Shown here in pieces: positions 1 to 64,000 of a stretch of DNA of 64,000 bases. Both the position numbers and the translations under genes were made by a program. This DNA comes from Cycas panzhihuaensis. Its lineage: Eukaryota; Plantae; Cycadophyta. The notes under the pieces were generated by a model. The model searched no databases. It had not been told where the DNA came from and saw nothing but the letters and a program-made list of their open reading frames with translations. The stretch is taken from the NCBI GenBank assembly GCA_023213395.1, contig CM041465.1, positions 225,253,741 to 225,317,740 on the forward strand, given 5' to 3'. Within the stretch, counting starts at the first letter, position 1. Each line of letters opens with the position of its first letter.

Positions 1-668
1 ATCGTGTGCCTTACGCTAGTGTAGTAGGAAGTTTGATGTATACCATGGTATGTACAAGGCCTGACATTTCACATGCAATTAGTATAGTTAGCAAGTTTAT
101 GGCAAATCTAAGAAAGGAACATTGGGCAGCAGTGAAATGGGTGCTTCGGTATTTGAGAGGCACAAGTGACTATTGCATCACCTTTGGAGGTACATATAAT
201 CAGGTTTGTGGATATATTGATTAAGACTTTGTAGGAGATTTAGATAAGAGAAGGTCTACTTCAGGTTATGTATTCACTCTTACAAATGGTCCAGTTAGTT
301 GGATGTCAAAATTGTAGAGCACAATTGCATTATTAACTACAGAAGCTAAATATGTTGCTATAGCACATGCTTACAAAGAAGTAATCTACTTACAGTGTCT
401 ATTGGATGAGCTTGGAAGGAAACAAGAAAAGGTAAAGGTATTTTATGATAGTCAAAGTTCTATTTACCTAGCCAAGAATCTAGCTTATCATAGTAGGACA
501 AAGCATATTGCTCTTAAGTACTATTTTGTTAGATAGGTTATGGAAGCAGATGAAGTGGCATTAGAGAAGGTTAGCACAAAATAAAATTGTACTGATATGT
601 TCACAAAACCAGTACTATTAGAGAAGTTCAAATGGCATTTGACTTCTATTGGCTTGCAGAAAAGGTGA
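1..668 (+). pseudogene. Ty1/copia pol 3' end (RT C-terminus + RNase H), inactivated by stops
   Basis: Reads VPYASVVGSLMYTMVCTRPDI...GYID*DFVGDLDKRRSTSGYVF...SWMSKL*STIALLTTEAKY...YHSRTKHIALKYYFVR...DMFTKP, the canonical copia RT/RNase H motifs, with several in-frame stops. Confidence 0.95.
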
Positions 669-716
669 TGAAGGGCCCAGAAAAGGTACCAGGTAAATTG
701 TTATTAAGGTGGAGAT

Positions 717-1356
717 TGTAAGGTAATGTAACAACAATGGTTGGAGGCTAAAATTTTGACATGTTTGCAGCACAGTTTCCCTCCCAAACCTTCCTCAGGG
801 GGTTCTAAAGGAGGCAGGATCTCCCCTTGACCAGGGGGGTGCAGGGGGCACGGAATGCCCCTGGCAAAGAAGGGGTTCAGGGGCAATAGCCCCTGACCCA
901 AAAATTTAGCATTGGAAAGTATATTAAATTGTAAAGAAAATCAAGGTTGTTTGCTCAAAATACCCTAGATTCTACGGTCGAGATTTGTGCCTTAGATGAC
1001 CCTCTTATGTAGCCCAATTTAGGGTATTTTTCATTATGTTGATAGTGTTCAATGTATTGTGTGGAGTTGGGTGGCTGGTTGTTATTGCTGTGAGCACTCC
1101 GCTATAGGATTATGTAGATTTTCTCTATTCTACAACAATAAAGATCGATACCTTTCCTATGTGGATGTTTCCCTAGCACACTGCTAGGGTTTTACCATAT
1201 TATATCGAGTGTACATATGATGCTTGGCTTTCTTGTTTATTTAATAATTTTATCTCTAGCTTAAGAACTTGTATGTTAAATTTTAGTTTCAATTCCTGTA
1301 ACTAGTTGCAAGAATAATTTAGATCTTGGTGGCGGTTTAAGGGTTGGGACCTTATC
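717..1356 (+). repeat. 3' LTR of the copia element, preceded by its PPT
   Basis: AAGGTGGAGAT (706-716) is directly followed by TGTAAGG at 717. Gypsy integrase sequence resumes on - at about 1362. The right boundary is approximate. Confidence 0.7.
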
Positions 1357-1361
1357 TTCTC

Positions 1362-4300
1362 AATAGGAATAACCTCTGACCACCTCGTAAAGTAGTTTAT
1401 CATTATTACTATAAAATTATGTCCCTTATTAGAAATCAATTATATGGGTCTAATGAAATCTAACCCCCATTTTTTAAAGGGTCGTTCTATGAACACCAAC
1501 TTAAGTGGCATGGCTGCCAACTTTTACTCCCCTAAAAATCATTGGCAAACTTGGAAGTTTTTTTATTTAATAAAAGAATCCTTAAATATATTGGGCTAAA
1601 AGTAGTTATTTTATGTGTTGTCTCATAAGCAAAGTGAGCCACACATTGGCCTTTATGAAACTCTTTTAATATTATTTTAGATTCCTCAATTTTTAAGTAT
1701 TTTAATAATATTCCATCATAAGACCTTTTGTATAATTGATCTTCAATTAAAATATAAGGTTTGGATCTTAACTTTAAATATCTCCTTCCTTTCTTGTCCA
1801 TACTCTAAGGACATAACCTATTTTTTAAATAGGATATGGTAAATGTCAAAACCAACAACTACATCAAATATTTCTGTCAAAGTAAGATTGCTTACCTATA
1901 TGTGTTGCCCATCCTATTTGGCTAATTCATAAATAACTTGAAGGATTTAATTAGCTTATACCTCTTAAATCAACCAACATAATCCATGTCCCTTAACTAA
2001 CCTCATGTGTTTAAGCTCTATAATATACTCTTAAATTTTATCCAACCGCTCGATCCATCTTCTTATTGGTTTAGTTTGATTGAGCATCATCTTCATAGAA
2101 GGTTCACTTAAGTAGGCCTTAGTATGATTATTAATAATATGAGGCCTGAACCTTTTTATTACCTTAACTAAGACATAATCTTACTTTTCAATGCTACTGT
2201 AATTTATTTGATGATGCTTCAAAGTTCTACTTAGAAAAGATATGGGTTGATCTCTTTTTTCATTATCTATTTGACTCAACATAGCTACATGTATATTATC
2301 TAAAACATGGAAATATATAACAATGTCTTTCTCACAATCTAGGCTCACCGGGTTTAAAGCTTCTACAATATAAGCTTCAATATAATTAAAGGCCTACTTG
2401 GCCTCCTTATTCCATTTGAAATCAACATTTTCCCTTAAAATATCATTGAGTGGTAGTGTAGTTTATACAAGGTCAGGTATGAATCTCCTCAGGAAGTTAA
2501 TCTTCTTAAAGAAGGATTGCAATGCCTTTTTATTAATAGGCAATGGTATCTCTTCGATGATCTCAACTATATTGGGATCTATATAAGTTTCATCTTTTAA
2601 TATAATATGACCCAATAATTTACCTGGTATCACCCCAAACACTATTTTCATGGGATTAAGAGAGATCTCATACTACCTACATCTCTCAAATATTGTCCTT
2701 AAGTGTTATAAATGACTTGTTCTCCATCTTGAAAAGATAGTTAAAACATCTAAGTAGATAATAATAATAATACCAAGCAAACATTAAAGGCTTTATCAAT
2801 CATTTGGTAAAATATAACACCAACATTCCTTAGTCTAAAAGGCATTTTCTTGTATGTAAAGGTGCCATATACAGTTGTGAATGTTATCTTGTACTTATCT
2901 TCTTTTGCCATATGAATTTGGTTATACCTAGAAAACCCATCTAATAATGACATGAACTTTGATCCAATTACTATTTATAATATTTGCTCTATCCACAGTA
3001 ATAGATAGTTATCTTTCATTAATTCCTTATTCAAGTTTCTGAAATCAACATAAAGCCTTATATCTCTATTTTTCTTCCTCATTGGGACTAAATTGACCAC
3101 TTAAGTTGAGAATCTTACTAGAAACATAATACTAACATTTTTCAATTTCTATAACTCTACCCAAATCATATCCTTAATCTTTGGATTAAGAATCCTTTAT
3201 TTTTCCCTAACATGTTTTGTCCTTAAATTTAATGGAATAACATGTTGAATGATTTTGGGGCCAAAACTCTTTAGATCTTCGTAACTCCATGCAAAAATAT
3301 CTTTGAATTCTCTGCATAGATTAGTAAATTCTTGTCTTTCTTTGTTAGTATAATCTAGTTCAATGTATATAAGCTAAGGGCCTTTTAAAGTATTTAGATT
3401 AATGGGGATGTTTTATAAAACATTCATCTTTGATAGTTCTTCCTGAGTCATTATGGTCTTAGATGCATCATTATAATTAAATAATACTTTTAATCCAACT
3501 ATACCCTTAGTAAATTTATTTATCATCAACTAGCCATTTTCTTCCTCTGATGTATCCTCATCACATTTTGCAATCATCTCATTTTCGTTGTCTTCTTCTT
3601 TAACAGTAATAGCCTTAATGAAATTCCCTTAGCCTCTTATGAATGTCTATATTTACTTGTTATCTTGAAATACTTTCCAATTATTTATACCATCAAGTAC
3701 AAATGCTCTAGTGATGACTCCTACAAATTCTGGTTTACTAGAAGTATTTCTAGTTATATCTATATAAGAAGTTGCCACCACTAGTAAATCTACTAGTTGA
3801 TTACCCTGTCTAGAAATGTGCTCGATTATAATGGATTCAAAATTATTTAATTATTCCCACACTCTTTGCCTATACATTTTGAGCCTAGTATATTTCGTAG
3901 AACATGTGTTCTTAACTTAGTTTATTACTAACTCAAAATCTCCTTATATTCTTAATAGTTTAATTTGTAATTATATGGCCTTAATTAATCTCAATACAAG
4001 GGCTTCATATAATGATGTGTTTTTCATAGTATCAAATTTTGATTTAAAAGAGAAAGTAAGTATCTCAATAGAAGGAGATAGTAGAATAATCCTAGCTCCT
4101 ACTCCTTTTCTCAACTCCACCCCATTGAAAGATAGTTCCCATATCACATCTACTTTCTTCTACCTTTCTCTATACTCTTATTCCTCTATACTTGGTAGTG
4201 TTCTTATCTTAGCTCCTAGTAGCACTATATAAGTACCTAAACCACTCAAATCAAAACTTATATTGGTGGATGAACTTCCCTTGCATTCAATATGATTTCT

Positions 4301-5840
4301 AAATTTGTCCTCTCTTGATATGATGATCAAACCCTTCCCATGTGGAAGCATAATATTTCCCATTCTAATGTTATAGATTGATTGAGTATTATATTCTCAT
4401 TCTTTTATTAGCAACATGACATAGATGTGAGGCATATAAACAATCATAATTGTAATTAGAGTCATAATTTTGGAGCAAGTAATTAGGGGCACCATAAAGT
4501 CTTTGATTTCTCCAACTTTGGTAGCAGGTTAGAAATCCAGAGTTAACACTTGTTGTGTCAATTTTATACCTTTAAGACCTAATGCTTTTATTATCATAAA
4601 TGGCATAATATTGTGTGAGGCACTAGTTTCTATAATACAATTGCATAAAACATAGTCATCATGTATATTTAATGATATACAAAATGGTTCATCTTTATAT
4701 TTTAATGGTAAGAAAGTGCCAAAGTATACTTGATCTCTAATTTGATTATGTAGATGGGATGGTGTATCTTCTTCGAGAGATGTTACTAACTTCATTTTAT
4801 GTCCAGACAATTGCATAGCCTAATACAAATTTAATCTAGGAGGATATATTTTTATTTCCTTGAAGATATCATAAGTGTCTTTATCTTCCTCACTTAAAAC
4901 AATTGCAACCCTAAAATTCTTATTGATTTTTTTAGATATTTGATAAGTTTTAGAGGTAATGTTACCTTTGTTTATCTTGGAAGTATTCCCTATTTTTTTT
5001 AGTACAATAATATAATTCCTTTATCCTTCCTGATGTTGGCTTTCTAACCTTACCTAAGGTCTAGTGAAAGTTGTTAGATCACCCTAGAATAACTCTAACT
5101 CTTGACCATCCTCAAATAGGCCATGGTAATTCCAACAATTTTAGGATTAGATGTTGATGCTTCTTCATTGGTATTGGATTATTCTAATAGGTCCTTATAC
5201 TACATGCCCTATTCATTTATAGCCAGTGTCTTAAATTCTTTGTCCAAAGTCATACTTACTTGATCATCTCAAGGCTTAGGTAACATGGTAACAATTAAAT
5301 ATTTAAATTCTTTTCCTTTAGCTTGGTGTTTCTAATAAGACACTTCATTATTTAGTCTCATAATGATGTTTTGAGAATTACCTTTTATTGTCTATTGAAT
5401 TAGATGTAGCACCTCTCTTTTAAGGTTACTTGGTAGAGGAAAAGTAAGCTTTCCCCACATGTCTATCATCACTTCAAATTGTAGGGCAATGGCTTATGCA
5501 TCTTGTAGGGAAGTAGGTTCTTTAATGATAGTCATCATTCTTGTTTCAACATCTAGTCCATCTAAAAACAACTCAAGTAAAGTGGGTGTTGTAGGTTTAT
5601 AAGGTGCTTCAATTTATTTAAAGGTCTTCTTAAATTTGTTAATATAATATGTGATGCTTTCTCTTGGTCCTCTTTTCATACTAGATAATTATCAAGTGAT
5701 TATTGCTAGAGACTTCTTGTTCCTATATTTTAACTTAAAAGCTTGAATTAACCCTTTCTAAATTCTAATTGATGTATTAGGAAATGAGTAGAACTAAGCA
5801 ATAACTTCTCCTATCATCAAATGGATAAATAGTCTTATGC
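1362..5840 (-). mobile_element. Degenerate Ty3/gypsy Tat-group internal region, order gag-PR-aRH-RT-RH-INT; integrase interrupted by the copia, gag cut by a LINE
   Basis: On -: gag-like about 5400-5830; protease CIIETSASHNIMP (4529-4816); RT EFKDIFAWSY...YVDFRNLNK...LDGFSRYNQI...MPFRLRNVG (about 2400-3310); RNase H about 2000-2350; integrase LYKRSYDGILLKYL...FHKGQCVAHF and NYFTRWSEVIPI (1362-1800). Confidence 0.9.
3770..4150 (-). pseudogene. Additional archaeal-type RNase H (aRH) between protease and RT
   Basis: Hand translation: WELSFNGVELRKGVGARIILLSP...MKNTSLYEALVLRL...GDFELVIN*V...HISRQGNQLVDLL. This is a decayed form of FDG/GAG/TNNxAEYEAL/GDSxLV/HIxRxxNxxAD. Confidence 0.85.
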
Positions 5841-5844
5841 AACA

Positions 5845-8825
5845 TCAATATAAGCCCTTCAATATTGGAGAGTGATATATGATGCCCTACTCAAACTCAA
5901 GGAGTTAATAGAGATAGTACAAATAATAACTAATAATATGTACTTAGGTTTAGATAGTTTCCCTTGTGAATTTTATAAGGCCGCATGGGATTTTATTAGT
6001 CCTATCTTACTCAAAGTATATTAAGAAGTAATTTAGGCTAGGACCCTTGGGGATGTCATCAATTAAGGTTCTATTAAGCTCATCTCTAAGGGAAGAGAGC
6101 CAAATTCAATTTTTAGCTAGAGGCATGTTGCATTATTAAATATATCATATAAGATTCTTGCAAAGGCACTCACCCTACAAATAAAAAGTTGCTTATGGAA
6201 ATTTCCAAGCTAGAATAAATAAGCTTTATCAAAGGAAGGTTCATATTAAACAACTTAATAACCGTTGCAAAAGGTATGGAATCGGCCAAAATGATAAGGT
6301 AGGAAGTTACATTTCTAAAGCTTTATTTTTAAAATATGGATGATTAAGTGTGGTGGGGATATATTCTAGATGTGTTATAGGCATTGGGCTTGAGCAACAA
6401 ATTCTTAAGAATGTTTAGCACTTTTTTCAAGTATGTTTATACTCAAACTCTAGTTAATAGATCCTTGTCCAAGCTTATTCAACTTCAAAGGTTAGTTTGT
6501 GAAGGTTGTCTACTTACATTATCACTATTTGTATTGGCTACAAATATGCTTAGCTACTTGCTCTAGGAGAAGGCAAACTATGGGTTACTTAGAGACATCT
6601 CCCTCTTAGGTAAGGGGAGATAATTAATTAATGGCCACTTTGTAGTTGATATATTCCTCATCAATAAGGCAAAGCCTTCTTTAGTTAACCAGGCATTAAG
6701 AGCAGTAGATGTCTTTTGTATAACCTGTGGTTCCAAAATTAACATGAGGAAGATATCCTACCATCTACAATCAATGAATAATATCCCAGATTAGCTTACT
6801 TCATATAATTTACAATGGATTAAGCCTAGGAAAGTGTTCAAACTCCTTGGCATACTCTTTAGTCTTGAGGCCTCCTTGATAGAAATATTAAAGTATGTAC
6901 TAAGACAAGTAAAAAGAAAGCTTACCTTATGGTTGTTTAAGTTTCTTTATTTGGCCAAGAAGTTTTAGATATACTCTAGCGTACTCACAATGACCTATGT
7001 GTATAACATCTCATGTTGGGTGCCTTCTAATACAACCTATAATAAGCTTATTAGGATGCTCAAAACTTATCTATGATTAAACCTTAAAGGAAAAAGAGGA
7101 TTTTATAGGGTCAATTACTAGATATACTATAATACTAAACACCAAGGAAGCCTAGGTCTCATTGACATTAAATTTTAAGGTTAAGAACTTAATGCCAAGT
7201 GGCTTATTAGGGCTATAAAAAGTGATGAGTGCTAGAAAGTTCTAGTTAAATACAATGTGCCATAAGTAAGTCTATTTGGCAAGCACAAGTTTATACTATT
7301 TATGCGAGACATGTTAATCACACTTATACAAGTAAAGGTGGTAGATTCACATATGTTTAAATCCATCTAGACAAGTTAAGAAAGTTGTAAAGGCCTTCTA
7401 AGTTGGAGGGGTAGTGATCCATGCAGGGGATTGTCCTTTTTAGATCATTCAATTTGGTGGTCACCCTATTAAAGTGAGATAATAAATGCCTAGGCTAAAT
7501 CCAATGGTTTGAAGCAAATATATTATATAAGAAATGACTCTCCAAAGTGGGGAAGTTATTTGATAAGACCTAAGCATGGTAGAGGAATGGTTAGTTATCA
7601 AGAAGAAATTCAATATTAAAAGCTTTAGTGGGTATATTATAGAAGAAATCTAGAATCGAAGCCTAGTGGAATTAATCTTGAATCTTTCCATGATAGGAAG
7701 TAATTAATGGTGGTGTGATGAGGCCTAGAACCATTCAAAATATTTTTAGCATCACATAAGTACTACCATCTATATGAAAAGTGATGGAATAGCTTCTAGT
7801 TTAAATATCATATAAAAATTTAATTATAGCAAGTTGATATGGAAACAACATTTTGGGAGGCTCTAACACACCTTCGTGAAACCAAAAAAGTAATTATTTG
7901 TCTAGTCTTTTATTTATGATGAGTTGGTGATTAAAGAGTGGCTCTTTGGGATGGGTTAATCTAATCTGGAATATGTCTTTTGTCATTAGAAATAAACAAC
8001 TATCTACTTATTTTAGTGATGTCCTTTTGCTTGGTTAGCATATAGCCTAGTCAACATAGTACTCCTTAGCTACTCAAAGCCTCTCAATTGGAGAATGGTC
8101 CTTCTTAGCGATGTTAAATGCCTCCCTACTCCCTTATGGTTGGCTTAGGAGCTTCTAAGACTAGAAGTCCTCTATGCTATATGAATTTTTGTAACAATGT
8201 TTTTCTTTTAGCGTAAAACACCTACTATATATTTTCAATAGAGTTCTTCTTAACAATCTGTCAATCTTGTGCTATATAGATAAATACTCAAGTATAGAAG
8301 GTATAAGTGGAGCTAAGCTAGCTACTTGAGTTAATCAAACACTAAGGCTTAGCCCCTATACCATGTCCTAGGTCCTTAAGGAGGAAGGCAATTCAAGAGT
8401 CCCCACCCTTTAACATAACTGGTCTAAGGGCTAAAGTTAGGCAAGACACAACCACCCCTTTGTCCAATAGCCTAATCACTTAGCCACCTAGTTGACTAGG
8501 GTGAGAGTCATGGAGAGAACCACTAAGTTAGTTATGGTGATAACCATTGAGCAAAGGATGGAAACTATGCAAGGACCCTCCCAACAATAGAGATGATGGC
8601 TACAGAACTATTACTCCCCCTATTGGAGGTAATTGGGGGAATCTCAATCTTTGGTTATTAAAACTTGCCTACCTATGTGATCACCCTATTATGGATTCTT
8701 TTTGGTACTTTATATTCATCCATGAGATGGTGGGGATGATGTTCTCTCCCTACTTTTTTTGTTATAATATCTTAGATGTAATACTTTTAATTTAATGGAG
8801 TATCTAATTTTCAATTAAGAAAAAG
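5845..8825 (+). mobile_element. 5'-truncated degenerate LINE (L1-type) ORF2: RT and zf-RVT region, A-rich end
   Basis: GLDSFPCEFYKAAWDFI (about 5946), HVALLNISYKILAKAL (about 6124), FIKGRFI, LGILF and LGLIDI motifs, Cys/His cluster near 7970-8030, A-rich end near 8815-8825. Many stops and frameshifts. Confidence 0.8.
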
Positions 8826-9089
8826 GTTTCCATAAAAAAGTAAGGACATTAAAATAATCAATAAATGAATATTTTAATAATTTTATAAATTTTATGGTAT
8901 AATAAGGAATCTAAATATATCAATATGTATAAAGTATCATATATAATTATTCTTTCAACTAAACACATAAAGACTAAGTATTTAATAATAACATGCTTTG
9001 TGTAAAAATTGTTGAAACTAATTTGATGGTAAATTAGACATTCATTATGGTTAACTCATGTAAGTGTTTATATCTAAGATCACTTGTTA

Positions 9090-10800
9090 TATGGAGGAGA
9101 GAAGGATATAGTTGAAGGAGGATGATGGAGAGCAAGTCTTTGCACCAAATGAGGTTTCTTAATATAGGCCCTTCTCAACAAAGGAAGGATGATTAGGCCC
9201 CTAAGTAGGGTGCATGAGTGAAACATAAGGGGATCAAACCCCAAGTTTAGATTGATTTGAGTTCTCTCTCTAGTGAATTTGCTTCTTTTAATGATTATGG
9301 TCTTGTGTGTTATTTCTATAACTTGTGGCTATTACTTAAAGGCTTAAATGTATGGATTTGTTCCAACTAGGGTCTACTAATTTCTTAAGAACCTAATATC
9401 TACAATGTTGATTGTGGTTTCTTTATAGTTATCTTTAAGAATAATAGTGATAGGGAAATGATATTTGATAAGGGTCCCTAGTTTATGACATAGAATGGGT
9501 TGTTTATGATATTTTGGAAGAAGTTTTTTAATACATGGTAAGAAATTCATAGTTCCATTTGGTTCTAAGTTAAACTTCCCTTCCTTCCATTATAGTATTA
9601 GAGTGATAAAGCTTTTGAAGTTATTGGATCATCCCTTGAGTAGTTTTTTAAGGTGGTGAAAGCTACATCATCCCAAAGGGTTATGTCATTTGCCTAGATA
9701 TATGTCGATATGGACATTATTAAGGGTCTCCTAGATTATATAGAGATCATTGTGTAAAATTATCTACGAATGCAAGATATTAGTTATGAGTAATTTCCAT
9801 TTAAATGCATATTATATCATTAGCATAGACATCTTATTCATAAATGCCCATAGAAGAATGTCATATCTTGCCCATCTTCAAATAAAGTAAGCGATGAAAG
9901 GTTTATTATAGTACAACATAAGGGTCATTCAATACCTAGTTGTGCTAAGGGTTAAGGAGAATAAAAGTTGGTTTCAAATAATCAATTTCAAAGTTTAGCT
10001 AGTAATAAGAATAATGGCAATAAAGACCTTATTATGGAGCACAATTTAGATATGTTTAAGAATGTCAATGAGCGGTGTGTAGAAGGTGTTGTGTCAAGTG
10101 GGGTATGGATTGATGAGAGTGACAATAAAGATGGGGTAAGCAAAGTTTCTCCTTTTGGCATTGATCATTAGAATGAGAATGATGTTCTAAGTGACCATTT
10201 AGGTGTAATGTTGTCTTCTGAGAATCATGGTGGGTAGTATACATTAGGCATATCATCAGGTGAAGTTTCACCAATACTATAGATAAGCTTCAAAACCAAT
10301 CTAATATTTGATCTTATTATCTCCCCAATGACAAAGTTAGATGTAGATATAGGGTGTGAAACTTAGAGGGTAGGAGTTATGCTAGAAACTCAAAATCTTT
10401 AGACTCATGAAGAGATTGAGGTGCTAAAAGAACATACTGGTACATAAGGTAATTCTATTAATAGAAAGGAATTGTCGCTTATAGAGAGGGGTGGTATTGT
10501 GTTAGTACTTATAACTAAAACCCAAATAGATTGTGGGGAGATGGATGAAAAGAAGGGTAAAATATCTATGGGTAAACTGCATTTCAAGGAAATTTTACAA
10601 CAAGAAGCCACCAAAGATATCAAATGTGGAACTTAGTCCCAACTAAGATTTGGATAAGAGAAGCTTAAGTTAGATGCCCAAAAGGCAAGTCAACTAAGAA
10701 TTAGTGAAAGTATGTCAAGAACCAAGAAGGGCTCCTTCCCTCATGGATGATGATTATCATTATTAAATTATAGGCTCAACCAAGGCATCTAAAGCCTCAG
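9090..10800 (+). mobile_element. Degenerate LINE ORF1 (DUF4283/RRM-like + zinc knuckle), possibly with the first codons of ORF2
   Basis: GFFIVIFKNNSDREMIFDKGP*F...VKLPFLPL...FEVIGSSL...FA*IYVDMDIIKGL...ISYE*FPFKCILYH*HRHLIHKCP (about 9410-9850) matches the plant L1 ORF1 pattern. Confidence 0.75.
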
Positions 10801-13800
10801 ATATGAAGTGCAAAATAGAGGTGGTATGTTGTATGTAGAAAGTGACTAGATAAGACCTTTGGTAACGAGTTCTTATTGAGTTTTTTGAAGAAGGTTGTTG
10901 TAGTAGTAAGTGATAGTAGTAATGATGAGGATGATGGTGAGGTTTCTAAGCATCCAAACATAGAGTTCAATGAAGACAGTGAATCTAATGTCGATGTAAA
11001 TTGTTAAATTCTTAATGATATTCTTATAGAGAATCATTTCTCATCTATACTTTGCGAAACAAAGCCCATCAATATTATTTATATGGGTTTAAAGTGTAAG
11101 GTTAAGATGGAGATAGCCATTGTGCATGAGGTAATGATATTGATAGGGTGGTTAACCCATTGACTTATTATTTATATGGGCAATTATAGCTCTAAGTTCT
11201 GGACCTCAGTATGCTTATGGGTATATTAAGTATGCTAGTTCTTATAGTAGCAAGTTAGTGAGAACTCTTAGTCCTCATGGCATGTTATATAAGAAGTACC
11301 CATGGTGGTTGTGATACCTCTCATTGGACTTTTGTGGAAGACCTTATTAATGTGATGGTTGCAGTGTTATTTCATGTATCCCATTTGGTTGTGTTATATC
11401 TGGAGGCCTTTCTAAAGGGTTGGTTGACCCAATGATGGTGTTGCATGTCTTTTGGGTCTACTAAAGGTATGTGAGCTTAGTAGTCAATTGCTATGGAGTC
11501 TCTATGAAGTAAAGTATTAAATATGTTTTTGATTTGGAAGTATTTTATTATGAAGATGATTAATTAACACTCTTGGCTAGTTCTAGTTTGGGTAGCTAAT
11601 GTTGATGGCAATAGTAGTTCAACTTTTCTCTTGGGTTAGCGTGTAGTTATTTGGTTGGCTGATCCAAGAGTATTGGATTGGCCCATATTAGATTAGGCAA
11701 CCCAATGATGGTCTTCAAATTCCAGGTTGTACCTAGGAAGTGAATGGTAGAGTAGTCACTTGATATGACATTTTTTTATCTTTCTTTATTAGGGTTTAAA
11801 GTCTTTGAATTAGCTTAAAGGGTGAAGGCCTTTTAGTTGTATCGTAGACCATATAAGTAATCTAGTATGGGCAACATAATATGATCGATGGTACAACTCA
11901 TAGACAGAGTTAGAAAATATGATGATGTCTATTTTTAATACATCCATTAGGATGATATATGATGGGTCTTACTATTACATCATCTTCATGGGGAATAATA
12001 TTATTCCAAGCTCTGAGGTCTTTAAGCATTCGTACCATCAATGGGTCAAGAAGCTTCTCTAGGTGATTAAGAATCCTACCACTAACCATATGCCTAATAT
12101 AGCTCATCGATTATCGTATAGCATGCCAAAAGTAATGCAACTTTATGATTAAATTACTAGTGCTAGTGATAAGAAGTTTTTATGATTAGTGCATTTGCTC
12201 ATAGGAAGATTAATGTAAGCTTACATTGGTGATTTAGTCTCAATTTCATATTATCCTCTTTGTGCTACTTGTTGTATAGTTTACATTTTCTAAAGATCTT
12301 GATTAAGAAGTTTTGGCTATGTTTGTTATAGACAATCTTCAAGTAGCCTTACGAATTGTTGCTTTGAAAGTAATTGGAGAATAGAAAAGTTAGTATTACT
12401 ACAAGTAGTGTGTTTAGAGATGATGAAATATTAGTTACATTAGAGTGATATACTAAGAATGGATACATGCTAACATTTGATGGAATGGGATGGCCTGGAT
12501 TGATTGTTTGCTAGAGACTTAGTGGTGTCATGATGCTCTTAGATGTTGTAAAATATAATCAAGTAATATATTAAAGAAGCTACTATATAGGGGCCTATAT
12601 CTCTTTTGGGATATTGAGATGTCACAATAAAGTCTTATCCTTCTTTTCCTACCAATGGAATAGGCAACTATAAGATAGTTATCAAGAGCTTGAGGACTTC
12701 ATCTCAGTGTAGATTAGTGTGGTAGTTATACCTTTGGTGGCATTCCTTTATGCAGAGTCTATTAAGCCCATATTTTTGGGGCTTACTTGTGTTGGATTAA
12801 GCGGGGAGGTAGTTTATAATATGTAACTCAAAGTTATGGGGTTAAGGGGGTTTAAATAAAGGTTAGTTTTAGTGGCAACGTCCTTATAGATTTAGAACTT
12901 AAAGTCTTCATTGAGTGAAGTAAGTTGGTTATAGTCAACAATTAAAGCACATTATAAAGAGGTAAGTGTTTTAAAGATTCTAAACCATAATAATTAAAAG
13001 GGTATGCTAGTTGGTATTTGTAACTTAATGTATTTTTTATAATGATGGTATGGCATGCATTCATTAGTAGCATGGTTGGGTTGCATATTAGACCATGTAT
13101 ATTAAGGAACTTAAAGTCTTCATTGAGTGAAGTAAGTTGGTTATAGTCAATAATCAAAGCACATTATAAAAAGGTAGGGATTTTGAAGATTCTAAACCAC
13201 AACAATTAAAAGGGTATGCTAGTTGGTATTTGCAACTTAATGTATTTTTTATGATGATAGTATGCCATGCATTCATTAGTAGCATGGTTGGGTTGCATAT
13301 TAGACCATGTATATTAAGGAGTAGAGTTCAATGCGTTATTAGCAATTAAGACCAACATGCTTATGGCTTTATAGCATGGTGAGAAGGTTGAGGTGATTAT
13401 AGTTGGTTTAAAATTTACTTTATGGTGTGGTATTAGCAGGATTTTATGAGGCTCTTGCCCCCTGAATGGGCATGTGCTCTCTTTTGCAATTATTAAATGC
13501 AAGATTTCAAGGGGCTTATGGTTGCACTTAATTTGAGATTTCATGCAACTCATGGTAGTTTTGTTTAGTATGTTAATATGGGTTAAGACTATGTATTCAT
13601 AAATATTATGTAATATAGTCTTTGTACCCTTTCACATTATCAAAGGGCATAAATATGTGTGTTGTATATGTCTTTAAAGTGTGTAGGGCCAACTGTAAAT
13701 CTTGGACAATTTTAGTGGAATAGTTCCCACTATCTTGTGGTGCCTTATGTTGAAGGGTCAACCCCACTTTATAGGGAGTTTACCTATTTAAAAAAAGAAA

Positions 13801-13807
13801 AGAAAAA
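10800..13807 (+). mobile_element. Highly decayed, probably LINE-derived tail with an RNase H-like trace and A-rich end
   Basis: Weak GYMLTFDG motif near 12460-12490 and an A-tract at 13790-13807. The middle section could not be assigned. Confidence 0.3.
12895..13320. repeat. Tandem duplication, 2 x 212 bp
   Basis: GAACTTAAAGTCTTCATTGAGTGAAGTAAG... starts at 12895 and again at 13107. Confidence 0.9.
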
Positions 13808-14344
13808 GGCATTCATTAAATTTACTAAAGAAAGAAAATCCAAACCTAAGGGAGGCATTTCAAATATGCCAAGAGGCACAACTCAATGATTAACAATATA
13901 TTATTTGAGAAAGGAATTAGTCGATAATAATTGTTGTTATTGTAGATAAGGGCAATTTTAATATAAGGTTAATTAATAAGTACAATATTATAAACCTAAA
14001 AATCCATTTTTAAAAATCTTATAAATTAAACACTTGCATAGGCAATGAAGTAATATGAATAATATCCAAACTATCTTTCCTAATTATACCTTCTCAAGAC
14101 ATAGTGATTTCAAACTTCTTAACCTCATTGGCTTACGAGGAAGATCAATAAGGAAACATCTATGCTACTATAAAGGACTAAAAATATGTGTTTTAAGTTA
14201 TATATCTCTATGTGTCTAATAAAGAAAAAGAAAACCAAGTAGAAAAGCAAAGTTTCTAGGAATTGATCAATTAAACCAAGTTACCATATAATTTAATTTA
14301 TACAAAATATTATCAAACTAAAATATTAGAAATATGCATATATG

Positions 14345-14741
<397 letters not shown>

Positions 14742-16186
14742 GGACAAAACTTAAAAAACACTTAATATTATTATTATTTATAGCTTGCAACTTGTTCAAA
14801 GTGTTAATTAGGAGATATTAAAGGTGAATGATCTTGTTTGGAATGTTTTAAATGGTAGTAGTTATATGACCATATAAAAATAATAAAAGTATCAGAATTT
14901 ATAAATCTATGATATTTCTTATCACATATTATTTATATGATATTGGTGTTTTAAAGGGGAATCTAGAATTCAATAATTAAAAAGTCATTATAACAAGGAA
15001 ACATAGAATCTCAATTTTATTTCTTAAAAATGTTATATTAATGAATGCATGAGAGATGGGGTTTATTATTAATAAGTACTTTATTTGCATCACATAGCAG
15101 ATTTATTAGCTATTAGAAAAGTTTTATCATATCTTATACAAAACAGTAAATAGAATATTAATGATTACTACTCATGATCATAATGAATATATCCTTCATG
15201 ATGATAGTTTTATTAATTTTCATTATACACAATCTAAGCATAGATCTTTGTTATGCTTTCCTTTAGTTTTATGTAACTTTTTAAATAAAGCTAAAATTTA
15301 CTTTTTTGTATGTCTTGTACATATATTTAACACAGGTAAACTTTAGAGATAATATATAACCAACTAGCATTATTAGCTTCAATGACATTATCCTTAATTA
15401 AAAAAAAAAATATTGTTCTTTTCGAGTGAATAGAATATGCTTAATCCTACTAGAAATTTCCTTTTTGTAAGACTTAGAGATGTCTTTATCTAACCAAGTG
15501 GATCAATTATTGTACTCTTCGGTGAGTGTGCTTTTCTTTTAATTTTCTCATTATTTTTATTAATGCCAGGCTTTCCATTTTCTTTAGGACTTGTTTTTTT
15601 ATTTTGGAGATATCCCCCTTGTTTTCCAATAAATATTGATTGATGTGCCAAAGATGAAGATTCTCTAGCTTTACCTTACATGTGCATGCAACAATAATTA
15701 ACATATTTACTAATGTATTCAACTTTCTTAAACAATAGCTTCCTCGTGAAAGATAATTTTTTTCAAGTAGGCTTCCATTCTTATCAAAAGAGGGTGAATT
15801 AGATTTTGATTTAAATATCCTCTTACTTCATACATCTGCATAACATCAGTGGTCCATTGGTAGATCTTCCAGGAACCTCACCACCCACACAAAAATTTAC
15901 TCGTTCTTACACACCGCCCTCACGATGCACTTAAATCCACAAAGGATCCTACAAAGTGTTATGGATGTTTGTAATAGTCAATTCTCTATTTTATTTTATG
16001 TAAACCTTTTACATCCATCCGAGGGACCACCTACGCTTCCAAAGCCTAGGGACTTCTACGACTTCCAGCCAGCGCATCAAAGGAGGGGTCAATTAATCCC
16101 CCTTCCATTGTCTAGAATTTCGTAATTGCCTTTATTTGGAAGATCCGCCAAACGTTGAAACCCCCGTGTGGGGATGTCGGTCCCAA

Positions 16187-16453
16187 CTTATCGGATAATT
16201 ATCGATCCTCGCATATTCAATAAACTGATTTATTGCTCATCACGTGAGAGGCAACGTGGGATGGCCAGGTGGCATCACGTGATTTGCCGGGACTTTGTCC
16301 TGTCTGGACACGTGTCCAATCGATCTTATCCAATGCCGTGTCTGATGTTGACCTGACGATTTGTAAATGGGACGTCGCATCAGGCATCACATCAACTGAC
16401 TCTTGCGAGTTGCGCGCCGTGTTAAGACGGAACCCAGGGTCAGCTTAGGGTTT
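16187..16453 (+). promoter_or_regulatory. Proximal promoter of the DRM1/ARP gene: G-box/ABRE cluster, TTATCC sugar-repression-like motifs, telo-box
   Basis: CACGTG at 16241, 16276 and 16309 (the last inside the perfect palindrome TGGACACGTGTCCA, 16305-16318); ACGTGG 16254; GGATAA 16193; TTATCCA 16326; TTAGGGTTT 16445. CpG-rich, unlike the flanking TE DNA. Confidence 0.65.
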
Positions 16454-16629
16454 GGTTTGACGGACTCCAACCAAATATTAATCATTCACTAATGACGGTA
16501 GCGTTTCCTTTAAAGGCGAAGAAGGAGATGGTCTCTGAATTCACGAATTTTTGCCAACGCGTTTGGGATTCTGAGTAAGGGGTGGTTGTGGGTACACGGA
16601 AAATTTGGTTAACAGAGGGGATTCGTATT

Positions 16630-16738
16630 ATGGGGTTGTTGGATAAGCTGTGGGATGATATTGTGGCCGGCCCCCAGCCAGAGAATGGCCTTGGCAAGCT
16701 TAGAAAGAGTGCTACAATGGGTACGGCGTCTTCTCCAG
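16630..16738 (+). CDS. DRM1: DRM1/ARP exon 1
   Basis: ATG at 16630, MGLLDKLWDDIVAGPQPENGLGKLRK..., donor GTTAGT at 16739. Confidence 0.93.
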
Positions 16739-18311
16739 GTTAGTTACTGAACTCCAATTTGACTGTGGGAGTTCTTTCAAATATTTGTTGCTTGGGTCGT
16801 AAAGGGTACTGGCAGGGGAAATGCCTAAAATTCTGGACATAGTTTTCTTCTTTCTAATTTTTGAATGCTTGCACTGGCACGGTAGGCCTAGTTTGGAATG
16901 GTTATACCTCCGAGATCTGTGCGGTTACTCTATAATGGCCACTGTGGGTTCCCTGTGGACTCTGGTAATGCCTGCAAGGTGTCTGGTTTATCCTCTGGCG
17001 AAGCGTGGTGGTTTGTGTTTGGTGGGGTTTCCGAGATGCGCCAGATTTGTCCTACGGGGCAGAATTTCTGCTGCGTGTGCTACTAATTTTAGCGAGATCT
17101 GTCCATTTAACCTTTGCAGGATCTGTTTATTTAGACCGTGGTTGGTTAAGTGGGTTCAATGGGCTGATACTGGTTCCAAAATGTGTCCCTTTATAGTGTT
17201 TGCCACATTTTTTGGGGAACCCCATTGTCCATCTTTAGAGTCTGCGAGTTACGTCTCTTTGATCTTAATTTTTTGGTTAAATGGATGTCCGTTTTGTTTT
17301 GCTTTTTGTAATTTTAAATTTCTTGCCTCGTTAAGGTTTTGGATCGCTCCTGTAAAATGAAATTCAGGATGCACATGACCAGTAAAATCTTGAGTTTCTA
17401 ACATTGCTGCGGCACCCTGCTGCTTGCATTGACCGAAATTTTTCAGATTTATCTCGAAGAATTTTCAATCCCCCTGCTTCTAATCTCTTCTAATTGGCGA
17501 AGTGGGTTCCCCAATGGGTTGGGGTGGTCTAGATTTAGTGGCATGCGCGCAGGGTGGGTTCTTAAGAGTTCTGTAATGTATCTCTATTCTGGGAGTGTGG
17601 CAAAGGGGTACCCCTTAAATGTATGTTTGCAATGTTCATGTTTTGTCACTGGTTATTGCATTGTGAAGTTGTGATGGATATTGATGAATAATGATTTGTA
17701 ATGGATTTTTATACCGTTCTCTGTTCTGATAACAGAGGTAGAAGAAACAGTAAGGAGAATTTCAGATAGAAGATCTAGTGTGGAAGATGCAGCTCGAATA
17801 ACACACAGTATTAGTATTGTGAAGCCGACTTATCTTCGGTCGCTTTCTGTGGATACCTCTGATTCCCCATCGTCTCCATCGAGCTCCAGCCCTCCTAGTT
17901 CACCTTCTGGTAAGTATAAATTGAACCAACCCCCAAATTTTATATGGATCAAATCTACAATTTCTCCGTGGCTTTCCTGCTGTATAATGCCATACAGAAG
18001 GTATTTTCTGAGTATATGATGATTGGAAATTGTTAATGGGATTCAGTGACACCACGAGAGAAGGAGAGTGCTTGGCGAAGTATCCATTCAAACAGAAATA
18101 AAGCTGCTGCTAAAAAGAAGGTGCCGTCGGAAACGTATGACAAAGCGGAACCCAGAAGCCCAACGGTTTACGACTGGTAATTAGTTACATATCTCATACT
18201 GCAAATGTTAAACCATTTTTGTCATAAAAGAAGGATTGGAGTCTTGTTCTGTAGATTTGATTGATGGGTATGGAACTATGCAGGGTAGTGATAAGTGCTT
18301 TGGACAGATGA
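16630..18311 (+). CDS. DRM1: Dormancy-associated/auxin-repressed protein (DRM1/ARP family; C-terminus of DRMH4 type), 4 exons, 146 aa: join(16630..16738,17736..17909,18047..18176,18284..18311)
   Basis: Spliced translation MGLLDKLWDDIVAGPQPENGLGKLRKSATMGTASSPEVEETVRRISDRRSSVEDAARITHSISIVKPTYLRSLSVDTSDSPSSPSSSSPPSSPSVTPREKESAWRSIHSNRNKAAAKKKVPSETYDKAEPRSPTVYDWVVISALDR*. Family signatures LWDDxVAGPxPxxGLGKLRK and SPTVYDW are present. All introns are GT-AG with matching phases (1,1,2); CDS is 441 nt. The symbol denotes the family, not proven orthology. Confidence 0.95.
17736..17909 (+). CDS. DRM1: DRM1/ARP exon 2
   Basis: Acceptor AACAG ends 17735; ITHSISIVKP plus Ser/Pro-rich tract; donor GTAAGT at 17910. 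Confidence 0.88.
18047..18176 (+). CDS. DRM1: DRM1/ARP exon 3
   Basis: Acceptor TTCAG ends 18046; TPREKESAWRS...SPTVYD; donor GTAATT at 18177. Confidence 0.92.
18284..18311 (+). CDS. DRM1: DRM1/ARP exon 4
   Basis: Acceptor TGCAG ends 18283; completes W then VVISALDR-TGA. Confidence 0.9.
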
Positions 18312-19392
18312 TGAATGAATTATTTATGGTGGCTGTTTATACAAGTCCATTCATTCACCTCAGCTGTCTGGGGTTGTTTGCCGATTAAGAATAGTCACGT
18401 AAAGAATGGGATCTGTGTACAGAGTTTGGAGCTTGTTCCACACAGATTGGAAACTGTGATACATGTTTTAGTAAATAAGGTTTGTGCTTGTTTATGGTGG
18501 TCCGTTTTCTGCGGGCCATTGGTGCAGGATTCCATACTGGGGAGACGAAATCTGAAATGGGGCCGAGCGAACCATTTCATAGGTTCCGGTGACATTACAT
18601 AAGGTAGAGAGCCGAATCCTCGGAGTTTCTGTAACAATGAGAGAGTAAGAGCTATGTCGGAACGGGGAGCGCTGCAGAACAATAATTGTTAGTGATGTAT
18701 ATAGCAGAGTGTAGATTTGGTAGCCATGAAAGGGATACCATGTGAAAAACAGGAAATCAGTATGGAGCATTTTACTTCTTACATCGATGGATACGCTCCA
18801 TGTTTATATGTTAAAAGGGCCCTGTGTTATATGGACGGTGCACCAGTTCGGCATATAGATCCATGGGAATGGATGGATGTGGTGGGCCCGAGGCATCTGT
18901 ACCTGTGTATATATTTATATTTTATCTATCTTGTTCAGGAAGCCATGTATCTTGTATAACGTATAAATCTGCAATGAGGTTTCCGAATCTGCTGAGGAAC
19001 TTCCGTTTCTGGCCTGCTTTAATTTTAGTGTGGAATGCATGAATCGTCTTTTCAGTAGTCGTGTTATATTGATAGCACTCATTGAGGGGGGCTACGTAAA
19101 TTGCAGTAATTACGACGGGTTAACGAAGTAATACACGTGTCGTTATTTCCCGAAGCGCAGTAAATGCCGTTTTATCTGATATCTTTGAGTACAAATTCAT
19201 GACTATTTGAAAATAAATGCAATAAATATGTTATGTTGAGTATTAATAACCGCCTGGAATGCAGGACTTGAATATTAATCACACGACGCTTTTAAACTCA
19301 AGTGCATTAAACGAAATGAATGTGGTCCATTTCGGTCAATGGAGGGTCACTGATAAAACTGGAATGGTAGATGACAGTTACGTCGGCAAAGA

Positions 19393-19655
19393 ATACGCCA
19401 AAAAAGGAAAACAAGGAATTAAGGGACAAAAAAAAAAAAAAAGGCACCCATCACGAATAATATATATTGCTGAGCAAAACTATGTGTCTACATAATTAAA
19501 GTAAAACACGTTATATTTTTTAATATATGAGCAAATAAGATACCAAAAAAAGAAAACAAGGAATTAAGGCAAAAAAAAGAAAATGGTGCCCGTCACGAAT
19601 AATATATATTGTAAAGCAAAAACTATGTATCTACATAGTCAAGTAAAACACGTTA
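19393..19655. repeat. Diverged direct duplication (about 120-bp unit, period about 146)
   Basis: ...GAAAACAAGGAATTAAGG...TCACGAATAATATATATTG...AGTAAAACACGTTAT occurs twice. Confidence 0.8.
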
Positions 19656-20719
19656 TGTTTACTATGGCACTTAAAGGGAAAAGGCATTGTAATTTTGGCT
19701 TTTGTTTCTAAAGACTTGCAAATTGGTTTTGGTTTGGCCCTCTTTTGTTTTTTTTAGTCTGTGGAAATATTGTGACTGTATTTTTAGTTTGTGGAAATAT
19801 TGTGACTTGGTTCATAGGAGGGAATGATAATAAAAACGACGATGAAATAAAATTTTGAGGGAGAAAAGTTTGTTTTTGTTACCAAGGGTCACTCCACGTC
19901 CGAATTGACAAAAATAAGGGCAAGAAAACATGTGGTCGATGATGTCCACCAAAGTAAAATGAAACCATCATGTGTGCTTGAGGATTGTATTAAAATGTAT
20001 AATGAGTCGGCGAATGTGTATATATAACAGGACATATACCATGCATGTCAATACGTAGCAGGAGGTATTTTGTTGATCAAATTTGAACGGTTGGTTTTCA
20101 ATTTTGGGTCAAAGATGCCTTTGTCCTTCTTGTCGTGTATAACTTTCTCATTCAAAAACAAGAAGGGGCACGTCGTTATAAACGAAACATTTGTTTGAAA
20201 AAGACAAAAACAAAAGTGGGGCTGTGTATTTTCACATATTTTTAAATATTAAATATTAAGAGTGTATGATATGTTTACTTGGAAAGGATATTTTTTTAGC
20301 TATAATAGTAAATGTTTGTGTTGACCGATGGCAAGATGGGCCGAATATCATTTTATTTGTATGGTGTTTTCTAATAGATGAGATGAGGACGATGGTATGG
20401 GAGTGATGGATATGATACGAATACGATGCGAAACTGGGAGGCGGAAATGGTTGTTGACTTGGCCATTGAACTTGTATTACCTCCATCAATTAACAAGATT
20501 ATTATCGATCAAGAGTTACACCAAGAGTGGTGTATCGTTCGAATTACTAGTTATCAAGAGTCATCTTTATCAATAGACATTATTTATTGAATGTCAAATA
20601 TTATGAGTTATGTTTTTAAAAGTTTTATATTTAAATAGGGGTTAATATATAATAATTATAAAATATTTTAATGATGAATTAAAAAAAGAAAATCTATATT
20701 TATGGTGGTCGTTTTAATT

Positions 20720-20947
20720 TTTTTATTTTTGATTGATATTGTTTTGGGTGATTTGTTTGTTTGTATGGTGATTTTGTAGAGTTGATACAAAACATATAAT
20801 GGCAATTGTGTTATGGTAACAGAAAAAACTATGTTTTTATTTTTGATTGATATTGTTTTGGGTGATTTGTTTGTTTGTATGGTGATTTTGTAGAGTTGAT
20901 ACAAAACATATAATGGCAATTGTGTTATGGTAACAGAAAAAACTATG
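20720..20947. repeat. Perfect tandem duplication, 2 x 114 bp
   Basis: GATTGATATTGTTTTGGGTG... at 20731 and 20845; copies appear identical. Confidence 0.92.
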
Positions 20948-21015
20948 TAACATAGGGTTTTGTTAGCGAGTGTCAATATGAGGTTGTATGGATGTTAATT
21001 TAGTTAGTGGAGGTC

Positions 21016-21058
<43 letters not shown>

Positions 21059-21083
21059 ATGATAACATAAAAGAATTAATATC

Positions 21084-21114
<31 letters not shown>

Positions 21115-21180
21115 GATAGCATAAAAGAATTAATATGGGTTTTGGTAGGATTCCAAAATTCATTACATTGAAGTCATCCC

Positions 21181-21427
21181 TTGGGCATAAATAGAATCAC
21201 CTCTTGGGTACAAAATAGAATGGCCATTGACAAGTTTCATGATCCTCGAGTGTTAGTCAATTGGGCACAAATAGAATCGCCTCTTGGGTACAAAATAGAA
21301 TTGGCCATTGACAAGTTTCATGATCTAGTTGAAGTGTTAGTCAATTGGGCACAAATAGAATTGCCTCTTGGGTACAAAATAGAATGGCCATTGACAAGTT
21401 TCATGATCTAGTTAAGTGTTGGTCAAT
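21181..21427. repeat. Minisatellite, 3 x about 80-84 bp with internal TTGGG(C/T)ACAAA(A)TAGAAT sub-repeat
   Basis: Units start at 21181, 21261 and 21345. Confidence 0.88.
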
Positions 21428-21559
21428 CCAAAACATACACGCCTCTTGCTTGAGCATAGCGTTTTAACTCTGTTGCCTCTTGCCTCTCATGGACTTTTTT
21501 CTCTTCAACTAGTCTTAAAATGTCCTCGAGAAGGTCCTCTTTCCACGCCATAAACCTTT

Positions 21560-22600
21560 TATGATTCGACTCCCTAGTTTGCCAATTTGTCTACCACTAG
21601 ATATGTCTAAGTTGCATAGCATCAACTTCTTTCAAACATTTTTGAGTCCCTAATTAAAATTTTGGTTCTCTAGTTAAGATCGGTTGAATCTTTGAGGAGA
21701 TTGATCATGTCTGAAGAGACCTCTTTTAGAATTATTTTATCATGGCTTCAATATGTAACAAAGTTCAAAGTTTTCATCATGGCTATCATTTCAACCCCAT
21801 AGTTAGTTTGTTGACCATAGTATAGTCAACAAAAGTCCACTTTTCACCCTTTGTAGTATTTCTACAGATACCCCCTCCCTTGGCTTCTCTAGGGTTATCT
21901 TTTAAGGTCTTGTCAAAATTAATTTTTATCCACGATTTTTCGGGTGGGGGTCTAGGAGCAAGACCTTTTGTGCTCTTTTTGAATCTTAAGAGTAATCTCC
22001 CATTTTTTAATATGTGGTTCTCTTGGACCGAATTTTTTTTTTCATCCTTGGGTTTTTCATTCTTTCTCATTTTGAAGTGAATGATGCTGAAAAAATTTTG
22101 AATTCATTGAGTTGTTTGTTTTGAAAGTCATATTTCTTTTCTTTCATAGATTCCACATCACTACTGAAAGGGAAATTCGTCAAATGTTAGATAGGGATAT
22201 GCTCATGAAGGGGCTATATGTTAGGATAGCCATTGCTCCACCAAAGTTTCAAGGTGCACCCAATGGATTTCGAACAGGGCCATTACTAGCTTTTGCATTT
22301 TTTTTAGCATATTTACAGTGAGAGAATATGGTCTTCTGTTTCCTCCTCAATTCAGTAAAAGAGCACACCTGTTGGGCATCACAAACCCCTCTTCTTGAGA
22401 TCATCAATTGTGAGAATTTTGTTTTTCAAATACACCCATCTAAACACAACAATCTTCAGTTATAGGTCCAATTTTTAGATCCTTTCTAGGAGTGGGTTCT
22501 TTTGGTCCCCCCCATTCAAGACATAGGTAATGGTATTCTTGCTTCACAAAGTAGTCACCCAGACAGGATTGAGGGCCATACCATAAGGTCTGCGTCCTCT
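21560..22600 (-). mobile_element. LINE ORF2 3' fragment (zf-RVT + RNase H)
   Basis: On -: KNKILTIDDLKKRG...EEETEDHIL (about 22320-22430), then PPPEKSWIKINFDKTLKDNPREAKGGGICRN (ORF 21786-22070), the plant L1 RNase H pattern. Confidence 0.8.
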
Positions 22601-23221
22601 TTTCTTGAGATATAACGCCTTTCGATTTTCATCAAATCTAACATTTTTAATATTGTAAGGGTAGATATTTATTGGTGTGTTTTATTGTCTAATTTGAGTG
22701 ATTTCATTGTCAAATTCGATATTTTTAAATATTATAAGGGTAGATATTTATTGGCGTGTTTTATTGTCTAATTTGAGCGATTTTAATTATTTAGTAAGAT
22801 AAATTTGTTAACAATAATAATAATAATAATAATATTTTATTTTTAAATATTTTTATATACAAAATAAATATTTATGTATAAATATATATTTTTTTTAATT
22901 TTTATTTATTTTTGCAATGTGGTGTAGAATATATATTTATGTTGGGCTGATGGGCATATATTCTATATGGTGTTTGAAACTTTTAGGTTTCAATTTCAAT
23001 GGGAGGTTATAAGAGGAGCATTGGATGAAAGGGTGATAAATTTCGATAGATAGGAATTTGATTTTATTTGATTTAATTTGTTTGGTATATGTAGTGGGAA
23101 AAAAAAATATTTATAAAATTAAATACACAAATTCAATTAGAATTGTTTATCAAAATAAAAATATAAATTAATAAAAATAAAATTAAAATAATTTAAATAT
23201 AAAATTTTTAAAATATAAATT

Positions 23222-23291
23222 AAATTATATATATTAAAATAATTTTTAAAGCATGTCAATTTTATTATTATTTTTAATTTAAACAATAACG

Positions 23292-23347
<56 letters not shown>

Positions 23348-23622
23348 AATTATATATTAATTTAAATCAATTTTACAATATTTTTAAATATTATTTTTAT
23401 TTTTATTTTTATAAAATTGTTGAAATATAAATAAAGTAAAAATAAAGGTAATAGAAATGTTTGAAAATATTGTGGAGTTGATTTGAATTAATATATAATT
23501 TTAATATTGAATTGGTATATAATTTTAATTTATCATTATAAAAATATGTTCAATATTGTTGTTTAGGTTGGATAGGATAATGGAGTTAGACATGTTCTAA
23601 AAATTATTTTAATATATATTAT
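23222..23622. repeat. AT-rich foldback element (MITE-like inverted repeat) with a (TA)n tract in the left arm
   Basis: TATATATTAAAATAATTTTTAAAGCATGTC pairs with GACATGTTCTAAAAATTATTTTAATATATA; 23342-23391 pairs with 23457-23506. Confidence 0.75.
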
Positions 23623-24239
23623 TTGTAAAAGCATCTTTAACATTACTTTGAATGTTATTTTGTTTTACATCATTAACAACAAAAAAAACCTTTTTACCAG
23701 GAATGCTTTTGCTTTCACTTTGTTTTCATTACCATGGACATTTGCTTTTCCTTTGTTCTCGTTACTATGGATAACTAGTAGCATTTAGTTCTTACAATGT
23801 ATTGATATACATTAGTCTACTAAAAAAAAAAAAGGCCACAAGTAATCTACATTTTTTAAGAGTGGTGGTCATATAATCATTGATCATATTATTATAAAAT
23901 ATGTATTTATTATTTAATTAAGATCATTGGTATCTCTTTTAACATCAACCAATAAAGAGAAAATAAATAGCATGCAAAGATGAGGGAAAATTGAATTTGG
24001 CAAATATTAGATTTAATCTACAAGGAGAAAGGAATGTCATGTAATAACAAAGCCTCCTAATTTGCTAATAATCCTGCTTATGGGCAAAAGATAATGGTAA
24101 CAAGCTCTTTTGTAATCCTTCTTATGAGAAGGGCAAAATCTCAAAGTTACCAATAATTTAGGGGCAACAACAACAAATAATAATGTGACATGGCTAAAAA
24201 TGTAGATGAATGAAAATTGGTTTGAGTTTCAACACAACC

Positions 24240-24720
24240 CATATGTAGTCCTCTTAGGATTTTAGAGAAGGTGAATGAATAGGGATGAAGTGACAATTGC
24301 AGTCAAACCCACTTGAAGGTGAGCAAGGAGGCTATAGGTGACGACAACATATTCCATCGATGTGGCCCATCTTGTCCATGATGTAGTGGAGGTGAGCAAG
24401 GGTTTAAACAATCAACATTATCTAGGTTGTGAGGTGAAAAAGAGGAGGGAGTAAGAAGGTAGATGCATGAAGATTGACCAAGTTTCACCATAGCATTTGT
24501 GTAATTCATTAAGGTTGTAAAGGAAGCAAGGAAATAGGTGTTGACAAAACTCCATTTAGAAACAAATGAGAAAGTTCTCGTGGATGGAGATGCGAGCAAA
24601 GAAGGTAGCGATGTCATTCCATAGTTTAGCCAAATGAAGCAGTTATGATGAGGAGCAATGGTGTGCTCAAATAGAGAGATAATCAAACGACAAATTGCAG
24701 AAGAGTTTGAATTGAAAGTG
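24240..24720 (-). pseudogene. Possible decayed Plant Mobile Domain fragment
   Basis: Across frames, in PMD order: LIISLFEH..PHHNCF, WNDIATFFARISIH, CIYLLTPSSFS, YSLLAHLQVGL...IHLL. Weak. Confidence 0.3.
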
Positions 24721-25494
24721 ATGATGATTAGTTTTATTGGAGGATAGGGCCATGTAGTACAAAGTGCATGGCAAAAGGGTTGAGTGATAAAGTAAAGTTG
24801 GTGGGATAAGGGTTGAGTGATAAAGCATAGTTGGGGGGACATCCTCATAGGTTTAGGATGCAAGAGAAAATGGGATGCAAGTGGGACAACAATGTTTCTA
24901 AATGAGTTGTAAGGAGGCAGATAAGGTGATGTGCTCCATTGCTGAATGACTCCTTTCTATGTTTGATTTAAATGAAACCCTTGAAATTGGGTTTTGCTTG
25001 GAAACTATAAGGCTTACGAGAGTACAATGATCAATGGCCTAACTTGGTTTGTTAGTTTCAATTGATTTATGGTTTTTTTAATCTTCAAGGTGTTGTTGGT
25101 TGGAGTTGGCAATAAGGACATTGTTATGTGTGGCCAATATAGCATGATGTTTTTCTAGGTTCTTGGTTGTCAATTGCATCAATTAGGTGTTTTATCTAGT
25201 GCTTTAGTTGTGATGGGGATTGTATTGGGAGATGATAAGGGCTTACATCCCTTGCTTTCCTTGCAAGGGAAGATCTTGTTAACCTTCTTAATTTTGCAAC
25301 CCACTAAAATTGGCTCAATTTTGTTCTGGTGGTCAATGGCAGGTTTCTCTATATTTTTTAGGGTTTCGGTTGTTGAAATGTTAGTGGTTAGTGGACTTTG
25401 TGGTTATTAATTGAGTTGCTAAGATTGTGTTACATAACCACTCGTAATCTATGGAACTTTTTGCTTGCAATCTACAACACTTTTGTTAGGATTG

Positions 25495-25892
25495 TGTTAC
25501 ATAACCACTTTATAGTCTATGGAACTTTTCGCTTGCTCATGTGATCGAGGCTCTCGATGGTTAGTGTTAATCATTAACTTGGGTGCACAAGGTTGTTTGT
25601 GACCATTAATAGAATTCAAGATTGTTTGTCCTATCAATGGCATTGGTCAGAAGGAGGTCTTATTTTCTATTTAAAGTTTTTGATGTTTTTAAAGGAAAGT
25701 TGTGTATTTTGAATCTCATATGAGATTGTGTTTGGGTATAGTTTGGTGTTCTTAAGTTCTTTTTAGTGTCTTTGTAGTGTTTAATTTGTGTGTTCTACAT
25801 CATGAATAAAAGTGGGTCAATTTACCTCCATATTATCTTTTGCATTATCTGCATTGTAAAGTTGAAGAAGATGATTGGAAAGGAACTTCTAA
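25495..25892 (+). repeat. 5' LTR of the outer chromovirus, followed by a decayed tRNA-iMet PBS (25894-25904)
   Basis: Aligns with 60688-61087 at roughly 70-75% identity by eye. Confidence 0.85.
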
Positions 25893-27670
25893 GTGGTATC
25901 ATAGTTGAGTTATAGATCATCTGAGGCAACAAAATAAGATCAGGGGAAAGCAAGAAAAGCAAAAGGAGAAAAAATTGAGGTTTTTTTTTTGTTCTTTTTC
26001 TTTGTGAAAATTTATAAATTATATCCTTCACATTATTTTTTATTAATTGGTTATGTTATAAAATTTTGAATCTTTGTAACAAGTTGTAAGTGGGCAACAA
26101 ACCCTCACCTGTTTTCCCTAGCTCTTAAGTAAAGACCTTGTGTTGGGGGTTTTTAAAAATCACAGGGGTTTGTCATTTCTGGCTATGTGTATGTAAATAT
26201 ACACTCGTGTGTGAAGTAATGTGGATAATACTATTTACACATGTTTTAAATAGAACCTAGCTACGAAATTGTGGCTCCACGCACCTTAGGATATATTACA
26301 GGGTCCTTTTCAACTTCTTTTGTATTACTTAGTTATAGAGAAATTGTCGGTTGCTTGCCTTATATAGTGCATTGTTTAGCAGTGCGTGTTAGGAAACTAC
26401 TCTTTTTGAACATTTTTGCATGATTTTTCATGGTTACAGTTTTGTAGTTAGTGCTATGAAATATTGTCCTGACTATAAGTAACTATAAAAAAGTTTATTG
26501 AAAGGCTTGTAGAATCAGGTAATCCTATGTCTGAATTGGTAGGTTACTTTCTTACATCAATTATTGTTGTTACACTCAAGTATGTTGAGACTATTGTACT
26601 TTGCACACTAACCACTATACTTGTGAAAAATATTAAATTTGCGACATCCCTACATATCAAGTAACATAATTAAACCACATAATTTTAGAATACAGTGATG
26701 ACAACAAATTTGAGAATATCGACAACTTATATTATAGAATCATCCAAAACATTTAAAGGCTTCTTGTCTAAACCTTTAGCCTAGTTTCATAGGATCATTT
26801 CAAGAAATATCCATCTCATTTAGATGAAATCTGTATTAGTAGATTCAAGATAGGAAAAAAAGGAGTATCGGGCCAAAAGTTTACTCTAGTCACATATACA
26901 TCTTATTTTAATTAGCGCCTCATGCAAAGCATTTTAAACTAAGTCATTTTTAATCCATGTTTTTAATATAAAATAATTGTTGGACCCGACTAATTGAAAA
27001 ATCACACATAATTTCACTAGCATCACCTTGATGAGCTTATCGCACTCGTCACAATGCACTAAGTTAGATTATTACTAAATTTTTTGGGAAAGCAACCTAT
27101 AGTCACCTTGTTCAAGCATATTTGTATTATGGAGGCCAACATGGTATAAATACTTCTAAAAACTTCGTTCTTATATGTATCACTCCCCAGTCCTTTAATT
27201 CCTTTTTGTCTACCTATTTCCCCTTTTGTGAAACACCCTTCTTTTAGATCTATTCCATTTTTCTTAATTTTCTTTCACACTTCTTGCAACACTAGATTAT
27301 TCTTCAATGGCCCCCACACAGGCTGATCACATCTATGAAGTGTTAAGAGGCATACTATGAGGGAATGCCTAAAAGCATAGTGAAACTATAATAGGAAGTA
27401 ACAAAGCTAAGGTAGAACATACAATAGAGACAAGATTTGAATGAACCACTGGATAGAGGATGACATGGACCACAAACTTGATAAGATACTCTAATAACTA
27501 GCGACCAACGATGATAACACGTCCACCTCCAGCTCAAAGGGCCCCTCACCACCACCTACTCGATTATTACCTTCTCCTTCATTAAGGTAGTTAGAGTTCA
27601 ATCATAAGATTGTAGTCTCAACTTTTGACCCTGATCTCAGTAAGGATTTTTCACGTAGTAAGTTAGAGTG

Positions 27671-30453
27671 TGGAGTCGCATCTGCGGGATGGTCACTATG
27701 CTTAATAGGAATTGAGGTGGTTAACAGTTAAGGCTGGGGGTATGAATGGGGACCTATAAGCAAAAGGGAACACCACATAGGGCGTCTGTGCGCCAGAGCG
27801 CGAGTTCGGGACCTACGAATGGCGCCCAAGTACCTCAGAGTAGCTTTTAAATTCGAGAGGGAAGACATACGCAGGAGTATCCTGGATGTTCTCAAAGAGG
27901 GAGGTCCTCCCACCCTTGGATAACCGGAAGGGAAGAGGAGGAACCCTAGATGGAGAGGTTCCTATGGCAAAGGAACACAAGACAAAAGGGTATAGACAAG
28001 TGTATGTAGGCTTCCCTAAGCTAATTGGTTTAAGCAAATCTAACCAAGGGAATGAATAAAGAAAAGGGGCTAAGAGCTACTCTCTCTTTCTCTCTCTCTT
28101 TCATTCAATAACCAAAGGGTAATAGAAAAAAAGAGCAAGCGTCTTGTGTGCATTCAAGCAAGCAAACTAAGTGAAGTGCAACTATGAGTACTTTCAGGCT
28201 AGATAGGATAAATGGGAGGAATGCAGTCCCTACTATGCCCTTTTCTTATGAAGAACAAGTACACAACACATTTATGCAAAATAAATGCAAGTAGCTAATT
28301 TATTACCCTTTTTTGCTTTTATGTGATCTATTAAGCAAATGCAATAAACTTTAGATAGGAGCAAAAAAGGGAAAGGGATCAATGGAGAGAGACGATGCGT
28401 ATCCGGGAAGTGTAGCAGTTGATGAAGAACCTCACTTGTGTGTGACGTACGCCCTTTCACCTATAGTTGACGTGTAGCCAAAGTTGGTATGGAGAAACAT
28501 GGGTTTCCTTACCTTCCCCGTACAAAAAACAAAGCGAAGTGGGAAAAGCAAAGAAAGCGAGTAAACGTACTAAGAAACAAGCGAAGTAGAAGAGAAAAGA
28601 AGGGTGATGGTTTACCCAGAGCCGTACGTTCTTCCTCTTCACGGATGTTACTTCAAACCTGCATCCACAAGAGTATTTCCCTTCCAAGAAGGGGCTACAA
28701 GATACTATATAGGCAAATATATCATATGAATGCTAAAATTTTATATTTGAAGTTAGTATAACTACTACTGAAAATAATTCTGCTTTCCTCAAAATAAAAC
28801 CACGCATACCAAGCAAGAAGGGAAAGGGTAGCCTTAGGATGGAAAAACCCTCCGCTAAAGGCTCTCCACGCAGCCTCAAAACACGGCAAGGTCAAGGTTA
28901 TGCAATAGTCTATGGGCAGCAAATGAGCATGGGGATGAATTATACAAGATGTGGGAGAGACGCTTAGGTAACGAAGTCGCTATGGACAACGAATCGCCAC
29001 GCAAGTCTCACAGGAGGTCCAAAGGGATGCCGGACAAGATTAGGGGCATGGAGAAGGCCCAAAAGAGGGGCATGCAGTTGGAATCGGTCAGCAAGGGTCA
29101 CAGAGGCTGCGATATCCTGTGCAGGCCAGGATTCCACCCACTCCTAATTAACTTAAGGAAAGCATGGGCGCAAGAGAGGAAGGATGGGAAGGGGTCTGCC
29201 CTTGGGGGGTAGGCCTAATTGGGACGGATCCCACCTTACTCCCTTCGCATAATCCTTGTGAGCCCCCTCCCGTAGCTTTCTTGAAGAAAACCAGCGGAGA
29301 AATGGGATGGAAATCAAGGATACAAAGTCAAACAACAAGAAAAACAATCCTTTCTACAGCCAAAGGACAAAAGAGAAGAAAAAATATACTTTCAAGAGGA
29401 TCTAATGGAACAAATACATACTAAATCATGAAAATAAGGTAAAGGGTACCTGCTGGGCTAAGATGAGGGCAAATTTGCCCCTACAACCAGTAGAAGAGAG
29501 CAGGTCCTACAAGGTTTGCAGGGTATTTCTTAAAGTGGGGCTGTAGTAAACACTTGCTGGGCGAAGTTGAGGAAGAAACGGGGAGATCTTGCTTAGAAAC
29601 GCTTGGAGGAGGGTCTCCCATCATGAAACAGAGCTGCTACAGGTGGATCATGAGCTGGAATGACAGAAACGCAAAGTTGCAGGCGCACCTGTGAAGGAGA
29701 GGAGGAAGAGAGCAGAAATACAATAGTAAAGCGTGATGTTTGAGAGCCAAGAGATCTGAAATGATGAATTTTTTGGGATATATACTCATCCCAACCCTAA
29801 TCAAGCGATTAGGGTGCGAATGGCGCTGAATTGGTCACTTGTCCACGTGGCAATTCCACGAAAAAATCGAGAATTGCCACGGCGGATTAAAAAAATAAAG
29901 TGCAACAGTCGCACCGCAGTAATCTTTGTGGTACCGCTTAGTTTACAGCGGTGCGAGACCAAAAAGCCAAAATGGGAATGACCGAGTTTCTAGGAGCCCT
30001 AAAAGAGGTGTGACAGGCCTAGGAGGGGCTGGCCCCCCTGTCCAGGTGGCTAGGGACAATCCAGAAAGCATATGAACTAGTTCAAATGAGGCACCAAGAG
30101 CTAGAAATCCCAGAATTGTCGTGATGAGGACACAGGATCAGGGTATAAGCAGATCACACCAATTGAGTGAGGCCTGAGGTGACGTGGAGGTAGCGCGGAG
30201 GATCGTAGAGTGCCATGGGGATGCCTACCTTGCGGAAAGGTAGGTCATGTGGGTCGTCATAGGCTCACAATACGACGAGCAGCATGATCAAGCAATGGAT
30301 GCAAGGTGATCGTATAAATGTGGCAGTCAATCGTGCAATGGGGCAATGCTTCTATCTACCTTTTCAAAGAGACAGTAAAAGTGAAAAGGGAGAAGTATAC
30401 CTACGCTTACCTAAGTCGACCTGTCCATATCCATTCCCGATAGCCGGGAAACA
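27671..30453 (-). repeat. 3' LTR of the Tat element (2783 bp)
   Basis: TG...CA termini; 27 differences in the first 230 bp versus the 5' LTR (23 transitions), counted by hand. Confidence 0.95.
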
Positions 30454-30874
30454 CTGCCCCCTTGGCAGCAGAGCCTCGCCGCTCGGAAGCATGGTGCATT
30501 GGCGAATGTTGGCAACAAAAACTGTTAGTAGTACATGTATATATATCAATCATAAGCATAATAGGAGCCAATGGTGCCATCGAGTGTCGTGGCGGAACGC
30601 ATGGATACGAGGAAAAGGGTAGAGACGACATAGAGGTTGCCTATGCGTCACCCGGGAATCGACCGGAAGCTATGACGGATGAGGGGGATGCCTCCATCAT
30701 AAGGATGCAAAGAGAAAGTGCAATGGTGATATCAAGAGAAAGAGTAAATGAACAAACCTAATGGTCGCCATAATTTAACCTCATTAGCGGCTAGTTTTCG
30801 GAGGTGCGAGCGGATTGCAAAAAGAAATGCAAACTGGCTCGATACTTGGGTGGCAGGGCGACCATGCAAGTCTC

Positions 30875-31296
30875 TCAAGGGTGGTCAACCAGAAGAGGAA
30901 GGCGACGCTCAAGGATGAGACGAGCAATGATGTCTGCCTCGGTGTTGAGGGCCCGAGGGATGTGTCGGATGTCGATAGACTGGAAACAAGCCAATAGAGA
31001 CCTGGCTGTCGAAGCGAGGGCTCTCGGGTGTGGGTATTGCACCTGGTAAACTTGGGTGAGATGAGACACCACCACCTGGAGTCGCAAAGAAGAACAATAG
31101 ATCCGTGGTGAAATCAGAGTGCATGAGTAAGGGCTTCAATAACGGCCGTATACTCGACTTCGTTATTGGTGGCTTTGGGGAAGAAGATTCCATAACGTAG
31201 AAAATTATGTCCAGAAGGGTCACGAAGAATCCATGCGGCGGCGGAGGGGCTAGGATTACCGCGGCTCCTGCCATCGGTGAAGATAAAGAGAGTCAT
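30875..31296 (-). pseudogene. Stand-alone archaeal-type RNase HI in the 3' region of the Tat element
   Basis: MTLFIFTDGRSRGNPSPSAAAWIL...ATNNEVEYTAVIEAL...LLCDS/QVVVSHL...HIPRALNTEADIIA. All four acidic catalytic positions are present; one stop and one 1-nt frameshift. Confidence 0.92.
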
Positions 31297-31825
31297 GGAC
31301 GAGAAAGGAAAGTGTCTTGGTAGAGAAAATGTACAATCGAAGCAAAAGAGGCTCATATGGCAAGCAATGATGGCCGTGAAGGGTAGGAGGACCCAACAAT
31401 AAGGTTACCCGAGAACAAGAGTAGGCTATTCGACCACTGGTAGAGAGTAGGCGGTGAAAATGGCACCCGGAGATGCCAAAGGTTCCTTAAGAAAGTAAAG
31501 AATGATCCTGAACGGAGGGAGCGTTCCCTTTGGAGACCCCAGGGGCAGGAACGAGCTGCAAAAACAAGTCTAGGACGACGAAACGAGCCAAACGAGTATA
31601 AACTCGGGCATGCACAAGAGTGGCACGTAAAACGAGATAGAAGGGCCCTGGCAAAAAATGCATTGGTGAGGTGCCATTAATGCACCTGAAGGAGTGAGCA
31701 AAACAGAGTCTATGGAAGCGCAATGGGAAACAGGGCCAGAAGGCAATGATAATCGTGGATGAGAAACGGTCTCAAGGGCTGCCTCAAAAGTGAAAACGGA
31801 GAAAGTGCCTGTTGGGGCCCCTGCC

Positions 31826-31832
31826 TATATAA
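31826..31832. promoter_or_regulatory. TATA box (CTATATAAG) between the divergent aRH and PMD genes
   Basis: TATATA palindrome at 31826-31831, about 160 bp from the + ATG (31992) and about 150 bp from the - ATG (31677). Confidence 0.5.
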
Positions 31833-31991
31833 GGAAAACCGATGAAAATATGATTTATTTTCACGAGATCACGAACGAATCCAAAGCCATTTCCTTATGC
31901 ATCGGAGCACCACTCAACTTCGAGGCACACCGAAGGAGATCCGACTGTTGGATCGTGACCGAGAGACAGTTGTTGAGACCAGGACGACGAG

Positions 31992-34297
31992 ATGGCGACA
32001 ACTCGACCAGATCTAGTGAGTGGGTTGCCAAAACCCTATCCTATCTTGTGATTTGAAAGTTATTGCTTTTCATTGAATTTATGTAGTTTTTTGGGCCCTA
32101 CAAGGGTAAAGAATGATCTCCCGGAGTCCAAACTGGACCCAGAGGCGGGACCGGGGCATTAAGTAGTCCTGGTCCTAGTGGGCCCAACTGTGGCCCGCTC
32201 ATGAACAATTTTTGTGATCTTTTGGGCGGGAAACCCCCCTTTTTAGGGGGGTGATGTTCGCAACGCGGTAAAGATCAGGGTGCAGCGATCTTTGCCGCGA
32301 GGCCCCGATCGCCGCGGGACCCAGGCCAAACTCCGCGGTACCACGAAGTTTGGCGCGGTGTGAAGGCAGACCTTATGAAAAATAAAGACGGGGGGACAAA
32401 GGTCCCAAATCTCGACCAAATAAGGCCGAGGGACAATCCAGAGGATAGAGGGGTGAGCGTGAGTCAGAGTTTGACCAGTTTCATGGTGTTTTGCAGGCGG
32501 TGATCGCGGTGGAGAACCGCAAGAATATCGGTATGGCCATGTTCAGTTTTATCAAGATAATGACTCGTGAGGATAGGCAGGTTTTAACGAGGTGTGGCCT
32601 GCTAAAGGTCACAAGGACGCCTCAGTACACTTCAGACCAGAGGCTATTAGTAGATATTGTGTCTCATTGGGATAGACGGAGGCATGTCTTCTATTTACCC
32701 CAAGCAGGGGATGTATCGGTGACGCCGAGGGATATCCAGAGGATATTGGGGGTGCCGGCGACAGGGAGGCCATCATCACTAGGAGCACTGCCTAGCAATG
32801 AGGCAGTACACAGAGAGGCAGCGACATTCTTCACTGGCTCGGACAGATAAGAGAGGTGAGGGATACCTCTCCAGAGTATAGTCATGTCAGTGATTTCTCG
32901 TGTGAGGAAGTTGATTACACTATGCATTCTGTTCTGGATATCCCAGAAACGGAACTATAGGGACATACCGAGCGGTTGGATGGATGCGGTACAGAGATGT
33001 GAGGCTGGGGAGAGGCGAGATTGGGCTACCCTCATAGCGACGAACCTTGTCGGCCAGCTAGACGCTATTCAGGAAGTAGGGAAGGGTGGCCTATCATATA
33101 ACACCCTTTTACAATGTTAGTTTTTTGACCACTTTGGAGCAGTGGCGCCGACGGGGGGACCACACCCCATCTTTGAGTGGGTCCCCATGGTACATAGATG
33201 GCTGACTACGTTTAAGGGGAGCGAGGACCAGGCACACGTCCGGCATTCAGTGGAGGCCATATCATTGGACCTCCTCACCATGACTGACTATATATCAGAC
33301 CCATATAGAGCGGTGAGGTGGGATAGCGACGATGAGGCAGGCGGGGCAGGAGTGCCCCTAGGAGATGATGGTGAAGACAGAGGCGATGGAGGTAATGGGG
33401 TTGGCCCATTACGAGCTACAGGAGAGGCAGGTCCATCAGGGACTGCAGGTGGAGAGGCAGGTCCATCCAGGACCGCAGGAGGAGAGGCGGGCCCCTCAGG
33501 AGCTGCAGAGGAGAGTAGGGGCCCAGTGAGACGAGCCCAGAGGTTGCAGATTGTCAGGAGATCCGAAGAGGTAGCAACACCAGCTGAGGAGAGGAGGCAC
33601 GTCCCAGTAGTTGAGGCGGTGGACAAAGAGGTACCTGAGGAGGAGGAGGTACCTACAGCTGGTGGAGTGCCCGGGGGGGAGGCAGTCATCCGAGTCGAGG
33701 AGTCGGCGGCTACACCAGGTGAGACACGACCTTCTCCTGTCATCATTTAATTGCCAGATGTATATATGTTATTTGATTTTGATTTGGCATGTATATGGAC
33801 ATGTATTCACATGTGACGTGTTGGATTTGCAAGTATAGTAGATATCCAGATGCTGATAGAGGCGGTAGTCCAGGAGATGTTCAATCGGGCCTACGCAGAG
33901 GGGCAACCTCCCATCTAGGCAGGTGACAAGCCCAAATCAGCAGGTGCTTATACGGTAGCATTCGCCCCATTGGTGAGGGCGAGGGATGTTTGGATTACAA
34001 AGTCCTAGGAGAACGAAGCATGTGCAGGATGCCTTCACGCCGAGCTAGACACGACCTAAGCTGAGAGGGATGCCCTACAGTAGCCTGCAGTGCTCGGAGG
34101 CCTGTGGAGGAACTGGAGGGGATGTAAAGAGTCGCATCCAGCTAGCAGTGATGGAGGAGCATCTCTGGGGGATGGAGGAGAGGCTCCGCAGTGTAGAGGG
34201 TGATTGAGATCGTATCCAGGCCCGATACGATCGACTGGTAGACGAGGTGGCCTCGAAATCGTTGCAGAGCAGGACATATACAGGCGACGACCCCTAG
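31992..34297 (+). pseudogene. Spliced antisense Plant Mobile Domain (aminotransferase-like PMD; MAIN/MAIL-like) gene inside the Tat element: exons about 31992-32015, 32497-33718, 33833/33839-34297
   Basis: LLVDIVSHWDRRRHVFYLPQAGDVSVTPRDIQRILGVPATG, DWATLIATNLVGQL and LLQC*FFDHF match the PMD motifs LxxLxERWxxxxHTFxLPxGExTITLxDVxxLLGLPxxG, WxxxxLAxL and LLQxW. ORFs 32491, 32884 and 33142 are one frame broken by 3 point stops. Donors GTGAGT 32016 and GTGAGA 33719; acceptor TTTTGCAG ends 32496; phases are compatible. Confidence 0.85.
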
Positions 34298-35156
34298 GAG
34301 GCCACGGGATGAGGGTAGTAACGCGGAGAGCTCCTAGAGGCGCAAGAGGAGCCTAGGAGGTATGTGGTCCCCAAGAAAGGGATCACATAGGTCAGGAGAT
34401 GACGCCCCAGGTGCGGGACAACAGTAGAGTAAAGTGTAGGAGTTTTGTTTTAGACAAGGGAAAGCATGGACCTCCAGGGAGTCACCATATATAGTCACAT
34501 GATTGTACTCCTCCCTGCAAGGATTCTGACTTCCCACGGGTGATGTACCATACCAGTTGTATGATATGACACATGATAATTTTTAATATATAGACGGGGT
34601 GATTGATATCCCATTTGATGTATGATTATGTGTATCATAACATGTGATGGATGATGTGTATATTTATGTTTACATGTTTATATTTGTATGTGTACGAGGG
34701 TACACGGATGCACGAGGGCATGGTTGATGATATTTTGAGCTGATCATTGTATGATTTTTGTGTTATGATATTTGTTTGCACTATACACATTTCCTTTCAT
34801 GCATGGCCATATTCCTAGCAGAGGCACGCACGATCATCATGAGTAGCGACGATAGATACATGTGAGGCTAGGAGATATAGCAGCACGCATGTCCACATGG
34901 GAGCATATCGGGATATGCAAAGGAAATGCCAATAGGAGGGGAGTCACGACACTCCAGAGTGTCATCCTAATTGGGGGATGCCCAAATAGGAGGACGAGGT
35001 TCACAAGGGAATGGGAACAAGGGTTCCGCAGGAGGAACAAAAAAGGAACGAGAGGGCCATCCTAAGTCGTCATCCTGCCCATGGTCAAGGGGAATGGGAA
35101 CAACTTAGGATGGTAGTTTAGGCTCATTTTGGAGCATGGAAAAGACAATGAAGAAA

Positions 35157-36400
35157 TCATGTATAGAATTTTTTGAGGAATTTCGCGTTAACGGCTTTCT
35201 CAAATTCGAGGCCCTCTAGGGTGGCAATCCTATAGGCGCTGTTATCGAGACTCTCGAGAACGACAAAGGGACTGACCCATTTAGGTCTGAATTTGGTCAA
35301 GCGGTCATGGAGATATTCCAGCTTGAGGATGTGGTCCCCAGGATATAAAGGACGGAAATAAAGGTGTTTATCGTAAGTCCTTTGTGAACGGGCTTTGGAC
35401 ACGATGTTAGCTTGATAAATGACTAAACGTCTCTCATCCAAAGCCTCAAGATCTAGGAAACGAGCCTGACGGATAGACTCCTCATCGATAAGACCTCGTA
35501 GAGATGGGATATCCACTTCCAATGGGAGCACTGCCTCAGTCCCATAAACTAGGGAGAATAGAGTAATTCCTGTAGCCACACGGATAGATGTACGATAGGC
35601 CCATAAGACGGAAGGGAGCTGGAGGTGCCAATCTCTCTGAGATTGAGCAACAGTTTTCTTTAGGATATTGATAAGAGTTTTGTTGAATGATTCAACCTGA
35701 CCATTTGCTTGGGGGTAATAAGGAGAAGAGGTTTTGTGAGAGATCTTGAATTTCTCATAAAGTTCATCCATCTCCTTGCTACAAAAAGGGGTTCCATTGT
35801 CTATAATCAAGACGTCGGGAATCCAAAAGCCGCAAATGATATGTTGGTAGATGAAAGTAGCTATCGTCTTACCAGGGGTAGTGATCAAGGGAATAGCTTT
35901 CGCCCATTTAGTAAAGTACTTTGTGGCAGTCAAGATGAACTTGTGCTGTGACGAAGAGGGTGGTGATATGGCCCCGATGAGGTCTAAACCCCATTGGGCG
36001 AAGGGCCATGGAGATACGATGAGGTGAAGAGCCTCGGAAGGCATGTGGGAGATGTTGACGTGCTCTTGGCATCGTCGATATCTTAAGGTGTAGGCATGGG
36101 CATCCTTGAAGAGGAACGGCCAATAATAGCCCATACGAAGGATCCTTTGGGCCATGGACTGGCCCCCAAAGTGGCCCCAACAAATGCCATGGTAGCATTT
36201 GCGAAGTATGTGGTCTGCTTTGTCAGGAGTGACGCAACGGAGGAGGATCCTATCAAAAGATCTCTTGTACAATACTTCCTCCATAAGGAAGTATTACCTC
36301 GTGGTGGTCTAAATGCGTGACCTAACCTTGTTACTAGCTTTTGGGCGATACTACTGCTGAGTAAGGTACCACATGATGTCACCATACCACTCACTATCAA
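35157..36400 (-). CDS. Tat integrase (ORF 35157-36284 open)
   Basis: YHGICWGHFGG...GYYWP...CQEH; WPFAQWGLDLIG; DNGTPF; SSPYYPQANGQVE; VLWAYRTS; VYGTEAVLPLEV; KFRPKWVSPF. Confidence 0.95.
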
Positions 36401-39400
36401 TGAGTGGATGGGAAGGAGTGCCCTGAATAGTCAAGATAGACTCATCAGGAAGGGAGTCGTCAACGGGGACGTCGAACGAGTTAGGGACAGGGGCATCTGC
36501 AAACTGTTCCGCCACTACCATCCTTTTCTTCTATTTCCTGTTGACGATGTAGAGATCGAATTCCTGAAGGAGGACGGCCCAACGGCCAGCCCTACCGTCA
36601 GGTCGGAACAGATGAGTAAATAACACAAGGGATCAAATTGAATGATCACCTTGGTAGTGTTTCCAAGCAAGTAGTGCCTAAACTTCTTGGTTGTATGAAC
36701 CAAGGAGAGGCATTCCTTCTCAGCTAGAGAGTAATTGAACTCGGCAGCCATGAGGGTGCGACTGATGAAGTAAATAGCCTTCTCGACTCCTAAATCATCC
36801 TCTTGGGTCATCATAGCACCCAAGGACTCATCAGTCGTCGAGGTATAGGATGAAAGGCCTATCAAAGCGAGGGGGCACCAACGTCGAAGCGGAAGCAAGG
36901 GCTTCCTTAAGTCCTTCGAAAGCTTGTTGGGCATTGGCTGACCAAACAAACGGGGCTCCCTTCTTTAATAGGTTAGTAAGGGGCTTGGCGTTCACGGAGA
37001 AGTTTGCTAGGAAACACCTAAGGAAACCGAGTCGACCTAGAAATGACTTGATTTGTCATTGAGTTCTAGGTGGAAGCATGTCAAGGATTGCCTTGACTTT
37101 GTCAGGGTCGATTTGGATTCCTTGTTTCGACACAAGGAACCCAAGGAGTTTGCTAGAAGTGACGGAAAACACATATTTGAGTGGGTTAAGACTTACGTGG
37201 TACTTGCGGCATCGTGTGAAGATGGACCGCAAGTCCGAAGGGCGATGGACTCTAACGCGCAAGAGACCTATCATGTCATCCACAAAGACCTCCAACGTCT
37301 TATTGATAAGGTGGTGAAAGATGAAATGCATCGCCCTTTAGTAAGTGACGCCTGCATTTTTCAGTCCAAAGGGCACCGCTTTGTAGGCAAAGGTACCCCA
37401 CGAGGTGGTGAAGGCCGTCTTGTGACGGTCTTCGGGAGAGATTTGAATTTCATTATAACTGGAGAAGTTGTCCATCAAGGACATGACTTCAAACCCGATG
37501 GTTCGATCGATAATCTGATCGATAAAAGGGAGTGGGAAATTATCCTTAGGACATGCGTTGTTGATGTCACAGAAGTCAATGCATATCCAGATAGTCCCGT
37601 TCTTTTTAGCAACGGGAACGATGTTAGATACCCATTTAGGGTAGTCAATGGAAGTGATGAGTCATGCGTCTAGGAGTTTCTCAACCTTTATTTTGACGGC
37701 GGCTGAGAGTTTAGGATGAAGTGAGCATTATTTTTGGTGCACGGGACGAGCGCCAGGAACGGTGGTAAGGTTATGGCTGACAATGGAGGGGTCGATTCCC
37801 TTCATGTTAGAGTAGTCTCACACAAAAACATCTCGGAACTCCTGGAACAAAAGGGAGTATTCCCTTACCTCATCAGGAGAGCATTCTGCTCCCACCTTAA
37901 TGACCTTACCTGGGGTGAGGACTACGTCTTGGGTTGCCCCCATGCACATGGCATTCCCTTCCTCGAAATGAAAGGGGGCAAGGTTAACAGAAGGAGATGG
38001 AATAGGAGATGGGATTGGGTCAGCGATAGTGGACCCAATCGCTAAGACCTTCCGGTGACCAAGTTTATGGTGACTAGAAGGAAGGTTGGGCACAGAGCCC
38101 ACTAAGTGCTTAAGTAGAGCTTCATCATATTTGAAGTAATCTACCCCTTGGATGACCTTACTTCGAATAGACGAAGCGCGAGAGGACATGGTAGCAATAC
38201 GACCATAGTGGTCAACAAGCTGCCTAATATCCCCAAAAGACTCCAAGGAAGAGTCGGGAGGGGGCCCCTCATAAGGGGAAAAAGGAAGTTCCTTGGAATC
38301 GTCACCTGCGGGGGGTGACGAAGAGGAAGAGTCAAGGATCGGTGGATCAATGCGTGCAATAACATGTGATACGAGGGGATGGTCGGTCTCTCCAATGAGA
38401 GGAGTTCTAGGTTGGGACCTAGAACAAGGAGAGTGTCGCCTATTAGTGCGAAGGAAGGAAATAGGGTGAGGAAGGTCCTCGTCCTCGCCATGGGACTCGT
38501 CGTCACTAAATATAGCAAGGTACCCATAGCTTCCGACACCAATATGAGCGAAACAAGTAAGGCTCGAAGAAGATGCGCTATCTCCTTCGGAATGAGATGG
38601 ATCAGGAATACCGATGGAACAAGTCGAGGCATGGGTAGAAGGGCCTTTATCCCCCTTCACACGACCATGGCTCACTTGGTTGGTTTGACGATCTTGTTTA
38701 ACAGGTGGGCATTCGCGGGAAACAACCCTCATTCGCCTATCATGGACGAACTTGAGTTGCCCCCAATGGGTCGAACACATGACTCCCATTTGATCGAGCC
38801 ATGGTCGACCCAAAAGGATATTGTAGTCGATGTCTACGTCGAGGACTACAATATCGGCGAGGATAGTCTTGTCCTAAAGAGTGAGAGGGATTGAAACGAA
38901 TCCAAATGGAGTCTTCTCGTTACCATCGTAGCCTTGGCATCGCCATGGAATAGGTTCCAAGGCGGAAATGCCAAGCTCTTGCATAACGCGCAAGGGCATG
39001 GCATTAACAGAAGAACCATTGTGGATAACGGTCCTTCACAAAGTACAATCAGGTGTATCGATAATAATGGTAAAAGGGAAGTTCCACTCATGTTGCCTTT
39101 TACAAGCAGGAGGAAGGTCTTTAGGATCAAAGAAAATGACAAGCTCACGACCTTGTACAATACCCAAAGCATGCGTCCAGCGTGAACAAGCACATCACCC
39201 AATCCTAAAGCTTCTAAAAGGAGTGTTCGTTGTTCATAATAACTTCTCAAGACGTCCATAATGGACATCCCGGCGGCCACGGTACAAAGCTCATCGACGA
39301 CAGAAAAGGACTTCCCCTTCACTGTAGTTTGAGGGAGGACTCTCCTGAAATCGTAGCGACCTGGACGAACGTGAATGGTCTTGGGAAGTAAAGGGACTTC

Positions 39401-39500
39401 CAGGAGGGAAGTTTCCAGAAGAGGATTAGGATGTGGAACAGATGAAGAGGCGTTGATTGCCTCTTTAGTAGCTTGAGACTGAGTCAAGGCATATAGAGGG
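36400..39500 (-). pseudogene. Tat pol: protease, RT, native RNase H (frameshifted)
   Basis: Protease RTIVDNGSSVNAMP (about 39030) and ILLGRPWL; RT FQEFRDVFV, EVFVDDMI, LNPLKYVF...KLLGFLVS; RNase H SLGAMMTQ...YFISRTL...NYSLAEKECLSLV...KKFRHYLLG. No aRH within pol. Confidence 0.92.
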
Positions 39501-39779
39501 GTGGCCTCAAGCATCTGGATCACCTTCTTTCCCTTATTCTAGGACCACGAAGGTGAAGGGGTATGATGGTCTGGGGAACGCGAGGAAGAAGATGAACCCC
39601 CCGCGCCCTTCCCTTTACTGTGTGAAGGGTGTGGATTTAGAGATCTCCCTCGGTTCTGGTTGTTCTTTGGTTAAGAGTTACGATCACACTCCCCATGCTT
39701 GGGGAATGGATCCCTATGGACCGATTGGTCGAGGTTGGGCCTTAAGGCCCGTTTGGGAGATGAGTCATATTGTGAGACA

Positions 39780-41750
39780 TCCTTAGGAAGTTGAACCCGA
39801 CAACACAAGTCGTCATGGAAACATTCTCTATGAACGGAGCACCACTTCTTCTCAAGCGAGGAATCAGATTTCCTTGCTTGAGAGGACTGGGTGCTGCCGC
39901 CCTTGGAAGGAGCGACTTAGGAAGCTTGTTGGATTGGTTTGTTGGATGTGGGTGATGAAGGAACTTGAAGTTTAAGTTCCTCCATCGTATATTCGAATGA
40001 ACATATGGCAGAGGTAAGTGGGTCTAGAGTCTTCTCAGTTGAGTGGGAAGAAGACCTAGTGGATTGTTGAGGTTTAGTTTCTTTGGTTGGCAAGGGTCCC
40101 TCACGTAGCTGTGAAGGCTTAAGGGGCTTCTTGAATCCAGCCTGGATCTCAATAGCTTCAAGTGCCAAGCACTTCGCGATGGCGGAATCACATGTGGTTG
40201 CCCCCATCTTAAGGACTTCCATATGGACTTCAGGGCGTAGTGTGTTGACAAAGATATCCCTCTTCAATTCCTTAGGCAAAGTAGCCTTGGTAGAATGGAG
40301 GAGGTTGTGGAATCGCCGCACAAAGTCACGATTCATCTCATCGTGACCTTGCTTGAGCGAAAGGAGAGATTTCATTCCACTCTCAAAAGGACGGGTCACA
40401 TCAAAATAGTTGATGAACTCATCCACGAGTTGTTGGAATGAGAAGATGGAATGAGCATAGAACAATTTGAGGGCATCGCCTTGAAGAGATCGTGAAAATA
40501 GTTTCATTAATATGTGATCATAGGCCTAGTAGTCTATGCATGCCAAAGATAAACTACGAACATGCGTGCCATAGAGAAACTACGGACATGCTCTGTTGGA
40601 TCTTGCGATGAAGTTCCATCAAACTTGGGAACTTCGAGGGGATGAGGCGGTAAGTTGGTTCTTAGCGTCTCGATAGATAAAGGCGTCGATCTGTAATCCA
40701 TAAAGGGACGTGCCCTCGCCTAGATCATAGGATCGGCAAAAGACAAAGAAGGTAATGAACAAGGAGCAGATGGGGGTGGAAGGCCCATCCCTCCTTGAGG
40801 AAATACCCCTTATTGAAAAGGGACTTAAGGACAAGCGCCTTGGAAGGAAGTTGGGTGTCCTTGCGAAGGCGCGGTGTAAGGAGCTACGCAAGATGGTGGA
40901 AATGAGGGGTGAGGGACTAGGTTTTGTCCATATGGACGGCCCGTGGGTGGCGCGACCCCATAGGGATGTAAAGGGTCCACCCCATAAACCGGAATGTGGT
41001 TCCCTTTACCATGCCCCCAAGGCTGAGATGTATAGCCTGGAGATACGTAAAGAGAAGGACCACTAGGTTGGGTTGGGGTGTATGTGGAGACAGATCCCAC
41101 ATGACTAGCAATAGAAGCGTTAGTAGGACCTCTAGGCCTACTAGGGAATACGTGCGCCACATTAGGAGATGGCATGTTAGCTTGACTAGGGAAAGGTATG
41201 CTAACCCGAAGCTGGGAGAAAGACATACTACGAGAGGTCCCCAAAGAGTTGGGGTCGTGATGAGAAGTAGAAGGTGCAATGGACATCTCTAGGGTAGATG
41301 TAAAGATCGAACAGGACATATGCATGGGCACAAAGGGGTTACTTATTGTAGGAGGTGTAGATGTGGATGAAGACGGTGGGGCAGGCGCAGATGAGGAAGG
41401 TACCCCACCACGCAAGGCATCTTCAAACCACTTAAGACGTGATTGAAGGCAAGCAACACGAAAGCACTCGTTAAGGACTTCAACCATGTCGATGGGAGGG
41501 GCATCCACCTGATCGTAAGAGGTAGATTGGACCTCAAACGAAGTGGACCCCTTAGGACGTTCCTCGTAAGAATCACCACCTGGGTGATGAATCTCAAGAG
41601 AAGAGGGATGGACATCAAGTGGGTGTTATTGATCACCCGGATAGTAGATAGGATCATCACCCTCTTGGGTGGACCCCGGAAAAGATGTGGGGAACTCATG
41701 AGTTCTGGAAGCAAAGGCATGGTATGCCCAATCCGAAGGGTATCCTTCCA
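39780..41750 (-). pseudogene. Tat gag (Pro/Ser-rich N-terminus, capsid domain, zinc-knuckle trace)
   Basis: MKLFSRSLQGDALKLFY...SFQQLVDEFINYF...LLSLKQGHDEMNRDFVRRFHNL...FVNTLRPE (ORF 39917-40507). Confidence 0.88.
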
Positions 41751-41987
41751 TTGTCAAATTAGAATCCAATGATGGAAGGAAGTGGTATGTAGGATATTCT
41801 AACAACAGAGGCAAACCTCATAAGCGAAGTGAGAAGCGTCGCATACAAAACTTACCAATGCGTTCAGAGAGAAAAAAGAATGTAAAGTATGCGTTGGGGG
41901 ATGCCCAACGAAAGAGATAAAGGGAGAAAGTTACTAAAATGTAGTAGCACCAACAGAAAGAGATAAAAACTAGCTCCCTTACTGGCA

Positions 41988-42007
41988 GGTCCCCAGTATG
42001 GTCGCCA
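41988..42007 (-). other. Primer binding site, tRNA-Arg-like
   Basis: TGGCGACCATACTGGGGACC lies 1 nt inside the 5' LTR end. Confidence 0.8.
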
Positions 42008-42008
42008 A

Positions 42009-44813
42009 TAGAGTCACGTCTGCGGGATGGTCACGATGCTTGATAGGAATTGAGGTGGTCAACAACTAAAGTTGGGGGTATGAATAGGGACCTATAAGCA
42101 AAAGGGAACACCACACAGTGCATCTGTGCGCCGGAGCGCGAGTTCGGGACCTGCGAATGGCGCCCAACTACCTCGGAGTAGCTTTCAAATCTGAGAGGGA
42201 AGACACACGCAGGGGTATCTTAGATGGTCTCAAGGAGGGAGGTCCTCCCACCCTTGGATGGCCGGAAGGGAAGAGGAGGAACCCTCGATGGAGAGGTTCC
42301 TATGGCGAAAGAACACAGGACAAAAGGGTATAGGCAAGGGCCTAAGATAGGCGTAGGCAGGCTTCCCTAGGCTAATTGGTCTAAGCAAATCTAACCAAGG
42401 GAAGGAGTAAAGAAAAGGGACTAAGAGATACTCTCTCTTTCTCTCTCTTTTTTATTCAACAACCAAAGGGCAAGAGATAAAAAGAGCAAGCGTCTTGTAT
42501 GCATTCAAGCAAGCAAACTAGGTGAAGTGCAACTATGGGTACTTTTAGGCTAGATAGGAGAAAGGGGAGGAATGCAGTCCCTACTATGCCCTTTTTCTAT
42601 AAAGAACAAGTACACAACACACTTATGCAAAATAAATACAAGTAGCTAATTTATTACCCTTTTTGCTTTTATGTGATCTATTAAACAAATGCAATAGACT
42701 TTAGATAGGAGCAAAAAAAGGAAAGGGGTCGATGGAGAGATGCGATGCGTACCTGGGAAGTGTAGTGGTTGATGAAGAACCTCACTTGTGTGCGACGTAC
42801 GCCCTCTCGCCTATAGTTGGTGTGTAGCCAAAGTCAGCGTGGAGAAATAGGGGCTTCCTTACCTTCCTCGTACACAAGACAAAGCGAAGCGGGAAAAGCA
42901 AAGAAAGCGAGTAAATGTACCAAAAAACAAGCAAAGCGGAAGAGAAAAGAAGGGCAAAGGCTTACTCGGGGCCGTACATTCTTCCTCTTCATGGATGTTG
43001 CTCCAAACCTGCATTCACAAGAGTCTTTCCCTTCCAAGAAGGGGTTGTAAGATACTATATAGGTAAATATATGATATGAATATTAAAATTTTATATTTGA
43101 AGTTAGTGTAACTACTACTGAAAATAATTCTGCTTTCCTCAAAGTAAAACCACGCATACCAAGCAAGAAGGGAAAGGGTAGCCTTATTATGGAAAAATCC
43201 TTCGCTAAAGTCTCTCCACGCAGCCTCAAAACACAATAAGGTCAAGGTTATGCAACAGTCTATGGGCAGGAAATGAGCATGGGGATGAATTATACGGGAT
43301 GTATGAGAGACGCTTAGGTAATGAAGTTGTTATGGGCAGCGAATCACCACGCAAGCCTCACCAGAGATCCAAAGGGATGTCGGACAAGATTAGGGGCATG
43401 GAGAAGGCCCAAAAGAGGGGCATGCAGGCCTGGAATCAACGCAGCAAGGGCTGCGTACGCTGATATCCAACGCAGCCCAGGATTCCACACACTCCTAGTT
43501 AACTCAAGGAAAGCATGGGCGCAAGAGAGGAAGGATGGGAAGGGGTCTGCCCTTGGGGAGTAGGCCTAACTGGGATGGATCCTGCCTTACTCCCTTCGCC
43601 CAATCCTTGTGAGCCCCCTCCCACAGCTTTCTTAAAGAAAACCAACGGAGAAATGGGATGGAAATCAAAGGATACAAAGCCAAACACCAAGAAAAACAAT
43701 CCTTTCTAGAGCCAAAGGACAAAAGAGAAGGAAAAATACACTTTCAAGAGGTTCTAATAGAACAAATACATACTAAATCATGAAAATATGGTAAAGGGTA
43801 CCTGCTGGGCTAAGATGAAGGCAGATTTGCCCCTGCAACCAGTGAAAGAGAGCAGGTCCTACAAGGTTTGCAGCGTATTTCCCAAAGTGGGGTTGTAGTA
43901 GACACTTGTTGGGCGAAGTTGAGGAAGAAAGGAGGAGATCTTACTTGAAAATACTTGGAGGAGGGTCTCCCACCATGAAACAGAGTTGCTGTAGGCGGAT
44001 CCTGAGCTGGAACAGTAGAAAACGCAGAGTTGCAAGCGCACATGTGAAGGAGAGGAGGAAGAGAGTAGAAGTACAATAGTAGAGTATGATGTTTGAGAGT
44101 CATGAGATCTAAAATGATGAACTTTTTGGGATATATACTCATCCCAACCCTAATCAAGCGATTAGGGTGTGAATAGGGCTGAGTTGGTCACTTGTCCACA
44201 TGGCAATTCCATGAAAAAAGCAAGAATTGCCACGGCGGATTAAAAAAATAAAGTGCAACAGCAGTAATGCAGAACTTCACTAATCTTCACAGATCGCTTA
44301 GTTTACAGTGGTGCAAAACCGGAAAACCAAAATAGAAATGGTCAAGGTTCTGGGAGCCCTAAAAGAGGTGTGATAGTCCTAGGAGGGGTTGGCCCCCCTG
44401 TCCAAGTGGCTAGAGACAGTCTGGAAGGCATATGAACTAGGCCAAATAAGGCACCAAGAGCTAGGAATCCCAGAAATGTCGTGATGAGGACACAGGATCA
44501 GGGTATGAGCAGATCACACCAACTGGGCAAGGCCTGAGGTGACGTGGAGGTAGCGCGGAGTGTCGTAGAGTGTCATGGGGATGCCTACCTTGCAGAGAGG
44601 TAGGTCTCGTGGGTCATCATAGGCTCACAATACGACGAGCAGCATGATCAAGCAATGGATGCAAGGTGATCATAGAAATGTGGTAATCAATCGTGCAATG
44701 GGGAAATGCTTCTATCTACCTTTCCAAAAAGACAGTAAAAGTGAAAAGGGAGAAGCATACCTGCGCTTACCTGAGTCGACCTATCCATATTCATTCCCGG
44801 TAGCTGGGAAACA
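42009..44813 (-). repeat. 5' LTR of the Tat element (2805 bp)
   Basis: Collinear with 27671-30453; TATA-like TATATA near 44132. Confidence 0.95.
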
Positions 44814-45329
44814 TAGTGCCACTTCTACTTGAATTCTATGTTCTTAATAGACCAAATAACATTTTCCTCAATCCATTTAGATGGGAAAACACACCATTGA
44901 TTCCACTAGTCGCAACATTAGAACCCATCCATCCAAACATGGGTTTAATTCTGTTAGAGATTTTTTGAACAATATGAAGACATATAACGAACCTATACCA
45001 AAGTCAGGAGTATCTAATAGTAAGGAAAATGTGGGATTGGATAGCTTAGCAATAAGATAATATAATAATATGGTGGTCGTCTTATAAATATGGCACCTTT
45101 ATCTTATGTAAGGCATCTTGATATATTTATGAATATTGACTCATTAAGTTCACTTCGGTGCTCCTTTGGTTATTTTGATATATTTATGAATATTAACTCA
45201 TTGAGTTCACTTTAATGCTCCTTTGGTTCTCTTTTTGGTGATATTTACATCTTCTGGCAATCTTCCAACTTTGCTCTCTTGTTATTATGGTTACAAGGTT
45301 TGGCCTGTAACATGACATTTGGAACATCT

Positions 45330-45500
45330 CCTCCTTTAGCCAACTCACCCAATTGAAGTAGATAACATCAATAGAGGTTTACACAGATGAATTTCAAGCA
45401 TTACATATCTGGGTTTCTCAATCATTTGATCAAGACACGTTCATTGACATCTATGTGTCGGGACTTGAGGAGCATACCCAAATGCACCTAAAGGATATAT
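45330..45500 (+). pseudogene. gag capsid fragment of the outer chromovirus
   Basis: LTQLK*ITSIEVYTDEFQAL...DIYVSGLEEHTQ, cut by the copia insertion. Confidence 0.75.
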
Positions 45501-45508
45501 TTTTATTT

Positions 45509-48500
45509 TGAAGGGTGTGGGAATTCATCCAAACTCCAACTCAGGTTCAAATCTCATAGAGCATTAATATAATATTCACAAATATTTAAATAGAAGACAA
45601 TGTGAGGAGATTGAATTTGTCAATTCTCCAACTATTAAAACATTTCATTAATCACTCACCGAAGATTACATTACATCAAAATACTAAGCCTCATATATAC
45701 ATTCACTTTACAATTACAAAAGAGGCTTTTGGGAATATGAAGGGTTGATCATGTAAGGTGACATTTGACATCTTGTATGATCAACTTACATAGACGTTAC
45801 AATGAGGTGTGAACAAAATGACCTCACATACTTAGGCTCAAAACTTCATGTTGTAACTTAATACAAACATGAGACTAATACCCTTGCAATATATTAACAT
45901 TATTTTATATCATAAATGTACATTATATTAAGAAAGATTAAAGAAAATTAATAAAGTCAACATTAATTTTTCTATCACTCTCCCTTAATGATGAGTTCAT
46001 TAATTTTACTACCGAGGCTAAGTTGAAACTGTTCAAATTTACTATGAAAAAATGCTTTAGTGAAGATATTTACAATCTATTTATTGGTCAGTTTATAAAC
46101 CAAATAGATCTCACCATTTTGAACATGCTTCTTGATGAAGTGATGGTGAATCTCGATATGCTTTTTCCTGATATAGAACACATGATTCTTAGTCAATTTG
46201 AGAATGCTTTGATTATCATAAAAGAGAGTATAGCTTGTGTTTGATCAATGCCAAGCTCTTCAAGAATTCTTTTAAGATAGATAGCTTTAGTAGCTATACT
46301 AACTACTGTTTTGTACTCTACTTTGGTGGAAGATAAGGTGACATTTAGTTGCCTTTTATAACTCTAGGAAATAGAGGTAGACTCAGGCTAAAAGAGTAGG
46401 CTAAGGTCGATCTATGACTATTTTTACATCTAACCTAATTAGCATATGTGTAACCTGCCAACAGAAGATTGTTTACTTGGCACTAATCAAGTCCAAATTA
46501 TAGTGAACCTCAAAGATATCTTAGGATCCGTATAGCTACATTCCAATGTGATATTTTGTGTTGAGTCATAAACCTTGAGTAGATCTCAACATCGTATGAA
46601 ATATCAAGTTAAGTATATATAAGGTAAATTAGTTTTTTCACAAGCTGCCTACACAAAGTAGAATCTACAAGTTTATCATGTTCATCAATGTCCAATTTTA
46701 ATCTAGTCTTCATAAGAGTTAGTGATGGCCTGTATTCCTCCATTTTAAATTTCTAAAGGATCTTTCTTGTATATTTGGACTATGAAAGGAAGATGTGGCC
46801 TTGCAACTCCCTAACTTCTATGCCGAGAAAGTAATGAAGCAACCTGAGATCAGTCATCTCAAAATTGCTATTTAATTTTCATTGGAGGTATGAAATCCAC
46901 TCTGTGTCATTACTTATTATCAATAAATTATCAACATATAGTATGGCTGAAGTGATCAAATTATATCATATTTTAATATACAAACTTGGATTCAAGGATA
47001 AGCATACAAGTCCATGCGTTTTAAAGTACTCATCTATTTTTGTGTACGAAGCACGAGGTGACTACTTAAAACCATATATAGCCTTTTTAAACTAGCAAAT
47101 TAGATGTTCTTTTCCATAAAAAACATAGTTAAGATATTGATTTATGTATACTTCCTCTAAGTTGCCATTCAAGATGATACTTTTTATATCTATTTAAAAC
47201 ATAGGTCAATTAAATTTAACTACTAAGACTAAAATAAGCTTGACAGTGTTCATGCTAGTAATAGAGGTAAATGTGTCCCCATAATCAATGCCCTCAATCT
47301 ATTTAAAACCTTTGGCAACTAAACGTGCTTTGTAATGTTGAATGGAGCCATCTACATGATTTTTTGTTTTGTAAATCCATCTGCAATTAATAGGTTTCTT
47401 TCCTTTAGGTAACTCAACCAACACTCAAGTATTATTTTGCAAAATGCAATACGTCTCTTCATTCATATTGGTTTGCCACTTTTGATCTATAATAACTTCT
47501 TCAAAAGTGGTAGTTCATGAGCTCGTAATACTTCTACCATTAAGGCAAAGTTAATGGATGACCTATATTTAGATTACCTTAGTCTGTTATGGTGGTGATG
47601 GAGTAAAAGAGATCGTCTATAACTACCATTTAGGGAGTTGCTTTGAAGTGACCTCTTCTTGAACATCTTTTGAATAACTCATTGATGTGGATGTTGAAGT
47701 AGAGGCAGGAGGTGCAGGTGAAGTACTAGGTGCATATGATGTAGATGGAGACAATTAAACTGTAAAAATATTTTAAAGAATATGAGGTTTTGTAGGTTAT
47801 TCATCAAAGAATGAAAGTTGTGTCATATCTAGATCCTGGTTCTTTTTTGAAAAGATAACATCCTAAGATATCTACATTTACTTGGTAGAAGGATTATAAA
47901 GTTTATATGCCTTGCAGCCAGGTTGGTGACCAATGAAAATACATTTTCTACTTTTATCATCTTACTTCTTCCATTGTTCTTTCAGTATAAGTATATATGT
48001 TGTACAATCAGAAATACACAAATGTGAGATCATGAGTTTTTGACCTAATTAGGGCTCTTTAGGAATAATATTCAAAATAACCTTGGTTGGACTTCGATTT
48101 ATAAGGTAAGCAACTATATTAAGGGCTTTAGCCCAAAATTGAAGACCCAAATTTTTAGTGGAAAGCATGCCTTTGCTTCGTTAACCAAGGTCCAGTTCTT
48201 AGACTCAACAATTCCATTTTGTTGAGGTGTATAAGAAGCTGAGAATTGTTGTTTAATGCCATTATCTTTACAAAATTAAGTGAATTTTCTATATGCGTAT
48301 TCACCTCTATTGTCATAGTAAATGATTTTAATTGGCTTTCCAGATTCTAGTTCAACACCATGCTTAAATTCTCTAAATTTTTTAAATGTTTTCAATTTAT
48401 ACTTTAAGAAATAAATATAAAATTTATAGGAATAATTATCAATGAATGTAATAAAATATCAACAACCATTAAAAGATGCTTGCAATATGGGTCCACAAAT

Positions 48501-51500
48501 ATCAAAATGTATTAGGCCGAAAGGTTCCTTAACACACCATGCTCTTCCATTTAATCTGAATAGAGCCTGATGATGATATCCATAACACAAGCCTCACAAA
48601 TACATTTGGTTTACTTGATATTTGGTATTTCATGCACCATATTCAGTTTTCAATGTGAAAGTAGATATAGGCTATTCATATTCAGATGACTAAGGCGTTG
48701 ATGCCATAAGTGGTCTTTTGGAATTGTTTGAGAAATAAGTGCTTTTGGAGCAAATTGAAGCAAAAGTATTTGAGGTGAAAGATGGGTTACTATAAGAGTT
48801 AGTTTTATTTGGTAAGAACACGTCTTGAAATAATATCAAGCTTATATAGACCTTGGTTTTTATATCATGAAGCAATCAAATTGGTATTCGAATTTATAAT
48901 TAAACATTTTCCAAGGTGACTGAACAAAACATAAAAGTTTTTCTTATTTATCTAGTTAACTGATAGTAAATTATTTGTCATACCATCTACATAAAAGACA
49001 TTGCTGAGGTGATGTTGAATATTAGAATTCTTCAAAGGTATTAGAGCATTACCAATCTTGATAACCTCTAAAATGACACCATCACGAAATGTAACTGATT
49101 GATCCTACATTAACCTTGTGTCTATAAATAGTTTTTTAGAACCTATCATGTGACGAGAGGTTCTAGGATCTATCAACTAGGATTTATCAGAATGATGTGT
49201 TATTGATGCAACAAATAAAAGGTTTTGTGAATTGGCCATGTGGCCACCTTGGTTTTGATTTTGTCTTTGGTTGTGATTTTTATTATACTGGTTGCCCTAA
49301 GGGGCATTTTGATTGTGTCTTCTTAGTCCTTAATAATCATTTTGGTTTTGCCTTCATGGTCCTTAATAGTTACCACATCCACAATTCGGATTGCCTAATA
49401 TGGTAGGGTAGTTTTGATATTGTTGTTGTTGAAGGTCAGCATTTTTCTTCTTATAATCAAGTGTAATGTGACTAAATTTGCTATAATAGTGACAAACAAC
49501 CTGAGTAGGATACTGTGGTTACAGTTGACATTGTTGATATGGATGTTGGTTTAAATTCATTGAATTGAACTATTGAGTTAGATATGGACATTGTTGTCTT
49601 CCTCTTTGGCATGATGCAAAGGTTGGAGTTGAAGAGGAGGCACTTAAATCTCTTGATATGTTCATGATGCATTCCTCTTGAAGTAGAAGACCTTCAAAGG
49701 TGTTGAAATCAAGTGTGGAAAGATGATCTGTATGAGATATATTAGATATGAAGGAGTTATATGTGGCTGCCTCAAAGGTGTTGAAATCAAGTGTGGTAAG
49801 ATGATCTATATGAGATATATTGGATACGAAGGAGTTATATCTTTCTAGAAAAACATTGACTATACAATATATAAGATCACTATCATTTGGTGGCTGACCC
49901 ATATCATTCAACTAGTTCTTGATTCATTTGATTCGTGTCAGATGGGATGCAATAGATCTAGCAAATGGTATAGAATATAGCCAAGTTTTAAGCATGACAA
50001 CTCTTGTAATCTTTTTCTCATACAATGCACATATTATTTTTCAAGCATCAACAGGAGTGGGGGCAAGTTCAATATTTTGGTCAACGTTATCTTCAAAGGA
50101 TAGGTGCATGAATGAAAGGGTAACTTCACCAAATTCTTTAAAGGCAGTTAAAGCATCATGATCAAAATGAATGATAACATCAGGATCATTAGGATTTCAG
50201 GTGTCTTTAGGCATGGAAATTTGATTGGAAACATAATCGTAATTTATATTATTAGAATATTCTTGGCTTGTTTATTCCAAGCCAAGAAATCATCACTACT
50301 GGATAAATGAATAAAATGATTATATTAGTTACAACTATTTAAAGTACTATTTTGCCTGAGGTATGTATCATGTCTACCTAGAAAGACATACAAATCTAGT
50401 AGTTGCAGTCTTTATGTCTCATTTTCCAATAGCTCTTGGTAGTTAATACGATCTTGTTTAATGGCGTACTTACCCATAAGTGGTAGTTTAGGGACCCTAA
50501 CCAAAGGTATGTGGGTGCTACTAAAGGCTCTTCAGTGTCCCTGACATTGTTGATGCACCTGTGCCGAATTTACAACTTGAACAACAAATTCTTGTCTAAG
50601 GGCACACTTACAACCAAGGCACTCTTCTCTTTAGGTCTAGTTTGGTTTTTAAACTCCAAAGTTTAGGTAAAACACCTCAGCATGCCACTCAATACACTTG
50701 ATAGTGATTGCCTTCCCTTATAATCCATAGAGTTTGAGAAAGCACAATAGCATATGCAGGAGTGGTAGTTTTAGGTGTCTTAATAGTTCCCCTTGCAAGA
50801 CTAGTAATAAGGGTTGTTTAATTAGGAAATATTTTGTTTAATCTTTTAACTTTATAATTTTTCAAAGGTTTTGTGATTAAAAAAATAAATTTTTTATATT
50901 TTTTAAACAGAAATATGTTAAAACAGGAAAAGACTCTAAAAGAAAACTTAAAAACAACCTAAAACATATTGACAAATAAGCTAGAAGACGATTAAAAATG
51001 CTAAAAAGATAAAATTTTAGGTTAGGGTTAAATATTAAAAAAAATATATTCTTTGAATATCTTAAAGTGTATAATCTAAAGTTTAAAAATTATTGAAAAA
51101 TAAAAAATCAAATGATAAGATTTAAAAATTAGAACAAATAATAATAGATACAAAGAGAAATTTTTCTTTATTATAGTTATGAAATCATAGACGAACATTG
51201 TATTTGAAGTGATGACATTGTAAGGAGCTCAACTAATGGTCATAATGCATAGTTTTGTTACTTTCACAGTGAATGGCAGTGAAGAGAAATATAAAGGGTC
51301 GCCCAAACTTCTCTTTACAACTCAATTGATCGTGAAACAATATTTGGTCATGCTTGGTCACACATACGTGAGTGCTCATGCGTGTTAGCTACAATGTTCA
51401 CCTATGTGTTGGACTTCATTCCATCCCTCATCGTTCATTGGAATGACGTCTGTAATCATAAATATTTAACAAGTAGCATGCATTTTGCAAACTACTTTTC

Positions 51501-52531
51501 AATTGTGTCTAGTCAAAATAGCTAACCCTAACAGAGAAAATGTTAGTTGGGTGGTGTGTGGACCAGTTCAGTGCTTCCTTTTATGGGCTTTTCAAGGTCC
51601 TAAGCAGAAAGGTGATGACATGTGAGTGCCCTTAGTACGAGTCTCAATCATCCCCCAATTGTTTCTCTACACCATGTAGCCTACCATGCATAAACCATCA
51701 TCAACCAAAGAGAATAATAGAGTGTAGCAATAGGAACAACCTATTTGTGCGCCTTAAATGAATGCCTCAACATATCTTAACTAGACTGGGAATTCGTACA
51801 GTTCCTATTTGAGTTGTGAAATCAAAGGGACAACCTCCGCGTGATCCAACCATAGCAAAGGAAAACTAGGGAAAAGGTGAATACTGTGGTGGAACATGAG
51901 TTTTACAACTCATCATATAACTACTATGGCTTTTATTTTGAGGTCATGAAGCATTTAGATGCAATAAGAGTGTAGAGTTATGGAAGGACATGTAGGCAGA
52001 GGTTAAAACTTGGTACAATTTTGGCACAACCTAGTATAACCTTACTTTAATACCAAGTGAAGGGTATGGGAATTTATTCCAACTTCAACCCAGGTTCAAA
52101 TCTCATAGAGTATTAGCATAACATTTACAAATACAAGTAGAAGACAATGTGAAGAGATTAAAATTTTTAATTCTCCAACCATCAAAACATTTCATTAATC
52201 ACTCACTAAAGATTATATTGTATCAATATTAAGCCTTGCATATGCATTCACTTTACAATTATCAGAGAGGCTTATGGGAATATGAAGGGTTGATCATGCA
52301 AGGTGACATTTGGCATTTTGTATGATCAACTTACATAGATGTTATAATGGGTTGTGAGAAAAAATGACTCTGCATGCTTAGGCTGATAACTTCATGTTGT
52401 AACTTAACATAAACATGAGACTACTACCCTTATAATGTATTAACATACTAATATTACTTTATATTATAAATGTATATTACATTAAAAAATATTAAAGAGA
52501 ATTAATGAAGTTAACATTAATTCTTATATCA
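45509..52531 (-). mobile_element. Full-length degenerate Ty1/copia element
   Basis: LTRs 45509-45977 and 52058-52531 (TG...CA, about 85% identical by eye). Perfect TSD TATTT; PBS TGGTATTAAAG (52055-52045); PPT TTAAGGGAGAG at 45978-88. gag-PR-INT-RT-RH on - at about 50350-46010 (TPQQNGIVES, YKARLVAKGF, YGFK*SPRA, FEMTDLRLLHYFLGIEV, HIEIHHHFIKK). Confidence 0.93.
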
Positions 52532-52539
52532 TATTTATC

Positions 52540-55500
52540 CTAATGGTGTCCATGTCCAAAGCCATAGTAGTTGAGACCGAGTTTGTGGTAGAGTGAGCAA
52601 CAACATTTAGGCAAGATTCTATATACTATCAATGATCCTAATTTTTTTAGTAGCAGCACCAATGACCCAAAATTGAGGAAACATAATGATCAATTATAAA
52701 ACTAGTAACAGACCTAGTACATATTCCAATAATAAAAGCAAATTGACATATAAAAGCTACCTTATATGTTAAGTGTTTAGAGAAATGGGTCCTTGGACAG
52801 TTGAAGGTGTGTAAAGCAAAGCAAATGATCTTCATAATTAACTTTGCACTTAATGAGGACTCTAATTCTGAGAATGAACCCAATGAGGAGGCCCCCCAAG
52901 AATTCCTCCCCAGTCTTTAACTAGAAGTTTCATTGGCTACTGTCTCATTTGCATCTTGCCCAAAACCCCTCTGAGTAAAAGGATAAATTAAGAAAACCCC
53001 TATCACAATCTTGATTGATGGTGGTGCATTATTAAATTTCATCAACATTTCTTTAGTAAGACAATTAAATCTTTACATTATCCACAAAATTAGGTTTATC
53101 TATTCTTTACTAAGCCACCAAACCTTGCACTATATCGGTATTATAAAAACTGTGATGGTCCAGATTGGTTCTTATAGCCTAGTCAATGATTTTTATGCAT
53201 TATCTATATAAGAGGATCTGACACAATCTTTGGAGTCTAATGGCTCCAAACACTCCGTACATATAATACTAATAACTCCCCTAACAATCCCTTCATCTTG
53301 TTTAAAGACCGTATGAGCCAAACTTACAAGTTGCATGGCATCCAGTCTATCCCTAACAAAGTCATTTTCTCAAATTGAATGAGGAAGCACTTGATTAGGA
53401 GTCTTGAATACATAGTTTGTATTAATAGTATCCAACCTCAACAAGTTATTTACTTAGACATTTAGGCTCTCTCATTTATGTATTTGCTATGCCACCCAAC
53501 AACCCCCTGTTGGATCGTGGTTTTCATTACTCCATCAAACTCAAAAATCCCTACAATCCCATTAGCTTAAGGTGCTATCAATTTTGTATTTCTAGAAAAA
53601 TAAAATTGAGAAAATTACAAGAAAATTAATGGACATGAGTATTATCTAGCATAATAAAAGTGTTTATGCGATACTTGTTGCCATTGTCTGAAAAAAAGAT
53701 GGTTCATTCTAACTTTGTGTAGACTAAATGGAACTCAATAGAATCATAATAGAAAACAAGTTCCCAAACCTTAGGATTAACAACATGCTCGATGAAATCC
53801 ATGGTACGATCATCTTTTCTAAACTAGATCTTCAGTCCAATTATTAACAAATCTTGATTTCCCCTGAAGATTGCTACAAGACTACTTTCAAGATGCACCA
53901 CGAGCAGTTTGAGCTCCAAGTGATGCCATTTAGACTATGTAATGCTCCAACCACATTCCAATCCTTAATTAACAAGATTTCGAGGCCATATCTACAAAAA
54001 CTTGTCATTGGTTTCTTTGATGATATCATTATTTATGATGGTTGTATAATTCACCACCTTCAACCTCTGGAAATGATCCTTCACATCCTCAACCAACACA
54101 AGCTATATGCAAAACTCTCTTAAGTATGATCTGAGTTGTAATACTTAGGCTATATCATCTCAGCAAAATGTGTGAGATTTGGCTTGGATAAAATCTTGGT
54201 TATCACTACCTAGTTTATACCTAAGAACCTCACATAGTTATGAGCCTCCCTGGGTCTCACAGGGTTCTATTATCATTTTGTCTAGAACTATGCTTCGTTG
54301 ACTACCCGAATGACCAACTTACTTTAAAAGAATTCATTCTAGTGGTCCCTTGCGATGATAAATACTTTTAATCACCTCAAAACCATTATGATGTCCACCT
54401 CAATCCTAACCATGCTCGATTCTTCACTACCCTTTTAGCTTGAATGTGATGCTTTGGGTTTCAACCTAGGCACTATTCTCATGTAAAAGTTTCATCCTAT
54501 TGCATTTGAAAGTAAAAAACTCAAGGACCATGAGTGCTGACTATCCACTTATAAGAAAGAGATAAAAGCAATTATGTATGCAATAGACAAGTGGCAACAA
54601 TATCTCCTTGGCTCTAAATTCACCCTCTTATTTAATCACCATAGTTTTGCCCCTTATTAGACCAACTAATATTGTCTGAAGCACATGCCAAATGGATTGA
54701 TTGCTTACATGTATTTAATTTTATAATCACTTATAAAAAGAGAAAAGATAATATTATCATTGATGCCCTCTTTTGTCTCCTTTTTTATTGATGCCCTCTC
54801 CCATCTCCTTTTTTACAGTGACACCTCACCATAACCACTTATCCATACTATTTTTGCACCTCAACTGATTTGGTTAAAAGACTTAGAAGTGGAAAACCAA
54901 GCCCAATCAAAGTTTTCTTAATGGGCTTCTAAAGCCTAAGATAACATGGATTGATCCACTCACAACGATCTTCTTTTACACAAAGACTGTATTTTCATTC
55001 ACCTAACATCTATCTTTATCTCTCGCATCTTAATAGAGTACCACTCCACTCTTATAGGGGGTCACTTGGGTTTTGACAAAATATATCAACATATTCATGT
55101 AGATTTTTACTTATCATGCATAAAACCCTTCATCCTTACATTTGTTATAAAATGTGACACATGTCAAAGAAATAAGATAAACATTAAGGCCCAGTACAAA
55201 CTGCTTCAACCCCTATACATTCCCTAAGGAAAATAGTAAGATATTTCCATGGACTTCATCATAACCGTACTACTATCCATTGGATATGATTTAATTTAGA
55301 TCATCATTGATAGACTAACCAAATATACCCATGTTCTACCAACCCATACATCGTATAAAGCAACCAGCCTCACCGAGTTGTACATCTAGACTATATTCTG
55401 CCTTCATGGGTTCTTGTTCACTATAGTATGTGACTATGGCCCCAAGTTTATCAATACATTTGGGCAAGAAAATTTTGAGAAATAGGAACCTCATTTACTA

Positions 55501-55694
55501 TGGGTTTAGTTTATCATCCACAAATAAATGACCAATTAAAAGCCTTTAATAAAACACTAGAAACTAACCTACGATGCTTTGCCTATAAGCATAAGCCAAA
55601 TTGACATTTTGGCTAGCTCTCATAGAGCATTTGTATAATTTCTCTCACCATTTGTTCATTGACATATCTCCATTTATAATTCTTTATGGTTTCC
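52540..55694 (+). pseudogene. Outer chromovirus gag end, protease, RT, RNase H, integrase core
   Basis: ILIDGGALLNFI; FSKLDLQS; VMPFRLCNAPTTFQ...FFDDIIIY; FxLECDA; EYHSTLIGGHLG...CDTCQR; ISMDFI; DRLTKY; YHPQIN. Confidence 0.92.
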
Positions 55695-56439
55695 TGTTAT
55701 GAACCTCCTTAAGCAAAAGGGTTTAATTAATTGTTTAAATGAATAGGTGTTGTTGAATAGACACAACCTTCTATGAAAAGGGCCTAATATGCATATAAGA
55801 TTAGTCCCAAATGTAATATAGACATCATTCATCTTTTATTAATCAAATATATGGTCTTTTAACTATTTTTACCTACTCAGTTGCTCTTGTGCTCACATGC
55901 ACTCTCTGGAATCTAGTGATTGGGTTCTGGTTACGAACAAGGTCCATAACAAGTGGTATCAGAGCGAATGTTCTTGGGTGCTGTGTGTAAAGTTGCTATA
56001 AATAACTCAAGTTATTCTTTCACTCAACAATTGTTGCTGGGCTCTTCACCAATTGATAGTTCCACACAGTCAATCAGTATTATTAATATGTCTGGCCATC
56101 CATCATCGATATCTAGAGGTATTTTTCACTATCGTCGCCTTTTATTTGATTATTGACTATCAATTAATTCTTTCTATCCATTCGTAGAGCCTGTACATAT
56201 AGCACTCATCTGGTCATAGCAGTTTAATTAGTCATCTATTCTATTATGTGCATCCATTCATAATTGCATATATTGTATATTATATATTACCAATGATATC
56301 ACATAAATTGTCATAAACCTGCACTCTGAATAAATTATTGATAATAGTATACATTTTTCCATCATACGTTTCATATTTACAATGAGTGTGAGCATGTCTG
56401 TTTGATCATCCATCAGTCGTGTCTCTATCGCCACCCTCT

Positions 56440-56850
56440 ATCATCTCTGATTATTCTCGTCACTGGCTTATCCTCGTCGCGTGTCTGATTCTCTTATCAT
56501 TGGTTTCCTTCTCGTCACTGATCTATTCTAGTCATTGTTCATTCTCGTCATTATTCCGTTCTAGTCATTGTTCTGTTCTAGTTATCCATTCTCGTCACTG
56601 GTTCGTTCTAGTCACTAGTCCGTTCTAGTCAGCCCTTCTAGTAATTGTTCCATTCTCGTCACTATTCCATTCTAGTCACTGGTTTTAATAACGCATTTCT
56701 GTCACTGGTTTTCGCGTTATAACTTATTCTCATCGTCGATTCTTGCGTAGCTTATTCATTCTCATCACTGAGCTTATTCATTCTCGTCACTGGAGGGGTA
56801 TGCATTCATTCTCATCATTGGGTTTCGCACCATTCATTCTCATCACTAAT
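56440..56850 (+). repeat. Degenerate short tandem repeats (TTCTCGTCACT / TTCTAGTCA units) in the TR-GAG-like leader
   Basis: More than a dozen variants of CATTCTCGTCACTG and TTCTAGTCATTG. Confidence 0.75.
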
Positions 56851-57938
56851 TTTCTTATTTTTGTCTACATTCCAAGATCGACCATCCATATAGCCTACCT
56901 TCGTTGACGCCTTACTTCACCTTCTAAAAACGTCATGCGTGGTCAAAAAATTGGTGCAGGGTGCAGTCATTTCGTGGCACTAGCATTAAGCATCTCGCTT
57001 TGTCGATATCATTAATATTATCACTTATATGTTACAGACATTATAGTCTTCCATTCTGTTTTCTTTGTGTCTTTCATTTTCCATTTTCCCTTCATTTCCC
57101 TCTATCTGTTTCCTCGTGGTCTTCTACACCTGTGTCTATTATGTGATCTCCTTTCATTTGTTGTTAGTTTAGTTCCTCTCATAATAAGAATTCACTTATA
57201 CCAAGCATAAGCATTCACTTATACCAAGCATATGAACAATAATCATTAATTAATCCACACAACTTCTCCACATTATCTTAATATCATTGTAAATAAAGAT
57301 ATTTTAAGATTCAACTTTATACTGTTGAGAGCTGCCAATATATTGGATACAATATACAACATCACAAATAACGTAGTACCTTTATCCTTAGTTATATTAA
57401 AAATTATTACGTTTTCTATTGCATTAATTTTACACTAATACATTATTATCTCTTTAATTATTTTATAATATTTTGACAACATTTTATTAACATTGCACTT
57501 TCATCTTATATATGTTTAATACTATTATATTATACTTTGATGTCATTTAAAATATTTATGATATTTTAAATTATATCTTTTCTTTTTCAAATACTATATA
57601 GAGTCATTTCCATATTTAGTCTATTGATCACATAGATAAGACACTTGACTAGTCTCAAGGTTCTAGTCATATCTGTAATCTCATATTGTCATAAATTTTT
57701 AGATAATACTTCAATATAATGTTAAATATTTAAGTCTATTTCTCTTCTAAATCACCACCTATTCAATCAATTTAATATCCTTTGGATATTGAATAAGTTG
57801 CCCGATCTTATCATTTATATACAAGGGTGACCTACTTGAAATACATTCTGTAGTATCAAGCAAGATCAAAATATTATTTTGGGGCTATCTAACACGATAG
57901 AAAGGTAGTGGAACCGCACTTACACAATCATTAAAATA

Positions 57939-59834
57939 ATGAACACTGAAGAGATGGCAGACAATACCATCTAAAAGGATATCGTTGAACCAATTACTCA
58001 AGCAGTCCACGAAGCAGTCCAGACATCAAACACGCTCTTAAATCATACATTGCATTAGATCTTGGATAAATTGACAATCCTAGCAACAAACAGAAAAGAA
58101 GACATGATTGTTCTAGATTTAGAGGATGAGGCAATGCGTCGATAGTCTCATATCAGAAATCAAACCATTAAAAAATATTCCAGTCCTCAGACAACTCCCA
58201 TTAATACTAAGAATGAAGCTATCATAAAATACCTTAATGAGTATCACAGTTTGACCCCTGAAGAATAGAAGATAGTAGGTTTTCAAACATACTTCAACTG
58301 CTTACAAAGTATTCAAACACAAAAAAAGAAACAGTTAGAAAAGATTACTATACAACGTTTTAGTATGGAGCAAAAATCACATGAGCCGAGAGTGTGGATA
58401 CAACAAATGGAAAACTATTTCCACTTAATGGAGATTGAGTCGGCATAGCAAGTTCCATTAGCCACCCTACACATGGATGGGATAGCGTGTGAATGGTGGC
58501 AGTGTCTTGAACAAACCTCTTTTCGAGATCAATTACCTACCTGGAAAGAATTTGTGTGTTTATTTATTCGGCGATTTGAAACCGTATCTAATCGTGATTA
58601 TTATTGTGAATTACAAAAATTAATGCAAATTGGCTATGTGGAAGAATATAGTGCAGCATTCATGAGGTTAAGCTATGTCCTAGAAGATATTCTGACTAAT
58701 CGACTTATTCAGTTATATATAGATGGTCTAATAACAAAGATCCAAGCTAATGTTAAAATTCAAGAACCCAAGGACGTTAATAAGGCAATACAGATAGCCA
58801 AAATACATGAAGATAAACACAAGGTCTTACGCAAAATAGGCACAGATCTCTATATTCCTCTACCTAGTCGACATGATCTTTTACCAAGTGTTCAACATAT
58901 ACACGTATCAGTCAACCTGAATCGTCCTACTAAACCAATCATTCAAAAAATAAAAACAAAGCAAGAAGAGTTAAGAAGAAGAAACCTATACTTCAGATGT
59001 GAGGAGAAGTGGGAACCTGGGCATAGATGTCAAAAGAACCAATTATATACAATCAGACTACTGTCAGATGACAATATTTATGAAGAATAACAAGGATCAG
59101 AAAATAATCAAAGAAATTATTATAATGTAGAACATCAAGAGAGCTACAGTAATCTCGAGGTCAACCATCTGCAAATGTCACTATCATTTATGAGCAGTTT
59201 TAATCAATCAAATACCTTAAAATTACAGGGGTCTATCAAAAATCAAGTTGTAACAATCTTGATAGATTCAGGTAGCACACATAATTTTATAGATTGAAAC
59301 TGTGCATAACAACTGAGGCTATTCCCATTAAGGACTCCTCATTTTTATGTTATTGTTGGAGGAAGATAGGTAATCTTTGACCAAGGTATAATGAAAAACC
59401 TTAAACTCACGTTAAACAATGCCAGTATTATAGAAGATTTCTACATCGTTGAGGTAGGAGGTGTAGATATTGTGTTGGGCAGTCAATGGCTCAGTACACT
59501 TGGAACCTTTGCAATGAATATTCATGAACAATTTATGTGATTTAAGAAAGAAGGAAGAATCATCACGTTATCAGGAAAAGGATTGAATAAAACTAAAATC
59601 ATACCACGCAAGGATCAGGGTGAAGAAGTTAAGAAGCAACCACAAGCATTCCAAAAACACAGCTGAGGTTTTCAACCCGAAGAATCTTCTAATAAATACC
59701 TGCAACATCTGTCTAATCACCTAATGGACTCTACTACAATGAAGGACAATGTACATTTAAGGGACTGCAATCGTTCAACTATGTTTCGTGGGCGAAACAT
59801 CTTAAGAGGGAGGACTTGTTATGAACCTCCTTAA
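57939..59834 (+). pseudogene. Single-frame gag-protease ORF of the TR-GAG-like element, running through the PPT into the 3' LTR
   Basis: WIQQMENYF...HMDGIACEWW...YIDGL...YFRCEEKWEPGHRC...ILIDSGSTHNFID...DIVLGSQWLSTLG. No frameshift over about 630 codons, only point stops. Confidence 0.9.
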
Positions 59835-60078
59835 GCAAAAGGGCTTAATTAATTGTTTAAATGAATAGGTGCTATTGAACGGACACAATCTTCCATGAAA
59901 GGGGCCTAATATGCATATAAAATTGGTCCCAAATGTAATATAGACATCATTCATCTTTTATTAATCAAATATATGGTCTTTTGACTATTTTTACCTACTC
60001 AGCTGCTCTTGTGCTCACGTGTACTCTCTGGAATCTGGTGATTGGGTTTTGGTTACGAACAAGGTCTATAACATTTCC

Positions 60079-60674
60079 CCTAAGATCCCATCACATGTTA
60101 GCAACTAACCTCTAAATTGCATCTATCTAATAGAAACTTTAAGATATGGATTAAATCCTCACCACCCTTAAATACGACTTAGCCATAACATAAAATAATA
60201 TGAAATAACTTATTGACTGCCACCATTTTGATTGATCATTTTCCATTAGAGACCCCATCTTTCTTTGTCTCCAACCCTAAAAATAATAATCGTTTAAGAG
60301 GCATAGAAGTTGAAATCTTAATCCATGCTACTATGGACCATACAAAGAACTCCAACAAATTGGTGAAGTTGTATATGCCCTTGAACTCTCACCTAATACT
60401 AAAATCCATAATGTATTTCATGTTTTATGACTTAAGAAGTATCTTGGTAAAGATGTTGTCACCCAAACAACCGTGCTAATCCTTGATGAAGAGTAACTTT
60501 TCATTGGCCTGCCATAGTAGATTTTGGCTAGTTGATAATGCCACTTCTACAATAGGACCATCTCTAAATACTAGATGCAATGGGTCAGTTGTGGGCTAGA
60601 TGAAGCAACTTGGGAATCTACCAAATTTATTAAACAATATCCACACCACATTCGCTTCGATGACTCAACATCTT
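60079..60674 (+). pseudogene. Outer chromovirus integrase C-terminus and chromodomain
   Basis: YYGPY; P*KILAS...MQWVSCGLDEATWESTKFIKQYPH immediately before the PPT. Confidence 0.85.
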
Positions 60675-60687
60675 AGGGAGGGGGGCT

Positions 60688-61087
60688 TGTTACATAACCA
60701 TTTGTAGTCTATAGAACTTGCCTGCCTCTTCATATGATCAACACTCCCAGTGGTTAGTCTTAGTCATTAACTTGTGTGTGCAGAACCATTTGTGACCACC
60801 AATAGTATTGAGGACCATTTGTCTCTCCAATGGTATTAGTTGAAAGAAGGCCTCTTTTATCTATTTAAGGATTGACATTTGTAAATGAAGGTGGTTGTGT
60901 ATTTTGTATCTTATATGAGATTGTATTTCAATACACTTTGGTGCTTCTAAACTCTCTATGGTGTTGTTGTAAGTGCTTAATCTAGGTATTTTACATCCTT
61001 AATGAATACAAGTGGATTTATTTACCTTTATATTTTGTATTATTTGCATTGCAAGGTTGAAGAAGATCATTGAAAATGAACCTCTTA
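60688..61087 (+). repeat. 3' LTR of the outer chromovirus
   Basis: Follows the PPT, is homologous to 25495-25892 and is followed by TSD GATTG. Confidence 0.87.
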
Positions 61088-61656
61088 GATTGAAAACATT
61101 TTTCTAGAAATGCAGGGGATGGTAATTTCTCCCCTATTTTTGTTGTATATTAGTAATTTTCTCTATCTAATGAAAAGTTAGACCATGCATACATTAACAT
61201 GAATGGAATTATAGAAATAAGTAAGAAAAATTAGAATGAAATAAAAGATAAAAAATTAGAATTTAGAATTTCAAATACATTCTTCTTAATTCTTGATAGT
61301 TATCCTTCATTAGTATCTAATTCTAACATGATATTATTTTAAGAATGATAATTAATTTACTATTTAATAACTTTTTAAAATTATGATGATATTGTTTCTC
61401 TAATTAATAACTATATGATGTTTTACAAATTAAAATTTCAAAGAGGAAAAATTCAGAGCATAAAAATAAAAAATAGACATTGGCTAATTATTTTTGAACT
61501 AACACTTTTATTAGTATTTTCATTTATTATTTATATTTCTATAATGATAAGCATATTTTAAATTACTCTATTGAATAGCATTTTTTTTTTCTCATTTTCT
61601 TTTTAAAGACTTTCATGAAGAATTTGGAGTTTTTGAAGGGTTATGAAAGGGTCTCA

Positions 61657-63300
61657 TGTTGGAGTTAATCATCATCACTCCACTCCCATCTTTCCAACCA
61701 GGATTGTACACCTCATCAACTTTAATTTAGACATGTGATGCTCAACATGTCGAGGTAAGTTAAGGTAAGTTTAACTTTGATTTATGTTAAGTTGAGTTAG
61801 TTTCATTTGAGTTAAGTTAACATTATTTTATTATTATTTTGAATTCAGGGATTGAGGAGTTTCCCTTCTCCTCCAAATTATAAATATTGAGGGGTGTGCA
61901 ACCCTGTTGTCTTTAGACACCACCTCCAACATTAGACATTTATATTACTCTTTTCTAGTACAATGGATTGAACAACAATGCTTTTATAGTTTATGCTATT
62001 GTGATTATGATACATTGATGTATTGATGCTATATTGATTTATGATTATTTGATATGTTCTGCCATGTTCTCCTGCAAATATATTTTTCCTACATTTGGTA
62101 TCAGAGCTACTTGGGGCTACATTTTTTTTTTTCCTACATTTGGTATGAGAGCAAGGTTATTGCTAATCTGTGAAGTTTTTGTTGAAGAAAAAAAGAGATT
62201 TACTCGTGTTTGAAGCAGATTTGCTCACAACAATAAATATTCAGTTATATTCATTTTTCTACAAAATTTTAACAAGTTTTATATATTATTTCAGTAGATT
62301 TTGATTATTATTGAGCTATATTTCTGGTATAACAAATATTTCTCAGATCTATTTTCAGATTTATGTAGATCTACGCAGGATTTCAGCAGCAAGCCATATT
62401 TGCTAAAGTCCTTTTCTTAGATTTGAGCCATATTTCTTCAATTCTACATATTTTATCTTATATTTCATCATTATTTCAGCAACAAGTTATATATATTCAA
62501 GTTTTTTCTCATATTTGAGTTTTTTTTTTTTTCAGATCTACAGTTTTTATCCTATATTTAAAAATTTTCAAGTTTATTAGTCTATTTTATCTAATATTTT
62601 TCACATATCTACAAAGAATATTAGTTGCATGCAAGCTTCATACTGTTTTTTCTTCAAGATCTATAAATTTTACTTCAAAATCTACCATATTTTTCTCAGA
62701 TCTGGTATATTTTACTTCAAATCTGCTTGTTTCAGGAAGTATTACAACATTTTTTAGTATAGTTATTTTAGATCTGTAATATTTACTTCAGATCTGCCAT
62801 AGTTTTTTTTCCAGATCTGTTACATATTTTTCCATATCTACTATAGATCTGTTTATTTTAGTAAATTTTCACTATTTTTCTGGTATATTCTTTCAGATCT
62901 GTAATTTTTGGCTATAGATCTGCTATGCTTAGGTTAGATCTACAATATTTACACTATTTTTTCAGATCTACTGGTTTTCACTTTAGATCTGCTATATTTC
63001 ATTTTATATCTGTAATTTTCATCATATATTTGACTATATTTTCAAGTTTTGTTTTTCAGATCTGCAGGTTTTTGGTGTATATTCAGCCTAAAAGGCCGCT
63101 TAAAGAAGTTGTATTACAACTCTTATTGTCTATTTCGCTATTTTCTTCAGATTTTAGGTAGCTATAACATATCTACAAAATATTGGTTTGATTATTCATA
63201 TTTAAATCTCAAACTTCATACATTATAAAGTTTATTTATTTAAAATTTTCATATTATTTCTTATTTTCACGTTTTTTATTTTTCTATTTTTTTGGGCGAC
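61657..63300 (+). mobile_element. 5' LTR (about 61657-62093), iMet PBS and AGATCT-rich leader of another LTR element
   Basis: TGTTGGAG...CCTACA then TGGTATCAGAGC at 62096-62107. The left boundary is inferred because the partner LTR lies outside the window. Confidence 0.6.
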
Positions 63301-63301
63301 T

Positions 63302-64000
63302 TGATCCTTGCTTTGACAAACTTATGCAACAGATCTATCACCCAAAACCCTAGCAAGTGACATGGACCGTTCCTTCTCAGAAATCTGGGCTCGTAGAAGT
63401 GATTATTAGCAAAAATGAAGCCAAATAACACGAATGCACAAGCAGATCATAGAAAATAAATCAACAAAATGAGTACCGAAGCACTTTCTCCTTTAAAGAT
63501 ATCATACTCAATAACATTACGAGTGGTTTAACCCTTTAAATACATGAGTAAGGGTCTTCATCCTTAATGATTCTATTGGTGGCCCTAACGGCCCTACATC
63601 TTATTGGACGATTTAGCGGTCCATACAAATAACTCTATTGGTGGCCCTAGTGGCCTTACATCTTATTGGATGACTTAGCGGTCCATACACATAACTGACT
63701 AAACCCCTTAATCCTTATTTGTTGGTGGTTCCCTTTTGCTAAGGAAAGGTAGGGTTATGTTACAGGTCCCCCCCCCTTTGAGACGATGAGTCCCCGCAGC
63801 GTTGGAGATGAGGATGTTTCTGGATGAACTCTTTCGACTCCCAAGTAGCTTCATCAGCATCGCAGTTGACCCACTGTACCAAGTGTTCAGAAATAGTGCA
63901 ATTCCGGAGGCGGCGCTGGCGACTGGCAAGGATTTTATCAGGAGGAACTGTAGGAGTTTGTTCTTCAAAGAGAATGGGAAGGGTTGTGTGGGGTGTAACT
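63302..64000 (-). mobile_element. 3' end of a younger chromovirus: chromodomain, PPT and 3' LTR (about 63302-63764)
   Basis: Open frame PDKILASRQRRLRNCTISEHLVQWVNCDADEATWESKEFIQKHPH, then a poly-G PPT (63768-63779) and TGTAAC at 63764. The LTR has an internal 62-bp tandem duplication (about 63573-63695). The left end is approximate. Confidence 0.85.

What the first reader, a model, noticed from the sequence alone, without database searches (positions are those of the whole stretch)
31992..34297. Intron-containing antisense PMD (MAIN/MAIL-like) gene carried by a retrotransposon
Seen: micro-exon ATGGCGACAACTCGACCAGATCTA (MATTRPDL) with donor GTGAGT 32016 joins in phase 0 to acceptor TTTTGCAG 32496. 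A 1.2-kb exon encodes the PMD and an acidic linker with only three transition-type stops. Donor GTGAGA 33719 (phase 1) fits TGCAA(<-TGCAG) 33832 or TATAG 33838, and leads to a coiled-coil-like tail (LHAELDTT*AERDALQ...MEERLRSVEGD). Inference: the introns survive reverse transcription because they are antisense to the genomic RNA, so this is a real gene with its own mRNA. The ORF track shows it only as unrelated fragments.
Basis: partly seen in the sequence, partly recalled or inferred. Interest (0 to 1): 0.78.

Follow-up and report, generated by a model that had tools for sequence, protein, structure and literature searches.

The report
Spliced antisense gene in Tat retrotransposon
A decayed plant jumping gene carries, on its opposite strand, a broken 'plant mobile domain' gene that likely has two introns and sits head-to-head with a stand-alone RNase H gene; both kinds of gene are known from this element type, but the likely introns and a possible shared internal promoter would add something new.

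Summary
The element is a decayed 17.1-kb Ty3/gypsy Tat retrotransposon (27669-44813, minus strand; LTRs 88.8% alike). It has the known 'post-integrase' layout, with an archaeal-type RNase H (aRH) as a separate ORF (31296-30875), and is likely from a gymnosperm. The antisense PMD is confirmed (PF10536, E 1.2e-8). Antisense PMD ORFs in gymnosperm Tat elements were published in 2015, so the core is known; retrotransposon PMDs form PMD-A, not the MAIN/MAIL clade. The splice sites are present as described. Intron 2 is well supported: best donor of 216 GTs and the T-richest 114-nt stretch tested. Intron 1 and the micro-exon are moderately supported. No exact junction was seen in one possible RNA run, only two weak hints at intron 2. 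This copy is a pseudogene, and the tail is more broken than reported. Intron survival does not prove expression. That offers a testable answer to how a solo aRH is expressed.

The parts
27664..27668 (.). left target-site duplication (TAGAG; right copy TAGTG at 44814-44818, 4 of 5 alike)
27669..30453 (-). 3' LTR, about 2.8 kb
   Evidence: BLASTN 88.8% over 2807 nt to the other LTR; K2P 0.114
30454..30463 (-). polypurine tract
30875..31296 (-). solo archaeal-type RNase H (aRH) ORF, about 140 codons, with its own Met; one stop and one frameshift near 31078
   Evidence: PF00075 E 1.4e-7, PF13456 E 3.4e-7 and 5e-4; best PDB hit 4e19 RNase H1 for both halves; ATG located
31794..31864 (.). candidate internal promoter core with TATATAA at 31826, between the two divergent start codons (inferred)
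   Evidence: motif; many family contigs begin matching at 31793/31794/31803 and 4 X24 contigs stop at 31864; not a copy of an LTR segment apart from one 18-nt match
31992..32015 (+). candidate micro-exon 1 (MATTRPDL)
   Evidence: family contigs match to 32023 and then run loose (79, 68, 58 contigs)
32016..32496 (+). likely intron 1 (481 nt, phase 0; first 100 nt 38% T; stops in all frames)
   Evidence: relative P0006 is shifted by an indel upstream of the AG but keeps LQ|V
32497..33718 (+). exon 2: PMD (about 32614-33318) plus acidic Gly/Glu linker with an in-frame 30-nt tandem repeat (33420-33515); stops at 32848, 32857, 33118
33719..33832 (+). likely intron 2 (114 nt, or 120 nt to the AG at 33838; phase 1; T-rich)
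   Evidence: weak X24 hints
33833..34420 (+). likely exon 3: helical, coiled-coil-like tail, broken by many stops and two frame changes; 3' end uncertain
   Evidence: coiled coil by eye only
35157..36293 (-). integrase (H2C2 + rve); pol ends at 35157 with no aRH after it in frame
36614..37580 (-). RT and native RNase H; no aRH between RH and INT or between protease and RT
39917..40525 (-). gag capsid domain
   Evidence: PF03732
41989..42007 (-). primer binding site beginning TGGCGACC (tRNA-Arg type is recalled, not tested)
42009..44813 (-). 5' LTR

Best explanation
This is a dead copy of a very abundant Tat retrotransposon, likely from a gymnosperm, whose 3' region holds an antisense PMD gene that in active copies was likely transcribed from an internal promoter and likely spliced at two introns into a PMD-linker-coiled-coil protein. 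Shown: the element, its domain order gag-PR-RT-RH-INT-[antisense PMD]-solo aRH-PPT-LTR, the PMD match, the splice-like sites and the decay. Inferred: a promoter near the TATA at 31826; removal of 32016-32496 and 33719-33832/8; the introns are copied along because the packaged genomic RNA is the opposite strand, which the spliceosome does not read as these introns. The protein's most likely job, from what is known of PMD and VANC proteins and untested here, is a nuclear chromatin factor that binds the element's own DNA and counters host silencing. The same 0.7-kb spacer may also drive the solo aRH in the other direction, so that aRH would complement the element's RT in trans (about 35%).
For: PMD hit. 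Frame open in other copies at 64-85% identity (these are called ORFs, so open by construction). Donor 2 best of 216 GTs, and both donors in the top 5 of 216 for a T step. Intron 2 T-richest window; intron 1 has 10/9/4 stops in its three frames. Protein similarity to family members starts at the acceptor; P0006 changes frame just upstream but keeps LQ|V. Family DNA contigs match through donor 1 to 32023. In X24 (RNA is a guess), one contig stops matching at 33720, as a 33718/33833 join would give because both sides begin GT, and another begins exactly at 33833. About 42,000 contigs laid per DNA run. Solo aRH keeps D-E-D-D motifs by eye; 7 of 10 listed X24 differences in it are third-position (9 scored, the tenth by hand). 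INT groups with Pinus RH-INT proteins that lack aRH between RH and INT, 93/92. Antisense PMD in lineage III (PMC4408406) and solo aRH in Tat H/I (PMC10508981, PMC13468544). Grande gene23 has its own promoter and a nuclear product (PMC7264820). PMD-C resembles VANC (bioRxiv 10.1101/2024.09.27.615353).
Against: No exact junction among the joints shown (15 of 140; 15 of 29). The 33720 joint is marked 'between: not known', and X24 may be DNA. GT/AG letters in other copies could not be read directly (40 of 945 variant rows shown). Both intron-2 options are multiples of 3, so a decayed in-frame linker is possible. Most of intron 1 is not T-rich (23.7%), and AGs at 32086-32111 could close a shorter intron. 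Exon 2 has its own Met 13 codons in, so exon 1 is not strictly needed. The INT node is not starred, and the Pinus proteins could be structure #2 elements. The function is untested.
Confidence: 0.68

Rival explanations
1. Ordinary unspliced antisense PMD eORF of the TatIII type. Translation starts at the Met near 32533 and ends at the stop at 33748-33750; the T-rich stretch is a 3' UTR, and the tail is a separate or decayed ORF.
For: No junction seen. An in-frame Met exists in exon 2, and P0142 is called from the equivalent of that Met. PMC4408406 describes lineage III eORFs as PMD alone, without a coiled coil.
Against: Family similarity extends upstream of that Met to the AG (P0006, P0003, P0005). 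The best donor of 216 lies exactly at the start of the T-rich island, and the frame resumes in phase after it. An X24 loose end before 33873 reads as a similar peptide in the exon-3 frame (translated by eye).
Confidence: 0.17
2. Intron 2 is real, but the 5' structure differs: another first exon or donor, a shorter first intron ending at 32086-32111, or a 5'-UTR intron with translation from exon 2.
For: 35 of 102 upstream GTs have an in-phase ATG. The T-rich island covers only about 32016-32100, and the strongest T-step acceptors are 32104, 32111 and 32086. An out-of-phase ATG lies at 31897.
Against: 32016 is the single best donor upstream, and family contigs match through it.
Confidence: 0.12
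3. For aRH only: it has no promoter of its own and is made by splicing of the sense RNA, env-style, from pol or the leader across the antisense PMD gene.
For: Pyrimidine-rich AGs with an open frame lie just before the aRH Met on the minus strand (31353, 31317), and a 4/7 donor lies late in INT at 35276. Sense splicing is known for Bagy2 and Ogre.
Against: That donor is phase 0, while both acceptors are offset by 1. aRH has a Met right at the domain start. No INT-aRH joint among the 15 of 29 joints shown for X24 on 30400-35300.
Confidence: 0.3
4. A one-off capture of a host PMD gene, with its introns, by this copy or a few copies.
For: Introns are typical of host genes; the nearest named PMDs are annotated Cryptomeria genes.
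Against: The region is covered by about 42,000 diverged contigs in each of three DNA runs of three organism labels. Those named hits are only 22-27% identical. Antisense PMD is a lineage-wide trait.
Confidence: 0.03

Closest known systems
TatIII (Neumann 2019, PMC6317226) = Tat lineage III (Ustyantsev 2015, PMC4408406) = structure #3 'post-integrase', clusters Tat H (conifers) and Tat I (Cycas, Ginkgo) (PMC10508981, PMC13468544)
   Same: Size 17.1 kb within 12.7-17.3 kb; 5-bp TSD; aRH downstream of INT and outside pol; antisense 3' PMD ORF; INT groups with Pinus proteins.
   Different: In the text I saw, no intron is mentioned and lineage III PMD is said to lack a coiled coil. The order INT - antisense PMD - solo aRH with divergent starts is not stated; PMC10508981 and PMC13468544 have 0 hits for PMD, antisense or intron. 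Their figures are not held and may show the order.
Ogre / Tat V antisense PMD-coiled-coil eORFs (PMD-A clade; PMC4408406, PMC5418596)
   Same: Antisense 3' position and PMD plus coiled-coil architecture.
   Different: Those elements have aRH between RH and INT, occur in angiosperms and are described as continuous ORFs.
Maize Grande gene23 and Retand antisense ORFs (PMC7264820)
   Same: Antisense accessory gene between pol and 3' LTR; gene23 has its own promoter and a nuclear protein.
   Different: Different protein families; no introns reported. The review asks for a look at antisense and spliced transcripts.
Arabidopsis MAIN/MAIL1/MAIL2 (PMD-C)
   Same: Share the PF10536 domain.
   Different: Host genes of another PMD clade. 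The named angiosperm MAIN-LIKE hit covers only about 60 residues at 32%.
HTLV-1 HBZ (recalled; no call)
   Same: Spliced antisense regulatory gene inside an LTR retroelement.
   Different: Unrelated protein; retrovirus; driven from the 3' LTR.

Membership tests
Ty3/gypsy Tat, structure #3 / TatIII | LTR pair, PBS, PPT, 5-bp TSD, order gag-PR-RT-RH-INT | tested here: met
   (protease by eye only; no Pfam hit)
Ty3/gypsy Tat, structure #3 / TatIII | aRH downstream of INT; none between PR and RT or between RH and INT | tested here: met
Ty3/gypsy Tat, structure #3 / TatIII | aRH of archaeal type with DEDD core | tested here: met
   best PDB hits 4e19, 4h8k, 3u3g ahead of E. coli-type RNase HI (that these are archaeal-type is recalled); motifs DG, NEVEY, CDS, EAD read
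Ty3/gypsy Tat, structure #3 / TatIII | native RH catalytic core degraded (tether) | tested here: inconclusive
   PDB alignments weak (E 0.16-0.87) and a frameshift lies at the first Asp; the third Asp looks lost by eye
Ty3/gypsy Tat, structure #3 / TatIII | phylogenetic placement with Tat H/I references | tested here: inconclusive
   INT tree 93/92 with Pinus RH-INT proteins; no labelled Tat H/I references held; RT tree not built
Ty3/gypsy Tat, structure #3 / TatIII | PBS for tRNA-Arg (64% of TatIII) | not tested
   PBS sequence seen; no plant tRNA set to compare
Ogre / Retand | aRH between RH and INT | tested here: not met
PMD (PF10536) | reaches Pfam gathering score | tested here: met
   34.9 bits against cut-off 34.9, E 1.2e-8
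MAIN/MAIL (PMD-C) | falls in the PMD-C clade | tested here: inconclusive
   10-row quick tree keeps it outside the group with Linum MAIN-LIKE (93, unstarred); no Arabidopsis or PMD-A references held
Spliced, expressed gene | junction reads | tested here: inconclusive
   one run guessed to be RNA, contigs only; no exact junction shown, two weak hints
Spliced, expressed gene | GT/AG conserved in other copies | tested here: inconclusive
   indirect support for donor 1 and acceptor 1; no full copies obtainable

The most novel reading that the evidence does not exclude
Post-integrase Tat elements carry a two-gene cassette on one bidirectional internal promoter. It makes a spliced antisense mRNA for a PMD-coiled-coil anti-silencing factor in one direction and a sense mRNA for a free RNase H, ending in the 3' LTR, in the other. 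This would explain how the solo aRH works, show natural antisense introns carried by a plant LTR retrotransposon, and push the PMD-coiled-coil architecture back to gymnosperms, where ORF finders missed it because of the introns.
Probability: 0.27. Interest if true: 0.66.

Novelty: new variant of a known kind. Interest (0 to 1): 0.42.

Why it matters
Plant LTR retrotransposons 'generally lack introns', the named exceptions being sense introns in Ogre and EVADE (PMC12786077). Extra ORFs were surveyed as plain ORFs of at least 250 codons (PMC6317226), so spliced antisense genes would be missed or cut short. How a solo aRH works from a separate ORF is stated as an open question (PMC10508981), and the head-to-head layout gives a precise place to test it. 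The ancestry of retrotransposon PMD-A relative to host MAIN/MAIL is also open (PMC5418596); intron positions in a gymnosperm element would be a new character for it. The copy itself is a fossil, and all of its protein parts are known.

Tried and rejected
No whole genome is held for the window. No RNA holder was listed; this is not evidence either way. The word-indexed search with the PMD found nothing. Viral contigs gave no PMD relative; the INT scan gave two distant elements (36% and 28%), of which L001 reads as Retand-like with aRH before INT. Metagenome contigs gave nothing with an alignment or a DNA pattern across acceptor 1. The AlphaFold model of exon 2 had pLDDT 34, so no fold search was run. 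No solved PMD relative at E <= 1. No Atlas look-alikes were obtained for the PMD, so that comparison stays open. Contig depths were not used to rank exons against introns, as the tool warns. Rejected: Ogre/Retand membership (aRH position); structure #2 (no aRH between PR and RT); promoter core as a copy of an LTR segment; intron survival as proof of expression. Earlier-findings look-ups by sequence, words and genome gave nothing relevant. Steinbauerova 2011 (Genetica) was seen only as a citation; it, the unseen figures and the unread supplements of PMC4408406 and PMC10508981 may bear on novelty.

Full report
Element. Self-comparison of the window gives a direct repeat of 2807 nt at 88.8% (27673-30453 and 42011-44813). 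Its ends, a 5-bp target duplication (4 of 5 alike), a PBS and a PPT define a minus-strand LTR element at 27669-44813, with LTR distance K2P 0.114. Pfam finds gag, RT, native RH and integrase on the minus strand, all broken by stops or frameshifts. Pol ends at 35157. There is no aRH between RH and INT or between protease and RT. An RNase H (PF00075, PF13456) lies instead at 31296-30875, 3.9 kb past pol and beyond the PMD gene, with its own Met and four acidic motifs. Both halves hit 4e19 best in the PDB.

Classification. A solo aRH after integrase is Tat structure #3, found in conifers (Tat H) and in Cycas (68% of its Tat elements) and Ginkgo (Tat I). The authors call it an open question how aRH works from a separate ORF (PMC10508981, parts 1-2 of 3 read; its text says 'upstream of pol', while PMC13468544, abstract and passages, says post-integrase, 3' UTR). 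REXdb's TatIII spans 12.7-17.3 kb, with 5-bp TSD and a reverse 3' eORF in 18% (PMC6317226, passages and supplement 3). An antisense 3' PMD eORF in gymnosperm lineage III, without the coiled coil of lineages IV-V, is in PMC4408406 (passages, section 5 and part 1 of the supplementary table). The nearest named integrases are from Cryptomeria and Ginkgo at 39-52%. In a 35-row tree (32 of the 120 listed hits chosen by hand, plus L001, L002 and the window), the window groups with Pinus RH-INT proteins at 93/92, unstarred. A gymnosperm host, perhaps a cycad, is an inference.

The PMD exon. 32497-33717 has 3 stops in 407 codons against 23 and 23 in the other frames and scores at the PF10536 cut-off. 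The profile-free search found 16 relatives at E <= 0.001. Eight short Logan-type ORFs among them, plus P0142 and P0143, are 64-85% identical family members; longer hits are 21-33%, three of them named Cryptomeria proteins. Family members read through each of the three stop positions, so the stops are damage in this copy. Three DNA runs each laid about 42,000 contigs on 31700-34500, mostly 80-95% alike: the gene is a family trait, not a one-off capture. An in-frame 30-nt repeat lies in the acidic linker.

Introns. Intron 2 is the stronger case. CAG|GTGAGA at 33719 is the only 6/7 donor among 216 GTs and ranks 2nd for the rise in T behind it. The 114 nt that follow are 39.5% T against 14% and 20% in the flanks, and 0 of 3717 other windows match that. 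The frame stops inside it and resumes in phase after 33832 or 33838. In X24, a contig-only run whose RNA status is a guess, one contig stops matching at 33720, as a 33718/33833 join predicts, and one starts exactly at 33833. These are weak hints: the joint is marked 'between: not known', and no exact junction is among the 15 of 140 and 15 of 29 joints shown. Intron 1 is moderate. Donor 32016 is the best of 102 upstream GTs, but a third of those have an in-phase ATG. Family contigs match to 32023 and then run loose (79, 68, 58 contigs). P0006 shifts frame just upstream of the AG while keeping LQ|V. Only the first 100 nt are T-rich, and other acceptors at 32086-32111 are possible. The tail after 33833 is helical by eye, passes through three frames near 34080-34140, holds at least 11 stops and runs to about 34400. 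This copy cannot make the protein.

The overlooked layout. The aRH ATG (31296, minus) and the PMD ATG (31992, plus) face away from each other, 695 nt apart, with TATATAA at 31826. Many family contigs begin to match at 31793-31803 and four X24 contigs stop at 31864, which marks a conserved island around the TATA. Two overlapping X24 contigs cover 31078-31615 and 31586-31860, so aRH adjoins this spacer in other copies too. Of the 10 aRH differences among the 40 of 461 rows shown, 7 are third-position (9 scored; 31026, left out of the script, is second-position by hand). That suggests selection on aRH, from few, non-independent contigs. A bidirectional promoter is an inference. Env-style sense splicing into aRH is a live rival: acceptors exist at 31353 and 31317, but the one late INT donor is out of phase with them.

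Mechanism. Shown: anatomy and decay. Likely: an internal promoter, as for Grande gene23 (PMC7264820, parts 1-2 of 3), makes an antisense pre-mRNA that is spliced to PMD-linker-coiled coil. The introns are inherited because the genomic RNA is the other strand; this explains their persistence but does not prove expression. Speculative: the protein acts in the nucleus against silencing. The basis is the likeness of PMD-C to VANC and the anti-Polycomb role of MAIN/MAIL (bioRxiv 10.1101/2024.09.27.615353, passages), and the anti-silencing suggestion made for MULE-borne PMDs in PMC5418596 (passages). The latter places gypsy PMDs in PMD-A, apart from MAIN/MAIL. My 10-row quick tree is compatible with that but weak. 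The structure model was unusable.

Novelty. Nine paper searches turned up no report of introns in antisense eORFs of plant LTR elements, nor of PMD and solo aRH head-to-head. Term look-ups gave 0 hits for intron in PMC11963269, PMC13468544 and PMC10508981. PMC12786077 (passages) lists only Ogre and EVADE introns. PMC9289625 and PMC7156037 (passages) confirm PMD as a common gypsy passenger and MAIN/MAIL as PMD-C. The library lacks most subscription papers, Steinbauerova 2011 was not seen, and figures are not held. Verdict: known element type and known passengers, with a likely but unproven exon-intron structure and an undescribed divergent cassette; new variant of a known kind, interest 0.42.

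Noticed in passing
window 30875-31296 (-): Stand-alone archaeal-type RNase H ORF head-to-head with the PMD gene; became part of the report.
   Followed up: yes
window about 16650-18200 (+): Host dormancy/auxin-associated (DRM1/ARP, PF05564, E 6e-15) gene, about 9 kb from the element.
   Followed up: partly
window 55695-60073: Small LTR pair (257 nt, 93%) 4.1 kb apart with a Ty3-type gag ORF at 58449-59090; possibly a short non-autonomous element.
   Followed up: no
window 45509-52531: Older LTR pair (84%) with a copia gag remnant at 49570-49911 (-).
   Followed up: no
window 37818-38873 (-): About 250-codon low-complexity spacer between protease and RT that stays open; no Pfam hit.
   Followed up: partly
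protein P0018 (Logan): A 94-residue unrelated N-terminus is joined to a PMD protein otherwise like P0008; perhaps a chimeric host-element transcript.
   Followed up: no
protein P0011 (Cryptomeria XP_057852934.2): Host-annotated protein with PMD, acidic linker and a coiled-coil-like tail, the same plan as the spliced product here; may be a domesticated or fused Tat PMD.
   Followed up: no
window 14327-14738: Palindromic AT/microsatellite block.
   Followed up: no
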